The position numbers and the translations under genes are program-made. A DNA stretch of 64,000 bases. Origin: Sodalis sp. (in: enterobacteria). Its GTDB lineage: Bacteria > Pseudomonadota > Gammaproteobacteria > Enterobacterales > Enterobacteriaceae. The notes beneath the pieces were generated by a model. It did not search any database. It had not been told where the DNA came from and was given only the letters and a program-made list of their open reading frames with translations. The stretch spans positions 593,432 through 657,431 of the forward strand of contig JBQQPY010000002.1 in the NCBI GenBank assembly GCA_052258065.1, given 5' to 3'. Of the stretch, positions 1 through 64,000 are shown in pieces; positions within the stretch are counted from its first letter, which is position 1, and every line of letters begins with the position of its first letter.

Positions 1-512
1 TCGTTTTTTAATGCGCTTTTTGCTGTTTTACGCGATATCGTTTTGACGCATTGCAGTTCCATAACCTTATCGGAAAGTAGTGAGGAAATTACTTTTCCTG
101 CCCCTGTCTGCTCGCTTCAGCTTAATGTAATTAAATACGCTTCGGCATCGCAATCCACAATGCGGTAATATACCTATTTTCTCGGTTTACTGCTGAGGAT
201 TATCTTAATTCTTTCTTCGAAAGAACAACACTTGACCCAAATTGATCTTTCGGGCATCTATTTTGTAAAATCTCGGCTAACGACTTCCTACTCGGTTGCT
301 TTACAATTCTAATTGATGTATTGCAATTCAATAAAATCAATGAATTCAAAATTTTATGTCCGGCACACTTGCCTTGGCTGCGCAATGCTTCCAGTTGCGT
401 TCTTTCTTCTGCCGTAAGAGTAATAATGTATTTTTATTTTTCTATTTGGGAGGATTTCTTCAGCTCTGGCAAGAGATGCTGTAACTGTCACTTTTACGTA
501 TTAAGACACTAG
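1..512 (-). mobile_element. IS630-family element type B, 5' (HTH) portion, decayed, cut by window edge
   Basis: Minus-strand translation (ORF 200..385) reads ..HKILNSLILLNC..RKSLAEILQ.., a helix-turn-helix N-terminus. The same sequence recurs at 10.9-11.3 kb and 36.9-37.2 kb. The terminus ..GTATTAAGACAC at ~512 matches the end at 11,363. Several stops. Confidence 0.65.
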
Positions 513-905
513 ATTGAAATACGGCAGCGTTCAAGAATTTAGGTACTACCGCTAACAGCTTGTCCAGTCAGAGAAAGGGCCTTCCGCAAGGAAAGGCCAC
601 GACTTCCTGAACAGGCGAAAGCATTGTCTGGAAAAGATAGGGAATGTGGCTAAGACGCCTAACATCATCTCTTTTTTGTCATGTTAGAAACGGTCAGTTC
701 AGAGATACTATAACGCTTAGCTACAGTAGATACTGGCTCGTTGCTTACCTGAAGAGCAGCTCTAATTTTAACTGTTATAGTTGCCTAACTGTGGTGTCTG
801 AATATTATAATATAATAGTCTCAACTATATTCCTTAGTAGTCATCTTGCTATAAACAGGACTGTGCACTGAGGATCTATATAATGGTCAGAGACTAAACA
901 ATGAT
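513..905 (-). mobile_element. IS481-family-like element, 5' third, decayed, interrupted by the IS630-B copy
   Basis: Reverse complement reads ..ISELTVSNMTKKR.. and ..FLN.., as in copies at 3.5, 6.5, 12.2 and 16.9 kb. The left-end block ..TATATAGA.C.. is shared. Confidence 0.6.
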
Positions 906-1690
906 TGATGTATCCACAACACTAGATTTTTATGCCTAGCGAGCAGGCAAGTCAGCGCGAGCAGGAGGCTCTCTTCAGAAGAGCTGTTGAAAGAAAACAC
1001 ATACTTAAACTTTTCTCTAAACTATGCACTCAGCACTTTGCTTGTCAGATGCGCGCTAACAATCCTTATGGCACTGTTCATTGCCTTCAAGACGCTGCCC
1101 ATTGACCGTGGATCAGTGTCGCACAGTGACCCTGTCTATGACAATCAAGGGCATCCGAAAACAGGTCAGAACCCTGATGGCCACCGATTTCGCATCCAAG
1201 GATATAATGTAACTCGCCTGGACAAGGTGGAGAAGGTTTTTGCTTAAACTGGCACATTTCTTCTTTTTACTAACGGACCATAGACGAATTTCTGGCCACT
1301 TACAAGACGCTATAGAAGATCGAAAGGGGCTTGCGTTTCTTTAAAAGCCCTAATTTCTTGACGTCCTGATTCTATCTGAAAAAACCTGAACACATCGAAG
1401 CACTACTCATGGTAATGACCTGTAGCCTTATGATCTATTCCGCTCTTGAATATTGCATACGTCATTCTTTGGCGATTTAAGGACTCAGCGTACTAGATAT
1501 GCAGAAAACCAGATTTTAAAATCGACAGTACGTTAGGTTTTCCTCTATTTTTGTGAAATGCATGAGCTCATCGTTGGCGACTGACTATAGCAAGTAGTCT
1601 AACCTTAATTCTATTTAACAGACCATTATTGATGTTCTCAGTGAGTAATGCCGTCAAATTTATTCCCAAATCAGTTGCAGAGTAACTGAT
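905..1690 (+). mobile_element. IS4/IS1634-like transposase C-terminal relic
   Basis: Translation with stops includes FYLKKPEHIEALLMVMTCSLMIYSALEYCIRH. This resembles the conserved FLK.PERI.ALLMVM...Y..LE block of IS4-family transposases. Single copy in the window. Confidence 0.5.
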
Positions 1691-1699
1691 AAATTATTT

Positions 1700-2160
1700 T
1701 TATAAAAATATAAATAGTTAAGCTTTTTTGTAAAAACATAACGTTAGATCTTAAATCTAATGTTTTTTATTATATTTTTTGATTTGTTTTTTTGCTTGAC
1801 TGGAGGGTTTCTATTTCATGCTCTAATGATTTTAGTTTTACTAAAAAAGTAATAGTGACTACTTCATGATACTTGATTGCGGATTTTGCTCGGCTAGTCT
1901 CAACAGACTGGATGGTATTGTGGATACTCTCAATGCTGCTACTAAAAAGCTTAGTATCAGCGATCTAAGTTATAAAGTTGGCTAAATGAATACTAAAATT
2001 TAGCTAAATAAGGAGGTGTATGTTAACCATGCATAAGATGCTAAGTGCCTACTGTGGTGTTTTTAAAGGTTTTAGCAGAGTATTTATTCACTTAAAAGTA
2101 TATGTTTCCAGTATAGTTCCAGTTTATCCGTCTAAGGTTCGCGGTTAGGTTTATTTTTAA
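1700..2160 (-). mobile_element. IS1595-family-like element, 3' part plus right end, decayed
   Basis: Reverse-complement translation gives ..PPYLAKF*YSFSQLYNLDR.. (compare ..RYLAEFQYRFNRR.DL). Positions 1740-1860 match right-end sequence at 50,060-50,110 and 51,060-51,190. Confidence 0.55.
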
Positions 2161-2169
2161 TTTTTTAAG

Positions 2170-3021
2170 GAGGTACACGCAAAATTAAGCCGGTTTTTGT
2201 CGAAGACAAGTTTGAGGCAGTCTTGAGCCGTAAAATGAGAAAATGGATGCATAACCGCATTGTGTATGGTTATGCCGAAGGGAATTGAATTGTGCTAATC
2301 TGCAGCAGGGCGCTAGAAGCGCTAGGACAGCAGACCTTACAACAGATTGCCGATAAAGATATTGAATTTCAATTCGTCATCGTATAAAATAATAAGGTGA
2401 ATACTAAAAAACTGAAACTATTCATGAAGAGCGGCTGGGTAGCTGGGTTATATTGCTCAACGCTAATGCCGAATTTATTTCGGCTATAAGGACTGTGCTG
2501 AATTTGTATCGTCTGCTTTATGGCCCGACACATCCTATGGTTTTCATAGACGATATCCCTCGTCAATTGCTTATATACAGACTTGTGGTGCTGCACTTGA
2601 AGCCTAGGGAACTCAGTCCGGAAGACCATGAAACGGCTGAAGGAGCAATCTCTTCATGGCCAGCAAGCTTGTTAGTGAATCGTCCACCAACTAAAGTGAC
2701 TGAGCATAGAAGCAGGTTTAATTAGACCCGCTCTCTTAAGAGCATCTAAAAAATATCTTTACGTACACTGAATTCTGCTGCTCATGGAAATATCTATCAT
2801 GCAGGTTTATTACACTAAGCTCTTACGGAGGGTCAAGCCAAGAGTTTATAGGATCGCTTTGGATTCATTCGTATACCTAAAGATAGCAACTGGCTCAACA
2901 TGAAAAACATCAAGCTCAATGTGCTTATTGATAAATACCAGAATTATCATACTAAAAATTAAGTCATTGTGAAGTAAAGTTACCGCTTGCCATCGTCATT
3001 TTATACTTAATGTAACACTAA
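2170..3021 (+). mobile_element. IS630-family type B, 5'-truncated, decayed
   Basis: ORF 2453..2725 reads AEFISAIRTVLNLYRLLYGPTHPMVFIDDIPRQL.., the IS630/Tc1 block (EDVLDVY..YDP..PVVC.DE.PKQL). A ..KVTEHRSR.. relic follows. Right terminus ..ACTTAATGTAACAC at ~3,021. Confidence 0.65.
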
Positions 3022-3029
3022 GTTTTAAG

Positions 3030-3235
3030 CTGTAATTTTTACTCTCATGGAATTGCCTACTTTAACCAGTCGCAGCATAAAAGTCTATGTGATATCTATC
3101 TCCTCCTTCAAATGCAAAACTACCCGCCTTTATCAATCCGATTATTCGCTATCTGAAGTTTTCACTGCAAGAATGGGCTATTTAGACCTAAGAAAAAAAT
3201 TAGCTACAGCATATAGATAAATGATTATTTAATAA
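3030..3235 (-). mobile_element. IS630-family type C, 5' fragment
   Basis: The same ~200-bp sequence occurs at 5,950-6,160, 19,080-19,270, 25,850-26,010 and 63,780-63,970. The reverse complement encodes an orfA-type HTH N-terminus. Confidence 0.55.
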
Positions 3236-3239
3236 ACTG

Positions 3240-3470
3240 CAATAAAAGTATTTTAGTCTCAATAAGCTATATAGTGCTGTAACTATACAGACTGCCACTA
3301 AGCACGTCTATATTAATGCTCGAAAGTCATAATGTTGGTTAAAGTGATACTCAAATTCAGTCAGCTGACGAAATGCATTTTCGTTACGAATTGCATCGTA
3401 ATTGCCCAATATAGCGTTTTTGAAATTCTGCAAGAGAGTGTTTCTTTGCTTGAAAAAATATAGTTCAATT
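3240..3470 (-). mobile_element. IS1595-family-like C-terminal fragment
   Basis: Reverse-complement translation NTLLQNFKNAILGNYDAIRNENAFRQLTEFEYHFNQHYDFRALI* matches the IS1595/ISXO2-type C-terminal signature (..YH...YL.EF.YRFNRR.DL..L). Confidence 0.6.
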
Positions 3471-3474
3471 TTGA

Positions 3475-4461
3475 CTAGGTAGGCATGTAATCAGGAAGTG
3501 TCATAATGATCAGGATTCATAGTCAGAAAACTACAACATCTAAAATCAGAGCTTTTTCCCAAGCAAAAAACGAACCAGCATCTGCTTTTCTTCAGCGTTA
3601 TGGCATCTCTGAATTGAACGTTTCTCAATGGCAAAAACGAGATAGTGTTAAGCATTATAGCTATATCCCCATCATTTTTAGATGACACTGTAGCCTATTC
3701 AGAAAGCAGCGGCTGTTTTCTTCAGCAAGACGCTCTTCCTTCGACTGTACGATCTGTTGACGGTCGTACGTGAATCCTTAGCTCTGACTTAAATCGCTGT
3801 TTACGCAGGCATGCGCGGGGGTGTGGTGTAACATAAAGGAGAAAATACAAAATCAAAACACAAAGCGTTTAAAAATCATGCGCTTGCTTGCCTGTCTGTT
3901 GATACAAAACATATTTTACAAATGCTAAATAAAAATTCACGACGTTATATTTCGAACGACTGGATAGATTTTATGCGTTTTTACAAAGCAAAGACTGCAG
4001 GCTAATGCACGACCTTGCTTATATAATCTTAGTCAAGCATGTCTTATAGCTATTTATTAGCTACGTACAGACAGCAGCAAAAAATTTATAGCTCGTCTTT
4101 TAGACTGTAAAAATGCTGAGCTATCAGGAAAAATGAATTTGACTACTTATGTAAAAAGCTTCATATAGAAAATTGTCTTAGCCTACAGATACATCGACAA
4201 ACGAATGACAAACAAATCGTGTAGTCAAGTAATTTAAAAGGCTTATAGAAAATATACTATAAATTCATTATCACAATTCTGGTAAAGAGCTTAAGATTAC
4301 AATATACTGATACGTTTAGCTCTACAATCAGGAATTACCTCAATCAGTATTGAGTAGTAAAACTCCCTTGCAGTCTATAAAAAGCTGATACAAAATCAAA
4401 TATAAATTTTTGAAAAAACTATACTGCCTTTCTGGCTGCAATAAGTAATCAGCCTTATTTA
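3475..4461 (+). mobile_element. IS481-family-like element, near full length, heavily decayed
   Basis: Begins MIRIHSQKTTTSKIRAFSQAKNEPASAFLQRYGISELNVSQWQKRD (HTH), followed by relics of the ..EFLN.., ..FK.. and QTNG blocks. Right terminal repeat AATCAGCCTTATTTA at 4,447-4,461. Many stops. Confidence 0.65.
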
Positions 4462-4739
4462 TATGTAACAAATTTATTTAGTTTATTCTTTACCCTAATT
4501 TAAGTATGAAATGATGCCTGCACGCGCAGAAAACCGTTTTTCTTTAAAATTAGAAAAGATAAATAATAACTAATAAAAATATTAATTTACATTACATTAT
4601 TCGTATTTTCGCTTGGGAATGGACCCAAATGCGATTTTCCCGATTCGCAATACTTGAACGTAAGCGATGCCTAACGGATAATAGCTTTAATAATTGGGTA
4701 AACATGCCTTCAGGACAACGACGCTCCGGGAATAGAATA

Positions 4740-5084
4740 ATGAGCAAGACGACAGAATTTCCATTACAGTTTACTGATTTAGCGGCAAGTAAGGTCAAAA
4801 ACCTCATTGCAGACGAAGATAATTCGAATCTGAAATTGCGTGTCTATATTACCGGGGGCGGCTGCAGTGGCTTCCAGTATTGTTTCACCTTTGATGAAAC
4901 AGTAAAAGAAGATGACTTCACTATCGAGAAACAAGGGGTAGCGCTGGTGGTTGATCCTATGAGCCTGCAATACTTAGCGGGGGGATCGGTGGATTATAGT
5001 GAAGGGCTGGAAGGATCGCGTTTTATCGTCACTAACCCTAACACGAAAACCACCTGTAGTTGTGGGTCTTCGTTCAGCATCTAG
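4740..5084 (+). CDS. erpA: Iron-sulfur cluster insertion protein ErpA (A-type carrier)
   Basis: 114 codons from ATG 4740. [86 protein letters not shown] is near-identical in layout to E. coli ErpA. The upstream part of ORF 4629 is non-homologous. Confidence 0.92.
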
Positions 5085-5119
5085 TGAATCGCGCGTTAAG
5101 CTAGCTACGCATCGACAGC

Positions 5120-5145
5120 AAAACGCTGCGCTTGCCGCGTTTTAT
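5120..5145 (+). terminator. Possible erpA terminator hairpin
   Basis: AAAACGC-N10-GCGTTTT inverted repeat 36 nt after the erpA stop, with the 3' arm ending in TTTT. The stem is weak and AT-rich. Confidence 0.3.
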
Positions 5146-5227
5146 GCCCGAAATAGCTTATGCCGGCTCTAGCTGCGCGCTAATCCGCGTCAAGCACCTT
5201 TCGTCTATATCCGGTCCGTATTCTGCT

Positions 5228-6165
5228 GCGATCAAAATTATCGTAATCTATATAGGAATCAACTCCATCGCTTGAGCCTTTACATTCCACAACGAATCAA
5301 CAGTTCTTGCTAAAGCTTTTCTAAGCAGAAATTGCAGCCTGAAACACTATCTTGATAAGATTTAAATCCGTTAAATAGATAGAAAGATAAAGAATAATTG
5401 CATCTTTAGCCTCAATTGTTTCTTGTAAACCATTAACCTTATCAGCAACTAAATTATCTATTACCACGATATTTTCTAGTACGAGTTGAGGAAGAAGTAC
5501 CTGTTCTACATAAGCAACGAAAATGTGCCCGTTCATTGCTCCATCTAGTAATATAGCGAGACTTAATTCAGATAAACATATGCCAGCAGTGCGTCTAGTC
5601 CTTTCCCAGTCAGTATGCAGGATGCCTGCCTGGAGTTATTGACTTCATTTTTTATAGTCCTTTTCTGCGGTCTTTCAACCTGCTGATCTTTATTGTTATT
5701 GCTGTTTCATCGATGAAATAAGCTCTCTGGCAAAAATATGATATTTCTTCATGCCATGATTTTCGCGTATAAACTATATCTTCGCGGTCTTTTTTAGTGC
5801 TAAGCAAGGATTGTTTCAATACTGAAAGTACTTTTCAGAAATACTTGTATTCTAGACAAGGTTAGATAAGAGGAGTCATTAATAAGCGTAAGGATAAAAT
5901 CAAAATATACAAAAATTTTTAAGCCGAGATTTGAGTTTCCTCTACGCTTGGAGCTGTAACTTTCGATCTTGCAGAATTATTTACTTTAACAAGTCACAGT
6001 AGCAGAGCTTATTTAATATCTACCCACTGCTGCATGTGCAGAGCCACCCGCTTTAATTAATCCGATTATTGACAACCTTAAGTGCTCATTGTGAGAATCT
6101 ACGATTAAGACCTAAGAAAAAATTAGTCACAGTATATAGATGAATGGCTACTTAATAAAAATAGA
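5228..6165 (-). mobile_element. IS630-family type C, near full length, decayed
   Basis: ORF 5321..5536 reads MNGHIFVAYVEQVLLPQLVLENIVVIDNLVADKVNGLQETIEAKDAIILYLSIYLTDLNLI. This matches the DDE block F.AY.E..L.P.L..GD.VVMDNL.AHK...EAI...GA.LLYLPPYSPDLNPIE. The 5' HTH part lies at 5,950-6,160. Confidence 0.7.
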
Positions 6166-6239
6166 TAAAGACGCTCTCGCGTCTTAAAAATAGAGGTCAT
6201 AGCATCTGTGACTAGAGATTAAGAAATATACAAAATAGA

Positions 6240-6440
6240 GGAATGGAAAGTATATTATTACCCTTAGGTCAGAAGGGGGAAATGCCACTGAAAGTATTGG
6301 TCAGCAAGGGCTTACGTGCCGCACGGAAAGTGATGAATGAATTAATTTCTTGGATGATGCATTAATTTGAGATATAAAATGACCGAGTATCGAGGCGTTA
6401 GCTGAGATATTACAAATAGCTGCCCCAAGAACTAGCGGAA
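6240..6440 (+). mobile_element. IS630-family type B, 5' fragment
   Basis: ..TTATTACCCTTAGGTCAGAAGG.. and ..GTTAGCTGAGATATTACAAATAGC.. (..LAEILQ..) align to the copy at 17,230-17,410. Confidence 0.5.
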
Positions 6441-7310
6441 TAAGCGTTGCATTATATTCGCTCTTCAGGCAAGTAAAGCGTTATAGAATCTCTGAAATGA
6501 CTGTCTTTAAATGGAAAAGACGAGATGCTGTTTAAGAGCATAGCCCATATTCGCTATCTTTTGAAGATGATGCTATTGCCCGCTCAGAAAGCAGTTGCCG
6601 GTTCTCTGCAGAAGACGCCTTTCTTCTACCGAGCAATCTGTTAACTGTCGTATATGAATTCTTAAACCCCGCTATATCTTGATTTATTCTAGTTTGCTGT
6701 TTGCCCAAGCATGGATTAAGGAGCCGTGCGCAACTAAAGGAGAAAACTCTAACACTAAAGCACAAATCGTTTAAAAGCTATAAGCTTAGTTACCTGCATG
6801 TTGATGAAAACTATTTTCCATAAATGCTAAATGCAACCTAACGACGTTATCTTGCGTCAGTATAGATTGAGTAAATTGATGGATCTTATTCGTCTTTAGA
6901 AAGCAAGGAGCATAGCTGAGGTACGAAGTTTCTAGCGTAATCTTAGTTGAGCATATCCCATTGTTATTCATTGAAAACTTATAGACAAGGGCAAGTAATT
7001 TATAAATCGTTTTTTTGATCTGCGAACATACTCAGCTATCGGAAAACATGAATTCGACCGTTTATCTAAAAAAAATGAATATAGAACAACGTCTTAGACT
7101 ACTGATTCACCAATAAATTAATAGCATGGTCGAGCAATCTGGTCAAGAGCCTAAGAACATACTGCATTGATATGCATGACTCTACAGCTAGAAATTGCCC
7201 TAATAAGTATTAGGTAGTAAGGCTCTATTGCGTTTTATGAAATAAAGTAAAAAATTAATCTTAAATTATTCCATATTGCCATCTGGGATGTAGTGCATAA
7301 GCACCTAATA
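6440..7310 (+). mobile_element. IS481-family-like element, 5'-truncated, decayed
   Basis: Relics appear in order: ..ISEMTVFKWKRRD.., ..EFLNP.., ..FKSYKLSYLHVDE.., ..HEFD.., then right-end sequence ..AAATTATTCCATATTGCCATCTGGGATG. Confidence 0.6.
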
Positions 7311-7319
7311 CATCGCAAC

Positions 7320-7885
7320 GGGAGATGCTTAAATAAGATTGCGCCAGAAACATCGTGTCTTAGCCTCAGTCGAGACTTGATTCAGACGAATAAAAACCCA
7401 TTAATTCGCTCTATCTATACCCACGAAAAATAATGTCGTAAGGTTTCATTTGGCATTTTTTGGAAGATATGTTACATCAACATGCAGATAACTGGGCTCC
7501 ATAGCTTTTAAACGCTTTGTGCTTTGATTTTGGTGATTTCTCCTTTATGTCAACGCAATCGCCCTAGTCCATGCCTGCTATAAACAGCGATTCAGCTTAG
7601 ATTTAGATATGGCAGCTTTCAAGCATGCGCGTATGGTTGCTAAAAACTTGTCCACTTAGATAAGAAGCGATTTCCGCAGGAAACGATCACTGCTTTTGCA
7701 GCGGGCAACAGCGTCATCTGCAAACGATAGCGAATATAGCTATGGTTTTCAAAACTACCTCTTTTGCTATTTAGAAAATGTTAATTCAAAAACACCATAA
7801 CGCTTAGGCAAATACGCACTCGTTGCTTGGCATGAATAAGACTGTGCGTCAAGAGTCTGTATAATAATCTAGGATAAAACCACCC
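7320..7885 (-). mobile_element. IS481-family-like element, 5' half, decayed
   Basis: Reverse complement carries the ..FKAMEP..HVD.. block (AGCTTTTAAACGCTTTGTGC on the + strand) and the left end ..GAGTCTGTATAATAATCTAGGAT, ending ~10 bp from the adhesin stop. Confidence 0.6.
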
Positions 7886-7894
7886 AACAATACC

Positions 7895-8980
7895 CTACCA
7901 TGCAAGGTTACAGGATACGTTGTATATGAGATTGTTGCCACCGGAATAGGCTAGACCGACTTTAACAGTTGCTTTATCAGTAATACGATAACCTGAACCA
8001 AGCGCAATAGCTTGAGATGATTCATAGCCACCGATGCCTGCTGTAATGTTAACTTTACGGATAGAGTAGGGCTGGAAAAGACCGGTTAATGCAGCTGAAG
8101 CTGCTAGGCCACGCTCAACTTTAGTATTTATTTTAAATAATTGATACTGAACGCTGTTAAGACGCAACCTTTCTTTCTGCAGGAAAGAATCTAGGGACTT
8201 AACTGTGTTATGCACTCGATTTAGCTGAGCTATATTAGCGATATCATTATCGCCGAGACCCTCAGACACGCCGCTTATTACTCTGTTGCCTTGATTACCT
8301 GCAACTGAAAGAGTAGTTCCTTGAAGGGTCTTACCGATATGTATCGCACCATCATCGTCTTGATAGATATCTGTAAGCACATGAGCTGTATTATTTTGGA
8401 TTTTTTCAAACATTAATCGAGATTCTTTTTGATAATTTTCGGCGTAATCTGCTGACTCTATTAATCCTTTTTTGTTGGAATTTATTTCTTTTAGTGTATT
8501 ACTAGCTTCATCTTTTAACTCATTTATTTCTTTTTTATAGGCCTCTATGCTCTCTGATTGTAATTTTTCGGCTTGATTTTTAATGATACTCTTTGCCTGG
8601 AAAAGGTTCACAGCGTCAGTGTCTTCGGTAGCAGGAGCAACATTAGTCATTTGAGACACTTTCATTACATGATGCTTATCCAAAAGCTCATCTGGATAGA
8701 GACCACCAACAGAGAGCTCGATAATTTTATATCTAGCTAGCTTAAAAATCTGAAAACTTTTTGGTAATGCATTTATAGTTTTTTCTATATATTCACGACT
8801 ATATTTTCTATCTGACATTGCATAACTGCCTAACGCTGTTGAATTCACTACACTCGCATTAGCAGCATAACCTAATGCAGTAGTATCTCTTCTAGAAGCA
8901 ATTGCAGCATTACCTAATGTATAGGAAGATTTCGCTAGGCCATGTTCCACAATATCTTTCGCAATTGCTGCGTGAGGCAA
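7895..8980 (-). CDS. YadA-type trimeric autotransporter adhesin (short form). The true start is probably upstream of TTG 8980.
   Basis: Uninterrupted 361 codons. Two neck motifs: LSVGG..VSQMTNVAPATEDTDAVNLFQAK and LSVAGNQGNRVISGVSEGLGDNDIANIAQLN. A K/E/N-rich stalk follows. The C-terminal beta-anchor reads GLAASAALTGLFQPY..ITAGIGGYESSQAIALGSGYR..VKVGLAYSG..NVSCNLAW. The frame stays open to 9,208 and encodes a signal peptide there. Confidence 0.75.
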   Translation of the reverse strand: MPHAAIAKDIVEHGLAKSSYTLGNAAIASRRDTTALGYAANASVVNSTALGSYAMSDRKYSREYIEKTINALPKSFQIFKLARYKIIELSVGGLYPDELLDKHHVMKVSQMTNVAPATEDTDAVNLFQAKSIIKNQAEKLQSESIEAYKKEINELKDEASNTLKEINSNKKGLIESADYAENYQKESRLMFEKIQNNTAHVLTDIYQDDDGAIHIGKTLQGTTLSVAGNQGNRVISGVSEGLGDNDIANIAQLNRVHNTVKSLDSFLQKERLRLNSVQYQLFKINTKVERGLAASAALTGLFQPYSIRKVNITAGIGGYESSQAIALGSGYRITDKATVKVGLAYSGGNNLIYNVSCNLAW

Positions 8981-9176
8981 GATGATTAACGTGATAATTA
9001 TAGAATATAATAATCCTATTTTTTTAGAGGGAAAAGCAACTTTATTCAGAATATTTTTATATTTACTAATTTTCCTTGAAAAAACATTCTCATCTAAATA
9101 TATGCTATTTTTTGAACCATTTAATAATACACTATTTCTGTTAATTTTATCTATGCTGTTTATTCGTGTTTTAGTG

Positions 9177-9374
9177 TTAAGAATTTTTATATTTTTTACT
9201 ATTTTTAACTAAAGACACTTTAGATAAAAAATCAGAGGTTACTTTAATTTCCTTATTATATATAAAGTCTAGAGCTATATATATTCTCTTGAAAGAATAG
9301 GCTTTCAAGAAAAAGAATAAATCAGCAGAGGATAAAAAAGACAATAAGTTATGTCTTGATTCTATTCTGTTCAT
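9177..9374 (-). CDS. Hypothetical 65-aa ORF upstream of the adhesin gene
   Basis: ATG is preceded by AAGGA at -7. A 65-codon open frame is unusual in such AT-rich DNA. I recognise no homology. Its 3' end overlaps the open upstream extension of the adhesin frame. Confidence 0.25.
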   Translation of the reverse strand: MNRIESRHNLLSFLSSADLFFFLKAYSFKRIYIALDFIYNKEIKVTSDFLSKVSLVKNSKKYKNS

Positions 9375-9509
9375 AATGTTTCCTTTTTGTTAAAAATTTG
9401 TTTTATCGTTCATGCAAAAAAGAAAGTAATTTGCATAAGTTAAAATATTACTTGAATATGCATCGCATCTTGTGCAGTAAAGCTTGATCTGCAGTGAAAA
9501 TAAACAATT

Positions 9510-9917
9510 TTCAAGTAGATGAATACTCCTCTAAAGAGTGTCAAAATATAATACCTGGAACTTACCATACAATTCATGGCTAACATACTCCTTGTTCTCT
9601 AGCAGAATTTCAGTATGGATTTAACTAAAATTATGACTCAAGAGCACTAATACTGTGCTTCTTGATGGCAGTAGGGGAAGCACTTACAATACCATACAGC
9701 TTGCTAAGACAGGCCAAGAAAAGCGCTTAATTAAAAGTTATTCACTAATGCAAAAGAGAAGTAAAATAAATTATATTGACTGTTAATAGCGATTCTTTAT
9801 TGATAATAAAACTTTGTTTACTATAAAAATAAAATGGTTTTAAATAATTTAAATTATATTTTGTATTAATATTTCATAAACCACTATGAAGCCTCAGTAG
9901 GCAGTACTGATTAAGCC
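9510..9917 (+). mobile_element. IS1595-family-like 3' part
   Basis: Translation ..ECQNIIPGTYHTIHG*HTPCSLAEFQYGFN*NYDSRALIL.. carries the ..GTYH....YLAEFQYRFNRR.DLRAL signature. Confidence 0.6.
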
Positions 9918-10188
9918 GTCATTCTGAACCCAAATTAAGAAAAAACATAAAATCAGTGAAAATTAAAAACAAATAAAATCAATTAGTTATACTAAACTAA
10001 AGCTATTTAATTATAATTAAATGATGACTTCACTTTTTACTCAAAATTAGAATTATTATAGCTTAACTCAGGACCTTGCAGTTAATTAAAAAATTAACTA
10101 AAATATGATGAAATACATAAATATTAAGATCCTACTTTCTCATTTCACAAAATAGTCTAACCATCTACATCATTCTGCATCTAAATTA
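9918..10188 (+). mobile_element. Short IS1595 derivative (left end joined to right-end sequence) followed by a second left end
   Basis: GTCATTCTGAACC.. left terminus plus the AAAATTAAAAACAAATAAAATCA block (as at 53,44x, 37,26x, 53,0xx). Positions 10,070-10,165 match the right-end block at 50,060-50,140. A second left end, CATCATTCTGCATCTAAATTA, lies at 10,168-10,188. Confidence 0.5.
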
Positions 10189-11363
10189 GCCTTTAATCAC
10201 ATATTAAATTAAAGATACTTAAGCTTGATACGAGCATTTTCGGCACTAAAATACTAATCAATCTTAGCGTTTATCTGGTCGCGTCATGTTCGCCAAGCGA
10301 TAACTTTACTTTTTAATGTATTCATCTTGTCAAGGCAATAATTCAGGCATTGGCCGATTATTATATGAAACTCAATTTTTATCATGTTTAGCGAACTCCT
10401 ATGTTTAGCTGCATGAACAAATTGAAAATGCCCTAACACAGTCTTGTTCTGATCCAGCAAGAAACCTCGGCATAACAAACCTGTATTATGGATGTTGAGA
10501 TTACTCATGATAAGCACAATTTGGTGCACGTAAAGATATTACGTTGAGATTTCCTTAAGAAAGTAAGCCTAATCGCTCCTGGTTTTATGCTCAGTTACTT
10601 TGGTTAACCGATGCCCGTTAACGGTTTGCTGCCTATGAAGACATTTCACACTCTCAAGCGGTTTGTGTTTGCAGTCCTTGCAAGCATGTTTTCCAAACCT
10701 CAACAGCAGTGCTACGCGTGCCTGTCCAATCAATTGACGAGGGGCCTTGTCCATGCAAACCAGCACATATATCGGGTCATAAGACTGACGATACACGTCT
10801 AGCACATCACCCATATCTGGAATGAATTCAGTATTGGCTTCTGGAGATATAACCCAGCCGATCTACGTTGACGATTTTAGTTCTTTTTTGGCTTCTTCTT
10901 TATTACGTAAGATTGTTTTGAAGTATTAAATTTCTACAGCTTTATTAACAAGGAGTTACAAGGTTTACTTCCCTCGTTCCTCTGTCAGCTCCTGCAGATT
11001 AACGTAATTAAATCTGCTTCTACATCACGATCTACACTGCGGTCATGCATCTGTTTGCTCAGTTTACGGCTCAGGACTGCCTCAAGCCATTCTTTAAAAT
11101 GAATGCTTAACTCGCTCGATCTTGCAAGCATCTATTTTTAAAATCTTAGCTAACGGCTCGCCATTCAGTCACTTTACACATTCAATTTATGTATCGCAAT
11201 TCAATAACATCAATATATTCACTACGTTCTGTGCGATATTCTTATCCTTTCTGATTAACGCTTTCAATTGAATTTTTTCCTAAATAATGTGTTTTCATTT
11301 CTCTATTTTTTAATATTTCTTCAGCTCTGGCAACAGATACTGTAACTGCTACGTGTTAAGACA
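10189..11363 (-). mobile_element. IS630-family type B, full length (~1,175 bp) but stop-riddled
   Basis: ORFs 10569..10814 (..DVLDVYRQSYDPIYVLVCMDKAPRQLIGQ..KVTEHKTRSD) and 10284..10529 (..NLNIHNTG..) lie in order. HTH relic at 11.0-11.2 kb. Imperfect TIRs are CTTTAATCACATA (10,19x) and TCTTAACACGTA (reverse complement of 11,35x). Confidence 0.75.
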
Positions 11364-11421
11364 TGAGAGAAAGACATAAAATTAGTAAAAAACTAAAAAA
11401 ATAAAATTAATGAGTTATAAG

Positions 11422-12427
11422 TAAACAAGGCTGATTATTTGTTAAATACAAAAAATTAGCACTATTTTTAAAAAACTTGGGTTTTATTTTGTACCAATAT
11501 TTAATAGATCGCAATAGAGTGTTACTACCCAATACTGATAGAGGCAATGCCTGCTTGTAAGGCCAGACATATCGGTACAGATTGATCTAAAGCGCTTTAC
11601 CGGAATAGAAGTGGCGGCTTTGAAATACATTTTCTATACGCTGATTCAATTGTTCGATCAATACCGTTTGCTTGTGTCTACATTATCGGGGAGGCTAAGA
11701 TGGCAATCTATATCATATCAAAGCTCTGCACATAAGCAGTCAAATCAATTTTCTTAGATATCTGAGTATTTTACAGATATAAAAAAGATCTGTAAATTCT
11801 TCAGAATTGTTTCTAAGTGCCCGATAAAAGTGATAGAACACGTTCGACTAAGATCATGCAAGAAACGTCATGCACTAGTCTCCGTCTTCGCTTTTTAGAT
11901 AAAAATACCTATAAAAGGCTATCTCGTGAGGTTTCATTTAATATTTTTAGAAGATATTTCACATCAATATGCAGGCAACCAGGCTTATGGCTTTTAAGCA
12001 CCCTGTCTTTTTTAGAGTTTGCTGCTTCATATCAGGTAAACCTCGTATATGCAAACAACGAGTGAGGACAGATCAAGATACGGTGGGGTTATAACAGCTC
12101 GTCCAATGCAAGAAGAGCGTCTTCCACAGGGAAATAGCCACTGGTTCCTGATCGGGCGCAGCGTTGTCTGAAAGCGTTAAGTAATATCAGTAATCCTGAA
12201 CATTATCTCGTTTTGCCATTTAGAAACGGTCTATTTAGAGATGCGATAAACGCTTAGCCAAAGTAGATATTAGAGCGTTTCTTGCTTAAGGAGCCGCTCT
12301 GCTTTTATGGGTACGGAGTTTAATTATTATTATATTTTATCCTCAACCTTAGCTTTAAGGAGCTATTTTTCTATGAATAGGACCGTGCAAGAGAGTCTAT
12401 ATAATAATCTTGAATCAGGCTTATTTA
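11422..12427 (-). mobile_element. IS481-family-like element, full length (1,006 bp) with 15-bp TIRs, coding frame decayed
   Basis: TAAACAAGGCTGATT at 11,422-11,436 and AATCAGGCTTATTTA at 12,413-12,427. Internal relics of QTNG..ERFN, ..HVD.. and ..FKA.. blocks and the HTH N-terminus lie in order on the minus strand. Confidence 0.75.
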
Positions 12428-12446
12428 AAAATAAATAAGCCTGATT
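12413..12446. repeat. Perfect 15-bp inverted repeat with a 4-nt spacer, formed by two abutted IS481 left termini
   Basis: AATCAGGCTTATTTA-AAAA-TAAATAAGCCTGATT. The right arm continues as a ~35-bp decayed left-end sequence. Confidence 0.8.
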
Positions 12447-12510
12447 TCCTTCCAAGACATAAAATATGAGCAGAGGAAAATCGCGTCAGCCTAGCCTGCG
12501 CGGCAGGCCG

Positions 12511-13791
12511 TTACAGTTTGGCAAAACTCTGTGCGGCGGCCTGCAGCGTGTAGCTAATCTCAGCGTCTCCGTGCGCTAGAGACATAAAGCCAGCTTCATA
12601 CGCCGACGGTGCAAGATAGATCCCTGCCGCCAGCATAGCATGGAAGAACCGCTTGAAGCGCTCCACATCGCACTTCTGTACGTCTCGGAAGCAGGTGACG
12701 CTCGGCAAATCGGTGAGAAACAGGCCGAACATGCCGCCGACTCGGTTAACCACTAGCGGCACGCCTGCTGACTTCGCCGCTGACAGCAGCCCCTGTGCCA
12801 GACGCTCTGTCTTCTGCGTTAACTGCTGATATACGCTAGGCCGGACGAGTTCGCGCAGGCAAGCGTAGCCGGCCGCCATGGCAACTGGATTGCCCGATAG
12901 GGTGCCTGCCTGATAGATGGGCCCCGTCGGCGCTAGCGCTGCCATCACCTTTCTGCAACCGCCAAAAGCGCCAACAGGCATGCCGCCGCCGATGATTTTG
13001 CCTAGACATGTTAAATCCGGTTTCACATCGTAATAAGCCTGCGCCCCGCCAAGAGCCACCCGGAAGCCGGTTATGACCTCATCCATAATTAACAGCGCAC
13101 CAAACTCATCGCAGAGCGCCCGCAGACCGGATAAAAATCCAGGCAGCGGCGGAACACAGTTCATATTCCCCGCCACCGGTTCGACGATAATGCAAGCGAT
13201 ATCGCGAGGATAAAGCGTGAACGCTTTCCGTACCGATTGCAAATCGTTATAACTGCAGCTGAGAGTATATTTTGTGTAATCGACCGGGATACCGGGAGAG
13301 CTGGACTGCCTCAGAGTGAGCACGCCAGATCCGGCCTTGACCAGCAGCCCATCCGCGTGACCGTGATAGCAACCCTCAAATTTAATCACTCTATCGCGGC
13401 CGGTATGGCCACGCGCGAGCCGGATGGCACTCATAGCAGCTTCAGTGCCCGAGTTGACCATGCGCACGCTCTCAATGGACGGCATGAGCTCGCTCAGTAA
13501 GCGCGCCATTTTTACTTCGATTTCAGTAGGTGCACCAAAGCTCAGGCCACGCTGTACAGCATCCAGTGCGGCCCGGCAGACGGCCGGATGGTTGTGACCC
13601 AGCACAATGGCGCCCCAAGAGCCAAGATAGTCAATATAGCTATTACCGTCGGCGTCGGTCATGCGAGCGCCGTCTGCGCTGGCGATAAAGAGTGGCGTGC
13701 CGCCAACGCCATTGAATGCGCGCACCGGTGAGTTTACCCCGCCAGGGATAAGCCGCCGCGCCTCGACGTACAAACTTGCGGAATGATTCAT
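12511..13791 (-). CDS. hemL: Glutamate-1-semialdehyde 2,1-aminomutase
   Basis: 426 aa, colinear with E. coli HemL. Shared blocks include ..[20 protein letters not shown].., ..[20 protein letters not shown].., ..[16 protein letters not shown].. and ..[14 protein letters not shown]... AGGAGC Shine-Dalgarno (SD) motif upstream of the ATG. Confidence 0.96.
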
Positions 13792-14039
13792 TGATCAGCT
13801 CCTAAATAACAAAATAAAAAGAGTTATTAGCAAGTTTTTGTATGCCGATGAGGCTAACTTCAGTTCTGATGTTTTCTGAATCTGTTCTTTATTATTCTTA
13901 AATGGGACGTTGTTTACTAAACAGTATAGCAGATTAAATCTTCTTAATAGGTTATAGCTTTTCTAAATAGAAAAGAGTAGCTTAAATTATATTACAATTG
14001 TACAGTTCAAATAATGTAGTAGGAACCGCGCTATTGAAT

Positions 14040-14215
14040 CTTATTCTGTTGCCGCTACGATTTCTATCCTTAGGTGCTTTAATATAACATCGCCAATATC
14101 CATCTGTATAGTTTTCTTTGGCAAATGACCATTACGGATGACGGAATAACGCTCGTAATCAAGGAGGCGTTCAGCATATTGTTGCAGCCTGATTTCAAGC
14201 GTATATCAGCTGCTT
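14040..14215 (-). mobile_element. IS256-family transposase fragment
   Basis: Reverse-complement translation ..YAERLLDYERYSVIRNGHLPKKTIQMDIGDVILKHLRIEIVAATE* resembles the IS256 block VVRNG.LPER.I.TG.G.V.VK.P.VRDR. Confidence 0.55.
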
Positions 14216-14539
14216 GGCATCATTATTACGAATGCATTTATGAAAATAATAAAAAATTATATCTAGTTACAGCAATGCTCGTAAGGTAAACTTTTTCATG
14301 GTGTATTGTTTCAATCATCTATGAAATTAATCAGCAGACTATGCTGCCCTCTCTGCTCCTAAACCAGAAGCGAGCACCATTCAATTAAACTTAACTGTCA
14401 TAAAAAACTAGCATAGTTTTAGAGTTTATTTTGTACTAAAAACGCCATCACTCAAACTATTGCATTAATTTACCATAAAAATTACTACAATTTTTTATTA
14501 CAGCTGGGTGTAGAGCTAAATAGATAAAAATCGCTTAAG

Positions 14540-16651
<2,112 letters not shown>

Positions 16652-16704
16652 TATGGTAGTTTTTAACTAATTGAGGTTTTATTGTTTATTAATGTTTAAT
16701 AAAC

Positions 16705-17225
16705 TGCAATCGAGCTTTATTTCTATTTTATCCCGGATTATTATACAGACCCTCCTTGCACACACAGGCTTACCTATAGAAAGATGTCTGCTTATTAACG
16801 ATATGATTAATAGTAAAATACTATAATGATTATGCTTTATCATCAGGCAACTGCAACACATCAAATCAGAGGGGCTTTTCAGGCAAACAACGAGCCAGTA
16901 TCTACTTTAGCTAAGCGTTATAATATCTCTATACTTAACGTTTCCAAATAGCAAAATAGTATTGAAGATCATAAACATATTCTTTATTTCTTCAGATAAC
17001 GCTGTCACTCGCTCAGTAGACAGTAACCGTTTCCTTGCGGAAAACTCCTTTTCCCAATAGACGCTTAGCTGATGGTTGTACATGAATTCTTGAACCCCTG
17101 TATCTTGATCTGGCCCGAATCGCTGTTTATGCAGGCATAGATTGAATGCGTTTGCATGGTGTTAAGGAGAGAGCCCCAACACTAAAACACAAAGCATTTA
17201 AATCTATGAGTCTAGCGCCTTAACA
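16705..17225 (+). mobile_element. IS481-family-like element, 5' half, cut by an IS630-B insertion
   Basis: Left-end block CCCGGATTATTATACAGAC.., then the HTH relic, ..EFLNP.. and ..FKSMSLAP. The IS630-B left-end sequence starts at 17,226. Confidence 0.6.
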
Positions 17226-18420
17226 CGTTATATTATTACCCTTACATCGAAAGAAAGAACGCAGATGAAAGCGTTAGTCAGAAAGTGTAAGCATATTGTA
17301 AAGAACTTTATTAATATATTAATTTATAAATTACAATATATTAATTTGATACGTAAAGCGATCGACCGATAGAAGGTTAGCTGAGATTTTACAAATAGGC
17401 GCCTGCAATATCAATCGGGTTAATTATTGTTTTGTCAAAGAAGAATTTAAGATGGTCATAAGTCGTAACCGCGCAAACTAATATAATAACTACATTGTGA
17501 ATAGCAATACCGTAGCGCATTTAATTGCGGCTAGGCTGCAGCGAGATGCCAGAGAAATACGGATGGTGAACCTTGCAGCTGCCTATCGATAAAGCTCTAG
17601 AACTGCAATAAGTTAAAATGATCTCGCGTACAACAGGTAGGCACACACTAAAAAAACGAACTGAAGCCGTGGACGAAAAGCAGCGGGGTTATAACTGCTA
17701 AAACCTAATAACGAATTCGTTACAGCCATGCTGAATGCGCTGGATATCTATCGTCGGTTTTATGGCCCGATCTATCCGGTTATTTTACAGTATACTATCG
17801 CTCATTAATTGATTAGATACACACGCGCGACATTGTCGTTGAAGCCTGGAAAACCTACTTTATAGGACTATAAATACAAACGCTGGGTGCCTGCAATGTC
17901 TTCATGGCCAGTAAGCTGTTAGTGCGTGCTCGTCTGAGCAAGTCATAGAACGCAGATCGATTATGCTTACTTTATCAAAGAATAAAGGAACATATTATCA
18001 TTGGAAGAAAGAAATCAATCGTTAGTTAGTAAGAGCAAGCATGCGCACAGAAAGTTGTAGATACATTAATCTTATTGAATTTTAATAAATTAATCATATG
18101 TCTAAAGTGCCTAGCGGCAAGACGTTAACCGAAATTTTATAAATGTCGACCCCATTCTCGGATTCGCCTGGCTATGCATCCAGCGATGCATCCGTCATTT
18201 CTATGGACGAAACCTTTAATTCATTGATTGGACATATACGCATAGCGCTACCATTGAGGCCCGGAAAACCTGCTTGGGAGGACTATAAATAACAAAAGGC
18301 TATAGTATGTAATGTCTTAAGATCTAGTGCGCCATTGTCGGGTCCGTCACTCAACTCAAGTGACTGAGCACAAAAAGCATAGAAAGAGCACAGAAACAGG
18401 ATTGATTAGACTTACTTTAT
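17226..18420 (+). mobile_element. IS630-family type B, two successive decayed partial copies
   Basis: ..LAEILQIGA.., ..NEFVTAMLNALDIYRRFYGPIYPV.., then a second ..LTEIL*M.. and ..SLIGHIRIALPLRPGKP..KVTEHKK.. series. Confidence 0.55.
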
Positions 18421-18429
18421 TACCTGACC

Positions 18430-19270
18430 ACAAACCTTGCTCAGCTATACGGGCTGTATCGGAGGGGGTAAAGCAAAGATAAATAAGAATTGCATCTTTA
18501 GCGTTAATAACTGCTTATACCATCAACTGTATCAGTAAATAAATTATCCACTATCAGGATATTCCATGCCAGGAGTTAAGGAGTCAGCATCTTTTCTACA
18601 TAATCAAGGAAGGCATATTATCCGGTCATTGCTCTATCGAGCAACATAGTTGCACTTAATCTAGATGGATGTAGACTAATGGTAAGTTTTATCATTTCCT
18701 CGTCGGCTCGTCGGATATCAATCCGGCATTATTGACTTTGTCTTCTAAAGCTCTTTAACTTACTAATATTTTTCGTTGTTGCTGTTTCGTCAATGAAAAT
18801 GCCCCTCTCTTGTAAAAACAAGACATTTCTTTAGACTATAATTTTCGTAAATGAATTACATCGTTGCGCTCTTACTGATTGGCATTTACCGTATTTTTAA
18901 CCGTTATCATGTGGCGGCGAAAATCGCGATAGAATTGTAAGACTCGCTTGAATTCTAAAAGTACTTTTCAGGGAGATCTGTATTTTAAATAAGGCTTAAG
19001 CACAAGATTCATCAATAAGCGCCAAGATAAAATTAGAATACGTATCAATTTTTAATCCACGATTCGGGTTTTCTCTAGGTCTAGGATGTAACTTCTGGTC
19101 TGACGGAATTGCTTACTCTAACACACCGAAACAGAAGAGTTTATTTTATATCTATGTGCCGCTTCGTCTTTAGATTTACCTGACTCAATCAATTTGATTA
19201 TTTACTATCTTCATTCCTCACTTTAATAAAATTCTATTTAGACCTTAGAAAAATTAGCCATAGCATAAGG
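18430..19270 (-). mobile_element. IS630-family type C, decayed, with its 5' terminus inside the cyoE 3' end
   Basis: Colinear with the copies at 5,228-6,165 and 63,082-63,975. The terminal sequence ..GACCTTAGAAAAATTAGCCATAGCATA supplies the last 9 codons and the stop of the cyoE reading frame. Confidence 0.7.
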
Positions 19271-20125
19271 CACCATAACGTCGACCGATATCATGACACT
19301 CAGCGAGGCAATAGCGACGATCGAAAAGATAAACAGCTTACGCACCCAGATCTTATCATTATTGGCAGACCTGTAACCCTGTAACGCCATGCCTAACCAC
19401 CAAGCGCTGACCGAGATGGCAACAATTAGGTATCTGCAGCCAGCATAACCGCCCAGCGTTAACATCAGCGTCGCCACCATAAACGCGATAATATACAAAG
19501 TAATATGGTGTTTAGTGATTAAAATGCCGCGTTTTATCGGCAAGACCGGAATTGATGCTGCCTGATAATCCTAGAAACGAAAGATGGCGATCGCATAAGA
19601 ATGTGGCATTTGCCATAGGCTAAAAATCAGCAGCAAAATTAACGCACCAGTATCGAATCAGTCGCTAACGGCACAGTATCCAATCACCGGCGGCGCGGCT
19701 CTGGATAGACTGCCAATAAGCGCACCGTAAACAGATTTTCGCTTCATATACAGGCTGTATAGGCCAACGTAGATAATAAATCCTATTATGGCCAGCCACA
19801 TGGCTAGCGGATTGGGCGCCAGATCCAGTATCGCAAAACCAGCAATACCCAGCACTGTAGCGTAAACCAGACTAACTTTTACAGAAATTAATCCTTTCAC
19901 CAAGACCCTGTTTTTGGTCCTTTCCATTTTCCAATCAATGTCACGATCAATATAGTTATTAAAAACGCAACCCGAGGCAACTACTAGGGATACACCGATC
20001 AGCATAGCGAGAAACAGGGAATAGTCGATCTGACCCTTTGCAGCTAATAAAAATCCCCTAATGACAAAAATGAGATTACCACCAATAATTCCTTGTTTTG
20101 TTACTTGTAGATATTGTTTAATCAT
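19238..20125 (-). pseudogene. cyoE: Heme O synthase (protoheme IX farnesyltransferase), inactivated
   Basis: ORFs 19658..20125 and 19238..19543 are in the same frame and colinear with E. coli CyoE. They are separated by in-frame TGA (19660..19658) and TAG (19573..19571). The sequence between them still reads [28 protein letters not shown]. The C-terminus is replaced by an IS end. Confidence 0.9.
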
Positions 20126-20140
20126 TACCTGTGCGCTCTA

Positions 20141-20473
20141 TTAGTAGCCCATCAAATTGTAGTTGAGGTGCCATATAATCCACAAGGAGCCGACTACCAA
20201 GATTGCGATGATCATCATCGTAAATATAAAGGCTATCAGGCTCCACTGCTGCTCAGACGACGTATTGAGGTGCAGGAAATATACTAGATGCAGGATAATC
20301 TGCACCACGGCGCAAATGACCAGCACCGCTATCAGTGTAGTTTCGGTGGCAGAGCCCTGCATCACGATGCCGAACGGAATTACCGTTAGGATAATAGAAA
20401 GAATAAAACCAATCAAATAGGACTTATGGCTACCGTGGCTGGTACTGGTATGCCCTGCGGATGCATGACTCAT
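20141..20473 (-). CDS. cyoD: Cytochrome bo3 ubiquinol oxidase subunit IV
   Basis: 110 aa from ATG 20473 ([44 protein letters not shown]), colinear with E. coli CyoD. TGATG overlap with the cyoC stop. The longer ORF 20141..20710 is an out-of-frame run through cyoC. Confidence 0.9.
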   Translation of the reverse strand: MSHASAGHTSTSHGSHKSYLIGFILSIILTVIPFGIVMQGSATETTLIAVLVICAVVQIILHLVYFLHLNTSSEQQWSLIAFIFTMMIIAILVVGSLWIIWHLNYNLMGY

Positions 20474-21087
20474 CAAAGTGCCCCCATTAAATACACCACG
20501 GTAAAGACGCAAATCCAAACCAGGTCTAGAAAGTGCCAGAATAGGCTCAAGCACTGCAAACGGATTTGGTTGACTGGAGTCAGACCACGGCAGGAGACCT
20601 GAACCATCATTACCAGAATCCAGATAAGGCCGGAGATGATATGCAGACCGTGGGTGCCCACTAGCGTAAAAAATCCGGAAAGGAAAGCGCTGTGATCCGG
20701 GCCATAGCATTCCGCAATCAAGTAATGAAATTCGTACAGCTCCATGCAGATAAAACCAAAACCGAACAGAAAGGTTAGACCTAGCCAGACGTTGACCCGG
20801 CTCTTATCGCCGCGGTACATGGCTAAAATCGCCATACCGTAGGTGATACTGCTAAACAGCAGGAAGAAGGTTTCAATCAGAACACACGGCAGCTCGAAAA
20901 TCTCTTTACCCGTGGGTCCGCCCGCCACGCTATTTCTCAGAACGGCATAGGTGGCAAATAGGGTTGCGAATAGAATACAGTCGCTCATCAGGTAGAGCCA
21001 GAAGCCAAATATTTTGTTAGCTCCTGCATCGTGGTATCCATGCTCGGCATGGTCTGTATCATAATTAAATAGAATCTTAGTTGACAT
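20473..21087 (-). CDS. cyoC: Cytochrome bo3 ubiquinol oxidase subunit III
   Basis: 204 aa, the same length as E. coli CyoC. Shared blocks include ..[23 protein letters not shown].. and ..[24 protein letters not shown]... Confidence 0.93.
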
Positions 21088-23070
21088 TCTTCACGCCTGA
21101 TTCACTGATTTGATCAAAATACCGATTCTCAATACGTTCGATTTCTTCTACCGGCACGTAATAATCCACGTTTTCATTGAAGCTCTGGATTATCCAGGTC
21201 GCGATCATGCCGACAAACCCGACGATCGCCAGCCACCAGATATGCCAGATTAAGGAAAACCCAAATACCAAGCTGAAGGCAGCGATAATCACGCCGGCGC
21301 AGGTGTTTTTCGGCATATGGATAGACTCATAGGCCAGTGGCTTTTTATAAGCGGTGCCTTCCTCTTTCATCTGCCAGAATGCATCAAGCTGATTGTTTAC
21401 TTCCGGTAAGACGGCGAAGTTATAGAATGGCGGGGGGAGGAAGTCGCCCATTCTAGAGTACGGCCGCCCCACGGATCACCCGTCATGTCGCGGTTTTTTT
21501 CGCGATCGCGCACGCTGACCAGAATCTGGATAACTTGGCACAGGATACCCAGCGCGATAAGCGCAGCACCAGCGGCGGCCACCATCAGCAGCGGGTGGAA
21601 AACGGGATCGATCTGCTGGCTCAAACGGCGGGTCATCCCCATAAAGCCTAGTACATACAGAGGTATAAACGCGATATAGAATCCGATAATCCAGAACCAG
21701 AAAGCGCGCCTCCCCCAGGTTTCGTTCAGGGTATAGCCGAAGGCTTTCGGAAACCAGTAGTTCATTGCCGCAAAGCAGCCAAATACCACGCCACCGATAA
21801 TGACGTTATGGAAATGGGCAATTAAAAATAGGCTGTTGTGCAGCACGAAGTCGGCGCCCGGCACCGCCAGCAGCACGCCGGTCATCCCGCCGATAGAGAA
21901 GGTGATGATGAAGCCTACGGTCCACAGCATCGCCGAGTTAAACACTACGCGCCCCTGATAAAGAGTGAACAGCCAGTTGAAAATCTTTACTCCGGTCGGG
22001 ATAGCGATAATCATGGTCATTATGCCGAAGAAAGCGTTAACGTTGGCGCCGGACCCCATAGTGAAGAAGTGATGCAGCCAAACGCAGAACGACAGCACGG
22101 TAATGACAATGGTCGCCCATACCAGAGAGGTGTAGCCGAACAAGCGTTTTTTCGAAAAAGCTGCCACCACTTCCGAAAAAACACCAAACACCGGCAATAC
22201 TAGGATATACACTTCCGGGTGACCCCAAGCCCAGAACAGGTTCACGTACATCATCACATTGCCACCCATATCATTCGTAAAGAAATGGGTACCCAAATAG
22301 CGATCCAGGGTCAAGAGCGCGATAGTCACGGTTAAAATCGGAAACGCTGCAATGATCAGCACGTTAGTACACAGCGCAGTCCAGGTGAAGACAGGCATTT
22401 TCATCATCGGCATGCCAGGGGCGCGCATGCGAAGAATGGTGGTCAAGAAATTAATTCCGGTCAGGGTGGTACCGATACCGGCTATTTGAATACTCCAGAT
22501 CCAGTAATCCACTCCAACGCCAGGGCTGTACTCTTTTCCTGCTAGCGGAGGATAAGCTACCCAGCCGGTTTGGGCAAATTCACCCACGCAGAGGGACAGG
22601 TTGATAAGGATTGCGCCGACGACGAAGAGCCAGAAACTCAGGGAGTTCAGGAAAGGAAAGGCAACGTCACGCGCGCCGATTTGCAGCGGTACCGCTAGGT
22701 TCATCAGGCCAACCACAAAGGGCATCGCCATAAAGATTATCATGATGACGCCGTGGACGGTCACCACCTGATCATAATGATGAGGCGGCAGAAAGCCTGC
22801 TTCGCTCGCCGAGGCCAGCGCCTGCTGCAAGCGCATCATTATGGCATCGGTGAAGCCGCGCAGCAACATCACAAACGCCATGATTATGTACATAATACCG
22901 ATTTTCTTATGATCTACCGAGGTGAGCCATTCTTGCCAAAGATATTGCCATTTAGCAAAGTAGCTAATTGCGGCTACTAGCGCTAGACTAATTACAATGA
23001 TAGCGGCAACAGTTATCATAATAATCGGTTCATGGTACGGCACTGAATCAAACGTTAATTTTCCAAACAT
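21077..23070 (-). pseudogene. cyoB: Cytochrome bo3 ubiquinol oxidase subunit I with a single frameshift
   Basis: ORF 21397..23070 (557 aa) and ORF 21077..21472 together are colinear with E. coli CyoB. The frames switch at ..LEWATSSP|PPFYNF.., inside a C6 run on the coding strand (G6 at 21,432-21,437 on +). C7 would restore the frame. Confidence 0.9.
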
Positions 23071-23075
23071 CGCTA

Positions 23076-24017
23076 TTATTCCTCGGCACCCTCGTAAAAG
23101 TGTTTATCTATATCCATATCCATGTCTCTCCTTTCGTCCTTGGAGGTGGCAATTCTCTTGCCCTTTCCCATAAATTTTCCGATCACATCTTGGTACAGAT
23201 TAGATTTAACTCTAGAGAAATACTTGACCGGATGATTCTCGCTCGGCACTGCCAGCTGCTCGTAAGCATCCATGGTGCTAAGTATATTAGATGATGCCTT
23301 AACTTTCTGAACCCACCCCTCGAAGCTTGCTTCATCCGGCGTGGCAACGGCGGTGAATTTCATACCGGAAAAACCCTGCCCACTGAAGTTCGATGAAATT
23401 CCTTTATAACTTCCCGGCTCGTTGGCGATGAGATGCAAAGTGGCATTCATTCCGGCCATTGCGTAAACCTGGCCGCCTAACTGGGGAATAAATAAGGAAT
23501 TCATCACCGAATTGGAGGTAATCTTAAACTCGACCGGAACGTTGGCCGGGAAAGCGATTTCGTTCACTGTGGCGATACCTTGCTCTGGATAAATGAATAG
23601 CCATTTCCAGTCCATCGCAATAACTTGAATCATCAGAGGTTTAATGTCAGACGCAATCGGCTTGCTCGGATCCAGCGCCTGGGTCGACTTCCACGTCAGG
23701 GTTGCCAGGAAGAGGATGATAAGGATAGGAATCGTCCAAACTACCAGTTCTACCTTTCTAGAATGAGACCAGTTGGGGTTATACGTCGCCTTAGTATTTG
23801 ACGCGCGATATTTGATAGCGAAGACGAATGCCATGATGATAGCGGGTATAACGACAATTAACATCAGCCCGAGAGCAGTCAGTATTAATGAACGTTGCTC
23901 TAGTCCTATCTGTCCCTTTGGATTCATTAAGACCATATCTCTGCAGCCACTAACCAACGCGACAACGTTAAACAGTGAAAGAGTCCCTAAACTTTTATTA
24001 TATTTCCTAAATTTCAT
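23076..24017 (-). CDS. cyoA: Cytochrome bo3 ubiquinol oxidase subunit II (lipoprotein)
   Basis: 313 aa, colinear with E. coli CyoA. Lipobox ..ALVSGC. Shared block ..[19 protein letters not shown].. ..NSVMNS.FIPQLG.Q.YAMAGM... Confidence 0.93.
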
Positions 24018-24175
24018 CTAACGACCTCAATTAAATTTTCTTTAATGTCGTTTCTTGTATCGAGGCATTTTACGGAAAGGTTACAGCACTGTAAACATGC
24101 TTAAGATTACCCAATTATACATTTTGCTCAGCCATATTACTTTCATCCATTCTCGCTTATATTACGCTGCGACAA

Positions 24176-24890
24176 AAAATTATCACAATTTTATAGAAAA
24201 TTAACTCAACAGCTTGAATAATCTCATTCTACAATCATTCAACGGTTCTTTCTGAAGCTTTCTGAGCAGTCATGTGTTCTTGGGAAACGCCATATTGATA
24301 GGATTTAAATACGCTGAACAAGTCGGACGATAAAGAATAAATGCATCTCTAACCTAATAGCTTCTTGTACATTATAGACTTTATAAGTAGCCAAATTATC
24401 TATTATCACGACATTTCCTGATATAAGTTCAGAAACAAGTAACTGCTCTAAATAAATAAGAAAAATATTTCGTTTCATTTCTATATCAAGTAGCATCGTT
24501 GCACTTAATCCGGAGAGAAGTATGCACGCAGTAAGTATCATTGTTTTTAGTGAGCGCCTAGAACATCCGTCCCGCATTGTTGACCTCGCCTGCCGCAACC
24601 CTTTCTTACTCATATTTGTCGTGATTGTCGTTTTATTAATGAAACAAACTTTTCTAGTGAAAATAGAACATTTCTTAAGACCATGATTTGCGCCTATGAA
24701 TTGCATCATCAGGTTCTTGTTCAGCATCATATAAGGTCTTTTTTGACCGTTAGTATATGGCAAAAACGCGGTAAACTGGCAAGGCTTTTTAACTGTTACA
24801 AGTACTTTTCAGAGAGGCCTGTATTTCAAACAAGGCTAGATTACAAGACTTATCAATGAACTTCAGTCTAAAAAGGCGAGACGCCGACCC
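24176..24890 (-). mobile_element. IS630-family type C, 5'-truncated, decayed
   Basis: ORF 24305..24763 contains ..IFLIYLEQLLVSELISGNVVIIDNLATYKVYNVQEAI.. (DDE block). Colinear with the other type-C copies. Confidence 0.65.
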
Positions 24891-24904
24891 AGAGAAAATT
24901 CGAG

Positions 24905-25100
24905 ATGCTGGAAGCCTGGCTCATTAGGGATACTGATAATGGCTATATAGCGATTAGCAATCATGTGGTGAATTACGCATCTAAATACAGGTACAGCTCA
25001 ACGATGGACGTACATTCAACGCTAAGCTTATCGGTAAAGATACGCAATCCGATATTGCACTAGTGTATCTGATTCACTCCAAAAATCTGACCGAAATAAA
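24905..25100 (+). pseudogene. DegP/DegQ-type (HtrA family) serine protease fragment
   Basis: Read across two frames: ..IRDTDNGYIAISNHVVNYASK / VQLNDGRTFNAKLIGKDTQSDIALVYLIHSKNLTEIK. Compare DegQ ..KGYVLTNNHVI....I.IQLNDGREFDAKLIGSDDQSDIALLQIQNP..LT.I. The fragment holds the catalytic His and Asp region only. Confidence 0.6.
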
Positions 25101-26010
25101 AAATTGTAAGAATATTTCTTGTAAATTAATTCAATAGATTAAGCGATCGCATTCTACAGAAAATCAACGGTTCTTGCTGCAGCTTTTCTAAGCACTGATT
25201 GCATTTTGGAAAATTCGGTCTCGATAGGATTTAAATCCGGTGAATAAGGCGAAAAATAAAAAAGTATTATATCTTTAGCCTCAATAGGCTTCTCATGAAA
25301 AATTAACTTTATGAGTAGAAAAATTCTATATTATTACCACATTCCTTAGTGCAGTTTAAGGGACAAGTGCTTGCTCTACATAAACAAGGCAACTGTGTGC
25401 ATTCATTGCTCTATCAAATAGCATAGTTGCACTTAATCTAGATAGATCTATTCCAGCAGAGAGCATCGTTGTTTTTCAGTGAGTGTATAGCAATCAGCCC
25501 TACATCGTTAATCTCGTCTACTACGGGTCTTTGATCCGCTGATCTTTATCGTTATTGCCGTTTTATCAAAGATAAAACGCTTCTCTGATAAAAATATGAT
25601 ATTTTTAGGCCATAATTTACAGCAATGCACTACATCGTTGCACCCTTGTTCAGTGGCATCTACGATCTTTTTAACCGTTATCATGTGATTTTGAAAGAGC
25701 CCGATAGAATAGCAAAGCTAGTTTAAATACTGAAAGTGCTTTTCAGGAAGGCCTGTATTTCAGAAAAAGCTAGATCAGAATATTCATCAAGAAGCCTCAA
25801 AAAAATCAGAATACGCATCAATTTTTGAACCGCGATTCAGGTTTCCTCTAAGTTTAGAGCTGTAATTTCCGATTTCACGAAATCGATTACTCCAACGAGC
25901 TGCAGCAGAAGAGCCTATTGATATGTATCCTTCTCTGCATGTACAGAGCTCTACGCTTCAATCAATCCGATGATTTGCGATCTTAAGTCTTTTCCTGGAT
26001 GGGGTATGAT
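25098..26010 (-). mobile_element. IS630-family type C, near full length, decayed
   Basis: Colinear with 5,228-6,165, including the DDE block relic at 25.3 kb and the HTH part at 25.85-26.0 kb. Confidence 0.65.
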
Positions 26011-26050
26011 TTTTTTAAAAATTTAGGTTTTATTTTTATGATTATATTTC

Positions 26051-26203
26051 AATCGTAACTCAGATTTGTTGATATTTTTCTATTTTCATAAATAAGAGCG
26101 ATCTTTTATTGCTTCAATTTTCTATTAAAATAAAAATTTTAAGTATTATTCAGTAGAATAGATATGTGATCTTCGTTTTTATCAAGAAATCTGAATCACG
26201 ACC
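26051..26203. mobile_element. MITE (copy 1), ~150 bp, with ~20-bp TIRs
   Basis: ..CGTAACTCAGATTTGTTGATA...TATCAAGAAATCTGAATCACGACC. Same element as 53,974-54,127. It lies inside IS481 3'-end sequence (26,010-26,290). Confidence 0.7.
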
Positions 26204-26289
26204 GATATTGCATAGACTGAAATTAAGTTTTATTACCTAATACTGATTTGTGCAACTCTTGATTGTAGATAAATTTACACTGATCCAGA

Positions 26290-26451
26290 CATGTAATGAG
26301 AAAAATATGATAAAGTACATTATATTTAATGTTTCTCGTTCTTATTTGTTATAAAACAGTCTAACGATCTATTTATTTTTGAAATAGCAAGCAATTTATT
26401 TATCATTTTTTTCAGAGAAATAAAAAAAAGAAAAATCAGATATGGAATGAC
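26290..26451 (+). mobile_element. IS1595-family-like right end
   Basis: Aligns to 50,050-50,213 and ends ..AAAAATCAGATATGGAATGAC (compare ..AAATCAGGTTCGGAATGAC). Confidence 0.6.
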
Positions 26452-26825
26452 GACTTAAACGCTTTGTGCTTTAGTGTTAGCGCTCTCTCCTTGGTGTTAT
26501 ACAAACCTCTTCTATCTCTACATAAACAGTGAACTAGAGAAGATCAAAATATAACAGATCATCTAGTGGGAGAAACGCGCCTTCTGAAGGAAAACGGCCA
26601 CTGCTTCCCTGCTAGGCAACATCATATCTATAAACGATTGGGAATACGGCTATGGCCCTAAGTACTATCTCGTTTTTGCTATTTAGATATGCTTAGTTCA
26701 AAGGTCCTAGAGGACTTAGCCAAAGTAGATGCCTGCTCGTTGCTTGCCTAAAGAGCGATCTTGATTTTAGATATTTCAGTTGCCTGACTATGGAGTCTCA
26801 TAATGCAGTAATAAATTTATTATCT
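26452..26825 (-). mobile_element. IS481-family-like 5' part, decayed
   Basis: TTAAACGCTTTGTGCTTTAG.. (..FKA..), then HTH relic sequence ..GCCAAAGTAGATGCCTGCTCGTTGCTTGCC.. as in other copies. Confidence 0.6.
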
Positions 26826-26839
26826 CTAACTTCTTTATT

Positions 26840-27462
26840 TTAAAATGGAAAAAATAAACTTATCCCACTGACTATCAGGGCACCGCCAAAGCAACGATTC
26901 TGTATTCTTATCATCCGTGGCTCCCGCACTAAATTTTGTATACGACTGGCACTGAAAGCATAGATATTCATCATGATCGCATCGACGGTAAGCATCGTTA
27001 TTGTCATGATGGCGAGCTGCATCCATAGCGGCTGTATAGGCTCAATGAATTGCGGCATCAAGCTAATCATAAATACGATAATCCTTGCATTAGTTGCCGT
27101 TGTCACAAAGCCAGTGATAAAGCGCTTTAACTTAGGTAAGGGTGCCGTAGTGGAGTTAGATGCGCACAATGCCTCTGTAGGGATTGGGGCACACCATGTT
27201 GAGTAGCCGGTATAAATTAACCAAGCTGCTCCTAGGCTCCTTATGACCATCAATATCTTCGGTGATGCCAGAATGATGCCGGCCCCTGTACCAACCATAA
27301 TCATGATAAGCGCTAGCGCTGTTCCTGGCCGGCGATGATTAAAATAGTTTTACGCCAACCTTGGCTAAGCCCAAAACGCATTGCTTGTATTGAGCCAGGA
27401 CCCGGTGAAATGGCGGCAAGACAAGACATTATCAGGAATGCAGACCAGGTGCTATAAGACAT
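26840..27462 (-). pseudogene. LysE/RhtB-family amino-acid exporter, frameshifted
   Basis: MSYSTWSAFLIMSCLAAISPGPGSIQAM..IIAGQE (ATG 27462, GGAGAAGAG SD) continues in another frame as ..ALIMIMVGTGAG..LMPQFIEPIQPLWMQLAIMTITMLTVDAIMM.. Compare RhtB ..LFPQFI.P.QP..MQ... The frames switch near 27,305-27,330. Confidence 0.8.
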
Positions 27463-28342
27463 AGAGCGCTCTTCTCCGGGCAGATTAAATTTTCCTATTG
27501 CCATTGATGGACGCTGCAAACGTCTATCGCAAGCAGACATAGAATACATAAGATTTTTTAGAAGATCTTAACGAGGTATTCAGCAATACGTTTTTTATTT
27601 ACTCATCGATTTTAGTTGCAACAAAGGCAGTGAGTAGGGCCTCAGAGTCGATTATGATAGGTGTCAATAATTTTCTCTTGTGAAATAAGATGATATCTAG
27701 GCTTTACCATAACTGCTATACCTCTAGACCGCTGGGAAAAGAACGAGTGACTCTAACATATTACTCCATATTTAACTTATCTGTTAGTAATTTTATCATC
27801 TCACGATTTTTAGAGATGCTAGTTTTAGCCTGCATTTAGCATATTGAATGAGACATCGTAGTTATATGAAGGAAAGCGGAACGAACAATCTGGATGATAC
27901 TGCCAGAAGGTTTTCTTTTTTTGATCAATATATCTGTTTGCAATAGCCGAAGTAAGCGCAAGAACCAGGGCTCAGATTTCTATAGCCGAGCATACTGCAG
28001 ACCTAGACTTCGGGATTTAAAATTAAAGCATATGTTCTGGATGCTCCAACGCAAGCCGCAATCAAGCGTTGTTTTTAGGCAGGCTACGCGTCTATTGCAG
28101 TAAACTATGCCTTTTTGTAATCCTTCTCATAAATATAGCCGATATTAGTGAGAGCATCGCTACTAATATAGATTAGCACCCATAACTATCATTCCTAGGC
28201 TGGCTATATCGCTCACCGATAATTTGCCTTCGTCGCGATAAAGAGTCAAATTGATTTTTTAGACAAAGGAGCCAGCGCCGGCTATGATACCAGGAGGCAG
28301 TGATTTATTTAGGTGACCCAGCAGATTAAAGAATGGCTCAGT

Positions 28343-28606
28343 CAAGAGAAGTGCTTTTAAATTCTTAGTAAAGCATAATTTAACTCTTCTAGAAAGGAAA
28401 GGTAATCCTTTATGGCGATATTATCTACTGCTCTTCTCTTCACTGTTGAAAACAGCTGCAAAGCCTGGCTTTCCAAAGCGTACAAAGACTATCATAATAG
28501 TATGATTATCTTTCAGTGAAGCTTAAGCAAGGCTGCCGACAATGATCTGCCTGTACTGACAGAAGGCGGCTATTAAGCAAGAAGCTAAGTCAGCGATAAT
28601 CTTCAT
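28343..28606 (-). pseudogene. hupB: HU/IHF-fold DNA-binding protein relic, probably hupB by synteny
   Basis: About 88 codons with 2 in-frame stops: MKIIADLAS..ASLKDNHTIMIV..RFGKPGFAAV..SRRVKLCFTKNLKALL. Compare HU-beta MNKSQLIDKIA..ESLKEGDDVALVGFGTF.V..KVPSFRAGKALKDAV. It lies directly downstream of lon, as hupB does in E. coli. Confidence 0.45.
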
Positions 28607-28905
28607 TACTATCTATCGTTGTTCTGCCAAAAATCGTTTGGTCTACATATGTCTCTACTCAATCTAAGGCATTTTGAGAGGAAGTCTTATAGGGAACTCA
28701 ATTCCTGTTATCACTACGTGTTTATATAAGATTTACTATTATACTAGCCAGCTTCTTTCATGCATTCTTGCTTATATGGGGGAAATCTTAACCACATCTC
28801 TAGCGAGAAATATTACTAAGTACTCTACGCTACCCATATGATTAAGATAATGGGATAGCAGCAGACCACTAACGGCTCTTTAGTGATTTATTTTACATAA
28901 ACCGC

Positions 28906-31266
28906 TTATTTTAATGCTTTTGGCTTCTCTTCTATACTAAAAGGAGAATTCTGCAGCGCTAAATTTAACACCTCGTCAATTCGCTGAACCGGATGAATAT
29001 CTAGGTCATTTATCACATTAGCCGGCATATCTTCCAGATCCTTCTTATTCTCAAAGGGAATCAGCACGGTTTTTATGCCGCCGCGGTGCGCTGCCAGTAA
29101 TTTTTCCTTCAAACCGCCGATAGGCAACACCTGACCGCGCAGAGTAATTTCGCCGGTCATCGCTACGTTGGCCTTAACAGCATTACTGGTCAGGCAGGAT
29201 ACCAGCGCCGTACACATCGCGATCCCGGCGCTCGGCCCGTCCTTCGGAGTCGCGCCTTCCGGCACATGCACATGAATATCGCGTTTTTCATAGAAGTCAG
29301 TATTGATCTCAAGCTTGTCCGCGCGTGCGCGCACTACAGTCAGCGCCGCCTGAATGGACTCCTGCATTACCTCTCCCAGTGAACCGGTATAGATCAGCTT
29401 GCCCTTGCCGGGCACGCAGGCGGTTTCGATGGTCAGCAGATCGCCGCCTACCTCCGTCCATGCTAAACCAGTTACCTGGCCAATACGGTTTTCTCCTTCC
29501 GCACGCCCATAATCGAAGCGCTGCACACCCAGGAAGTTCTTCAGATTGTCATCGCTGATGGTGATATGTTTAGCGCTCTTATTCATCAGCAAGGTTTTCA
29601 CCGACTTACGGCATAGTTTAGAAATCTCTCGTTCCAGGCTGCGCACCCCGGCTTCGCGGGTGTAATAGCGTATGATCCCCACGAGCGCGCTATCTTTTAC
29701 CGTCAACTCTCCTTTCTTCAGGGCATTGCGTTCGAGCTGCTTAGGCAACAGATGCTGCCGAGCAATGTTGAGTTTCTCCTCTTCTGTGTAACCCGATAGG
29801 CGGATTACTTCCATACGGTCGAGCAGCGGCGCCGGGATATTTATCGAGTTAGAGGTAGCAACAAACATCACATCAGAAAGATCATAATCTACTTCCAGGT
29901 AATGATCGTTGAACGCTACGTTCTGCTCGGGATCTAGCACCTCCAGCAGCGCCGACGCGGGATCTCCGCGCATATCTGAAGACATCTTGTCGATTTCATC
30001 AAGTAAGAATAGCGGGTTCTTCACGCCGACCTTTGATATCTTTTGGATAAGCTTACCTGGCATTGATCCGATATAAGTACGACGGTGCCCGCGAATTTCG
30101 GCTTCATCACGCACGCCACCTAGCGCTATACGTACATACTTCCGGCCGGTAGCCTTGGCGATGGATTGGCCGAGCGAGGTTTTCCCCACTCCGGGCGGGC
30201 CTACCAAGCATAGAATGGGCCCCTTTATTTTACTGACCCGGCTCTGTACCGCGAGATATTCTAGAATGCGGTCTTTGACGCGTTCAAGCCCATAATGATC
30301 TTTATCGAGAGTTTCCTGCGCCTTGACCAAGTCTTTTTTGACTTTGCTGCGCGCATGCCAAGGCACTGAAAGCATCCAGTCGATGTAACCGCGCACGACG
30401 GTCGCCTCAGCGGACATCGGCGACATCATCTTTAATTTCTGCAGTTCTGCCTCGGTCTTTTCCCGGGCTTCCTGCGGCATTTTTGCAGCCTCTATCTTGC
30501 GCTTCAGCGCTTCATTTTCATCCGGCGCGTCGTCCATCTCGCCTAGCTCTTTCTGAATCGCCTTCATCTGCTCGTTCAGATAGTACTCGCGTTGGCTCTT
30601 TTCCATCTGCTTTTTAACGCGATTGCGGATACGTTTCTCCACCTGCAGCAAGTCAATTTCGGATTCCATCATTGCCATTAGGTACTCTAGCCGCTCGGTC
30701 ACATTAACTATTTCCAGCACCGACTGCTTATCGGCCAACTTCAGCGTCATATGGGCAGCAATGGTGTCAGCCAGACGGGCGGCATCATCAATGCTGTTTA
30801 ACGAGGTCAATACTTCGGGAGGAATTTTCTTGTTCAGTTTGATATAGCCTTCAAACTGATTAATGGCGGTGCGGACCAATACTTCCTGCTCGCGCTCATC
30901 AACTGCCGGCTCGTTAAAATAGTCCGCCTCAGCGGTGAAGTGATCGCCGCTGTCTACAAGCTCCTTGATACGAGCGCGGGTTAGGCCTTCTACTAGCACT
31001 TTGACCGTGCCGTCAGGCAGTTTAAGCATCTGCAGAATAGACGATACTGTCCCGACTGAAAAAAGATCATTAATATCCGGCTCGTCAGTTGACGCTTCTT
31101 TTTGAGCTACCAACATGATTTTTTTATCATTTTCCATGGCTGCTTCAAGACACCGAATCGATTTTTCCCGGCCAACAAACAGCGGGATAACCATGTGCGG
31201 ATAGACCACCACATCGCGCAGAGGCAATATGGGAATTTCTATGCGTTCGGAATGCTCAACATTCAT
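28906..31266 (-). CDS. lon: ATP-dependent Lon protease
   Basis: 786 aa, colinear with E. coli Lon. Walker A motif GPPGVGKTS. Catalytic region ..[17 protein letters not shown].. with ..[21 protein letters not shown]... Confidence 0.98.
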
Positions 31267-31352
31267 AGAGCTCTCTCTTAGTTTAGTTTCCGCCAGGTTT
31301 ATGAAGTGCGCAAAAACTCAGCTTTTGCTAGTTTCAACAATTAGGTGCTTGA

Positions 31353-31384
31353 ATATGTGGGGGTTGAATCACTTACATTCAACG
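31353..31384 (-). promoter_or_regulatory. sigma32 (heat-shock) promoter of lon
   Basis: Minus strand reads GTTGAAT-N13-CCCCCACATAT about 90-120 nt upstream of the lon ATG. It fits the sigma32 consensus CTTGAAA-N13-15-CCCCATNT and, from memory, closely resembles the E. coli lon promoter (GTTGAATGTGGGGGAAACATCCCCATAT). Confidence 0.65.
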
Positions 31385-31479
31385 GCAGCCGGTAATGAAA
31401 AAACGGGGGACAAAATCCTATGCTTGAACGCTCTCAATTGTCGTACAATATCTCCTAAAGAGCCTGTTGCGCTTGGTGC

Positions 31480-32724
31480 TTACCCGCAGATAAGCAACGG
31501 CTCCGATTGGCCGGCAATGACCGCTTCGTCAATCACCACTTTTTCTACGCTATCCTGGGAAGGCAAGTCGTACATGATCTCTAGCAGCACGCCTTCCACG
31601 ATAGAGCGCAAACCGCGTGCACCGGTTTTGCGTGCCATGGCTTTTTTGGCAATGGCGGTCAGCGCTTCGTCTCGGAATTCCAGCTCAACACCTTCTAAGT
31701 TAAATAACGTCTGATACTGTTTAGTCAACGCATTTTTCGGCTCGCGCAAAATCTGAATTAGCGCTTTTTCGCTTAATTCATTCAGCGCCGCTACGACTGG
31801 CAAACGACCGATAAATTCCGGAATAAGGCCGAACTTAATCAGGTCCTCTGGTTCGACTTGCGCGAGCAGTTCGCCTTCGGTGACTTTTTCTGAACTGCCT
31901 TTAACGGTGGCACTAAATCCGATACCGCGGTTAGTTTCGGTACGCTGCTCGATCACTTTATCCAGACCTGCAAAAGCTCCGCCGCAGATAAACAAGATTT
32001 TTGATGTATCCACCTGCAGGAATTCCTGCTGCGGATGCTTACGTCCGCCCTGGGGCGGCACCGCGGCTACAGTACCTTCTATTAATTTCAGTAGCGCTTG
32101 CTGAACCCCTTCACCGGAGACGTCCCGAGTAATAGAGGGGTTATCTGATTTACGGGAGATTTTATCGATCTCATCAATGTATACAATACCGCGCTGGACT
32201 TTTTGCACATCATAATCACATTTTTGCAACAGTTTCTGGATGATATTTTCAACATCCTCACCCACGTACCCGGCTTCGGTCAGAGTCGTAGCGTCGGCCA
32301 TAGCGAACGGCACATCAAGGAAGCGTGCTAACGTTTCCGCTAGCAAGGTTTTGCCGCTTCCGGTGGGCCCAATTAGTAAAATGTTGCTTTTACCCAGTTC
32401 AATGCCGTTATTAGTATCGCTATTGCGTAACCGCTTGTAGTGATTATACACCGCCACCGCGAGCACTTTTTTCGCTTTTTCTTGACCAATGACATAATCA
32501 TCTAGGTGGCGACGGATTTCATGAGGAGTCGACAACGCGCTAGGCTCACTGCTTGCCGCAACTTCCTTTATATCTTCGCGGATAATATCGTTGCATAAGT
32601 CAACGCATTCATTACAGACATACACCGATGGCCCAGCGATCAATTTCCGCACTTCATGCTGGCTTTTACCGCAGAAAGAGCAATACAACAGCTTTCCTGA
32701 ACCGTCTTTCCGCTTATCTGTCAT
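31480..32724 (-). CDS. clpX: ATP-dependent Clp protease ATP-binding subunit ClpX
   Basis: 414 aa. Zinc-binding N-terminus [30 protein letters not shown]. Walker A motif [11 protein letters not shown]. Colinear with E. coli ClpX and ~10 aa shorter at the C-terminus. Confidence 0.98.
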
Positions 32725-32867
32725 TAGTAAACCTCTTTCTTTCGTCTTTGTCTTGCAGACTAATCAGGGCAAAAACGTAACTCCCGAACTCAAAACGCGG
32801 CGCCGGAAACGCTGACGCTCATGAACACTACGTTAACTATAGTCTATCGGTTGCCGCTATTAATTAA

Positions 32868-33488
32868 TTACGCGCGCTGGCTTAATACGGAATCTACTAA
32901 TCCATAGTCTACCGCCTCAGCTGGAGAGAGGAAACGATCACGTTCGGTATCCCGCTCTATTATTTCAAGAGCCTGGCCCGTATGTTTCGCCATTAATTCA
33001 TTCATCCTCGCTTTAACCTTCAGGATTTCCCGAGCGTGAATTTCAATGTCGGTAGCCTGACCCTGGAAGCCGCCTAGCGGCTGATGGATCATGACCCGCG
33101 AGTTGGGCAGGCAGAAACGTTTACCCATCGTGCCGGTGGCCAGCAAGAAAGCACCCATAGAGGCGGCTTGACCCATGCAGAACGTGCTGACATCCGGTTT
33201 AATGAACTGCATAGTGTCATATATTGACATCCCAGCGCTAATGACGCCCCCGGCGAGTTAATGTACAGGCAGATATCTTTTTCCGGATTTTCCGCTTCTA
33301 AAAATATCATCTGCGCAACGATCAAATTTGCCATATACTCTTCAACTTGACCAGTCATGAAGATAATGCGTTCTTTCAATAGGCGCGAAAAGATATCGTA
33401 TGAACGCTCTCCGCGTGAAGTCTGTTCTACTACCATCGGCACCAAGGCCATATGGGGGAAAGTTATCTTGTTTACTGCTGTATAACAT
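32868..33488 (-). pseudogene. clpP: ClpP protease subunit with two frame disruptions
   Basis: The SD-preceded ATG at 33488 (AGGAGacgataATG) opens [12 protein letters not shown], the propeptide. This is out of frame with [36 protein letters not shown] (ORF 33089..33451). That in turn is out of frame with ..[37 protein letters not shown] (ORF 32868..33230). Breaks lie at a C5 run (G5 at 33,454-33,458 on +) and a G5 run (C5 at 33,247-33,251 on +). Confidence 0.9.
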
Positions 33489-33789
33489 TATCGTCTCCTA
33501 GAAAACCCTCCAGCGCCTAGGTTTTAGATTTTACGTGAGATGCACCTGCATTGCCATGTTGCAAGATTTTGTCGGTTTACTGGAAAGGCCTCAACCTTTC
33601 TTTCTCTACCCTGCAATTTCCCTTGTTTTTCCCTAAAGGCAGCAGCGACATTCTTTTAGCGCTAGAGATTGCCGGATATTTCCGAGGCACTTACTTACTT
33701 TTAACACTGCTTGCTCGTTAAATATAGTACTGCCTATCACTATCAATCAGTATAAAAAGCTTACTAAATCATGCATTGTACTCGGCCGG

Positions 33790-34035
33790 CCTCAACATAC
33801 TGCATGGCATTATGGGTTCTTGAATGTCGCTACCAAAGGCGCAATATTAGCGCTCTCCAGTCATAAATTCAGTTGAATCCATACTCAAATTCGACGAGGT
33901 GACGAGGTGTATGTTGGCCAAGAATTGCATGGTTAGTGCTTGTTATGGCATTTAGGTATTCTCCAGAAGAGCATTCCTATAGCTTAAGTTTAGTTAGGTA
34001 AGATACGTAATCAGAAGAGCCTACATAAATCAATA
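33790..34035 (-). mobile_element. IS1595-family-like C-terminal fragment between tig and clpP
   Basis: Reverse complement reads ..ALLEN....HLVEFEYGFN.. and aligns to 3,240-3,470, 44,350-44,520 and 52,790-52,990. Confidence 0.55.
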
Positions 34036-34188
34036 GGCCTACGACTGCGAGATGCAATGCTATACGTATGACGGATGAGCTTCTAGACGGCGCGCGGCCT
34101 GGCAAGAACAGCGGTTATACCGCGCTCGGCTTTTTCATCAACATAAACTCGCTGAAGCTCATTTCTTTTTCCGTTACGCGCGCGTTGA

Positions 34189-35424
34189 CTAGTAGCGCTT
34201 CAACCCCCGCACTTCCAGTGCCATGTTATACATGTCGTCCATCAGCCGTTTATTCTTGCCGTAGAGCTTGGCAACTTCTTTCGGATCTTCGTAAGCTGAC
34301 GCTATTTCTTCAATTAGCGCGCTGACGAGGGTCTCGTCCGCTTTCAGTGCATGTTTGCGGACAACTTCGCCTAGCAGGAGGTCGATCTTGACGTGGCGCT
34401 TAGCCTGTTCTTTAAAGAGCTCGCGCGGCAATGGCAGCGCCTGTCTTTCTTTGCAACTGAAGCGCTGTGCTGCCTGGCGTTTCAAGACGTCGATTTTACC
34501 GTCGACCAGCGCCGCTGGAACGTGAATATCGTTCAGGCTAAGCAGACCGTCAATCACTTGATTTCTTATACAGCTGCGCACGGCGCTTTTTAGCTCACGC
34601 TCCATGTTTTTACGCACTGCGGCGCGCAAGCTCGCCAAAGTACCGTCGGCGATACCGAAACGTTTAATCAAGGCCTCATTCAGCTTCGGCATTTCACGGC
34701 GCTCAACTTTTTTGAGCTCTACGGCGAACAGCGCGGCTTTGCCTTTTAAATTTTCTGGGTAGTCGTCTTCCGGGAAACGGATGCTGATGTCAAAACTTTC
34801 GCCCGCTTTATGACCAATGATACCGTCTTCAAAACCGGGAATTATTTGGTTCTGGCCTATAGCCAACACAAAGTTGGTGACTTTTCCGGCCTCAAGCGCT
34901 TTGCCGTCAATAGTGCTACCGAAGTCGACCGTAACGCGGTCTTCCGCGCCGGCGACATCGGCTGTTTCTTTCCATTCGGCCTGTTGTTTGTACAGCGTTT
35001 CTAACATGCTATCAACATCAGTTTCCTTCACTTTCACCTGTGGTTTTTCAACTTCAATAATGTCTAGTCCCGTTAATTTAACTTCAGGATAAACTTCAAA
35101 TTCTACCGCATAGCTGAAATCTTTGCCGGTCTTGTATTCGTCTAGGATATAATTCGGCACGCCCACCGGATTTATTTTTTCCTGGATAATAGCGTCGATA
35201 AAGTGCCGCTGTACCAATTTGCTCAGCACCTCCTGACGGACACTGGCACCATAGCGCTGCGCAAGAATGTTCATAGGGACTTTCCCTTTGCGAAAGCCGG
35301 CTACGCGGACTTTTTTGGCGACGTTTACCAACTCGCTTTTCACTGCTTGCTCAATCGTATCGGCGGCAACGGTAATATTTATACGGCGCTCTAGGCCTTC
35401 GGTGTTCTCAACAGAAACTTGCAT
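34189..35424 (-). CDS. tig: Trigger factor, with the C-terminal ~25 residues lost to a frameshift
   Basis: 411 aa, colinear with E. coli Tig up to ..[10 protein letters not shown], then VRGLKRY*. The homologous tail (..[21 protein letters not shown]..) continues in another frame to TAA at 34,115-34,117. The break is at or next to a G5 run (C5 at 34,204-34,208 on +). Confidence 0.9.
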
Positions 35425-35583
35425 CTCGTTACCTCAAAAAATCACAATGTTTTATCAACGCTAGAAGCAGTTTTTAAAGAGACACCTATCCAGAGTCTAC
35501 TGACGTAAAATTGCTTCTTAAAATCGGGGTAGTCTGAAGAATTAAAATCTGTTGCCCGTTATCAGGACTATTCTTAGTATCTG

Positions 35584-35612
35584 ATTATAGCGAGATAAGG
35601 TTTATGAGTCGA
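35584..35612 (-). promoter_or_regulatory. Candidate sigma70 promoter for tig
   Basis: Minus strand reads TCGACT-17 nt-TATAAT about 160 nt upstream of the tig ATG. Sequence pattern only. Confidence 0.35.
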
Positions 35613-35623
35613 GAACGGCGCGT

Positions 35624-36022
35624 CTATTGCACTGTGCGCGAGTAGAGCAGGCTAACAAAGCCGGAAGGTCGATGCCTCACTCTTCTAGCCGACTGACCCT
35701 TTACTGATACGGAGCAGCCTGTCAGTCTGGCAAGCGGGGAGACTGGCACTGAATACTGCAGTCCTTCCCACTCTTTTACAGTGTAGGTGTGCAACGCCAG
35801 CGCATGCACATGACCCGCCAGCTCATCCGCCAGAACACTGTATATCGCGCGATGGCGTCTCAGGATAGGCTCGCCGTTAAAGTAATCACTGACCAATACC
35901 ACCTTAAAATGACTCTCAGAGCCCGCTGGAACATTATGCCGGTAACTTTCATTGACTACTTCTAAATATAAAGGAATAAACTCTACCCTGATTTTTATTT
36001 CTATTTTCTCGCGAATCATCAT
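35624..36022 (-). CDS. bolA: BolA family transcriptional regulator with a 27-aa C-terminal read-through extension
   Basis: [47 protein letters not shown]...[17 protein letters not shown] is colinear with E. coli BolA (105 aa). Codon 106 is TCA instead of a stop, so the ORF runs to 132 aa. GAGGAG SD. Confidence 0.85.
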
Positions 36023-36109
36023 GTCTTCTCCTCAAGTCTAAGCAGAGCGCGTTGCCCTATCAATTAAAAATTGAACTGATTATTTTTTAATATCTAGAGT
36101 CATATTATA

Positions 36110-37255
36110 TATTAAATAATGATGAATGCAGATGCTTGAGCTTAATACGAGCGTTATCAGTGGTGAAGAAATGCTATCGATCTTCGCGTTTATCTGGTCA
36201 CGTTGCGTCTTCTAAACGGTTACTTCACTCCGCAATATTTTAATCTTGTGAATATAACGATTCAGGAATTAGCTGATGAGTAAATTTAGTTCGATTTCTG
36301 CTATGTGTAGCCAAGTTCAAAACGATTCGATAAAGCATTAGCCTAATCTGGCAGGAAGGCCGAGCAAAACTAACCTGGGCTATGGATGTTAAGCTTGTTT
36401 ATAACCAACATAATTCGGTGTGCGTAAAGATATTGCATTAAAATATTTTTAAGAAAGTAAGCCTTATCGATCTTGGCACTATGCTCGTTCCATGTTGAGT
36501 CACCTTAGTTAACCGACGACCAGCTAACGATTCACTGCCCATGAAGACATTAGACACCCTAGTAGCTTATGTTTATCGCTCTTCCGAGCAGGCTTTCCAG
36601 GCCTAAACGGTAACACCACGCGCGTATGTCTAGTCAATTAATAAGAAGTCTTGTCTATGAAAAATACTGGATATATCGGGTCATAGCGCCAACAATAGAT
36701 GTTCAGTACATTCTCCATTACTGTAACGAACTCAGCATCGCCTTCTGGCGGCATAACCCAGCCGATCTTCGTCTAGGGTTTCATTTCGTTTTCTAGTGTG
36801 CGCCTCACTGTTTCAGGCAAGATCGTTTTAATGTATTGCAGTTCTACTGCTTTATCGGGAAACAGTTGCAAGTTTTACTGTCACGGCCCTCTAGCAGCTC
36901 GCTGCGGCTTAGCGAAATTAAATGCGTCTCTGAATCACAATCCACAATACACTTATACACTCGCTTGCTCGGTTTACAGTGCAGGATTTTCTTAAAACTT
37001 TCTTAGATAAAATAACGCTTTACCCGATTAATCTTGCCATAACCTATTTGTAAAATATCGACTAATGCCTTACTATTCCGTTGCTTTACATTTTTAACTA
37101 ATATATTGAAATTCAAAAAATCAATGCATTCACAACCTTCTATTCAGCATGCCTACTCTCTCTGATCAATGCATGCAGTTGCGTTCTTTCTTCCAATATA
37201 AGGATAATAATGTATTTTCCTATTCCTCTATTATCTAATGGATTGAAATAGAGTT
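36110..37255 (-). mobile_element. IS630-family type B, near full length, decayed
   Basis: Colinear with 10,189-11,363. Relics include ..YDPIYPVFFIDKTSY*LTRHTRVVLPFRPGKPARKSDKHKLLGCLMSSWAVNR*LVVG*LR*LNMERA*CQDR*GLLS*.. and an HTH relic at 36.9-37.2 kb. Confidence 0.65.
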
Positions 37256-37261
37256 TTTACT

Positions 37262-37405
37262 ACCGTTATTCCGCATCTAAATCAGAAATAAACAGAAGAA
37301 TTAATGAAAATTAAAAATAAATAAAATAAATAAGTTATGATCAATTCATGCTAGTTACTTATTTAATTACAATTATTAATTTATAATTATAGGCATATTC
37401 CGCAT
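37262..37405 (+). repeat. IS1595-type left-end sequence bounded by a direct repeat ATTCCGCATCT
   Basis: ..TTATTCCGCATCTAAATCAG..GAAAATTAAAAATAAATAAAATAAATAAGTTATG..ATATTCCGCATCT. Same block as 9,918-10,050, 53,440-53,540 and 53,010-53,092 (reverse complement). Confidence 0.5.
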
Positions 37406-38235
37406 CTCTTGTAGACGACGCTGTCGCCCGCTTAGGAAGCCTGATCCATTTCCCTTTGGAAAATGCTTTCTCGCTCTGGATGATCTGTTGGCGGTTGCGC
37501 ACGAATTCTTAAACCCCACCGCATCTGAATCTGGCCTGGCTTGCTATTTACGCAGGCATTAATTGAGGCGTTTGCATGACACAAAGAAGCAAGGCACCAA
37601 AGCCAGAGCGCAACGCATTTAAAAGCTATGAGGCTGATTGTCTGCATGTTGATGTGAAACATCTTCCACAGTTGATGTAAAATATCTTCTATGAATTCCA
37701 CATAAAACCTCACGAAATTATCATTTCGTAAATATAGTTTGAGCGACTCAATAAGTTTTGTCCGTCTCTATAAAGCTATGATCCCTGCTAATATACGACC
37801 TTTCTTGCTTGATCTTAGTCGAGCACGTTACTTGGCTATTTATCTGACATTTATAGACAATGGCAAAGCATTTACAGACCGGCTTTTATCCTGCGAAAAC
37901 ACTCAGCCACCCAGAAACATGAATTCGACCCTTTATGTAGAGAGCTTGACATAAAATACCGTCTTAGTTCATCGATGCATCGACAAACGAATGGCATGGT
38001 TTAGCGATTTAATGAACGCATAAAAGACATGCTAAAAGCCACTATTTTATTCTGGTAAAGAACTTTATAATACACTGTATCGATATGCTTAGCTCTACAA
38101 TAATAAATTATCTCAATCTGTATAGAGGCAGTAAACTCCATTGAAGCTATAAGATATTGGTAAAAATCAAAACTAAATTATTAAAAATAATACGACATTC
38201 TGAGATTTGACAATAATTGCTAACCTTAACGTCAT
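37405..38235 (+). mobile_element. IS481-family-like element, 5'-truncated, decayed
   Basis: ..EFLNP.., ..FKSYEADCLHVDVKHLPQL.., ..HEFD.., CGACAAACGAATGGCATGGTTTAGCGATTTAAT (QTNGMV.RFN). The right end ..CATTCTGAGATTTGACAATAATTGCTAACCTTAACG lies ~70 nt upstream of dksA. Confidence 0.7.
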
Positions 38236-38303
38236 CTGCTATCTATGGCGGCCTGCTTCCCTCACATTGGGGATTGCGAGTACGTGTTAGAAAAAGGAGC
38301 AAC

Positions 38304-38759
38304 ATGCAAAAAGGGCAAAACCGTAAGACATCTTCCTTGAGCATTCTTGCTATCGCTGGGGTGGAACCATACCAAAAAAAGCCTACTGAAGAGTACATGA
38401 ATGCAGTACAGCTTCTGCATTTCAAGCGAATTCTTGAAGCGTGGCGTAATCAGCTTAGAGATGAAGTGTGGCGTACCGTCTCACATATGCAAGATGAAGC
38501 GACTAATTTTCCTGATCCGGTAGATCGTGCTACGCAGGAAGAAGAGTTCAACCTTGAGATGCGCAACCGTGATCGGGAACGTAACCTCATCAAAAAAATT
38601 GAGAAAACCCTTAAGAAAGCAGAAGATAATGATTTCGGCTTCTGTGAATCCTGCGGGGTAGAAATTGGCATTCGTCGTCTGGAAGCGCGTCCGACCGCAG
38701 ATTTATGCATCGACTGCAAGACTCTGGCAGAAATTCGCGAAAAACAGATGACAGGGTAA
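38304..38759 (+). CDS. dksA: RNA polymerase-binding transcription factor DksA
   Basis: 151 aa from ATG 38304 (AGGAG SD at 38,295-38,299). [51 protein letters not shown].. with the zinc finger [26 protein letters not shown] is near-identical to E. coli DksA. Confidence 0.96.
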
Positions 38760-38799
38760 GTATAAAGCTAGTTTACTGCGATATCGTTTAGGGAAAATC

Positions 38800-39720
38800 A
38801 TGACATCGCGGTAGCTACACGGTTACTCTTTTTCACCATCATATTAATCTCTGCCGGCCTACATCAGGCGCAGTGCGCCTTCGCCGTCCCGCACTCTTCA
38901 TTTTAGTTCTCTTATCGCCAGTCTCCTGCGCTATTTTTAGCCTGCGCCTGTGGTGGTCAAGATGCTCTTTTGCGCCAACTCAAGCATTACACAACCAACA
39001 TTGGGATGAGACGGTCATGCATTAGTCGCAGCGGCATGAGACCTAAGAGACCTATTTAATGGTACTAGCAACGCTGCGTTAGCGCGGCTTCTGCTACCAC
39101 TGCGACTGCACGCGTAGCCGTATCCAAAATTTCGGCGGTGATGACGACGATCACTGCCGAGAACGGCGGGTTTCCGCAGCTGGCACTACCATCCGGACGC
39201 ATGAAATCTCACAGCTGCTCCATTTCCAGAACTAGCTCCAGAGAGCGATAGGCCCACCAAACGCTAACGCGAGAGGCTTTTATTGCCCGCTGCCGTGATA
39301 TGCTATTGAAATATCATCTAGCGATGGCGGTAGACCATGCGGCGATAGGCGCGACAAAGGTAGTGCGCAGCCAGGATCTCATCGCGCCAACAGTACGCTA
39401 ATTGGCGCTCTATCGTTAATTAGATTATAAAGAATCCGACTATATCTATCTGCCATTGGCGTCTGCTCGAGTAGTTCTGAAGCTTTCAAAATAAAATCAC
39501 GTGCCGGTGCTACTGATGAGCGATCTCTAGCCTCTGCTAGCACATGCGCTACGGCCGCTAAATCAGCCGTTACCGCTGCAATGGCGCGTTATGCCCTTTG
39601 AGAATCTATTAAACTAAGTGGTCAAGCGCTCGCGGCTTGAGCCGTGCTGACTAGGCTGGTGCCGTAAGGGACAAGACACCTGCCCATTCTCAAACTTGGT
39701 AGGGTAAGCTATCATTAAGC
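38800..39720 (+). pseudogene. gluQ: Glutamyl-Q tRNA(Asp) synthetase, length-conserved pseudogene
   Basis: Sits in the dksA-gluQ-pcnB slot. ATGACATCGCGGTAG puts a stop at codon 5. Relics in shifting frames: ..RFAPSPSGTLHFGSLIASL.., ..YYCDCTRSRIQNFGG.., ..IIARCRDMLLKYHLAMAVDHAAIGATKVVRSQDLIAPTVR*LALY.. Compare E. coli GluQ ..RFAPSPSGELHFGSL.., YYCTCTRARIQ and ..AYNLAVVVDD..GVTEIVRGADLIEPTVRQI.LY. Confidence 0.85.
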
Positions 39721-39746
39721 CGCTGTTTTACGTTGTTCCTGTTTAT

Positions 39747-41159
39747 TTGTTACTATTGAGGTGTACTATTTTTACCCGAGTAGCCAAATTTTGCCGCAAG
39801 GTGCTCAATCATGAAAGCGTGGAAACGGCACCAGAGGATAGACGCCCTTTAACGATTATTCCACGCACTCAGCACTCGATTTCTCGCAAAGAGATTAGTG
39901 AAAATGCTTTAAAGGTGCTTTACCGCTTAAACAAAGCGGGATACGAAGCCTATTTAGTCGGCGGCGGTGTTCGCGATCTGCTGCTGGGTAAAAAACCTAA
40001 GGACTTTGACATCACGACCAGCGCCACGCCAGAACAGATGCGTAAACTGTTTCGCAACTGCCGACTAGTTGGCCGCCGTTTTCGCCTCGCCCACGTCATG
40101 TTCGGGCCTGAAATTATCGAAGTTGCCACATTCCGCGGGCATCATCAGGTGCTAGAGCTTGAGGAAAGCGTGACGGCGAGCGCCCTTACCGGCCACAACG
40201 GCATGTTGCTGCGAGATAATATTTTCGGATCCATCGAAGAAGACGCGCAGCGTCGCGACTTCTCGGTAAACAGCCTATATTACAGCGTGGCCGATTTTAC
40301 TCTGCGCGACTATACCGGCGGATTAAAAGATTTGCGGGATGGCACTATTCGCCTCATTGGCGATCCAGAAACCCGCTACCGGGAAGATCCGGTCCGGATG
40401 CTCCGCGCTTTGCGATTTGCCGCTAAACTGGACATGACCATCAGTCGAGAAACCGCTGAACCAATCCCCCGGCTGGCGGCGCTTTTGCACGATATTTCCC
40501 CGGCGCGGCTTTTTGAAGAAGCGCTCAAGCTTCTACAGGCTGGCCATGGTGAAGCTACCTATCGTCTACTGTGCCAATACCAGCTGTTCCAACCGCTGTT
40601 TCCGCTGATAAGCTGTAATTTTACCGAGCACGGCGACAGTTATATGGAACAGATGCTGATCCGTGTACTATCTAATACCGATCAGCGCTTACGCAATCAT
40701 ATGCGAGTCAATCCGGCTTTCTTATTCGCCGCCATGCTGTGGTATCCCCTGTTAGGGCATGCGCAGAAACTGACTAAGGAAAGCGGCCTGTCCTATTTTG
40801 ATGCCTTTTCTCTAGCGACAAACCATATTCTCGATGAACAATGCCGCACGCTGGCGATACCTAAACGCTTAACCGCCCTGATGCGCGATATGTGGCAGCT
40901 CCAGCTGCGGCTGTCTCGGCGCCAGGGTAAGCGCGCCCATAAGCTTATAGAACATCCTAAATTCCGTGCCGCCTATGATTTATTGACACTGCGCGCTGAA
41001 ATGGAAAACAACGCCGAACTGCAGCGGCTCAGTCACTGGTGGATAGAGTTCCAAGTAGCCGCACCGCCGCGGCAAAAGAACATGCTAATTACGCTCGGCG
41101 ATGACGCACTTGCTCGCACTCATCCGCACCGTTGGGCGCCCAACCGCGATAGCGCTTAG
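39747..41159 (+). CDS. pcnB: Poly(A) polymerase I. The homologous start is probably ATT at 39768.
   Basis: Colinear with E. coli PcnB from [13 protein letters not shown].. (..[39 protein letters not shown]..). TTG 39747 is the first canonical start. ATT 39768 aligns with the E. coli AUU start and follows GAGGTG. Confidence 0.93.
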
Positions 41160-41704
41160 TGGAACGCGTCTGGCTAGCCCTGGGCAGCAATCTGCTCGAA
41201 CCGCGGCAGCAGGTAAGCGCCGCTCTTAAGGCGCTAACGCGCATGCCGCACACCCGCCTTGTCGCCTGTTCCTCCTACTACCGTAGCCGCCCGCTCGGCC
41301 CGCAGGAGCAGCCTGATTTCCTTAATGCTGTGGTGGCGCTGGACACTACCCTCGCGCCGGAAACGCTGCTGAGTCATACTCAGTCTATTGAATTACGCCA
41401 AGGAAGAACCCGCAAGGGGCATCGCTTCGGACCCCGCACGCTGGATCTGGATATTTTGCTTTTCGGGGATCGTATGATCGCTACCCGCAACTTAACGGTG
41501 CCGCATTACGACATGCACAACCGCGAATTCATGCTTTACCCCCTTGCCGAGCTGAAACCGAACCTGCTGCTTCCTGATGGAAGCATGCTGGCTGAGCTAC
41601 TACGTCAGGTACCGCGTAACGGTCTGATCTATTGGGATGAGGAGCACCGCTACCACAAAGCAAGAAGGCTTTCTCTACAGTTAGACGCCGACGCAGCGAA
41701 TTAA
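41159..41704 (+). CDS. folK: 2-amino-4-hydroxy-6-hydroxymethyldihydropteridine pyrophosphokinase
   Basis: The GTG start overlaps the pcnB stop (TAGTG). ..ALGSNL..P..QV.AALKAL...P......SS.YR..PLGPQ.QPD.LNA.VAL.T.LAPE.LL.HTQ.IE..QGR.RK..R.GPRTLDLDI.LFG.....T..LTVPHYDM.NR.FML.PL. is colinear with E. coli FolK and ~20 aa longer at the C-terminus. Confidence 0.92.
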   Translation: MERVWLALGSNLLEPRQQVSAALKALTRMPHTRLVACSSYYRSRPLGPQEQPDFLNAVVALDTTLAPETLLSHTQSIELRQGRTRKGHRFGPRTLDLDILLFGDRMIATRNLTVPHYDMHNREFMLYPLAELKPNLLLPDGSMLAELLRQVPRNGLIYWDEEHRYHKARRLSLQLDADAAN

Positions 41705-41904
41705 TACACAACGCTGAAGAGTACGGCCTTCATGCTTTATTAACGCATCACCGCACAGTACAGGTCTAATTAAATACCGAAATGTTTTGTGCAATAAATA
41801 CTACACCCCTCCAGTAAAGCTTCTATTAACATAAAGTCTGGCTTAAAACAAAGTGTACTCCTTAAGTGACAGTAAGCGTGCCCGCAATACAGATATTCTA
41901 TAGC

Positions 41905-42150
41905 ATTATCACTATTTTTATTTGCGCAAACAGAAGCAAAAACAGCGCAAATTCGCTTTTATTACACCACCTTTCCTGCATGCTCGCTAAGCAGGGGCTT
42001 AAGGCAGTCTTAGTAGACTTATTCATTATGCATAACAATGCGGGGCCATGACTCCCTGCTACAGGTTAACATAGAAAACATGGTTTATTCTACTTGCTGC
42101 GTGCGCTACGTGACTGGCCGATACCGTTAGCGATCTGACTGCGGGCGCAC
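41905..42150 (+). pseudogene. panB: Ketopantoate hydroxymethyltransferase N-terminal relic, truncated by IS481
   Basis: Read across two frames: ..SCMLAKQGLKAVLVDLFIM.. and ..RGHDSLLQVNIENMVYSTCCVRYVTG.. Compare E. coli PanB ..[48 protein letters not shown]... It occupies the position downstream of folK, as in E. coli. Confidence 0.6.
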
Positions 42151-42164
42151 CCGTCTTCGGACGC

Positions 42165-43235
42165 CCGGACCTTGCCAAATCCCGAAAAGTAGCAGGGTTA
42201 CTTTTTATAAATTTAGGTTTAATTTTGTACTAATGTTTCATAAACTATAATCCAATTTTGCTGCTAACACTGCTTGAAGCAATTGCTAATTGTATAACTA
42301 GACATATCAGTAGAGTATGCTTCTAAGCTCTTCATAGGAATAGAAGTAGCAGAGTGGTTTTCCACTATACTTTCTACTATATAATTATAAAATCGCTTAA
42401 CCATAACATTCGTTTGTGTGTGCATCGGTGGGCTAAAACGGTGTTCTATAAAAGCTTTGCACATAAGCGGTCGAATTCATTTTTCTTAGCGACTAGGCAT
42501 TTTGGCAGGCTAGAAAATAATCTGTAAATTTTTTACCATTGTCTGCCAGTACCCGATGAATCGTCATGGGACATTCTCGACTAAGATCACGCTAAAAACG
42601 TCGTGCATTAGCCGCGGTTTTGGCTTTATAGAGAGGGATAATAACACATCAGTCTCCTGATCTATACCCCCTTAAAAGATAAGGTCGTGACGTTTTATTT
42701 AGAATTTTTTGCAGGCATTTCCCATCAGCATGTAGGCAACCAATCTCATAGCTTTTAAACTCTTTGTGCTTTCGTTTGATATTTTCTCCTTCATGTTACG
42801 CAAACGATCCATTCTTACGTAAACAGCGATCTGGGCTAGATCGAGATACGGCTGGACTCAGAGATTCGCGTACGACCGCCAACAGATCGTTCAGAAGAAA
42901 GAGGGCTTCTTTGGGAAGCCTACCACTGCTTCACGAGCGAGCGACTGCATTGCCTGAAATAATGAGGAATATGCCTTGTAGTCCTTAACACTATCTGGGT
43001 TTTGTTATTTAGAGACGGTCGGTTTAAAGATGATATAACGCTTCGCCAAAGTAGATTCAGGCTCGCTGCTTGCCTGCAATGCCGACTCTGATTTTAGGTG
43101 TTGTAGTTACCTCACTACGAAGCCTGATTATCATGATATTTTACCCTTAACTATACTCCTTAGTAGCCATCTTGCCATGAACAGGATTTACACTCCGAAG
43201 ATTTCTGGGACTAAACACTTCTTTGGATAAAGCAG
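42165..43235 (-). mobile_element. IS481-family-like element, near full length, decayed
   Basis: ORF 42264..42464 reads ..CKAFIEHRFSPPMHTQTNVMVKRFYNYI.. (IEHR...P..PQTNGMVERFN). ..FKSYEIGCLHADG.. relic at 42.75 kb. HTH relic at 43.0-43.1 kb. Confidence 0.7.
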
Positions 43236-43239
43236 ACAA

Positions 43240-43577
43240 TTAAGAAAGCATGAGGATGGTTGCGCATGTTAAGATTAAATATCTCCTATAAATTTTAGAT
43301 AAAATCTCATGACGTTATCTTTTCTTAGTTATAGATCAAGCAACTTGATAGATTTTTATCCGACTCTATCAATCCAATAGAGCGGCTAATACACCATGTT
43401 TCTTATTCAAGCACGCCCCACGCCTATTTATTGAGCACTTAGAGACAATAGCAAAATTTACAGATCGTTTTTAACCTATAAAAATGCTTAGATATAGGGG
43501 AACATAAATTCCATTTGCTTATATTAAAAATTTCATATAAAACAACATGTTAGCACACTTCTACGGTCATAAACTGA
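43240..43577 (+). mobile_element. IS481-family-like internal fragment abutting the tRNA 3' end
   Basis: ..HVKIKYLL*ILDKIS*RYLFLVIDQAT*.. (HVD.KYL......RYLFVAIDRAT) and later blocks. It ends at the base next to the tRNA-Arg CCA end. Confidence 0.55.
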
Positions 43578-43652
43578 TGGCGTCTCCGACAGGAATCGAA
43601 CCTGTAACTAGCTCTTAGGAGGGGCTTATTATATCCGTTTAACTACGGAGAC
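43578..43652 (-). tRNA. argW: tRNA-Arg (anticodon CCU)
   Basis: The 75-nt reverse complement is GTCTCCGTAGTTAAACGGATATAATAAGCCCCTCCTAAGAGCTAGTTACAGGTTCGATTCCTGTCGGAGACGCCA. It has a perfect 7-bp acceptor stem, T-arm ACAGG/CCTGT with TTCGATT, anticodon loop CTCCTAA and encoded CCA. It is very close to E. coli argW as I recall it. Confidence 0.9.
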
Positions 43653-43899
43653 ACGTTAAGCAATCTTTAGTATAGACTATATGACCTTGGAAAGAAGCAC
43701 CGGATAGCACGCTTACTTACTTCCTAGCCAAAGCGCTAGGTTTCTTGCCCAATAAAACGAAACTCACAGTCATGCAGCAGCGTCTACGCTTTGTAGCAAG
43801 GCATGAAATCACGATAAGAGAGACTGAGCACAGCAGCTCCTACGGCGTGTGTCGCGTACAACGCATCTTATACACCCCAAGAAGCGCGGGGGATGCAGT

Positions 43900-44040
43900 C
43901 TGTGAGTAACAACCGCATTATCTGTGCTTTTCAATGCCCTGATTAAGAAGGGGGTATTAGTGCTCCTAAATTCGGATGTCGATTAAATCGATATTTAAAT
44001 TCAGCTAGCGTCTTCACACCTCAAAGCAGCGATTGCTGCA
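43900..44040 (-). mobile_element. IS1595-family-like C-terminal fragment
   Basis: Reverse-complement translation ..TLAEFKYRFNRHPNLGALIPP.. (YLAEFQYRFNRR.DL.AL.P). Confidence 0.55.
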
Positions 44041-44169
44041 TCGATGAAACTGCAAAAACAAATATTAATAGGTTAAAGAGCCGAAAAAGATGAATTTAAC
44101 AATTCTAATCTTACTATTTCACACACCCATTGGAAAACAATAACACCCACCGCTGATATGCGTCTATTT

Positions 44170-44345
44170 AGATTTAGTGCAACTACGCTACTCGATAGAG
44201 CGATGAACAGAGCGGTGAACGGAGACACTTTCCTTGCTTATACAGAACAGGCACAGGATTAGAAGCTATTTAAGATAAAGATGCAATTCTTCTTTATCTT
44301 CCTCCTGATTCGCCGGATTTAAATCCTATTTTATTACAGCAAGAT
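44170..44345 (+). mobile_element. IS630-family type C internal fragment (the only plus-strand copy)
   Basis: ..NGDTFLAYTEQ.. and ..DAILLYLPPDSPDLNPI.. are read on the plus strand. Confidence 0.55.
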
Positions 44346-44349
44346 ATAA

Positions 44350-44520
44350 ACGAAAATAGATAGAATGCTCTAGGTGACGAAATGTATTTCGCGACAAATT
44401 GCATAGTAAATGCCCGTTATAGCGTTTTTATATTCTGCAGTAGAGCATTCCATCCACTTGAAAAGTGTCTATTTCCAGTGTAGCTTAGGCTTGGCTGGGT
44501 AAGATACGTAATTAAGATAT
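44350..44520 (-). mobile_element. IS1595-family-like C-terminal fragment
   Basis: Reverse-complement translation ..WNALLQNIKNAITGIYYAI.. aligns with 3,240-3,470. Confidence 0.5.
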
Positions 44521-44786
44521 ATTCTATCTGTATCGCGGTCTCTCGTTATTCTATTCCGTCTTGCGGTACTTAGCGACGCCGCCCTTGCGAGGCTGACCGT
44601 TGAGAGCCAGTAGCACGGCAGCCTACGTCTAGAGCTAACGGATTAGAGCCGTACAAGCTCATTGACAACATCATAACCGCAAAATCACCGCATCTATGAT
44701 CTGAACAATAAATGTCAGCAGCGGAGTCGTTATGATTAAAGCCTGTTTAATAAATTATTAACTATGCATAATAAGTGGGGGCTTTC

Positions 44787-45989
44787 ATGTCGAGTCAGCT
44801 AGTGCTAGTTCTTAACTCTGGCAGTTCGTCATTAAAATTCGTCATTATCGATGCTATTAACGGTGAAGAACACATCTCCGGTCTTGCTGAGTGCTTCAAT
44901 CTGCCGGAAGCATGCATCAAATGGAAGATGGACGGCGCCAAGCAAGAAGCAGCGTTGGGTGCTGGCAGTGCGCATCGTGAAGCGCTGCACTTTATCATTA
45001 ATATTATTTTAGCACAAAAACCGGAAGTGTCAGCACAATTAACAGCCATAGGGCATCGCATCGTACACGGCGGCAAATGGTTCACACAGTCCGTCATCAT
45101 CAACGAAAAAGTATTAAAAGGCATCGAAGACTCCATTCCGTTCGCACCGCTGCATAATCCGGCGCATCTTATCGGTATCCGGAAAGCCCTAAAAGAGTTC
45201 CCCCAGCTAGCAAAAAAGAACGTGGCGGTTTTTGATACTGCCTTCCATCAGACAATGCCGGAAGAGTCTTATCTTTATGCTCTTCCCTACTTTTTATATC
45301 AAGAACATGCCATCCGCCGCTACGGCGCCCACGGCACCAGCCACTTTTACGTCAGCCGCGAAGCAGCCAAGATGCTTAATAAGCCAGTTGAGCAACTTAA
45401 TGTAATTACTTGTCATTTAGGCAACGGCGGCTCCGTTTCCGCCATCCGAAACGGCCAGTGCGTAGATACGTCTATGGGGCTGACTCCTTTAGAAGGCCTA
45501 GTAATGGGCACCCGTAGCGGCGATATCGACCCGGCTATTATCTTCTATTTACACGATATATTAGGATTGTCTATCGCCCGCATTAACACCCTGTTAACCA
45601 AAGAGTCTGGTCTGCTGGGTCTAACCGGCGTGACCAGCGACTGCCGCTATGTCGAGCACAACTATCGTGATAATGCTGAAAGCCGGCGCGCCATGGATGT
45701 TTACTGCCATCGTTTAGCAAAATATATCGGGTCTTATAGCGCACTAATGGAGGGACGGCTGGATGCAGTGATTTTCACCGGCGGCATCGGTGAGAATGCC
45801 GCGATAGTACGTAAGCTTTCGCTGAAAAAACTGGCACTGCTGGGCTTTGAAATAGATCACGAACGTAATCTGGCTGCGCGTTTTGGCCGCGCCGGCGTGA
45901 TCACAACCGCCTCCAGCCGCCCTGCTATCGTCATCCCGACCAACGAGGAGCTTGTTATCGCTCAAGACGCCGCGCGTCTGACCATGTAA
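44787..45989 (+). CDS. ackA: Acetate kinase
   Basis: 400 aa from ATG 44787. [60 protein letters not shown].. is colinear with E. coli AckA. The GTG at 44775 adds 4 non-homologous codons. Confidence 0.96.
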
Positions 45990-45998
45990 CCCCAATCT

Positions 45999-46030
45999 CC
46001 CCGCTCGCTTTGTCCAGCGGGGTTGTTTTT
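45999..46030 (+). terminator. Rho-independent terminator or attenuator between ackA and pta
   Basis: CCCCGCT-N10-AGCGGGG followed by TTGTTTTT, 10 nt after the ackA stop. Confidence 0.7.
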
Positions 46031-46063
46031 AACTAAAGCGCAACTGTTAAAAGAGGTTTAGCC

Positions 46064-48229
46064 GTGTCCCGTACAATCATGTTGATCCCTACCGGCACTA
46101 GCGTCGGCCTGACTAGCGTCGGCCTCGGCGTCATCCGAGCAATAGAGCAAAAAGGCCTCAGCCTCAGCCTGTTTAAACCCATTGCGCAGCCCCGATCCGG
46201 TGAGGATAACCTCGATTTCACTACTCGTCTTATCCGCGCGAATTCCACTATTCCCTCCGTCGAACCGTTGTCCATGAGCTATGTGGAATCGCTGCTCGGC
46301 TCCAATCAGCAAGACATGCTAATGGAAGAAATCATCGCCCGCTACCATGCAAATACTAAAAAATCGGACGTGATTCTGGTAGAAGGTCTGGTTCCCGCAC
46401 GCAAACATCAGTTTTCCACAGCGTTAAACTATGAAATCGCCCGAACGCTCAACGCTGAAATTGTTTTCGTACTCTCTGTAGGCAACGATTCTCCAGACCA
46501 ATTGAAAGAACGTATTGAGCTTGTACGCTCAAGCTTCGGCGGGAGTAAAAATAAAAACATAACCGGAGTCATCGTTAATAAGTTTAACGCTCCAGTGAAT
46601 GTCCAAGACCGCATTCGTCCCGACCTGTTAGAAATTCTCGACGATTTCAGTAAGGGCGGTATTGCAAACGTCGATTCGAGACTATTATTTGAAAATAGCC
46701 CGCTGCCTATTCTGGGGTGTATCCCGTGGAATTTGGATCTTATCGCCATACGCGCTATCGACATGGCCCGCCATTTAGGCGCTACGATTATCCATGAAGG
46801 GGAAATTCAGACCCGCCGAGTAAAATCCGTCAGCTTCTGCGCACGCAGCCTGCCAAACATGTTAGAGAATTTTCGCCCTGGCTCGCTACTAGTTACTTCC
46901 GGCGACCGTCCAGATGTGCTGGTCGCCGTTTGCCTCGCAGCGATGAACGGCGTGGAAATTGGCGCGTTGCTGCTGACTGGCGGCTATGACATCGATCCGC
47001 GTATTCAGGACTTATGCCAGCACGCCTTTCAGACCGGCTTACCGATGTTCACCGTACAGACCAACACCTGGCAGACGTCGCTTAGCCTGCAGAGCTTTAG
47101 CCCGGAGGTGCCGGCTGACGATCATAGCCAGCTGGAAAAACTGCAAAACTATGTCGCGGGCCATATTGATCCTGCCTGGATTGATTCCCTGTGTTCCAAC
47201 TCTGATCGGCCACGTCGTCTGTCTCCGGCAGCGTTCCGCTATCACCTGACCGAACTGGCACGCCAGGCGGGCAAACGCATCGTACTGCCGGAAGGCAACG
47301 AGCCGCGCACAGTAAAAGCGGCGTCTATTTGCGCTGAGCGTGGCATCGCTCACTGCGTGCTGTTGGGAAACCCTGATGAAATTCAGCACGTGGCCGCTGT
47401 ACAGGGCCTTACGCTTGGCGACGGCATCGAAATTATCGCTCCGGAAGTGACGCGCGAACAATATGTCGCCCGATTGGTCGAGCTACGCAAGAGCAAAGGG
47501 ATGACCGAAGTGGTCGCCCGCGAACAGTTGCAAGATAACGTCGTGTTGGGCACGTTGATGCTAGAGCAGGGAAAAGTAGACGGCTTAGTGTCAGGAGCCG
47601 TGCATACCACAGCCAATACGATCCGCCCGTCTCTGCAGCTTATCAAGACCGCGGCGGGAAGTTCGCTAGTGTCCTCAGTGTTCTTTATGCTGCTACCTGA
47701 GCAAGTTCTGCTTTACGGCGACTGTGCCATCAACCCGGATCCGAACTCGGAGCAACTAGCAGAAATCGCCATTCAGTCAGCCGACTCTGCAGTCGCTTTC
47801 GGCATTGAGCCTCGCGTAGCCATGATCTCTTACTCAACAGGCAATTCCGCTGCCGGCAGCGATGTTGAGAAAGTGCGTGAAGCCACGCGCCTAGCGCAGG
47901 AAAAGCGTCCGGATCTAGTCATTGATGGTCCGCTGCAGTATGACGCGGCCATTATGGCTGATGTTGCAGCATCAAAAGCACCAAACTCGCCGGTAGCAGG
48001 CAAGGCGACGGTCTTTATCTTCCCAGATTTGAATACCGGTAATACCACCTATAAAGCGGTACAGCGTTCGGCGGACTTAATCTCTATCGGGCCGATGCTG
48101 CAGGGCATGCATAAGCCGGTCAACGATCTCTCTCGCGGCGCACTGGTAGAGGATATCGTTTATACGGTCGCACTGACCGCCATTCAGGCTAAACAGGCAG
48201 AAAACCCATTCTCAAACCCAATACACTAG
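46064..48229 (+). CDS. pta: Phosphate acetyltransferase
   Basis: 721 aa, GTG start. [39 protein letters not shown].. and ..[46 protein letters not shown].. are colinear with E. coli Pta. Confidence 0.97.
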
Positions 48230-48259
48230 AATAGCAAACTAATTAATATTATAAATCAC

Positions 48260-48640
48260 TGTTAGCCGCTCCAATCTATATCACCTCGAATCCTTCTTCC
48301 AGCCAATAGGATTCTGCTTAACCTAAAATATCCGAAGGTTAAAGTCTTCCTAGCAAGGACAGGAAGTACAATACAACCTGACCCAGCCAAGTTTAAGCTA
48401 TACTGAAAATAAATAACTTTTAAATGAATGAATACTCTGCTACAGAATGTTAGAAATGCCACAATAAACGTTTACTATGCAACTTTTAGAAGCCTGGTTG
48501 CTTGGCTGAATTTTAAGTATCTATTAAACCAACGCTATGACTTTAGAGCACTTGTACCGCGCTTCTTGATAGCAGCATTGCAAAAAATCATGATTTTATA
48601 CAGCCTATAGCGCTGACTGATAAAAACACATAATGAGGAA
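48260..48640 (+). mobile_element. IS1595-family-like 3' fragment
   Basis: ORF 48428..48610 reads NTLLQNVRNATINVYYATFRSLVAWLNFKYLLNQRYDFRALVPRFLIAALQ (..YH......YL.EF.YRFNRR.DL.ALVPRLL.A). Confidence 0.6.
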
Positions 48641-48829
48641 ATATAATCGCATGACTTTCTCACACTGCTCGCTACGAGTATCTATTCAAAGTTTTCATGC
48701 ATAAAAACAAGCATTAGCATCGCTACTAATCCTCAAAGTTAAAATCGTCTTGGTGCAGCTTGTCGTCACACGCAAAAGTGGCGGTTACGGCATCTATCGT
48801 CATCGCTAAAGAAATCTCTCAACATAACG

Positions 48830-49270
48830 AAATCTAAAAATACATTGTTACCTTCACGTCGGGGAAAAGAACGCAACTAGAGAGGCTGATTAGCAAAATC
48901 AAGCCTGCCGCGCAGAAAGTCGTGAATGCATTCATTCTATTGAGTTACGATACATCAATTTAAAACTAACGAGTAGCAAGGCGCTCGCCGAAATTTTACA
49001 AACAGGGCTGACAAAAACAATCAACTCTGTTACTTAAAGACTACAGAGAGGAACTACTGCAGTCGCGGGCGCTTTAGACCACCGAACGTCTCTAAAGGCA
49101 GCACCGCTCTAACCTCTTGATGCAGAAAGATAACATAATCGACGGGCAAACTTTATTTCGCACCTCACAACTACCATTATCTTGCTCTTCTCGGTCAGCT
49201 TTTACATTATAATCATCAAGTTGCTAGCCAGATTCGGTTCCAGAAATAAAATCGATTCATTAAAAAATAA
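48830..49270 (+). mobile_element. IS630-family type B, 5' portion, decayed
   Basis: ..TTACCTTCACGTCGGGGAAAAGAACGCAACTAGAG.. and ..LAEILQTGL.. align with 17,240-17,420 and 11,0xx (reverse complement). Confidence 0.5.
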
Positions 49271-49319
49271 CACGGCCGCTCATCGCTTTATCATCCTAAA
49301 CCTCATGATGCGCAGAACC

Positions 49320-49710
49320 TAATATATAACAACATGTTGTTCCACCTATGCACCCACAAACGAATGCTGTGGTGGAGCGATTTAATTGGCCTACAGAAGA
49401 TCTACCGTCAGCCACCATTTCTATTCTTGTAAAGCGCTTGAGATTATACTGCATTTAACTGCTATCTCATTTTAGCACTTAGAAATATTTAGTTCAGAGA
49501 TGCTATAACGCTTAGCCAAAGTAGATTCTGGCTCGTTGCTTTTCTGAAGAGCGGCTCTGATTTTAGGCGTTTTAATCGCTTAACTATAGAGCCTAATTCT
49601 AATGATATTTTGCTATCAACTATATGCCTTAGTAGCTATCTTTCGCACGAACAGGTCTAGACAATGAGAGTCTATATAATAATCCGGGACTAAAGAATTA
49701 CTTATAATCA
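49320..49710. mobile_element. IS481-family-like fragments: a plus-strand 3' piece, then a minus-strand 5' piece
   Basis: ..HPQTNAVVERFNWP.. on + at 49.35-49.40 kb. From 49,470 the minus-strand HTH relic and left end ..GAGAGTCTATATAATAATCCGGGAC. Confidence 0.55.
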
Positions 49711-49719
49711 ATTAATCAC

Positions 49720-50213
49720 TATCATTTTTTAAAAACTATAATCATTATATCTTGATAAAAAAACTTGAAGCCAAGAAAAAACCAACCAAAAACACCTAAC
49801 TACGCATCCTTACTTAGTCAGACTGGGGGACGGGCTCGAAATAAACACTTTTCAGTGGATAAACAGTCTGCTAAAGAATATCAAAAACACTAAAATTAAC
49901 ACTTACCATAAAGTTCGTAGCCAAAACACACCTCGTTATCTAGCTAAATTTGACTATCTATTTAAGCGACGTCATGACTTGAGACCACTGTACCAGATTT
50001 CTTAGTGGCGTCGTTAAAAGTATCGATAATGCAGCCTGTTGAGGCAGCTGATCAAACTGCCTAATCAGGAAAAATATAATGAAACACATGAAATTTAAGA
50101 TCTCATGGCATGAATTTATAAAACAGTCTAAATATCTATCTTTTTGAAAGCAAAAAATTCATTTATAGCCCCTATTTTTAGTGAGATAAAAAAGAAATCA
50201 GGTTCGGAATGAC
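49720..50213 (+). mobile_element. IS1595-family-like 3' part and right end (mosaic)
   Basis: ..INTYHKVRSQNTPRYLAKFDYLFKRRHDLRPLYQ.. followed by a ~170-bp right end finishing ..AAATCAGGTTCGGAATGAC at 50,213, 32 nt from the ubiX stop. Confidence 0.65.
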
Positions 50214-50245
50214 AGATAAATAAGATTCATAGCTAGGCAGAGGCG

Positions 50246-50815
50246 TTAGACACCCTGCCAACGGTGAAATAGATCTTGAGGTAGCACCAGATCGAATTGA
50301 TCCAGCGTGCGGTTGACCGTTTGGTCTATAATGTCTTTAACCTGGATTGGTTGGTGATAGAAGGCCGGAACTGGAGGCATAATGACTGCCCCGAGCTTGA
50401 CCGCTAGAGTCATCAGCTTCAGGTGTCCCAGATGCAGTGGCGTTTCACGGACTCCGAGCACTAATCGGCGGCGCTCCTTTAGTACGACATCTGCCGCGCG
50501 CGTCAGTAGCCCATCGCTATAGCTATTAACGATACCGGAGAGGGTTTTCATCGAACAGGGTAAGATGACCATGCCGAGGGTTTGGAATGAACCAGAGCTG
50601 ATACTAGCGGCAATGTCGCGAGAATCATACACCACATCCGCCAGCGCCTGTACTTCACGCAGGCTATACGCCGTCTCCAGTGCTAGGGTTTGCCGCGCGG
50701 CCGCGCTCATGACCAGATGAGTTTCAATCTTCGGAAGCGTGCTCAACACCTGCAGAATTCGAACGCCATATACAGCGCCGCTAGCGCCGCTGATACCGAC
50801 AATGAGACGTTTCAT
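50246..50815 (-). CDS. ubiX: Flavin prenyltransferase UbiX
   Basis: 189 aa, the same length as E. coli UbiX. MKRLIVGISGASGA.YGVR.LQVL.....IETHLVMS.AARQTL.LET..SLREVQALADV..D.RDIAASISSGSFQTLGMVILPCS.KTLSGIV.SY.DGLLTRAADVVLKERR.LVL.VRETPLHLGHL.LM is shared. Confidence 0.96.
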   Translation of the reverse strand: MKRLIVGISGASGAVYGVRILQVLSTLPKIETHLVMSAAARQTLALETAYSLREVQALADVVYDSRDIAASISSGSFQTLGMVILPCSMKTLSGIVNSYSDGLLTRAADVVLKERRRLVLGVRETPLHLGHLKLMTLAVKLGAVIMPPVPAFYHQPIQVKDIIDQTVNRTLDQFDLVLPQDLFHRWQGV

Positions 50816-50879
50816 ATCTCAAATCTCGCAGAAAAGACGATAAAAGTTTCGGTGCGTGTCGCGTCATGGAATATGGCTG

Positions 50880-50987
50880 ATTATCTCGCTTTTGCTATCT
50901 AGCACGGTCAGCTTAGAGATACAATAAGACGCATCCCACAGTAGAAGCTGGCTTATTGCTTGCCTAAGGTATTATAGTTATAGAGTG
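50880..50987 (-). mobile_element. IS481-family-like 5' fragment
   Basis: ..GCTATCTAGCACGGTCAGCTTAGAGATACAATAAGACGCATCCCACAGTAGAAGCTGGCTTATTGCTTGCC.. aligns with the HTH relic of other minus-strand copies. Confidence 0.45.
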
Positions 50988-51200
50988 CCAATTCCATACC
51001 TGATTTTTCTTTTTCATCTTACCGAAAAGTCGGACATATATAGATAGTAAGACTCTTTCATGAATTCAGAATGTGAGATCTTAAATTTCATGTATTTTAT
51101 TATATTTTTATTTACTCTTGTTTGAGTTGAGAGTTTCTGCATCAAGCTGTAATGATTCTAGTTTTAAGAAAAAACGATAGTAAATTTTATCATCTAATTA
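50988..51200 (-). mobile_element. IS1595-family-like right end
   Basis: CCAATTCCATACCTGATTTTTCTTTTTCATCTTACCGAAAAG.. and ..GAGATCTTAAATTTCATG.. are the reverse complement of 50,050-50,213. Confidence 0.6.
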
Positions 51201-51254
51201 GGCATTTTACCCAGCTATATCGCCTTTATCTACTTTGATTTATATCCCGCTAAA

Positions 51255-51745
51255 ATAAAAAATTGTTACGATTTTTATCTGAAATTAACTCAATAGCTTG
51301 AGAAATCGCATTCTTGCCTCAACATTTTTTCGTACAACATCAACTTTATTAGTAGATAAATTATCCATTATCAGGATATTTCCTGATACCAGTGCAGAAA
51401 AGCACCCGCTCTACATAAGAAAGGAAGGTATTACTGTACATTACTCTATCGAGTGATGTAGTTGCATTCACTTAAAATGGACTTATGCCGGCCGTGAGCG
51501 TGATAGCTCTCCCGGAGGTGCGTGAAAGTCGATCTAGCATCATTAACTGCGTCTTCTTCTGTGCCTTATCCCCACTTATATTTATCGTTGTTACGGTTTT
51601 ATTCATCAAAGATGCTTATCTAGTGAAAATATGACACTTCTTCAGACTATACTTTGCGCACATAAACTATGTCGCCGCGCTCTTGTTCAGTAGCATCTAC
51701 GGTCTCTTTAGCTGTCATAATATGACGATGAAAGCGTTACCTAGA
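51255..51745 (-). mobile_element. IS630-family type C, 5'-truncated, ending 3 nt from the cvpA stop
   Basis: Colinear with 18,430-18,930. DDE block relic ..GTAGATAAATTATCCATTATCAGGATATTTCC... Confidence 0.6.
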
Positions 51746-51748
51746 CAA

Positions 51749-52237
51749 CTACTGCTTCGGCAAGAAACTCAACGTGCTTTGCAGATAATCAAGAAACAAT
51801 CTGATAATAATATTAAATTGCGGTATCAGCTGGGACTGCCTCCAGTACCAGCTATGTGAAAAACTAGTAAAGGTCTCAAGAAAAAACAGTGCCGCCGACA
51901 CAATTAAAATGCCACGAAGCGCGCCGAAAAAGACGCCAAGCACTCGATCGGTGCCGGATAAACCAGCCCGCTCTACTAGAGTGCTAACAACATAATTAAC
52001 GACTGCTCCAACAATTAAGGTCACTATAAAAAGAAGAATAATCGCGATACCATTGCGTACCATCTTCTCTTCAAAACGGGTAAAGCACATCGCAAGGCAA
52101 ATATAATAACGGTTAGCGATAAAAAATGCGCAGCCCCAGGTCACTAAAGATAATCCTTCGCGCACGAATCCATAAATCAGACTCGCCAGAGCGGAAAAAA
52201 CAATGATGCAGATAATCACGTAATCAACCCAGATCAC
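51749..52237 (-). CDS. cvpA: Colicin V production / membrane integrity protein CvpA
   Basis: 162 aa, GTG start. .WVDY.II..I.FS.L.SLI.GFVRE.LSLVTWGCAFF.A..YY..L...FT.FE...VRNGIAI..LFI.TLIVGA.VN.V...LVE..GLSGTDRVLGV.FGALRG.LIV.A.LFFL..FT..S.S..W..SQLIPQF..IIR.F.DYLQS..SFLP is colinear with E. coli CvpA. Confidence 0.93.
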   Translation of the reverse strand: MIWVDYVIICIIVFSALASLIYGFVREGLSLVTWGCAFFIANRYYICLAMCFTRFEEKMVRNGIAIILLFIVTLIVGAVVNYVVSTLVERAGLSGTDRVLGVFFGALRGILIVSAALFFLETFTSFSHSWYWRQSQLIPQFNIIIRLFLDYLQSTLSFLPKQ

Positions 52238-52479
52238 ACATGCATCTCTTTATCATTTTTCTGACCAGCCGGTTATAGCGACCTCTAATAGAAAAATAAA
52301 ACCTTTAAGTAAGAGATTTATTCTCTATATTTCAATAAATAATGGCGATTAAAAACTAATCGCCGCAATTAGATAGCACGAGGTGGCGTACAGACCTGGC
52401 TCCTAGCTGTACGAAGAGCAGGATGAGCATGCTGCCGCGCCATGGCACCGATTTACCTTAAACCCCTTAGCATATATCC

Positions 52480-53092
52480 ATAATTACGCCTCTGATTTTT
52501 ATTTTTATCTTACGGGAGAATCTGAGAATAATAAATGAATTATTTAATTTTCAAAAATATTGGCCGCTTTATAAATTCAGAACTTGAGATCTTGAATCGC
52601 ATGTGCCTCTTTATATGTTTTTGTTTTTTTCTTGGCTTCAGGATTTTTCTTATCAAGATATAATTATTATATTTTTATAAAAAATAAAATTAATTCTTTA
52701 ATTGCCTGATTACAGATATCGCTCAGTTAATCTCAATAAGCTGTATAGCATTATTCGTCTTTCGATACCGTTATCAAGAAGTGCGGCATCAGCGCCCCGA
52801 GTTATAACGTCGATTAAATCGATACTCAAATTTAGAAGAGTAACAAGGTATATGTTAGCTACGAATTACATGCTAAGCGCCTATAATGGCGTTTTAAACA
52901 TTTTTCAGTAAAATACTGATCTACTTGAAAGTAGATCCTTCAATGTAGCTCAGGTTTGACTGGATAAGGCATATGGTCAAGTTTAATCATGAGTGGCCAG
53001 CCTTTCTTGGCTATAACTTATTGATTTTATTTATTTTTAATTTTTCACTAATTTTTTCATTTATGCTTAATTTAGCTGCGGAATAATAGATA
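52480..53092 (-). mobile_element. IS1595-family-like internal-deletion derivative (~610 bp) keeping both termini
   Basis: Right end at 52,480-52,700 (..ACGCCTCTGATTTTTATTTTTATCTTAC..). C-terminal relic ..SSKFEYRFNRRYN.. at 52.79-52.99 kb. Left end at 53,010-53,092 (reverse complement CTATTATTCCGCAGCTAAATTAAGC..AAAAATTAAAAATAAATAAAATCAATAAG). Confidence 0.6.
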
Positions 53093-53369
53093 TATGTAGC
53101 CAACCGAATTAAAAATAATTATAGCCTATTTATAATATTTGGTAAAGAAACATAATAAGTTGTTATCAAATAATCCGATTTGGGCATGGTATTTCGCTTA
53201 CGAAAAGGCTTCCTTCCCCTCACCTTAAATTTTTTAGGATTTTACCACAGCTGCACTAAAGAAACAAAAGTTTAGCGTATGCTTTAGGGAAGTAATTGCC
53301 TGTTAAAGCCGCGCAACTCATTTAGTTTACCGAAAGCAGATTGTAGTTTTTACTAGATCTGTTATCCGC

Positions 53370-53560
53370 ACCTGATTTTTATTTTTTATCTTACCGAAAA
53401 ATCAAGAAATTAAAAAGAAATTATATTTTTAATATATAAATCCATCATTCCGAAGTTAAGTTGCTAATAAATATGAAAATTATTGATAATTAAAAACAAA
53501 TAAAATCATTTTTTGCAAAAAGCTAGCTATTTATAATTAAACCTAATTCCTTATCCAGCT
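53370..53560. mobile_element. IS1595-type terminal fragments: one right end (minus) and one left end (plus)
   Basis: GTTATCCGCACCTGATTTTTATTTTTTATCTTACCGAAAAATC.., then CATCATTCCGAAGTTAAG..AATTAAAAACAAATAAAATCATT... Confidence 0.5.
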
Positions 53561-53690
53561 AAGTTTTGGTCCCAGATAATAATATAGATTCTCATTGCAC
53601 CACCCTGTTCATCGCAAAATAACTACTGAAAAATATAATTTAGTGACAAAATTATTGTTATATTTTTAATAAATATAATAATTTATATTT
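53560..53690 (+). mobile_element. IS481-family-like left-end fragment
   Basis: ..CCCAGATAATAATATAGATTCTCATTGCACCACCCTGTTCATCGC.. aligns with the left ends at 49.6 kb (reverse complement) and 16.73 kb. Confidence 0.45.
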
Positions 53691-54625
53691 AATTTTAACA
53701 GGTTATAAGAGAGTTTTACTATTCAATACTGATTAAAAAATCATTGATTATATGAATAGGCATATCGGTTCAATATAATCTGAAACGCTTCACTAGAATA
53801 TAAAATCGTAACTTTGCGGTATATCCTCTATAACGCCTCTTCAATCGCTCGATTATAACGTTTGTTTGTTAGCGTAACAGGTGGCCCAATACAGTGTTCT
53901 ATATCAAGCTCTGTACATAAGCGGGTGAATTGATTTTTCCTGATAGCTCAGCGCTTTTACAAGCCCTAAAAACGGTCGTGACTCAGATTTGTTGATACTG
54001 TTCGCTTTATTAGATAAATAAGGGCGGTCTTTTTTGCTGAAATTATCTGTATAATAGAAATTATATATTATCAGTCAACAGAATAAATATGTGATCTTCT
54101 TTTTTATCAAAAAATCTGAGTCGCGATTAAAAACAATCTGTAAACTCTCTTTCATGATCTGTAAGTATTTGATAAATAGCTATAGGACATGCTCGACTCA
54201 GATCACGCAAGAAAAATCGTGCATTAGCCACGCTCTTGGCTTTGTAGTAGGCGAATAAATCTATCGAATATCTTAATCTATACTTAAAAAAGATAACGTC
54301 ATGAGGTTTTGTTTAGCATTTGTGAAAGATATCTTCCATGAACATGCAAGTCACCAGAATCATGGCTTTTAAATGCTTTGTGCTTTGGTTGTAGTGCTTT
54401 CTCTTGCATGTAACTCAAACACCTCAATCTATTCCTAGGTAAAGAGCCATCGAGGCCAGCTAGCTCGAGGTGCGGCGCGACTCAAGAATTCGCGCAAGAC
54501 TGCTAAGAAATCGTCCAGTAGAGAAAAGCATCTTCTAAAGGGAAACGCCACTACTTCTTAATTAGGCTACAGTGTCGTCTAGAAACGATGGGGATATAGC
54601 TATAATCTTCAACATTATGTCGTTT
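53690..54625 (-). mobile_element. IS481-family-like element, decayed, carrying a MITE insertion
   Basis: Minus-strand relics of the QTN..ERLKR, ..FKAMILVTCMFME.. and ..EFLS.. blocks lie in order. The element is interrupted at 53,974-54,127. Confidence 0.65.
53974..54127. mobile_element. MITE (copy 2), 154 bp, with a flanking target-site duplication
   Basis: GGTCGTGACTCAGATTTGTTGATA...TATCAAAAAATCTGAGTCGCGAT, with ~20/22 TIR identity. It is flanked by TAAAAAC (53,967-53,973) and TAAAAAC (54,128-54,134). Removing it plus one repeat restores the IS481 consensus seen at 11,78x and 42,52x. Confidence 0.8.
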
Positions 54626-54917
54626 TATATTTATTCCTAGTTTAGTTTTGGAATGACAGTTAGATTTTACACTGAGTTAAAGCATGGATAACGAAAAGTG
54701 CTGACCAGCCCGTAATTAAAAGCATACAAGTATCGACAGTAAGGCAAAGCAAAGAAAATGCAGTAATCAGTTTAAAAAAGATCATCTTTGATTTAAATTA
54801 GATTAAAGCATGCATTTACCCCGCTAGTCTCAGTATATCCACCTGACGGTGCAGTAAAGTTATGGTAGTATAGAAAAAATTTCTACCAGAACGCCAGAGG
54901 TATATCTGAACAAACCA

Positions 54918-55607
54918 GTGCAGCTTTCTTTACCCCTCTACTTACCCGATGGCGAGACCTTTACCAGCTTTTATCCTGGCGAAAATAGCGGGCTTCTGGC
55001 GGCCCTTCAAAATATGCTGTCCGGCGAACACGGCAGCTACCTCTATTTTTGGTCACACATAGGGAGCGGTCGTAGCCATTTGTTGCATGCTGCCTGCGCG
55101 GCGCTGTCAGCGCACACCCAAGCTGTAGGCTATGTGCCATTGGATAAACGCACCTGGTTTGTCCCGGAAGTGCTGGAAGGAATGGAGCAATTAGCGCTGG
55201 TGACCATCGATAATATCGAGTGTATCGTCGGCGATCCGCCCTGGGAAATGGCGATTTTTAATCTCTACAATCGCATTCAGGAAACTGGGCGCGCGCGCCT
55301 TATTATTAGCGGCAATTGCCCGCCGCGCCAATTGAATATCGGCCTGGCTGACCTGGCTTCTCGTTTAGATTGGGGGCAGATTTATCGTTTGCAGCCGCTC
55401 TCCGACGAAGAGAAAGGCGCGGCCCTGCAGCTGAAAGCGAAGCTGCGTGGATTTGAATTGCCGGAAGACGTCAGCCGCTTTTTATTGAAACGATTAGAAA
55501 GGGATATGCGCGCGCTGTCGGCGACACTGGATCAGCTAGATTATGCGTCTATTCGCGCGCAACGGAAACTGACTATACCGTTCGTTAAATCCACCTTGAA
55601 TCTTTAA
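54918..55607 (+). CDS. hda: DnaA regulatory inactivator Hda. The homologous start is probably CTG at 54906.
   Basis: [46 protein letters not shown]....[33 protein letters not shown]...[93 protein letters not shown] is colinear with E. coli Hda. Confidence 0.94.
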
Positions 55608-55899
55608 GATTCTGCCTATTCCAAGCAAAATGCAAGAATCCTGCAATGTAAATTAATATTTTTGGTTATCATGTTTAACCTCTGCCTTTTTAAAGAAAAA
55701 CAGCTTTGCCACGCCCGCACGCCCAGTTTCGTAAAACATACTAGATTTAATGTTTACTATGCTCATGCAGCAAGCGCGCCTAACCCTACCGCTTGCTCAT
55801 CTAAGCATTGCGCACGCCTTGCGTACTCTTACAGACATAGAGCTATTCATATTTTAAATCGCTAAAGATTGAGCTACACTAGAAATCAAAATTTACTAG

Positions 55900-56560
55900 G
55901 AGACGCCCGCATGGCTCACAATTTTATTGCAGTTTAACCCAGTTTGTCTTTGCTAGCATTTTTCAAACTGTATAGGAATGAAATACAGAGCCGTAATACA
56001 TTGCTTAAGCTACGCTAGCCAACGAGTTGTATCTGCCTTATTTACTACGGGTTTTAGCTCCCACAGTCCGTCTATCGCAGTGCTATCGTTGCTATAATAA
56101 AAGCCCATTGAGCACTAATACCATATTTATGGTACATACTTTCCGTTAACGATGCGGTTCCTTGCAATCTATCTTTATAACTCAATGTAAAATTATCTTT
56201 CAGCTTTACAGTTGTGGCACGAACTGGATGTCAGCCACAATACAGCCCAGACGCTTCAGCATAAGATTCTATAAGTCATGCTCGAATATAAATAAAGTAA
56301 AAGGCTTTCTAGGCGTATCAAAATCGATAATGCTTACCTGGATAGTAAATGCTCGGAAAACACAGGCACGGCACAGCTCATAAGTTCCGCTTCCCACCCT
56401 CTCATTACTAATAAACGGGAAAAGCCTTTACTGACCCAGTGACGCCGAATGAGAAGTTTAACCCGATTTGAACTAACACGGTTTGCAACATTATCGCTTA
56501 TAAATTTTAGTCATCTTGTTATCAATATATTAGCGTATTTCAAGGTGCTCAACGACGCTT
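55900..56560 (+). mobile_element. IS1595-family-like 5' part (N-terminal half of the transposase), decayed
   Basis: ..LSALQLWHELDVSHNTAQTLQHKIL*VMLE....LSRRIKIDNAYLDSKCSENTGTAQLISSA.. Compare ISXO2-like ..SALEL.R.LGVSY.TAW.L.HKL..VM.ER....LSG.IE.DD.Y.GG...G.GRG...K.PF. Confidence 0.6.
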
Positions 56561-57300
56561 ATTAATTATCCTTAAGAAGACACGTCATCGACGGTGGTAG
56601 TGCTAGTGGGAAAAATCGTGAAGACGCACACTAAAGAAACTAACAAAACTGTGAATGAATCACAGCCGGTTTTTATCGCAAGTAGTCAATAGCGAATTTG
56701 TAGCGGCTATAGAGAATGTGTTAAATGTGTATCCTCGGCACTATAACCCGATATATCTAGTGATTTACATGCAACAGATACCTCGTCAATTGATTAAATA
56801 TACACGCGTATTGCTGTCATACAAGGCTAGAAAGCCTGCTCGGGAAGACTATGAATACAAAGGGCCAGGGTATGGGAATGTCTTCATGGCCACTGAGGCA
56901 TTGGCAGGTCGTCGGCTAACTAGAGTGACTGAGTACAGAAACAGGATCGATTCTCTTACTTTCTTAAAGATATCTCAACACAATATCTTTAAGCACACCG
57001 ACTGATGCTGATCATAGACGATCTCAATATTTAAAACCCAGCTTCACCGTACTCAGCTTTCTTGGCTACTCAGACAAGACCTTATAAAATCGTTTTAAAT
57101 GCATGCATAAAGCCAAACATGGCATTTAGGTAAACATGACAGAAATCGCACTCAATATGCTAATCAGCCAGTGCCTAAATCGTCATATTGACAAGATTTA
57201 AGTATTGCGAAGTAGAGTCTCCGCTCGAGAGGCGCAACACGAAAAGATAAACGTCAAGCTCTAATCCTTGTATTAAGATCCGTCATTTAATATATGATCT
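56560..57300 (+). mobile_element. IS630-family type B, 5'-truncated, decayed
   Basis: ORF 56655..57005 reads ..SEFVAAIENVLNVYPRHYNPIYLVIYMQQIPRQLIKYTRVLLSYKARKPAREDYEYKGPGYGNVFMATEALAGRRLTRVTEYRNRID.., then relics of ..LNI*N.. and the C-terminus. Confidence 0.7.
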
Positions 57301-57334
57301 GACATGAAGAGAATAAGGCGCCATAGCTGACGCT

Positions 57335-57650
57335 TGAAGGTTTCCCGCTGTGCCTTGCCCTGAGGAATACCTGCGTGCCGGTGTATAAAGAGGATCCAGT
57401 CATCTCGCTACAAGTGATGAATAAAGTGTCGGAACGTCTCGGCAATACCATGCTGATGAAACGTGAAGACGGTCAGCCGGTGCATAGCTTGCAATTAGTA
57501 GAAGAACGCTAGTAATCAAGTTGCTGCAGCAGAATATCCATCTAGAGTGCATTTTGTGCCGGTGAGCGGCGACAGTCTAGCGGTGGTGTGCGGTGCCAAT
57601 AAACATTTTATTCAGCTTGCCCGCTCGGATCAGGTTAAGACTTTATGGTA
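57335..57650 (+). pseudogene. ilvA: Threonine dehydratase (biosynthetic) relic with a large internal deletion
   Basis: ..EEYLRAGV / PVYKEDPVISLQVMNKVSERLGNTMLMKREDGQPVHSLQL.. then ..LLQQNIHLECILC. / VSGDSLAVVCGANKHFIQLARSDQVKTLW. Compare E. coli IlvA ..AEYLRAVLRAPVYEAAQVTPLQKMEKLSSRLDNVILVKREDRQPVHSFKL.. and ..LELLQQDAHLDRVFVPVGGGGLAAGVAVLIKQLMPQIKVIAV. Confidence 0.65.
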
Positions 57651-57870
57651 AATTAGTTCATGCACCCAAACCTGTCAGTTACCTAAGCATGCTAGGAAAG
57701 ATATCGCGCAATTCAGTCGCCGTTTGGCAGAAACAACTCGACAAGGTAAAGACCAAGATCGATTGGTGTTTGACTACTGATAATGCTCGTAATTGATATT
57801 TCATTACTGATAACGCTGGCATCAAGCTAAAGCGTCTTTATCCATTATTTAACACGTAATGTAATACTGG
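57650..57870 (+). mobile_element. IS630-family type B 3' fragment with right terminus
   Basis: ..QKQLDKVKTKIDWCLTTDNARN.. and ..GIKLKRLYPLFNT.., ending ..TTTAACACGTAATGTAATAC. Confidence 0.55.
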
Positions 57871-57999
57871 CATTATCATCAGCTATAATGTATCTTGCAT
57901 ACAATAATGAGCATTGCAGAATACTTTGGCACACCCTAATCGACCACTGATAAGATAGCCCTAATCCACAACGGATGATGTTACAAATCGTGAGAACTC

Positions 58000-58470
58000 A
58001 ACGCGGGTGAAGTTTCTGACTCGCCGAAAATAAAGCTGCAAAGTGCGCGCTTATTTATTAGTAACGACGGCAGTTATAAAAAGGAACTTATGAGTTTCGC
58101 CGTGCGCGCTTTCCGTAGTATTCATGTGCGGGTAAGTCTCATCGATTTTGATACGCCCAGGGTACCTCTTACCCTAGCTGCATTCGAGCATGCCCTGTAA
58201 GAATTTTATTCTTAAATTTCCAGGCCGTGCTTTAGCTAACGCCTAAATCTCGCAACAGCTGTAACGCTATGAAGCCATTTCACGCTGAGTTAAAAGATAA
58301 ATTACAGGGAATCCGCATCATTAATAGTAGGTAAATTTCAAGCCATAAGAGTATCTCCCAACAAATTTTCTATTGCTAGCGTAGCTCAATGTTGAGCTAT
58401 TTAAAGTGCGTAGTTAGATAATCTGATATGGTCATACCGGTAAAGTTTATTGATGCTTGAGTCATCCGAC
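58000..58470 (-). mobile_element. IS1595-family-like 5' part, decayed
   Basis: Reverse complement of 58,090-58,170 aligns with 56,330-56,400 (..GTATCAAAATCGAT.A..CTTACC......AA.ACT.........CACGGC..A.CTCATAAGTTCC). Confidence 0.55.
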
Positions 58471-58479
58471 ACTGGGCCT

Positions 58480-58960
58480 AAAACTTTCATCGATTTTGAT
58501 GCGTTTTCATTTTTAACTGTAATTCTACACCTAAAATGAGAGCCGATCTTCAGGTAAGCAACATAGCATCTCTGAACTAGCCGCTTCTAAATAGCAAAAA
58601 CGTGATTGCATTTAGGATCATAGCCAGATTCGCTATCTCTTAAAGACGACACTGTTATCCGGTCAGAAAGCACTGTGCTTTTCTCTGCGGAAGGCTTTTT
58701 CTTCCACTGGACAATCTGTTGGCAGTCGCACCCGAATTCTTGAACCTTGCCTTATCTCGATCTATCCTAAATCGCTATTTTCTCAAGTACGGGTTGGGGC
58801 ATTTGCGTGATAGGAAGGAGAAAGCATTAAAACTAAAGCCGAAAGCGTTTAAAATCTATGAGTTTGGTTACCGGAAGAATGCTGATCTAAATATTCTGCA
58901 CAAATGCTAAATGAAATCTCACCATGTTATCTTTTGATGGATACAGATCCAGCGACTTAA
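58480..58960 (+). mobile_element. IS481-family-like 5' half, decayed
   Basis: HTH relic ..GTAAGCAACATAGCATCTCTGAACTAGCC.., then ..EFLNLA.. and ..FKIYEFGY... Confidence 0.55.
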
Positions 58961-58969
58961 CAAGTGTTA

Positions 58970-59200
58970 TCTGTATTATATTTTGGAAAGTATTATTGTC
59001 TCTTTTTGAAAATTTAGCTTTAATTTTATATAATTATTTAATATACTACAGTGAATTGCATGCCGCTTCAGGCAATTCCTGATTATAGAGGCAGAATATT
59101 AATTCAGTGTGATCTAAAGCTCTTCACTAAAAGTGAATAGTGGATTTACAGCACATCTTCTATAGCGTCCATTAAATCGCTCTACTATATTTTTTTAAAA
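58970..59200 (-). mobile_element. IS481-family-like 3' part, decayed
   Basis: ..GAAAATTTAGCTTTAATTTTATATAATT.. through ..CCATTAAATCGCTC aligns with 42,195-42,400. Confidence 0.5.
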
Positions 59201-59341
59201 AGAAATTATATTAGCGTGCGGCATATGATACTAACAGCCGTTCCCAAAGAGGTGGCCGGCCTCCTCGCTAGAAGATAAAGCCTCTAGCGTGACAGGAGAC
59301 TCTTTAAGGCAGTTGACAGCCCGGGCGCAGCGGATGGTGCT

Positions 59342-60091
59342 TCACGCTTCCCGGCGAGTATGCAGCATATAATTTACATCTACGTTACTGCCTAAATAGA
59401 AACGATCACGCAGCGGATTATAATGCAAACCGATAATATGCTGCTCACGCAGCCGGGTTTCGTCTACCCAACTTAGTAGCTCAGCGGGTTTTATGAATTT
59501 ATTGACATTATGTGTGCCCCGCGGCACCATGCACAGTACGTATTCAGCACCGACGATCGCCATTAGCCATGCCTTTAAATTACGATTTAGCGTAGAAAAA
59601 AACACTTCGCTCTCCGGTTTCGCCAACCGAGCGCAGGCCCGGACAATAGACGCCGGATTCGGCACATGCTCTAGCATTTCCATACAAGTTACCACATCGT
59701 AAGCGCCGGGATTTGATTCGGCGTGCGCCTCAACGGTCTCCTGGCGATAATCCAAAGCCAGGCGGCTTTCTAGCGCGTGTAGACGGGCGATTTCCAGCGA
59801 TTCTGCACCCATATCTAGCCCAGTCACTTTCGCTCCTTCGCGCGCCATGCTTTCCGCCAGGATACCACCCCCGCAGCCTACGTCCAGCACATCTTTTCCA
59901 AACAGCCCGTTAGCACGTTCGAGAATATAATCCAATCGCAGCGGATTGATGCAGTGCAGCAGTTTAAATTCACCTTCAAGATCCCACCAGTGGGCAGCGA
60001 CGCCATTGAATTTAGCGATTTCGCGCAGATCGACGTTTTTCTGACAGGACGGAGCGCTAGAGTTTGATTTATTACTTACTTCAGGGATCAT
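59342..60091 (-). CDS. ubiG: Ubiquinone biosynthesis O-methyltransferase
   Basis: 249 aa. ..[73 protein letters not shown].....Y.QETVE.HA......[24 protein letters not shown]...[50 protein letters not shown] is colinear with E. coli UbiG. It is divergent from gyrA, as in E. coli. Confidence 0.96.
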
Positions 60092-60334
60092 ATAAAAGCT
60101 CCTTATACATTCTATCGACTAAGTGTACGCGAAATCGGGCCTTCCGGCAGCCCGTTACCCGAAAAGTCTTCGTTAGCGGCGCATGGAGATAGTTGTCGGG
60201 CACTAGTAGGGATATCAGATGATTCCGGTACGCTTTTCAAGCGGTAACTGTGCCCTTTCACACAAAAAAGATGGTACACTTTGACACCTTTAAATCCGGG
60301 CATCAGCTTAATTTATTAGATGGATAGCGGCTTT

Positions 60335-62872
60335 ATGATCGACCTTGCTAGAGAAATTACACCGGTCAATATCGAAGAAGAAATGAAACGTTCTTATCTG
60401 GATTATGCCATGTCTGTCATCGTCGGACGTGCGTTGCCAGATGTACGGGACGGACTCAAACCCGTACACCGTCGCGTGCTGTTCGCGATGAGCGTGCTCA
60501 GTAATGACTGGAATAAACCTTATAAAAAATCGGCGCGCGTCGTCGGTGATGTCATCGGTAAATATCACCCCCATGGGGATACCGCTGTCTACGACACTAT
60601 CGTACGTATGGCACAGCCTTTCTCACTGCGTTACATGCTGGTTGATGGCCAAGGTAACTTCGGCTCCGTTGACGGAGACTCCGCTGCAGCGATGCGTTAT
60701 ACCGAAGTGCGCATGGCAAAAATCGCCCACGAATTATTAGCGGATCTGGAAAAAGAAACCGTTGATTACGTATCAAACTATGACGGTACAGAGCAAATTC
60801 CCGATGTCATGCCAACTAGGCTCCCCAACCTTCTGGTCAACGGCTCTTCCGGCATCGCAGTGGGAATGGCCACCAACATTCCGCCGCATAATCTCGCGGA
60901 AGTTATCGATGGCTGCCTGGCTTACATCGAAGATAACAATATCAGTGTTAAAGGCCTGATGAAGCATATCCCCGGCCCTGATTTTCCTACCGCCGCTATT
61001 ATCAATGGCCGGCGCGGCATTGAAGAGGCTTACCGCAGCGGACGGGGCAAAATCTATATCCGCGCGCGCGCCGAGGTGAAAACGGACAGGAAGACCGGCC
61101 GCGAAACTATCATCGTGCATGAAATTCCCTATCAGGTAAATAAAGCGCGCCTGATTGAGAAAATCGCTGAGTTAGTAAAAGAAAAACGCGTCGAGGGCAT
61201 CAGCAGCCTGCGGGATGAATCCGACAAAGACGGCATGCGCATCGCCATTGAAATTAAACGCGACGCGGTAGGCGGAGTGGTTCTTAACAATCTGTATTCC
61301 CTGACCCAGATGCAGGTGTCGTTCGGTATCAATATGGTGGCGCTGCATCAGGGGCAGCCGAAGATCTTGCCGTTGAAGGATATTTTATCTGCTTTTGTGC
61401 ATCATCGACGAGAAGTGGTAACCCGCCGCACTATTTTTGAGTTGCGTAAAGCCCGAGAGCGGGCTCATATTCTCGAAGCGCTGGCGCTGGCACTGGTGAA
61501 CATCGACCCTATTATCGCGCTAATTCGCCAGGCGCCAAGCCCGCTGAATGCGAAGGTTGCCCTGATGGCGCGCTCATGGACGCTAGGCACCGTCTCTGCC
61601 ATGCTAGAGCGCACCGGCGATGATACCGCGCGGTCCGAGTCACTGGAGCTACCGTATAACATTCACAACGATCAATATTCTCTGACCGAGCAGCAGGCCC
61701 AAGCGATTTTAGATCTACGGCTGCAAAAATTAACTAGTCTAGAACATCAAACGCTGCTAGATGAATACAAGGCGCTGTTGACTCAGATAACTGAACTTAT
61801 CCGCATCCTTCAGAATCCAGACAGCCTGACAGAGGTGATTCGTAAAGAGCTTGTCGCCATCAAAGAGCAGTATATCGATCTACGCCGTACCGAGATCACC
61901 ATCAACACTTCGGATATCAATATCGAAGATCTGATTAATCAGGAAGATGTAGTTGTGACCCTTTCCTATCAGGGCTATGTCAAGTACCGGCCCCTGACGG
62001 ACTATGAAGCACAGCGACGCGGTGGTAAAGGCAAGTCAGTGGCCAACATTAAGGAAGAGGACTTTATCGACCGCCTTCTTGTAGCAAATAGCCACGACAC
62101 TATTTTACTTTTTTCTAGCCGGGGACGAATATATTGGAAAAAGGTCTATCAGTTGCCGGAAGCCAGCCGTGGAGCACGCGGCCGACCGATAATCAACCTC
62201 TTGCCGCTGGAATTCAATGAACGTATCACCGCTATTTTGCCAGTGCGTGAATATGAAGAAGGACGTCACATCTTTATGGCAACCGCCAGCGGCACCGTGA
62301 AGAAAACATCTCTCATTGAATTTAGCCGGCCGCGCAGCGCCGGGATGATCGCCGTTAATCTTAAGGATCGCGATGAGCTGATAGGCGTGGATTTGACCGA
62401 CGGCAGTAACGAAGTTATGCTGTTTTCCGCCCATGGGAAAGTAGTGCGTTTCCCTGAAAATCAAGTACGCAGCATGGGGCGAACCGCGATCGGCGTCCGA
62501 GGAATCAATCTGGCGAAAGACGACCGGGTAGTGTCTCTCATCGTGCCGCGCGGCGATAAGGCAATATTAACGGTTACGCAGCACGGCTATGGCAAACGTA
62601 CTGCCCAGACGGAATATCCGACTAAGTCTCGCACAACCCAAGGGGTTATCTCCATTAAGGTTAGCGAACGCAACGGCAAAGTGGTGGGGGCTGTGCAGGT
62701 TGATGAATACGACCAGATTATGATAATCACAGACGCCGGCACGCTAGTGCGCACGCGTGTTTCCGAAGTGAGCATCGTTGGGCGCAACACCCAGGGCGTA
62801 ACGCTTATCCGTACCGCAAAAGATGAACACGTGATGGGGCTGCAGCGCGTTGCCGAGCCGTCGGACGCTTGA
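60335..62872 (+). CDS. gyrA: DNA gyrase subunit A, lacking the acidic C-terminal tail
   Basis: [49 protein letters not shown].. is colinear with E. coli GyrA from ATG 60335. ATG 60320 adds 5 non-homologous codons. Catalytic region ..AAAMRYTE... The protein ends ..[10 protein letters not shown] where E. coli continues with ~30 acidic residues. Confidence 0.96.
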
Positions 62873-63081
62873 GGGCGCTGGATTCGGGTGACAATCGCGC
62901 ATGCCGCGCCTGAAGAGAAGCTTATGAATGTGAATAAGAGTGTCAGCCGTGACAATCATGTTAACCGTGACCGCGATTAACATCCCCATCCTCTGATACG
63001 CCGGCACCTAAGAGCAAGAAACAAGAGCCAGCGCGCTTATCCTAGAACACTGTTATCTATTCCGCTTAACATCCTACTGCA

Positions 63082-63975
63082 AAAATTGCAGAAATCTTTA
63101 TTGAACATCAATTAAATAGCTTGAGCGATCAGATTCTATAGCGAATCAACAGATCTTGTTGCAGCTTTTCTGAGCACTGATTTCCGCTTAGAAAACTTCA
63201 TTTTGATAGAATCAAAATCTGGTGAATAAGAAAAAAATTATATCTTTCAATAGCTTTTCGTACACCATCAACTTTACGAATAGTCGAATTATCTATTATC
63301 ATAAGGCTCCCTGCTACAAGCTTAGGAACAAGCACTTCTTTTACATGAGCAAGAAAAGCATGCTTGTTTATTAATTCATCAAGTAGCATAATTACACTTA
63401 ATCCAGACAGATATATGGTAGCCGTGAGTATCTTTGTTTCTTAGTCAGTGTATTGGACATTAATCAGCCTGGCACGGATAACCTCGTCTTCCGCGGCTCT
63501 TTGACCGACTCATCTTTTCATTGTTACCGTTTCATCAATGATGATAAGCTTCTCTTGCAAAAGCTGATATTAAGCATAATTTCACGCGTAAATTCTATTG
63601 TCGTCACGCGCCCTATTCAGTAGCATCTAAAGTCTTTTTTAATCCTTATTGCATGACCTTGAAAGAAAGCAAGAGAATGATAATTCTTCTTTGAATATAC
63701 AAAGTATTTTTAAAGAAGCATATATTTCAGACAAAGCCTGATCGCAAGACTCATCAATAAGCTTCAGGATAAAATTAAAAGAGCTATTACTTCCGGTCTC
63801 ACGGAATTGTTTACTCCAACGAGCTTCAGTAGAATAGCCTATTCTACATCTATCCGCCGCTGCACGTACAGAACTAACCACCTCAATCAATCAGATTATT
63901 CACAAGCCTAAGTGATCACGCTAAGAATATGCTATTGAGGTTTCAGAAAAAAATTAACCATAAATATAGATAAAT
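63082..63975 (-). mobile_element. IS630-family type C, near full length, decayed
   Basis: ORF 63198..63389 reads ..HAFLAHVKEVLVPKLVAGSLMIIDNSTIRKVDGVRKAIE.. (DDE block). ORF 63639..63890 reads ..IEVVSSVRAAADRCRIGYSTEARWSKQFRETGSN.. (orfA HTH). Confidence 0.7.
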
Positions 63976-64000
63976 AACTATTTTAAATATATAGATAGTT

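Follow-up and report, generated by a model that had tools for sequence, protein, structure and literature searches.

A one-nucleotide frameshift divides a short YadA-like trimeric autotransporter gene in a Sodalis-type symbiont genome, probably a very recent pseudogene

The window analysed here, a 64,000-nt stretch of Sodalis sp. DNA (GenBank assembly GCA_052258065.1, contig JBQQPY010000002.1, positions 593,432 to 657,431), belongs to a decaying Sodalis-like insect symbiont and contains an intact 361-codon frame (7895..8980, minus strand) that the ORF listing starts at a TTG and that reads as a trimeric autotransporter. The segment resembling its Sec signal peptide is encoded upstream of this TTG, the only canonical start in the frame. 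How the product could ever reach the cell surface is the question raised by the locus, and the original prediction offered two answers: initiation at a non-canonical codon, or very recent loss of the start codon.

The identity of the uninterrupted frame is borne out by profile searches. YadA_anchor (PF03895) matches at 46.6 bits against a cutoff of 22.7 (E=3.7e-12), the PDB YadA anchor 2LME matches residues 273-361 (E=8.8e-28), and the NCBIfam YadA model NF033478 aligns from neck to anchor (residues 185-437, E=1.5e-32). Two neck-like motifs are legible, QMTNVAPATEDTDAVNLFQ and RVISGVSEGLGDNDIANIAQLN, and PDB 3WPO matches the passenger (E=3.6e-4); YadA_stalk (PF05662; 27.1 bits, cutoff 28.4) and YadA_head (PF05658; 20.1 bits, cutoff 25) score just below their Pfam cutoffs. 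Of the two necks, stalk and four-strand anchor originally described, the anchor stands, the necks are legible as motifs, and the stalk is a near miss. The AF2 model of a collinear paralog, P0003, puts residues 404-459 in a helix and 470-519 in four strands (pLDDT 60-68); with the aromatic residue that ends the window protein (...NVSCNLAW), the modelled anchor would have the four strands, the preceding helix and the C-terminal aromatic residue typical of the type.

With YadA of Yersinia and the short Eib/YadA-like proteins of Enterobacterales (type Vc) the protein shares the anchor, the aromatic residue at its C-terminus and, at about 350 mature residues, the small size; it apparently also has their necks, coiled-coil stalk and head-like repeats. 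Among its anchor relatives are adhesins of Sodalis praecaptivus and YadA-like proteins of E. coli. Orthology with YadA itself does not hold, NF033478 giving 113.2 bits against a curated cutoff of 750. YadA and Eib signal peptides are about 25 aa long counted from Met, whereas the family of the window copy has a predicted pre-sequence of 138-140 aa, and YadA and Eib start at a Met whereas the window copy lacks an in-frame start. Of the features of a type Vc adhesin, the C-terminal YadA-like anchor domain is present, and a Sec signal peptide translated from an in-frame start is missing from the window copy.

Upstream of TTG 8980 this frame (frame D) stays open for 76 more codons, to TAG 9211-9209, and, in agreement with the original prediction, the codon listing of this extension contains no ATG, GTG or TTG. 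The extension encodes ...ILNKVAFPSKKIGLLYSIIITLIILPHAAIA|KD, which reads as a Sec-type signal segment with KK, a hydrophobic core and AIA|KD, and the AxA rule predicts that signal peptidase I would cut between 8960 and 8959. LP.A.A is invariant in 5 family members, and the hydropathy maximum of 2.49 at leader residue 119 marks the sole strong hydrophobic segment. AAGGA at 9077-9073, ATT at 9070 and 9052 and CTG at 9049 are likewise found where they had been reported. In composition-preserving shuffles the extension has a chance probability of P=0.00015 and a 65-codon ORF further upstream one of P=0.002, and the two remaining frames hold 7-12 stops each; the open frames at the locus are not due to chance.

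The 65-codon ORF (frame U, 9374..9177) is the first half of a family leader that continues in frame D. P0003 (MGP4123651.1, 521 aa), encoded in the same genome as one uninterrupted leader-plus-adhesin ORF with 49% identity, aligns to the window by tblastn in two frames, switching at 9192-9196, its residues 15-88 aligning to 9413..9192. Frame D equals frame U +1, and a single ORF is restored by removing 1 nt or adding 2 nt; beyond the indel either frame looks like out-of-frame sequence, a stop coming 4 codons on in frame U and 4 codons upstream in frame D. Deletion of one A yields an uninterrupted 492-codon ORF collinear with P0003, P0006 and P0002, in which LVKNSKNIKILNTK would be the peptide spanning the frame junction. 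The extra base lies in a low-complexity A/T-rich tract, AAAAAATATAAAAA: the locus of the Ctenarytaina symbiont (L001) has AAA AAA ATA AAA, and the window has AAA AAA T ATA AAA. The whole locus is a single gene, 9374..7895 on the minus strand, belonging to a small family of short trimeric autotransporter adhesins in the Sodalis clade, with the following features.

9381-9385, minus strand: Shine-Dalgarno (SD) AAGGA, 6 nt 5' of ATG 9374 (sequence reading).
9177-9374, minus strand: frame U, with the conserved ATG 9374 and the first ~60 leader codons (MNRIESRHNLLSFLSS...LVKNSKK), running out of frame past the indel into TAA 9179-9177 (ORF listing, tblastn, phmmer).
9191-9197, minus strand: frameshift site, an A6 run (9197-9192) and T 9191 (tblastn frame switch, one-A deletion, comparison with L001).
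9020-9208, minus strand: frame D, second leader half, basic and K/N/I-rich, without ATG, GTG or TTG, containing ATT 9052, CTG 9049 and the KK at 9025-9020 (alignment with P0002, P0003, P0006).
8960-9019, minus strand: putative signal-peptide h-region and c-region (IGLLYSIIITLIIL-PHAAIA) (hydropathy, family alignment).
8978-8980, minus strand: TTG of the public annotation (P0001, MGP4123323.1), inside the h-region and without SD (sequence reading).
8213-8959, minus strand: passenger (Pfam, NCBIfam YadA, motif coordinates, PDB).
8813-8923, minus strand: head-like repeats (motif coordinates, Pfam/NCBIfam).
8597-8653, minus strand: neck 1 (motif coordinates, Pfam/NCBIfam).
8375-8596, minus strand: coiled coil (motif coordinates, Pfam/NCBIfam).
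8213-8344, minus strand: neck 2 and preceding beta segment (motif coordinates).
7898-8212, minus strand: last coiled coil and YadA-type membrane anchor, ending in W (PF03895, 2LME, AF2 of the paralog).
8078-8212, minus strand: anchor helix (AF2 model of P0003 at aligned positions).
7898-8077, minus strand: four beta strands of the anchor (AF2 model of P0003 at aligned positions).
7895-7897, minus strand: stop codon TAG.

Comparison with relatives locates the lesion. P0006 (529 aa, 37% identity), from the secondary endosymbiont of Ctenarytaina eucalypti (CP003546), is again one uninterrupted ORF; P0003, P0006 and the window gene have the same architecture from SD and ATG to the final W, with a collinear leader of equal length, but only in the window copy does a 1-nt indel interrupt the frame, the two relatives being unbroken. 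The AAAGGAA(N6)ATG context of the window start and about 100 nt of DNA upstream of it align among the window, L001, L003 and L084. This conserved SD and ATG lies about 139 codons upstream of the putative cleavage site, and at 9374 in the window it is intact. Recent loss of a start codon, as it was proposed, is not supported by these comparisons, as no relative has a Met beside the hydrophobic core where the loss was supposed; with the SD and ATG of 9374 intact and a 1-nt indel at 9197-9191, it is reading-frame continuity that was lost, not the start codon. The ATG that the original prediction proposed to seek in related loci does exist, as the conserved SD and ATG, far upstream and not at the hydrophobic core, and the upstream codons are conserved, the frame D leader half aligning with P0002, P0003 and P0006.

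In all the relatives that were examined the h-region is preceded by a canonical start in the same frame, and the window copy alone is without one. P0003 has both the ATG of the fused ORF and an internal ATG, P0006 the fused ATG and an internal GTG, and P0004 an ATG directly at the signal peptide; L003 starts with GGAGGA-N9-GTG and L084 with SD and ATG. The relatives are either unshifted or shifted the opposite way at another place. Within the C-terminal 165 aa, 6 substitutions at columns that are invariant elsewhere belong to the window copy alone, those of the last strand (NASFNLEW>NVSCNLAW) among them; eleven relatives show 0-3 such changes. By a looser count P0004, P0006 and P0007 are similar to the window copy, and the excess could simply mean fast symbiont evolution. 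No independent assembly on record has the same upstream ORF (9177..9374).

Judged from sequence, a disabling 1-nt indel against intact P0003 and P0006, with no canonical alternative start, would be the mark of a recent pseudogene. The reading that we prefer, and consider on balance the probable one, is that the window copy is a very recent single-lesion frameshift pseudogene, misannotated as a 361-aa protein from TTG 8980, some 400 bases downstream of the true start. Against this, the complete D frame, 437 codons, is still fully open in DNA of 33-38% GC, indicating that inactivation was very recent or that the frame is still in use. It is proposed that translation in the family begins at the conserved SD and ATG; the ribosome would cross the leader, a basic and lineage-specific stretch of about 115 residues, before reaching an ordinary h-region with its AxA cleavage site, and Sec export followed by cleavage would release the mature protein (KDIVEHG... 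in the window copy), which would then trimerise, have its four-strand anchor inserted through BAM and be displayed as a short head-neck-stalk adhesin. In the window copy the extra base at the A6/T tract (9197-9191) would shift the ribosome after codon ~60 and stop it at TAA 9179-9177, leaving the remaining 437 codons without a canonical start upstream of the hydrophobic core. Given the frameshift and the missing start, the window copy most likely yields no exported adhesin.

The extra base might instead be a long-read artefact of assembly or consensus, the real gene being an intact 492-codon ORF from ATG 9374, although we regard this as unlikely. An error of this kind would fit exactly one lesion, in an A/T-rich low-complexity tract, with all else intact; the source is a metagenome-assembled genome in a single 1.74-Mb contig, which implies long reads; and cyoB, too, has its break in a homopolymer (C6 at 21437-21432). 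However, 69 homopolymers of at least 5 nt (19 of them at least 6 nt) in 17 kb of intact housekeeping ORFs show no frameshift, cyoE, the operon mate of cyoB, has two nonsense substitutions and so argues for a truly decaying operon, and relative to L001 the extra base is a T between A6 and ATA, which leaves the run length unchanged. The frameshift-free homopolymers and the decaying cyo genes together make the indel probably real, in a genome that is losing genes by single lesions, such as the cyoB frameshift and the nonsense changes of cyoE, whereas full-length copies remain of lon, clpX, tig, pcnB, pta, gyrA and hemL.

Host-adapted bacteria commonly turn adhesins ON and OFF through indels in homopolymers of the 5' coding region, and the frameshift could be real while expression is low or switchable, a reading that we find doubtful to the same degree as an assembly error. 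Three routes can be envisaged: DNA slippage at the A6 run (phase variation), a +1 ribosomal slip on AAA-AAA, where tRNA-Lys would re-pair perfectly, and re-initiation after the frame U stop at 9179-9177. The fully open D frame agrees with all of this, and the layout of L003, in which the stop of an upstream ORF overlaps the adhesin start, is a workable arrangement within the family. Against it, there is just an A6 run, which is short for a contingency tract; no +1 stimulator (an A-site stop or rare codon, an SD 3 nt upstream, a CUU-U type site) is present; L003 is broken at another place and in the other direction (-1), leaving no conserved recoding site; and re-initiation would find no ATG, GTG or TTG. 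A programmed +1 frameshift of the prfB type was rejected, 9200-9177 having no CUU-U site, A-site stop or SD 3 nt upstream. Rescue by RNA polymerase slippage is unlikely as well: slippage gives mainly +1 insertions, at a frequency that rises steeply or exponentially with run length, to 9-11 nt (PMC5574713), and we rejected it because the A6 run is too short and the -1 or +2 needed has the wrong sign. The slippage-rescued genes of Buchnera and Blochmannia resemble the window copy in their AT-rich symbiont genomes, A-tract frameshifts and otherwise intact sequence, but their documented rescue involves long runs and mainly +1 changes (PMC5574713).

Improbable, in our estimate, is the non-canonical start that was originally suggested, at ATT 9052 or CTG 9049, which would give a 31-aa signal peptide, (M)LNKVAFPSKKIGLLYSIIITLIILPHAAIA, and make the long upstream frame irrelevant. 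ATT-CTG-AAT-AAA is identical in the window and L003, P0003 has Ile at the position of ATT 9052, and in L001 the codon homologous to ATT 9052 is an in-frame GTG with a textbook 31-aa signal peptide, so this ATT could support weak initiation. There is, however, no SD within 5-13 nt, AAGGA 9077-9073 being 20 nt from ATT 9052 and 2 nt from ATT 9070. In Enterobacterales, AUU and CUG starts have at most a few percent of the efficiency of AUG, and the conserved SD and ATG 9374, together with about 110 stop-free upstream codons in four loci, would be left unexplained. As for the gene as annotated (MGP4123323.1), a 361-aa protein working without export from TTG 8980 is scarcely credible, since its product would begin inside the h-region (MPHAAIA...) without n- and h-regions and, as the original prediction had argued, could not be exported, the TTG has no SD, a YadA anchor needs the outer membrane to work, and homology extends upstream of the TTG in all relatives.

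The 361-aa protein of the public annotation cannot work as an adhesin, and if the window copy is a frameshift pseudogene, as we favour, the locus is correctly described as a frameshifted 492-codon gene. Counting it as a retained host-interaction factor would then be wrong; the earlier view of an adhesin kept in a decaying genome fits the apparently intact paralogs P0003 and P0004, which are the better candidates, more closely than the window copy. The locus would also capture, at a datable moment, how a gene dies in a Sodalis-type genome: a single lesion, and the rest intact.

The long leader is the single unusual feature here. A conserved SD and ATG is followed by about 115 stop-free, basic, orphan codons before an ordinary signal peptide, giving a predicted pre-sequence of 138-140 aa in P0003, P0006 and the repaired window gene; a length of about 55 aa is confined to L003 and L084. 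No stop interrupts the leader frame over 140 codons in L001 (P<5e-5) or over 65+76 in the window, the other frames having 7-17 stops. P0003 includes the leader stretches IEFKYNLLYFLSFSGL... and DLKNSAHLGEV.... A phmmer search of the frame U ORF against 1.84e9 representatives found only P0003 residues 28-88 (4.3e-6) and P0033, the upstream ORF of L003 (2.8e-4); a leader-alignment profile found nothing at E<=0.01 in 5.8e9 proteins, Pfam gave no match over the leader, and a scan of genome contigs returned mostly unrelated trimeric autotransporters, none with the leader among the matches listed. The leader was found in four loci only, from three symbiont genomes. As the nearest DNA relatives have 37-52% protein identity and saturated synonymous sites, differences were counted by codon position. 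Amino-acid identity in the leader (52% and 39%) is at the level of the passenger (46% and 39%). GC does not differ among the three leader codon positions (0.19-0.26), and substitutions are spread almost evenly over them, as one would sooner expect of a spacer than of a folded domain. The AF2 model of P0003, from a 10-sequence alignment, is uninformative here (leader pLDDT 22-36).

An extra N-terminal segment before a classical n-h-c signal peptide is also found in ESPR proteins (PF13018; UpaG/EhaG, Hia, EmaA), which the leader resembles in its MN(K/R)I... start and in having a weakly hydrophobic stretch first (LLSFLSSADLFFFL) and a charged one after it. Signal sequences with an ESPR measure 50-60 aa and are tied to very long passengers (bioRxiv 10.64898/2026.01.22.700529; PMC2805444), whereas the family of the window copy combines a predicted pre-sequence of about 139 aa with a very short passenger, and the repaired window gene, P0003 and P0006 all exceed the ESPR total of about 50-60 aa. 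ESPR identity was rejected, four leader N-termini giving no PF13018 match at E<=10 against 3.2e-18 for a control ESPR. A bolder proposal, which we hold to be rather unlikely, is that the short trimeric autotransporters of this small Sodalis-allied clade are truly made with the 138-140-residue pre-sequence, an orphan basic leader of about 115 aa unrelated to ESPR that would serve as a giant n-region or as a cleaved cytoplasmic or inner-membrane peptide controlling export, the window copy being an OFF allele switchable by a 1-nt indel in the A tract. Translation of the leader would make this pre-sequence the longest known in type V proteins, more than twice the described autotransporter signal sequences, and would raise the question of how Sec handles such a leader or what role the leader itself has.

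Around the gene, old repeat relics reach to about 7880, which partly upholds the repeat bracketing originally described; the names IS481 and IS1595 given to it are not borne out, since plasmid BLAST gave no match for the flanks and a DDE_3 fragment at 5321-5536 was all that Pfam recognised in the flank ORFs and in a six-frame translation. Rfam found no RNA family in 7500-10300, promoter matches were no commoner than in shuffles, and the terminator scan found none. The low GC content noted at the outset is real: GC3 of the trimeric autotransporter gene is 0.28 against 0.52-0.63 in core genes, and leader GC is 0.23. Recent horizontal acquisition was rejected as its cause, family members in other genomes being AT-rich as well. 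The foreign origin that had been suggested therefore keeps its compositional basis, but AT-richness marks the family as a whole, in several genomes allied to Sodalis, and anchor relatives are present in Sodalis praecaptivus, so that any transfer would be old.

The autotransporter locus occupies 9374..7895 of the minus strand and comprises two open stretches in different frames:

7895..8980, minus strand: 361-codon ORF with a TTG start (frame D)
9374..9177, minus strand: 65-codon ORF (frame U), MNRIESRHNLLSFLSSADLFFFLKAYSFKRIYIALDFIYNKEIKVTSDFLSKVSLVKNSKKYKNS*

The original prediction took the frame D product for a YadA-type trimeric autotransporter, and database searches agree. Pfam YadA_anchor matches at 46.6 bits (cutoff 22.7), the solved YadA anchor 2LME aligns with residues 273-361 at 8.8e-28, and the NCBIfam YadA model covers the part between neck and C-terminus at 1.5e-32, with a score far under its cutoff for YadA proper. 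A pair each of neck-like motifs and coiled-coil segments can be assigned in the sequence, as can head-like repeats; the Pfam stalk and head scores lie slightly under their cutoffs. The product is therefore an autotransporter of this known kind; the public annotation lists the identical 361-aa protein (MGP4123323.1). ORF and codon listings bear out that the clean frame remains open for 76 further codons upstream of 8980, bounded by TAG at 9211-9209, with no ATG, GTG or TTG among them. This extension ends in ...ILNKVAFPSKKIGLLYSIIITLIILPHAAIA/KD, which holds two lysines, a hydrophobic segment and an AxA motif as predicted; the N-terminal region has a single strongly hydrophobic 15-residue window (mean Kyte-Doolittle 2.5). 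The description held in every checkable detail, including the AAGGA, ATT and CTG positions, and the interpretation is supported in part.

The following relatives were compared:

P0003 (MGP4123651.1), same genome: diverged paralog of 521 aa, 49% identity to the window product
P0004 (MGP4123866.1), same genome: diverged paralog of 365 aa, 42% identity
P0006, secondary endosymbiont of Ctenarytaina eucalypti (CP003546, locus L001): 529 aa
P0002, Logan contig L003 (ERR13953749): 412 aa
P0005, locus L084: 486 aa

More distant anchors are from Sodalis praecaptivus, Arsenophonus and E. coli. The ATG that was to be sought in relatives does not adjoin the hydrophobic core in P0003 or P0006, whose ORFs extend about 115 codons further upstream; a conserved Shine-Dalgarno (SD) plus ATG lies far upstream instead, and is present in the window at 9374, preceded by AAGGA at 9385-9381. 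This context and about 100 nt of upstream DNA are alignable among the window, L001, L003 and L084. In tblastn, residues 88-521 of P0003 fall on 9196..7898 in frame D and residues 15-88 on 9413..9192 in frame U. A phmmer search of the frame U ORF against 1.84 billion representative proteins returned P0003 residues 28-88 (4.3e-6) and, as the only other match, a 55-aa upstream ORF of L003 (2.8e-4). Frame D is frame U +1, and the switch falls within AGT-AAAAAA-T-ATA (9200-9188), where L001 reads AAA AAA ATA AAA and the window AAA AAA T ATA AAA. When a single A is removed, the two stretches join into one ORF of 492 codons with no interruption, and this is collinear with P0003, P0006 and P0002. Once past the lesion, both frames look like out-of-frame sequence: frame U runs for four codons before its stop, and a stop closes frame D four codons upstream. 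By these comparisons the gene starts at ATG 9374 and the window copy is frameshifted; most likely it is a freshly frameshifted pseudogene, shortened to 361 aa by the public annotation.

The non-coding DNA alignable in these four loci of different genomes (window 9400-9470, L001 3900-3990, L003 60-140, L084 1-100) shares blocks including TTTTATTT and TTTA..TG, and may be a promoter or regulatory region that the adhesin family has in common. Rfam found no family match in the adhesin region, and a promoter and terminator scan there gave nothing above shuffle level.

The basic leader preceding the signal peptide has 20-30% GC, and the chance of an open frame was judged from shuffles: 0.002 for the frame U part in the window, 0.00015 for the frame D part, and 0 of 20,000 shuffles stop-free for the 140-codon leader of L001. 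Such stop-free lengths are not expected by chance at this composition; the remaining two frames carry 7-17 stops each. The pre-sequence (leader plus signal peptide) hardly varies in length (138, 139 and 140 aa), and the leader, with +13 to +19 net charge in front of the sole hydrophobic segment, would fit a cytoplasmic n-region. At the amino-acid level the leader is 52% identical to L003 and 39% to L001, on a par with the passenger (46%, 39%) but not with the anchor (66%, 62%). In the leader the three codon positions have nearly equal numbers of substitutions (52/55/62 and 30/32/38, vs 21/12/60 in the anchor) and each has a GC of about 0.2, AF2 gives pLDDT 22-36, Pfam has no match to the leader, and a leader profile search of 5.8 billion proteins found nothing further, all of which counts against a folded domain. 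Our reading is that the leader is probably translated and constrained chiefly in its length, its basic character and the openness of its frame. The leader does not belong to the extended signal peptide regions (ESPR): PF13018 matched none of four leaders at E<=10, against 3e-18 for a control. Autotransporter signal sequences of up to 50-60 residues have been described (bioRxiv 10.64898/2026.01.22.700529; PMC2805444), whereas the pre-sequence here has 138-140. Among 84 loci listed, only L001, L002 and L003 carry the leader, and the locus is a member of a small variant group in the Sodalis clade whose orphan pre-signal leader is unusually long; this leader is the part that deserves experiment.

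Start arrangements differ across the family. L084 uses the homologous SD plus ATG only 36 residues before the hydrophobic core, and the signal peptide of P0004 is a plain one of 23 aa. An in-frame ATG lies 42 codons ahead of the cleavage site in P0003, and in P0006 the counterpart of window ATT 9052 is an in-frame GTG. L003, the closest relative, has lost about 28 codons by deletion and shows a separate frame break whose sign is opposite to that in the window; its 55-aa upstream ORF (within 150-320) ends TAG-TGA, overlapping an adhesin GTG start with a strong GGAGGA 9 nt upstream, which gives a 55-aa signal sequence. Such a termination-reinitiation layout takes the place of the fused leader here. 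The homologous window codon is TTA (9124-9122), and AGAAAT replaces GGAGGA. Each relative can thus make an exported protein by one or more canonical routes, but the window copy has no such route.

Continued expression of the window copy by some other route, all routes taken together, we consider unlikely. Transcriptional slippage mostly adds one base, at a frequency rising exponentially with run length (PMC5574713), whereas the A6 run would need loss of one base or gain of two. A +1 ribosomal slip would re-pair perfectly on AAA-AAA, but there is no stimulator and no recoding site conserved in relatives. Among the non-canonical starts, ATT 9070 is too close to AAGGA (2 nt) and ATT 9052 and CTG 9049 too far (at least 20 nt), although the GTG homologous to ATT 9052 in L001 makes weak AUU initiation possible there; phase-variation-like DNA switching at the A tract is also possible. 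That an assembly error created the frame break is less probable still, given 69 homopolymers of at least 5 nt without a frameshift in intact long ORFs of the window and single-lesion decay elsewhere, notably in one operon:

19658-24017, minus strand: cyoABCDE (cytochrome bo oxidase)

Whereas hemL, kdsA, lon, clpX, tig, pcnB, pta and gyrA are full length against NCBIfam models, and cyoA by appearance, the match of the cyoB ORF (21397..23070) is limited to 1-547 of 663, and beyond a C6 run at 21437-21432 the gene goes on in a different frame (21077..21472); a C7 there would leave ...WATSSPPPFYNF in frame. The two in-frame stops of cyoE (from 20125 downwards), VSD*FDTG and FRF*DYQ, result from substitutions, which homopolymer errors cannot produce. 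The decay of the operon is fresh; gene death by single lesions is thus ongoing in this genome, a pattern that the frameshifted adhesin fits. At C-terminal columns that are invariant elsewhere, the window copy also has more replacements of its own than any of the others (six, vs 0-3), including NASFNLEW>NVSCNLAW in the last strand.

As candidate retained host-interaction adhesins, P0003 and P0004 are better placed than the window copy; both are annotated intact, P0003 with its full 139-aa leader in frame.

The low GC noted originally is real (GC3 0.28, leader GC 0.23, against GC3 0.52-0.63 in core genes), and the gene is AT-richer than the pseudogene-rich rest of the window (GC 0.40). As a sign of recent import it fails: relatives in other genomes are equally AT-rich (L001 adhesin GC3 0.285 vs 0.40-0.455 for rpsO/pnp), which makes this a long-standing family trait. 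The window itself is strongly heterogeneous, with hemL (12511-13791) at GC 0.58, intact housekeeping genes at GC3 0.52-0.63 and the rest at GC 0.40, a pattern that AT-biased decay of unconstrained DNA would be expected to leave in a Sodalis genome once of ~55% GC. The predicted bracketing by insertion sequences stands insofar as old repeat relics, 64-74% identical to other window copies, flank the locus, and a 25-nt block (7855-7879), found again at two further relic edges, fits an element ending near 7880; the family names IS481 and IS1595 were not confirmed. IS-like relics lie at 5219-7828 and 10213-12409, compared with 3541-4487, 14605-19267, 24160-25988, 36130-38189, 42177-43056 and 54128-58960, and their low mutual identity suggests an old IS bloom now eroding. 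Near the locus only one piece of transposase can still be recognised, a DDE_3 (IS630-type) fragment at 5321-5536.

Follow-up and report, generated by a model that had tools for sequence, protein, structure and literature searches.

The frameshifts that split conserved genes at G/C runs in this Sodalis sp. chromosome are probably, in the main, consensus errors of the deposited assembly. Within the window, the whole 64,000-nucleotide stretch that was analyzed, four such indels lie in the cyo and lon-clpX-clpP-tig block: one in cyoB; two in clpP; and one in tig. Lone deletions of one or two nucleotides are shown to form an error class that is pervasive in the assembly. They interrupt about ten essential genes as well as the sole 16S rRNA gene, which argues that the four deletions in the block most likely are assembly errors too. 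Judged by the class to which it belongs, each one taken singly is rather likely to be an artefact. Consequently, cyoB, clpP, and tig are not callable as dead.

Deletions at G/C runs in the cyo to tig block

The reference was the closest relative, G005 (Sodalis praecaptivus-like; a 4.71-Mb contig), aligned at the DNA level, and a second alignment covered 13 Sodalis-clade genomes. Four indels break the reading frame relative to G005: −1 in cyoB; −2 in the clpP propeptide; −1 in the clpP core; and −1 in tig (Table 1). All four are deletions at G/C runs of five or six. The original prediction had placed all four indels that it listed for the block at or next to G/C homopolymers of at least five. 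This holds for cyoB, for clpP twice, and for tig, and the block contains two more indels, both in frame and both away from G/C runs. G/C runs of five or more occur five times in the coding sequence of the block, and four of the five carry an indel. Comparison of these tracts with the relatives (with G005 for cyoB) finds one or two bases fewer here at all four sites. The relatives' tracts are interrupted (TCTCCCCC, GGN GGN, and GCG GTT), and the present-day runs therefore were created in part by the base loss itself.

Table 1. Features of the block, in coordinates of the window; run sequences refer to the coding strand.
Feature	Position	Strand	Description
cyoE	19238..20125	−	True pseudogene; nonsense codons at 19658–19660 (CGG to TGA) and 19571–19573 (AAG to TAG); 3′ end replaced
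cyoB	21077..23070	−	Split in the ORF list: 21397..23070 (557 aa) and 21077..21472 (131 aa)
cyoB frame switch, C6 run	21432..21437	−	One base shorter than in G005, which has TCTCCCCCG
G/C run of at least five inside cyoB	21712..21716	−	No indel; the only such run in the coding sequence of the block
lon	28906..31266	−	Intact, 786 aa, equal in length to G005
clpX	31480..32724	−	Intact, 414 aa; last codons removed by an in-frame 30-nt deletion away from any G/C run; dN/dS 0.028
clpP	32868..33488	−	Broken twice; ORF pieces 33089..33451 and 32868..33230
clpP core, G5 run	33247..33251	−	Pro-Gly-Gly codons; one base fewer than 13 of 13 relatives (GGN GGN)
clpP propeptide, C5 run	33454..33458	−	Two bases short of every relative (TTTGCACCYCAT)
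tig	34116..35424	−	ORF 34189..35424 (411 aa) stops early past the frameshift; ancestral stop aligns near 34116–34118
In-frame 6-nt insertion near tig 3′ end	34143..34148	−	Not at a G/C run
tig, G5 run	34204..34208	−	One base fewer than relatives, whose tract is interrupted by a conserved Ala codon, GCG

The cyoB gene is colinear with its G005 counterpart at 94% nucleotide identity, and the alignment contains one single 1-nt gap. The read-through product gives one single-protein match, and dN/dS is 0.075. A genuine pseudogene in the same operon, cyoE (dN/dS 0.10), means that cyoB may be under relaxed selection. The original prediction also contrasted these indels with older pseudogenes dominated by substitutions and stops; this contrast is borne out by cyoE, the one such gene checked, which carries its two nonsense codons and no indel.

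The two clpP lesions lie 200 nt apart. Support for an artefact comes from a dN/dS of 0.062, from retention of the catalytic motifs, and from the 13 Sodalis-clade relatives, reduced ones included, all of which have an intact clpP. As a counterpoint, the −2 in the propeptide lies at a short run and fits a simple homopolymer miscall less well. Lineage-specific residue changes in clpP number eight here, versus 11 to 16 in four reduced relatives with the gene intact. An ATG at 33449–33451, which corresponds to the position of Met14 immediately before the mature amino terminus, opens the downstream clpP frame. Closer relatives were sought in the same GTDB genus and in the genus of G005, and none was found; a family-wide search of 401 genomes yielded none closer than about 89% nucleotide identity in clpP. 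Exact look-ups with the ClpP fragment and with ClpX revealed no independent assembly, and a protein search with the read-through ClpP returned nothing closer than 92% (Candidatus Sodalis endolongispinus being best), the nearest ClpP sequences being 90–92% identical.

In tig, dN/dS reaches the block maximum of 0.224, and 92 of 432 residues differ from G005. The frameshift costs the final 23 residues or so. Three of the six reduced relatives (G035, G050, and G102) have tig as a multi-stop pseudogene. All relatives whose tig is intact keep the frame at its G5 site, as 13 of 13 do at both clpP sites, and none of the focal frameshifts is common to any of the 13 relatives. As a discriminator, dN/dS was set aside: the focal genes all are strongly constrained (0.06–0.22), which fits either recent death or artefact, tig excepted. 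With four lesions in roughly 9.5 kb of coding DNA, the block exceeds the genome average, estimated at about one per 12 kb, a point against the artefact explanation.

The two in-frame indels, the 30-nt deletion in clpX and the 6-nt insertion in tig, look repeat-mediated and in this respect resemble the deletogenic replication slippage described for Sodalis-allied symbionts of the same clade (PMC4948707). As its abstract describes it, that process removes sequence lying between short repeats and is distinct from the loss of single nucleotides at mononucleotide runs.

Could four unrelated indels merely adjoin G/C runs? Only the small number of events speaks for such a coincidence. Of all 1-nt deletions that the G005 orthologues could undergo, just 0.5% would end at a G/C run of five or more, and finding three of three −1 events at such runs has p ~1e-7. 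A genome-wide survey was conducted without a reference, using a hexamer coding score together with frame-switch geometry, and the junctions then were checked family by family. Its unit was the frame switch between two coding-like stretches, which gave 140 switch intervals to compare with 400 shuffles. G/C runs of at least five occur in 14 of the 140 intervals (3.2 expected), a count reached by none of the 400 shuffles; those of at least six occur in six (0.33 expected); and A/T runs of at least seven occur in eight (1.2 expected). Enrichment at runs, on which the original prediction depended, is therefore clear when frameshifts are counted by context across the genome, and it rises with run length. 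Together with the p-value for the three −1 events, it refutes chance placement, which can be given practically no weight.

Identical lesions in essential genes and 16S rRNA

A lone frameshift interrupts each of ten single-copy essential genes: rpoB, gyrB, infC, proS, alaS, metG, yidC, murE, metK, and rplX. We know of no bacterium that can lose them. When read through, each of these yields a single NCBIfam match that runs unbroken through the junction, as do fabF, lpd, hemA, trpB, gshB, uup, rluC, rnt, and ddl. In C2 coordinates, the lesions lie near 308810 in rpoB, 497580 in infC, 216885 in proS, 33840 in alaS, 112320 in metG, 804750 in yidC, 772310 in murE, and 1013600 in metK, and at 90685–90692 in gyrB. 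Second copies were found for none of the broken genes that were checked, every essential gene included. An essential-gene set this broken would give no viable cell, and the assembly therefore contains pervasive deletion errors of 1–2 nt. The lone frameshifts, which number about 45, are not confined to dispensable genes, given that about 10 fall in essential ones. In otherwise intact genes these frameshifts outnumber lone nonsense codons (two to four) approximately tenfold.

Ribosomal RNA and low-complexity sequence add to this picture. The sole 16S rRNA gene has a single internal indel relative to three relatives, at about C2:1688680, where a conserved G6 is shortened to G5. No indel occurs in the 23S gene, in which one G6 is retained. 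The chromosome also contains poly-G/C junk blocks of 244 nt (C2:310289–310532), 274 nt (413524–413797), 76 nt (471825–471900), and 88 nt (928214–928301). The first of these, poly-C, splits contiguous rpoB sequence and cannot be biological.

All ten control lesions that were resolved against G005 remove bases, one base in seven cases and two in the other three. With the focal sites included, 14 of 14 base-resolved lesions are deletions. No insertion was confirmed among these 14; nlpI, outside the set, could be +1. Lesions of −2, like that of the clpP propeptide, are present in mutL, fabF, and hemA. Not every error is a plain miscall of a homopolymer: the breaks in rpoB and metK lie outside any run, and those in murE and yidC at runs of only two or three. 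Homopolymer miscalling, one of two readings originally offered, is the better supported for the overall pattern (essential genes; 16S rRNA; uniform deletions; and junk blocks), short of its restriction to homopolymers.

This suggests an explanation in which the assembly consensus would drop one or two bases, mostly within or adjoining homopolymer-like tracts, so that intact genes would appear frameshifted. The data source may have been error-prone long reads with a deletion bias, and the poly-G/C blocks may have originated in polishing or gap-filling with two-color short reads. Indel errors of long-read assemblies (Kastor, PMC12007338; Trycycler, PMC8442456) are similar in that they are lone 1–2-nt deletions, enriched at homopolymers and strongly biased toward deletion, and in that they split conserved genes, essential and rRNA genes included. 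The present errors differ from those (PMC12007338, PMC8442456) in three respects: not all fall within runs; an additional artefact of short-read polishing or gap-filling is suggested by the poly-G/C blocks; and the errors are mixed with many true pseudogenes. Among lesions in dispensable genes, the artefact share is roughly estimated at 0.5–0.8.

Mismatch repair and the case for real lesions

A real biological background lies beneath the artefacts. The state of the three mismatch repair genes, on which the second of the original readings turned, is as follows: mutH, at least five in-frame nonsense codons and a frame change; mutS, a TGG-to-TAG substitution and a −1; and mutL, a −2 deletion alone. 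Thus, mutH and mutS are inactivated by nonsense. Indel errors cannot explain the mutH nonsense codons or the mutS substitution, which argues that mismatch repair is truly dead in the lineage; real run-length instability would then be expected. True pseudogenes decay mostly by nonsense codons (at least five in mutH, one in mutS, and two in cyoE), with two frame changes among them; spoT, too, counts among the pseudogenes of the nonsense type. With mismatch repair lost and the lineage decaying, some of the four deletions may be genuine, the likeliest being those in cyoB and tig.

All four deletions might indeed be real, as first hits by slippage after loss of methyl-directed mismatch repair in genes under relaxed selection, the artefacts elsewhere being a separate matter. 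This is rather unlikely. The mut lesions provide the cause, and relaxed targets can be named: the cyo operon after the death of cyoE through two nonsense substitutions; the dispensable tig, decayed in three reduced relatives and with the highest dN/dS of the block here; and clpP, with two lesions close together. Dispensable genes would be enriched for real lesions because such lesions persist only there. Mutation-accumulation lines of mismatch-repair-defective Escherichia coli display an exponential rise in indel rate with run length (PMC8510543); indels depend on run length also in this genome, where mutH and mutS are inactivated. However, base substitutions in those lines outnumber small indels, 30,061 to 5,324 (PMC8510543), whereas here lone frameshifts far exceed lone nonsense codons and all resolved lesions are deletions; an insertion-to-deletion ratio for repair-deficient E. 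coli is not given in that paper.

The type of lesion is no evidence of its reality, as it occurs also in about ten essential single-copy genes and in 16S rRNA. Replication slippage adds run units as well as removing them, but only losses are seen among the resolved lesions. Proven pseudogenes in this genome decay mainly through nonsense codons, not frameshifts, and every relative examined keeps clpP. The double hit in clpP is weak as proof of real decay: from the density of artefacts we estimate that about three double-hit genes would be expected by chance, and gshB, asmA, and clpP are those seen. The suggestion of a repair-deficient lineage is partly supported, by the substitution lesions of mutH and mutS; mutL carries only a −2, and neither the essential genes hit nor the lack of confirmed insertions fits a slippage signature.

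Alternatively, the frameshifts might be real yet tolerated, even in essential genes, either through transcriptional or translational slippage or because a polyploid, heterogeneous population harbors intact alleles masked by the consensus. There is precedent in Blochmannia vafer, whose dnaX, dnaG, and pth genes have frameshifts in poly(A/T) tracts, with transcriptional slippage as a possible rescue (PMC3017870), and dead mismatch repair would raise run-length heterogeneity within the host. Blochmannia and Buchnera likewise are insect symbionts with decaying repair and single run frameshifts in genes, essential ones among them, that are intact apart from this (PMC3017870). Their frameshifts differ, however, in lying within poly(A/T) tracts of 9–12, in being confirmed by accurate reads, in sometimes being conserved between species, and in having slippage rescue shown for some. 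Rescue of this kind is associated with A/T tracts of about nine or more (PMC3017870) and with frameshifts conserved among related symbionts; here the focal runs are G/C of five or six, control runs span two to eight, the runs mostly are G/C or absent, and no focal frameshift is common to any of the 13 relatives. Slippage rescue is not plausible for rpoB and metK, outside runs, or for murE and yidC, and the 244-nt poly-C block inside rpoB likewise speaks against tolerance, which is highly improbable. Highly improbable, too, is the version in which the indels are real throughout, and a symbiont without mutH, mutS, and mutL survives frameshifts in essential genes by expression slippage or mixed genome copies. 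If true, it would extend the poly(A) phenomenon of Buchnera and Blochmannia to short G/C runs in a young symbiont.

Consequences for gene calls

Consensus error, the preferred explanation, bears directly on how this genome is read. A lone 1–2-nt frameshift in a conserved gene here is not evidence of gene death, whether in clpP, tig, or cyoB. The same caution applies to mutL and to other single-frameshift calls in the window, among them the YadA-like adhesin and the RhtB-family exporter. Without re-polishing, too many pseudogenes would be counted in this symbiont, and metabolic reconstructions and statements that genes were recently inactivated would be inflated likewise. Lesions of the substitution type, as in cyoE, mutH, and mutS, are trustworthy, and heme O synthase and mismatch repair therefore have really been lost.

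Four deletions in the cyo and lon-clpX-clpP-tig block

The minus strand carries the gene orders cyoE(pseudogene)-cyoD-cyoC-cyoB-cyoA and lon-clpX-clpP-tig. The original prediction placed four indels of this block at G/C homopolymers of at least 5 nt. Pairwise DNA alignments to the closest relative genome (Sodalis G005), together with an alignment of clpP and the tig 3′ end across 14 genomes, bear this out: there are four frame-breaking indels, and all four are deletions. The relatives' tracts at these sites are broken up by another base, and the present G/C run is therefore partly a product of the base loss. The association is real rather than chance: if each base of the G005 orthologues were deleted in turn, only 0.5% of the deletions would end at a G/C run of at least 5, which puts p at ~1e-7 for three out of three. 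The block's two other indels, neither at a G/C run, look like repeat-mediated slippage with the frame kept by selection.

Indels of the block and internal homopolymer blocks of the chromosome (C2)
Feature	Position	Strand	Description	Evidence
cyoB, -1	window 21432-21437	minus	tract now C6	alignment to G005
clpP propeptide, -2	window 33454-33458	minus	tract now C5	alignments
clpP core, -1	window 33247-33251	minus	Pro-Gly-Gly codons, now G5	alignments
tig, -1	window 34204-34208	minus	now G5; final ~23 residues lost	alignments
tig, +6 insertion	window 34143-34148	minus	in-frame
clpX, 30-nt deletion	window 31480-31490 (3′ end)	minus	in-frame; last ten codons gone
poly-G block G244	C2:310289-310532		splits rpoB between adjacent residues
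poly-C block C274	C2:413524-413797
poly-G block G76	C2:471825-471900		at dam 5′ end
poly-G block G88	C2:928214-928301

The bearer of this genome is a Sodalis-allied insect symbiont in mid-decay, as judged from its genome (1.81 Mb, 43.8% G+C; chromosome of 1.74 Mb plus three small replicons; the window corresponds to C2:593432-657431); closeness to G005 (main contig 4,709,528 bp), whose clpP is 86-89% identical in nucleotides; and a protein search in which the closest ClpP proteins came from named Sodalis symbionts. Only 253 ORFs of at least 350 aa remain, and no other species was found in its GTDB genus. The small 35.9-kb replicon C1 carries trpB (C1:1651-2849) and the RNase T gene rnt (C1 ~22181), each interrupted at a G/C run by one lone frame switch of the -1 type; a plasmid-borne tryptophan gene is reminiscent of amplification for host provisioning.

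A genome-wide class of short deletions

A reference-free scan searched for frame switches, in which one coding-like frame of 80 codons or more comes to its end within a second such frame of the same minimum length. It returned 140, many of which are simply neighbouring genes that overlap. The switch intervals contained 14 G/C runs of at least 5 (3.2 expected), six of at least 6 (0.33 expected), and eight A/T runs of at least 7 (1.2 expected); none of 400 shuffles matched the observed count for any of the three run classes. Counted by context across the genome, then, frameshifts are enriched at homopolymers, and the absence of enrichment that might have undone the original prediction is not what was found. 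Nearly all switches with G/C runs of at least 5 (13/14) were of the -1 type. Of 30 switches sampled from those lacking a run, 27 turned out to be plain overlaps between genes; the remaining three, in rpoB, metK, and asmA, were genuine frameshifts.

Ten broken genes yield read-through products with one uninterrupted NCBIfam match: gyrB (at G8), alaS (G5), metG (A7), fabF, lpd, hemA, trpB, gshB, uup, and rluC. No second copy of any of these was found in the genome. A further scan that required only shorter flanks brought in infC (A7), proS (G5), yidC, murE, and rplX (A7), as well as rnt, ddl, hldE, sspA, glpG, crr, and a second gshB lesion. About 10 of the ~45 lone frameshifts (single 1-2 nt breaks in otherwise intact genes) thus fall in single-copy indispensable genes: rpoB, gyrB, infC, proS, alaS, metG, yidC, murE, metK, and rplX. 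Slippage during expression cannot rescue rpoB, metK, murE, or yidC, because the first two lesions lie outside any run and the others at runs of only 2-3.

Ten control lesions from elsewhere in the genome were aligned to G005, and all were deletions: seven of -1 (gyrB, alaS, metG, rpoB, metK, mutS, and lpd) and three of -2 (mutL, fabF, and hemA). With the focal four, deletions number 14/14. At the metG, lpd, and gyrB sites G005 has a near-homopolymer broken by another base, and it is this base that is missing here, as it is in cyoB, the clpP core, and tig. The focal lesions thus look just like lesions that must be artefacts. The genome contains a pervasive, run-enriched class of 1-2 nt deletions that cannot be biological in ten genes or more, and the focal lesions cannot be told apart from it.

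Lone frameshifts seem denser in C2:520000-720000, which includes the window's first half: ~11 in 200 kb (hemA, sucA, mrcB, mutL, cyoB, clpP twice, tig, lpd, feoB, and nuoM) versus ~20 in the other 1.5 Mb in the first scan. This might be a poorly covered stretch.

Miscalling or mutation

The four internal poly-G/C blocks are plain assembly artefacts. The 244-nt block within rpoB is not biology, because its flanks encode adjacent RpoB residues and together give one continuous match to the rpoB profile. There is a single rRNA operon on the chromosome. Its 16S gene (C2:1688023-1689525) differs from three Sodalis relatives by a single internal indel, where the conserved GAGGGGGGTAG (G6) is here G5; the 23S gene has no indels and keeps one G6. 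A decayed 23S/5S fragment lies at C2:1557707-1558444. Gene-fragmenting indel errors are well described in long-read assemblies (PMC12007338, PMC8442456). The deletion class is inferred to stem from a consensus of long reads biased towards deletions, and the blocks from poly-G reads of two-colour chemistry that entered during polishing or gap filling.

The competing explanation, that the focal four are real mutations of a repair-deficient, decaying lineage, also has real backing; it is correct as regards the repair genes and unproven as regards the four indels. The repair genes, whose status the original prediction had asked to check, read as follows: mutH (C2:1254699-1255315) has decayed, showing five or more nonsense codons in frame along with one frame change; mutS (C2:1272274-1274801) combines a TGG-to-TAG substitution at C2:1273174 with a -1 at a conserved A6; and the only lesion of mutL (C2:588794-590651, ~3 kb before the window) is a -2 where G005 has G8. 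Since an indel error does not produce a nonsense substitution, the lineage has truly lost mismatch repair. In repair-defective Escherichia coli, indel rates climb exponentially with run length (PMC8510543). Moreover, cyoE carries two nonsense substitutions, no indels, and a replaced 3′ end, so the cyo operon may have become unneeded. The tig gene has the block's highest dN/dS (0.224; cyoB 0.075, clpP 0.062, clpX 0.028) and is a multi-stop pseudogene or lost in 3/6 reduced Sodalis-clade relatives (G035, G050, and G102). Against real decay, its neighbour clpP stays intact in those three and in 13/13 Sodalis-clade relatives overall. Nor is the clpP double lesion strong evidence of decay, because a lesion density of ~1 per 12 kb predicts an estimated ~3 double-lesion genes, and three are seen (gshB, asmA, and clpP). 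Separately, spoT has an in-frame TAA at C2:509330, near the C-terminal domain, where E. coli has Gln; being of substitution type, it is probably real.

Two rough calculations bear on the balance. If artefacts strike genes blindly, and essential genes are assumed to make up ~1/3 of intact coding sequence, 10 essential lesions in 45 imply ~30 artefacts, or ~65% overall and ~55% among dispensable genes. The proven pseudogenes mutH, mutS, and cyoE together hold eight nonsense versus two frame changes; under the same scan criteria, otherwise intact genes hold 2-4 lone nonsense lesions (mutS, spoT, and another one or two of doubtful status) versus ~45 lone frameshifts. One real process should not yield such opposite ratios, which points to an artefact majority among lone frameshifts. 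Miscalling is therefore favoured, with the same lesion class in at least ten genes that cannot be lost, although some lesions lie outside runs. The pattern is probably technical in the main. Each focal lesion is itself somewhat to fairly likely to be an artefact, the clpP core most so and tig and cyoB least.

Consequences for annotation

Real homopolymer frameshifts do occur in essential genes of Blochmannia, in A/T tracts of at least 9, where transcriptional slippage may provide rescue (PMC3017870). The present runs, in contrast, are too short, mostly G/C, and not common to relatives. The genes clpP, tig, and cyoB should be annotated as frame uncertain, not dead. Single-frameshift calls in the RhtB-family exporter (window 26840-27462) and the YadA-like adhesin (window 7895-9374) belong to the same class as the artefacts, and should be treated as unconfirmed.

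Follow-up and report, generated by a model that had tools for sequence, protein, structure and literature searches.

ClpP of Escherichia coli (MEROPS family S14; structures 1TYF and 3MT6) has a 14-residue propeptide, MSYSGERDNFAPHM, and the mature chain in the PDB begins with ALVPMV. The protein carries a Ser-His-Asp triad and an INSPGG motif, and its gene is opened by an ATG behind a Shine-Dalgarno sequence and stands in the order tig-clpP-clpX-lon. ClpX also exists as an orphan without ClpP, for example as Mcx1 in yeast mitochondria. In Buchnera and Blochmannia, genes that are frameshifted at poly(A) tracts are reportedly rescued by transcriptional slippage, as found by Tamas et al. in 2008, and Watson and Warr are said to have described gene-fragmenting indel errors in long-read assemblies in 2019. 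According to the Kastor study (PMC12007338), genes in long-read assemblies of bacteria are pseudogenized by frameshifts that stem from indel errors.

The clpP locus analysed here lies in a window of 64,000 nt, by which we mean the whole stretch of DNA under study, from a 1.8-Mb genome assembled into four contigs (C1 to C4), and occupies C2:626,299-626,919. A PF00574 profile search of all four contigs returned this locus as the sole clpP and no second copy. The features of the locus and of its neighbors are as follows (window positions):

32868..33488, minus strand: clpP, 621 nt (624 nt in relatives), in three frame segments
33495..33499, minus strand: Shine-Dalgarno sequence AGGAG, 5' of ATG 33488, kept in relatives
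33454..33458, minus strand: C5 run in the clpP propeptide, site of a 2-nt shortfall; relatives have GCA CCC CAT (Ala-Pro-His), the window CCCCCAT
33251..33451, minus strand: middle segment of clpP, 67 codons, ending YINSP, in a frame that differs from that of ATG 33488 and from that of the catalytic part
33247..33251, minus strand: G5 run in the INSPGG motif, site of a 1-nt shortfall; relatives have GGC GGG or GGC GGC
32868..33245, minus strand: C-terminal segment of clpP, 125 codons plus stop, back in the frame of ATG 33488, ending SQRA
31480..32724, minus strand: clpX, 414 codons, with an IGF loop (RGIGFSATV) identical to that of relatives
28906..31266, minus strand: lon, intact, 786 codons, gap-free against a relative
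34189..35424, minus strand: tig, with a 1-nt loss at about 34209 adjoining a G5 run, by which ~28 codons at its 3' end are thrown out of frame

The window locus shares the triad, the INSPGG motif, the gene order and the Shine-Dalgarno-preceded ATG with E. coli; unlike the E. coli gene, its frame is interrupted twice as deposited. The initial annotation had placed both interruptions at G/C runs, and the frame segments and the DNA alignment to two relatives agree with this. Translation from ATG 33488, behind AGGAG at 33499-33495, opens the propeptide, the sequence of which has diverged from that of E. coli. The C5 run then shifts the frame before the mature N-terminus, and homology resumes from ATG 33451, which corresponds to Met14 of E. 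coli ClpP. This ATG has no Shine-Dalgarno sequence, as had been pointed out, and ribosomes coming from ATG 33488 would pass it and read on for 48 codons. At the G5 run, the lack of 1 nt breaks the INSPG motif and returns the reading to the frame of ATG 33488. Owing to the two breaks, 67 codons are out of frame, and the deposited clpP is three segments instead of a single uninterrupted frame.

When the breaks were read through, the predicted protein aligned with residues 14-206 of E. coli ClpP (E 5e-110, PDB 3mt6/1tyf) with ~87% identity over the mature chain. The catalytic segment GQAASMG was preserved as annotated, and in the alignment to E. coli ClpP the whole triad was kept: Ser (TCT 33161-33159, in GQAASMG), His (in MIHQP) and Asp (in ERDTERDRF). 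The two pieces scored 201.6 and 71.3 bits with the PF00574 profile. The full-length match and the triad place the predicted product in the ClpP family (PF00574, MEROPS S14). The homologous frames contain neither a stop codon nor an insertion, and the shortfalls of 2 nt and 1 nt are the sole lesions.

We compared the clpP DNA to that of two relatives with an intact gene. Within the species set, the genome is closest to G005, a free-living Sodalis-like bacterium of 4.7 Mb (89% nucleotide identity in clpP), and a Sodalis MAG is about equally close; the gene is uninterrupted in both. The propeptide lesion was a loss of 2 nt, TTTGCACCCCATATG to TTTCCCCCATATG (relatives TTT GCA CCC CAT ATG), and the core lesion a loss of 1 nt, CCGGGCGGGGTC to CCGGGGGCGTC (relatives CCG GGC GGG GTC), which add up to -3 nt. 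Neither is the simple shortening of a run that is present in the relatives. The core site equals GGC GGC, as found in the relative G009, without the C that breaks up the run of G. On the plus strand, the propeptide site changed from GGGG T G C to GGGGG, which includes the loss of one interrupting base; the 2-nt loss also needs a substitution, or two separate losses of 1 nt.

A comparison of clpP with that of related symbionts had been suggested by the initial annotation, and clpP was intact, with no lesions, in every one that was found. A search of 5.8 billion proteins returned intact ClpP from many Sodalis-allied symbionts, and the related symbionts among the matches, all with an intact clpP, were Moranella (0.54 Mb), Doolittlea, Gullanella, Hoaglandella and Baumannia. 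Identity to Sodalis ClpP was 93-94%, with S. glossinidius closest (94%). All relatives examined had a continuous clpP frame, and the frameshift site was conserved in none of them. Exact look-ups found no other record with the same clpP ORFs (two, 120 aa), ClpX or Lon, and the protein searches no ClpP above 94% or ClpX above 93% identity besides the window's own. The metagenome and genome contigs that were searched gave no match to a DNA pattern specific to this lineage that spans the G5 site. The top match of the ClpP search, a protein of 316 aa (P0002), was discarded as an unrelated chimeric duplicate.

In our view, with a probability of roughly 78%, both frame breaks arose as consensus errors in an assembly of long reads that was poorly polished, and clpP is intact and functional. 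The initial annotation had named sequencing error as one option, and we favor it since missing-base frameshifts of the same class were found at the same density in genes that the cell cannot lose, and since clpP shows neither relaxed selection nor any other mark of decay. The assembler or the basecaller would have dropped bases at short G/C runs. In the core, a true CCG GGC GGC GTC (Pro-Gly-Gly-Val) would have lost the single C between its Gs, which leaves CCGGGGGCGTC; in the propeptide, a GCACCCC-like sequence would have collapsed to CCCCC.

As a control, 218 E. coli K-12 proteins from annotated regions were used as tblastn queries on the genome. We kept 141 conserved, stop-free orthologues (133 kb), in which 17 isolated frameshifts were recorded in total. 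The orthologues were divided into essential and non-essential genes following the Keio and PEC sets for E. coli:

Essential: 101 genes, 97.8 kb, 12 frameshifts, 1 per 8.2 kb
Non-essential, conserved: 40 genes, 35.2 kb, 5 frameshifts, 1 per 7.0 kb

The essential genes with a frameshift were rplX, rpoB, murE, lpxD, proS, infB, glmM, gyrB, dnaN, dnaA, yidC and serS, and alaS was added by a reference-free scan. On contig C2, the breaks of gyrB, dnaN, proS, rpoB and alaS map to 90,685-90,692, 94,788, 216,886, 308,812 and 33,836, respectively. We know of no bacterium that can live with broken rpoB, gyrB, dnaN, infB and several broken tRNA synthetases. Indispensable genes are thus broken at a density equal to that of dispensable ones, and we concluded that the isolated frameshifts of this assembly are overwhelmingly artefacts. 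As the lesions do not avoid essential genes, their distribution is not the work of selection. A base was missing in 15 of the 17 events. The reference-free scan showed the same bias: among G/C runs of at least 5 between long open frames, the frame was restored by an extra base in 13 cases and by the removal of a base in 1.

The frameshift junctions were aligned to the DNA of the free-living relative. A lone C inside a G run was lost in gyrB (GG C GGGGGG to G8), dnaN (GG C GGG to G5) and proS (G C GGGG to G5), and alaS, infB and yidC, as well as cyoB in the window, each lost a single base that had interrupted a run of A or C. Contractions of runs were found in degQ (G6 to G5), clpB (G5 to G4), sspA (A5 to A4), murE (TT to T) and serS (CC to C), and fabF lacked 2 nt. 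The break in degQ lies within an 11-mer identical to that of clpP, CGCCGGGGGCG. Half of the events in essential genes were the loss of a run-interrupting base and not a plain shortening of a run. Under the standard slipped-strand model, such a loss is not expected as a product of replication slippage. The core lesion of clpP matches the lone-C-loss signature, given one additional assumed synonymous change. Both clpP sites belong to a vulnerable class of sequence, and we infer that both lesions fall into the error class of this assembly, and that the assembly was made from long reads. The likeness to the long-read indel errors described elsewhere extends to several points: the isolated frameshifts are mostly missing single bases at or beside short homopolymers within genes that are otherwise conserved, they strike essential genes to the same extent, and repeat copies (see below) differ mainly by gaps. 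The loss of an interrupting base in half of the essential-gene events and G/C homopolymers of 76-274 bases are differences from those errors.

Two errors within 621 nt would be improbable at a uniform rate. With 17 events in 133 kb, 0.08 events are expected in a stretch of this length and the probability of two or more is ~0.003; among the 141 control genes, not one carried a second frameshift. This excess over the background of the control genes speaks against consensus error and for a real loss of clpP. It is softened by regional clustering. The adjacent replication genes dnaA, dnaN and gyrB have 3 frameshifts in 6 kb (C2:90300-96400), infB, glmM and rlmE have 3 in 12 kb, and in the window cyoB, clpP (twice) and tig were all struck within 14 kb. 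We did not accept the uniform Poisson model as decisive against a double error, because the errors are concentrated in certain regions and vary with the surrounding sequence.

Two of the deletions in essential genes are larger. In dnaA, 8 nt (GCTCGGCC) are missing in the linker region, which could be a real deletion. Compared to the free-living relative, lpxD (C2:1644565) lacks 28 nt near the 3' end, and this deletion may also be real.

The base-level signature also bears on a rescue by slippage, which the initial annotation had considered. Both frameshifts would then be real and bypassed by ribosomal or polymerase slippage, so that some full-length ClpP would be made. For this, tRNA-Pro would have to slip by +1 on CCC-C and tRNA-Gly by -1 on G-GGG-G, or else the polymerase would have to slip. 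If the P-site tRNA re-paired at either run, the residues of the relatives would be restored, minus one propeptide residue at the first run, and rescue by slippage is known at long poly(A) tracts of other insect symbionts. The genes of Buchnera and Blochmannia resemble clpP in that a conserved symbiont gene is broken at a homopolymer and both halves are apparently selected. They differ in that the runs here are G5 and C5 and not A9 or longer, far shorter than the A9-A10 tracts with documented rescue, and in that the breaks are common to no relative. Essential genes are also broken at sites without any slippery sequence, such as CGCTCG-TCC in rpoB and GGGT-ATC in murE, for which a technical cause is needed anyway. 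For this reason we rejected slippage rescue as the main explanation; it is not needed and highly improbable.

Several further observations point to an insufficiently polished long-read assembly. It contains giant homopolymers, namely G244 at C2:310289-310532 and C274, G76 and G88 at C2:413524-413797, 471825-471900 and 928214-928301, respectively. These are artefacts of the assembly; G244 splits rpoB between residues 212 and 213, as a pure insertion. A repeat of ~3.4 kb is common to the ends of all four contigs, and its copies differ by 160 gap openings versus 92 mismatches. The gaps include 109 of 1 nt and 27 of 2 nt (17%). The two smallest contigs, C3 and C4, are foldback inverted self-duplications (C3:1-6060 and C4:3127-9560) with 98.5-99.5% identity. 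Taken together, the giant homopolymers, the gap-rich repeat copies and the foldback contigs led us to infer poor polishing of long reads. The contig-end repeat was also considered as an rRNA operon, which was rejected as no Rfam match was obtained.

It is doubtful that only one of the two clpP lesions is real and the other an artefact. In the likelier version, the 2-nt deletion in the propeptide would be real, with initiation lowered or re-routed to Met14 (ATG 33451), and the break at the core G5 run would be an error. A start at ATG 33451 would yield Met plus the mature chain. The propeptide is poorly constrained: among Sodalis-allied symbionts it is highly variable in sequence and length, and their ClpP has 206 or 207 aa. 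Furthermore, the loss of 2 nt is atypical of the dominant 1-nt error class; such losses are rarer among the control errors, with parallels only in fabF and possibly dnaA. Errors of 2 nt do occur, as seen from their share of the gaps between the repeat copies, and the missing Shine-Dalgarno sequence at ATG 33451, together with the reading past it by ribosomes from 33488, argues against such a re-routed start.

If both deletions were real, clpP would be a very recent pseudogene. ClpX would then act solely as an unfoldase, and Lon and FtsH would carry proteolysis. We consider such a recent pseudogenisation unlikely, although several findings are in favor of it. The genome as a whole is, judging by its sequence, that of a truly decaying symbiont with many real pseudogenes, young ones included. 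ORFs of at least 100 aa cover only 43% of it. Only ~48 of 278 ORFs sampled from the free-living relative had a recognisable counterpart, many with several stops, and when genes of the relative were sampled at random, 5 of the ~38 orthologues with high identity carried 1-2 nonsense codons. In clpP itself, window-specific replacements (H to Y, Y to C and K to M) occur at otherwise conserved positions.

Selection on clpP and its neighbors was followed by aligning the codons of three sequences, those of the window, of G005 and of the Sodalis MAG, and placing the changes on the branches by parsimony. The following values were obtained:

lon, window branch: pN 0.019, pN/pS 0.073
clpX, window branch: pN 0.019, pN/pS 0.054
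clpP, window branch: pN 0.0235 (10.5 replacements), pN/pS 0.115
tig, window branch: pN 0.099, pN/pS 0.37

Over essentially the whole branch, purifying selection acted on clpP as it did on lon and clpX, with no relaxation. With a pN equal to that of lon and clpX, no stops and the triad kept, clpP thus bears no further mark of decay. The equal pN and the lack of stops stand against a real loss. The same holds for the form of the core lesion, which is that of the lesions in gyrB, dnaN and proS that cannot be real, and for the similar frameshift density in essential and non-essential genes. The claim that ClpP was lost while ClpX was kept is therefore not supported: the essential genes share this class of lesion, and clpP is under purifying selection.

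The partners of ClpXP were also considered. tblastn with E. coli K-12 queries recovered both sspB and smpB at full length. An intact tmRNA gene (C2:277532-277912) adjoins the intact smpB and encodes the tag ANDSQYEPAALAA, ending in ALAA. The partners that depend on ClpXP, including the IGF loop of ClpX, have not decayed, in a genome from which most genes are gone. The retention of sspB, of the ssrA tag, of smpB and of the IGF loop argues against a real loss of ClpP, as does the retention of clpP in all reduced relatives that were found. That ClpP was just lost in a 1.8-Mb symbiont, which still keeps ClpX with an intact docking loop, SspB and the ssrA tag, seems rather unlikely. If true, the genome would show ClpXP at the very start of its dismantling, with ClpX left as an orphan unfoldase, and relatives of 0.5 Mb keep ClpP. 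Mcx1 would be an analogue only in this case, and it differs from the situation in the window genome, where the IGF loop, on which ClpP docks, is unchanged, as is SspB, an adaptor specific to ClpXP.

Other parts of the proteolysis network have changed. In a tblastn search of the whole genome, clpA, clpS and aat, which form the ClpAP N-end-rule branch, were absent. The sole ClpA-like match in the genome is clpB, which is itself frameshifted at a G run (C2:1684908). The neighbors of clpP had been annotated as essentially intact, which applies to lon, and neither clpX nor tig is complete. The clpX gene lacks the last 10 codons, ending LLICG before a stop versus LLIYGKHEAQQASGE (window 31450-31482), and homology continues to about 31450. 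This early stop is probably real because the lesion is of the substitution type. The tig gene is plausibly under truly relaxed selection, whatever the status of its indel, since its pN/pS is far above that of lon, clpX and clpP. From the fast evolution of tig and the missing clpA, clpS and aat, we concluded that some erosion of the proteolysis network is real. These absences, as well as the relaxed and truncated tig, also count in favor of a real loss of clpP. We also noticed that hupB, ppiD, ampG and yajG are not at their usual places beside lon and tig.

Consensus error remains the reading that we prefer for the two breaks. Indispensable genes are affected, the lesions show the bias to missing bases and the homopolymer context, and the assembly gives independent signs of a poor consensus. 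Features of a genuine pseudogene, i.e., relaxed selection, a nonsense codon, an IS insertion or large deletion, or decayed partners, were not found for clpP. At face value, the breaks would suggest an unusual loss of ClpP in an insect symbiont. In conserved coding sequence of this assembly, a spurious frameshift occurs about every 8 kb, and calls of young pseudogenes that rest only on indels of 1-2 nt, such as clpP, tig and cyoB, are unreliable here. Such spurious frameshifts inflate the pseudogene counts by which the genome decay of this symbiont is described.

Two further genes were conspicuous. In cyoE (window 19268-20128), two in-frame stops are present, which confirms a true decay of the cyo operon. 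On the 36-kb contig C1, trpB, the gene of the tryptophan synthase beta chain, is frameshifted at a G6 run (C1:2065-2070), which most likely belongs to the same class of artefacts; if real, this frameshift would alter the nutritional role inferred for the symbiont.

Follow-up and report, generated by a model that had tools for sequence, protein, structure and literature searches.

The 64,000-nucleotide stretch of Sodalis sp. DNA analyzed here (the window) carries a decayed IS481-type IS relic that is interrupted by a short element with inverted ends (Table 1). The element contains none of the open reading frames of the window and gave no match to Rfam at E ≤ 1. Its inverted repeat is built of 22-nt arms, 91% complementary and spaced by 107 nt, and the exact 7-mer TAAAAAC lies on either side, at 53967–53973 (within the longer left target) and at 54128–54134. 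The initial annotation had described this arrangement, i.e., a 154-bp MITE with 22-nt TIRs, no coding capacity, and TAAAAAC on both flanks, and all of these features were borne out. An intact 229-aa open reading frame at 54918–55607 on the plus strand, which by eye we take to encode an Hda-like (DnaA-inactivating) protein, adjoins the IS relic.

Table 1. Features of the interrupted IS relic and of the two MITE copies in the window.
Feature	Position	Strand	Basis
Decayed IS481-type (rve) IS relic hosting the MITE	53668–54640	−	81% identical to the family consensus over the rejoined empty site
Left copy of duplicated target, CTAAAAAC	53966–53973	.	Motif present once here in the 139 IS481-type paralogs
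MITE copy, non-coding, 154 bp	53974–54127	+	Sequence, blastn, nhmmer (E = 4e-31)
Left terminal inverted repeat, GGTCGTGACTCAGATTTGTTGATA	53974–53997	+	First 17 nt identical to Sodalis IS1-family element ends
Right terminal inverted repeat, TATCAAAAAATCTGAGTCGCGAT	54105–54127	−	Repeat search and profile alignment
Right copy of duplicated target, TAAAAAC	54128–54134	.	With the preceding T (54127) reads TTAAAAAC, 7/8 against the left copy
Second MITE copy in the window	26051–26203	+	Flanks TATATTTC / GATATTGC (6/8)

The host relic and its empty site

The empty site was rebuilt by joining the two flanks minus the element and one 7-mer, and the product was searched by blastn against the whole genome (1.807 Mb in 4 contigs, 43.8% GC). 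This returned 261 matches at 66–74% identity, 139–155 of which cross the junction, and the joined flanks are colinear with 139 other copies of the IS481-type IS. The uninterrupted copies have no TAAAAAC repeat at that position: the target motif (C/A)(T/A)AAAA(G/A)AC occurs once in those 139 paralogs, which read ...GCAGGCCAAAAAGACGATCTGTAAATTC... at the junction where the studied copy reads ...ACAAGCCCTAAAAACAATCTGTAAACTC.... Because the motif is single in uninterrupted copies, the duplication in the studied copy is real.

The majority consensus of the paralogs, translated from the minus strand, yields an IS481-type transposase core with an rve integrase core. Pfam PF00665 (rve) matches it with E = 1.8e-7, just below the gathering score, which is unsurprising for a query that is itself a consensus of relics. 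The genome holds at least 141 IS481-type relics of at least 400 nt, which average 76% identity to their own consensus, and an open frame of at least 150 aa was found in none of its IS481-type relics. Since the transposase gene that it interrupts was already dead, the MITE copy at 53974–54127 is presumably without functional consequence. Thus, three further claims of the initial annotation hold up, namely that the MITE lies inside an IS481 relic, that deleting it together with one repeat restores the sequence of uninterrupted copies, and that a real transposition event postdates the IS481-type copy; the last agrees with the duplicated target, the clean empty site, and the identity to consensus of IS481-type relics (76%) versus MITE copies (82%).

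The length of the duplication is less sharply defined at this copy. Its right TIR tip is 1–2 nt short of, or mutated from, the family consensus ...GTCACGACC, so that the right end (...GAGTCGCGAT followed by T) is 1–2 nt out of register with the consensus end ...GAGTCACGACC. Taken by itself, this copy allows a duplication of 6, 7, or 8 bp: the 6-bp reading has AAAAAC duplicated and the terminal CC of the element mutated to TT, the 8-bp reading has 7/8 matches with a 2-nt loss, and the empty-site alignment fits all three lengths. The duplication of 7 bp (7/8 of 8) proposed earlier is therefore correct as to the presence of the repeats, while its length is better taken from the family, where it is 8 bp.

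A family of 34 copies and its target sites

A blastn search with the 154-bp unit found 34 MITE copies, all on contig C2 and 69–79% identical to the studied copy, and an nhmmer profile recovered the same 34 as full copies (146–162 bp) together with 1 fragment. The further copies with TIRs and TSDs to be expected of a mobile family thus exist. The second copy in the window also sits in IS481-type relic DNA, at a position unlike that of the studied copy. The family consensus is ~157–158 bp long, with 31% GC compared to 43.8% for the genome, and has the termini GGTCGTGACTCAGATTT...AAATCTGAGTCACGACC; its TIRs are perfect over 17 nt and near-perfect over ~24–25 nt, and its fold is a long hairpin (−31.2 kcal/mol, z = −7.3). 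A bacterial MITE was taken to be a non-coding unit of about 50–600 bp, with TIRs, with fixed-length TSDs at independent sites, and present in multiple copies, and the 154-bp element and its family display all four properties. Neither a described Sodalis MITE nor the terminal sequence in a relevant context was found in the literature; the family is undescribed in the searchable literature and conventional in kind.

The copies are old. Substitution divergence from the consensus averages 15.6% and ranges from 10 to 23% (11.8% for the studied copy), with an excess of G>A and C>T, which corresponds to 84.4% identity by substitutions only, or 82% when gaps are included. Pairwise identity among copies averages 72.9% (sd 3.6) and peaks at 84%, with no near-identical pair among the 34. 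As the pairwise mean is close to the square of 84.4%, the value expected of a star-like phylogeny, the family points to one old burst of amplification followed by independent decay.

TSDs were tested across the family using profile-defined ends, comparing, in the 34 copies, the final 8 nt before the left end with the first 8 nt past the right terminal C. Matches numbered 131/272, versus 85 ± 7.3 when left and right flanks were paired across copies (z = 6.3; reached in 0/5000 permutations). The eighth position contributes (15/34 matches) and the ninth adds nothing (6/34, chance level); therefore, the family TSD is 8 bp. Most TSDs are degraded, and clear pairs include AGAAAATC/AGAAAATC, GAATTTAG/GAATTCAG, GCTGATTG/GCTGATTA, and GAAACGCC/(G)AAAACGCC. 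The target consensus, (G/A)AAA(A/T)nTn, is weak and the same on both flanks. All 34 insertion sites are distinct, and homology between flanks, where seen, reflects the same IS families hit at different positions. Since the flanks are never in register, the copy number does not stem from amplification as a passenger inside ISs, which was ruled out.

Two TIR-like sites on the same contig, C2:1037453–1037469 (AAATCTGAGCCATGATC) and C2:1042284–1042300 (CTTTCTGAGTCACGACC), have 3 mismatches and no partner, and each may be a solo end left by a destroyed copy. Separately, the 17-mer TATCGTCAATCAGATTT occurs on all four contigs (C1:33267, C2:252, C3:14401, and C4:777), in each case less than 3 kb from a contig end, which points to a repeat common to assembly breakpoints.

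Inverted ends and the candidate transposase

A search of 60 relatives with the MITE consensus matched the right TIR at 23/24 positions in Sodalis praecaptivus HS1, and this match coincides precisely with the 3′ terminus of an element encoding InsA-like and InsB-like ORFs. This 769-bp element lies on plasmid pHS1 (NZ_CP006570.1, 13155–13923), is annotated as an IS1 family transposase, and has the ends GGTCGTGACTCAGATTTATTGAT... and ...TATCAGAAAATCTGAGTCACGACC; Pfam recognizes the InsA zinc ribbon and HTH, as well as DDE_Tnp_IS1 (E = 7e-54). Its ends agree with the MITE consensus at 17/17 positions at both tips, extending to 23/26 (left) and 25/26 (right), and the similarity fades past ~25 nt into an unrelated interior. 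Along the same lines, the IRR of E. coli K-12 IS1A (NC_000913, 19796–20563) agrees with the MITE terminus at 19/26 positions when aligned without gaps from the terminal base (binomial P ≈ 4e-7), and at 27/40. The MITE tip GGTCGTG also fits GGnnnTG, a recognized terminal signature of the IS1 family (PMC6807381), and the 8-bp TSD falls in the 8–9 bp range of that family, of which a member with 24-bp TIRs and 8-bp TSDs has been documented; MITE TSDs generally equal those of the parent IS in length (PMC6382973). Judged from sequence, the end comparison, the reverse search, and the terminal signature together argue that the MITE ends derive from the IS1 family and not from IS1595.

The pHS1 element (L044, 756–1524) is, by its ends, apparently the sole copy in the S. 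praecaptivus genome, where it resides on the megaplasmid; it has no recognizable TSD (tcaatatat / gccgtttgt) and adjoins an Rpn-family nuclease gene. An exact scan of the 17-mer through 185,579 species-representative genomes gave 21 matches, mostly by chance, among which two organisms have IS1-type ends. In Ca. Sodalis sp. SoCistrobi, the 17-mer lies at three contig ends and is followed by the start of InsA (MAKIDVTCPRCSEADG...), and in Ca. Arsenophonus nilaparvatae a truncated copy has the same IS1-type end.

The genome that holds the MITE family has no IS1 transposase or relic by Pfam model, tblastn, or blastn: the IS1 DDE domain PF03400 found no match, tblastn with the Sodalis InsA and InsB gave nothing better than E = 0.3, and blastn with the Sodalis IS1 element matched the MITE termini only. 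Similarly, no longer or coding element with these TIRs was found in this genome, in which TIR-like sites outside the MITE copies have at least 3–4 mismatches and are unpaired. Thus, the family is an orphaned fossil; the absence of a resident IS1 transposase has no bearing on the origin of its ends.

The reading that we consider likely is that 53974–54127 is a fossil copy of a ~157-bp MITE family with IS1-lineage TIRs, mobilized by IS1 in a single burst, whose donor was lost. An IS1-type InsAB′ transposase, supplied in trans, would have bound the two IS1-type ends and integrated the element into A-rich targets of the form (G/A)AAA(A/T)nTn that were cut with an 8-bp stagger, and repair of these cuts would have left the 8-bp duplications. 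Amplification would have been essentially a single burst, later than the IS481-type wave. The IS1 donor would since have been lost completely; it may have been plasmid-borne, given that S. praecaptivus has its single copy on pHS1. By now, the family is probably immobile and decaying neutrally.

Several observations sit less comfortably with this reading. The genome retains no trace of an IS1 transposase, though relics of other IS families persist in it by the hundreds, and the reading therefore requires a donor that was low in copy number or carried on a plasmid and later disappeared. The likeness to IS1 is limited to the terminal ~25 nt, with an unrelated interior, which leaves descent by internal deletion conjectural. 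E. coli IS1 typically makes 9-bp duplications, versus 8 bp for the MITE family, and the right junction of the studied copy is 1–2 nt out of family register.

The initial annotation had proposed a non-autonomous derivative mobilized in trans by an IS1595-type transposase. The family TSD agrees with the 8-bp duplications that IS1595-family elements make, although this length does not separate IS1595 from IS1. The genome also contains 26 relic matches to PF12762, compared to no IS1 relic, and two MITE copies lie 12–13 nt from IS1595-like ends. However, the ends of the resident IS1595-like relics (GTCATTCCGCACCT...) agree with the MITE terminus at no more than 11–12/26 positions, even at the best of 7 offsets, a level that looks close to chance as judged without a computed background, whereas IS1-family ends fit at 23–25/26, with 17/17 at the tip. 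As for an intact IS1595-type transposase, which the initial annotation suggested looking for, all 26 PF12762 matches are fragments of the transposase C-terminus, most with stop codons. IS1595 parentage was rejected on the end comparison, and we regard mobilization by such a transposase as improbable. The two families are described as distantly related (Siguier et al. 2009, as cited in PMC6807381).

A REP/ERIC-like structural repeat, palindromic and dispersed through recombination or as an IS passenger, would account for the hairpin fold of the consensus (−31.2 kcal/mol, z = −7.3) and for the repeat DNA found in 76% of the flanks. It does not account for sharp ends that coincide with IS1-type TIRs, a significant family-wide 8-bp TSD, insertion points that vary within the host ISs without any flanks shared in register, or the clean empty site of the studied copy; it is largely refuted by the TSD, the empty site, and the insertion sites, and we give it almost no credence. 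Nor is it at all probable, albeit marginally more conceivable, that the family is still mobile through an unrecognized or very divergent resident transposase. Nothing speaks for this directly, though a small replicon could be missing from an assembly that is 96.6% complete in 4 contigs; every copy is 10–23% substituted from the consensus, most TSDs are degraded, no pair is near-identical (maximum 84%), and no element of the genome has these TIRs around a coding region.

Distribution, chronology, and comparison with known systems

By its EF-Ts, the organism appears to be Sodalis-allied on single-gene evidence, with 87% identity to S. praecaptivus (G005), 86% to G025, and 83% to G023. The full MITE was found neither in the 60 relatives nor in ~400 genomes drawn from the same GTDB family, where other matches are short AT-rich chance matches, and a MITE terminus with 23 specified bases had no match in JGI metagenome contigs. 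The 4.5-Mb genome of the close relative G025 holds one deleted relative of the MITE, 112 bp long (L043, 1500–1611, i.e., G025:C1:2016808–2016919). This element is single-copy, has internal deletions, and is 88% identical to the consensus over aligned positions; it is flanked by ...CAAATTTC on the left and CAGAAATTTC on the right, with an AAATTTC repeat. It suggests that the family predates its amplification in the genome studied here, or that it moved between Sodalis lineages. An IS5-type transposase gene lies ~160 nt from the G025 element.

Decay from consensus averages 24% for IS481-type relics and about 16–18% for the MITE. The lower identity of the IS481-type relics, together with the nesting of the 53974–54127 and 26051–26203 copies within them, indicates that the IS481-type wave preceded the MITE burst. 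Repeat DNA makes up 76% of MITE flanks, versus 36% of random 200-nt genome windows (P = 1.4e-11), and the surviving copies lie mostly in IS DNA that was already dead. The simplest reading of this enrichment is that insertions survive in dispensable DNA; it could reflect a genuine bias of insertion toward dead IS DNA or toward the vicinity of IS ends, or equally survivorship under purifying selection.

Two MITE copies, C2:225525–225679 and C2:658913–659065 (the latter just outside the window), lie 12–13 nt outside an IS1595-like relic terminus (GTCATTCCGCAC...), and the spacer differs between the two. Their proximity to these termini may be a coincidence or reflect a target preference near IS ends.

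Under the IS1-driven reading preferred above, the parent assignment is corrected from IS1595 to IS1, and a reduced Sodalis-allied symbiont genome keeps 34 MITE copies whose autonomous partner is gone. The finding provides a relative order of mobile-element waves, with the IS481-type first and the IS1-driven MITE later, and a family profile that lets annotators mask ~5 kb of otherwise unexplained repeats; it reveals no new mechanism. A bolder and rather doubtful extension is that the family is all that remains of an IS1 lineage which spread through the symbiont after the IS481-type bloom and then vanished. If true, nested insertions and graded decay would together allow the successive transposon waves that accompanied genome reduction to be ordered from within the genome.

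Compared with known systems, the IS1595 family resembles the Sodalis MITE in its 8-bp TSDs, has relics in the same genome, and is distantly related to IS1, but differs at the ends (11–12/26). The resemblance to IS1 lies in the termini and target: the pHS1 element shares 17 identical terminal nt and ~25 near-identical ones, as well as the GGnnnTG signature, and the 8-bp TSD is within 8–9 bp. Unlike the pHS1 element and E. coli IS1A, the MITE has no insA/insB, has an unrelated interior, and spans 157 rather than 768–769 bp; it also lacks an autonomous partner in the same genome. MITEAba12, related to ISAba12 (PMC6382973), and the Cardinium MITE (PMC9769881) are likewise small, AT-rich, non-coding, and multi-copy, with TIRs in common with the parent IS and TSDs of parent-like length. 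Both have a co-resident parent and recent activity, whereas the Sodalis MITE is orphaned and old. It shares identity with the candidate parent in the TIRs only, and in this it resembles the ‘type II’ description (PMC6382973).
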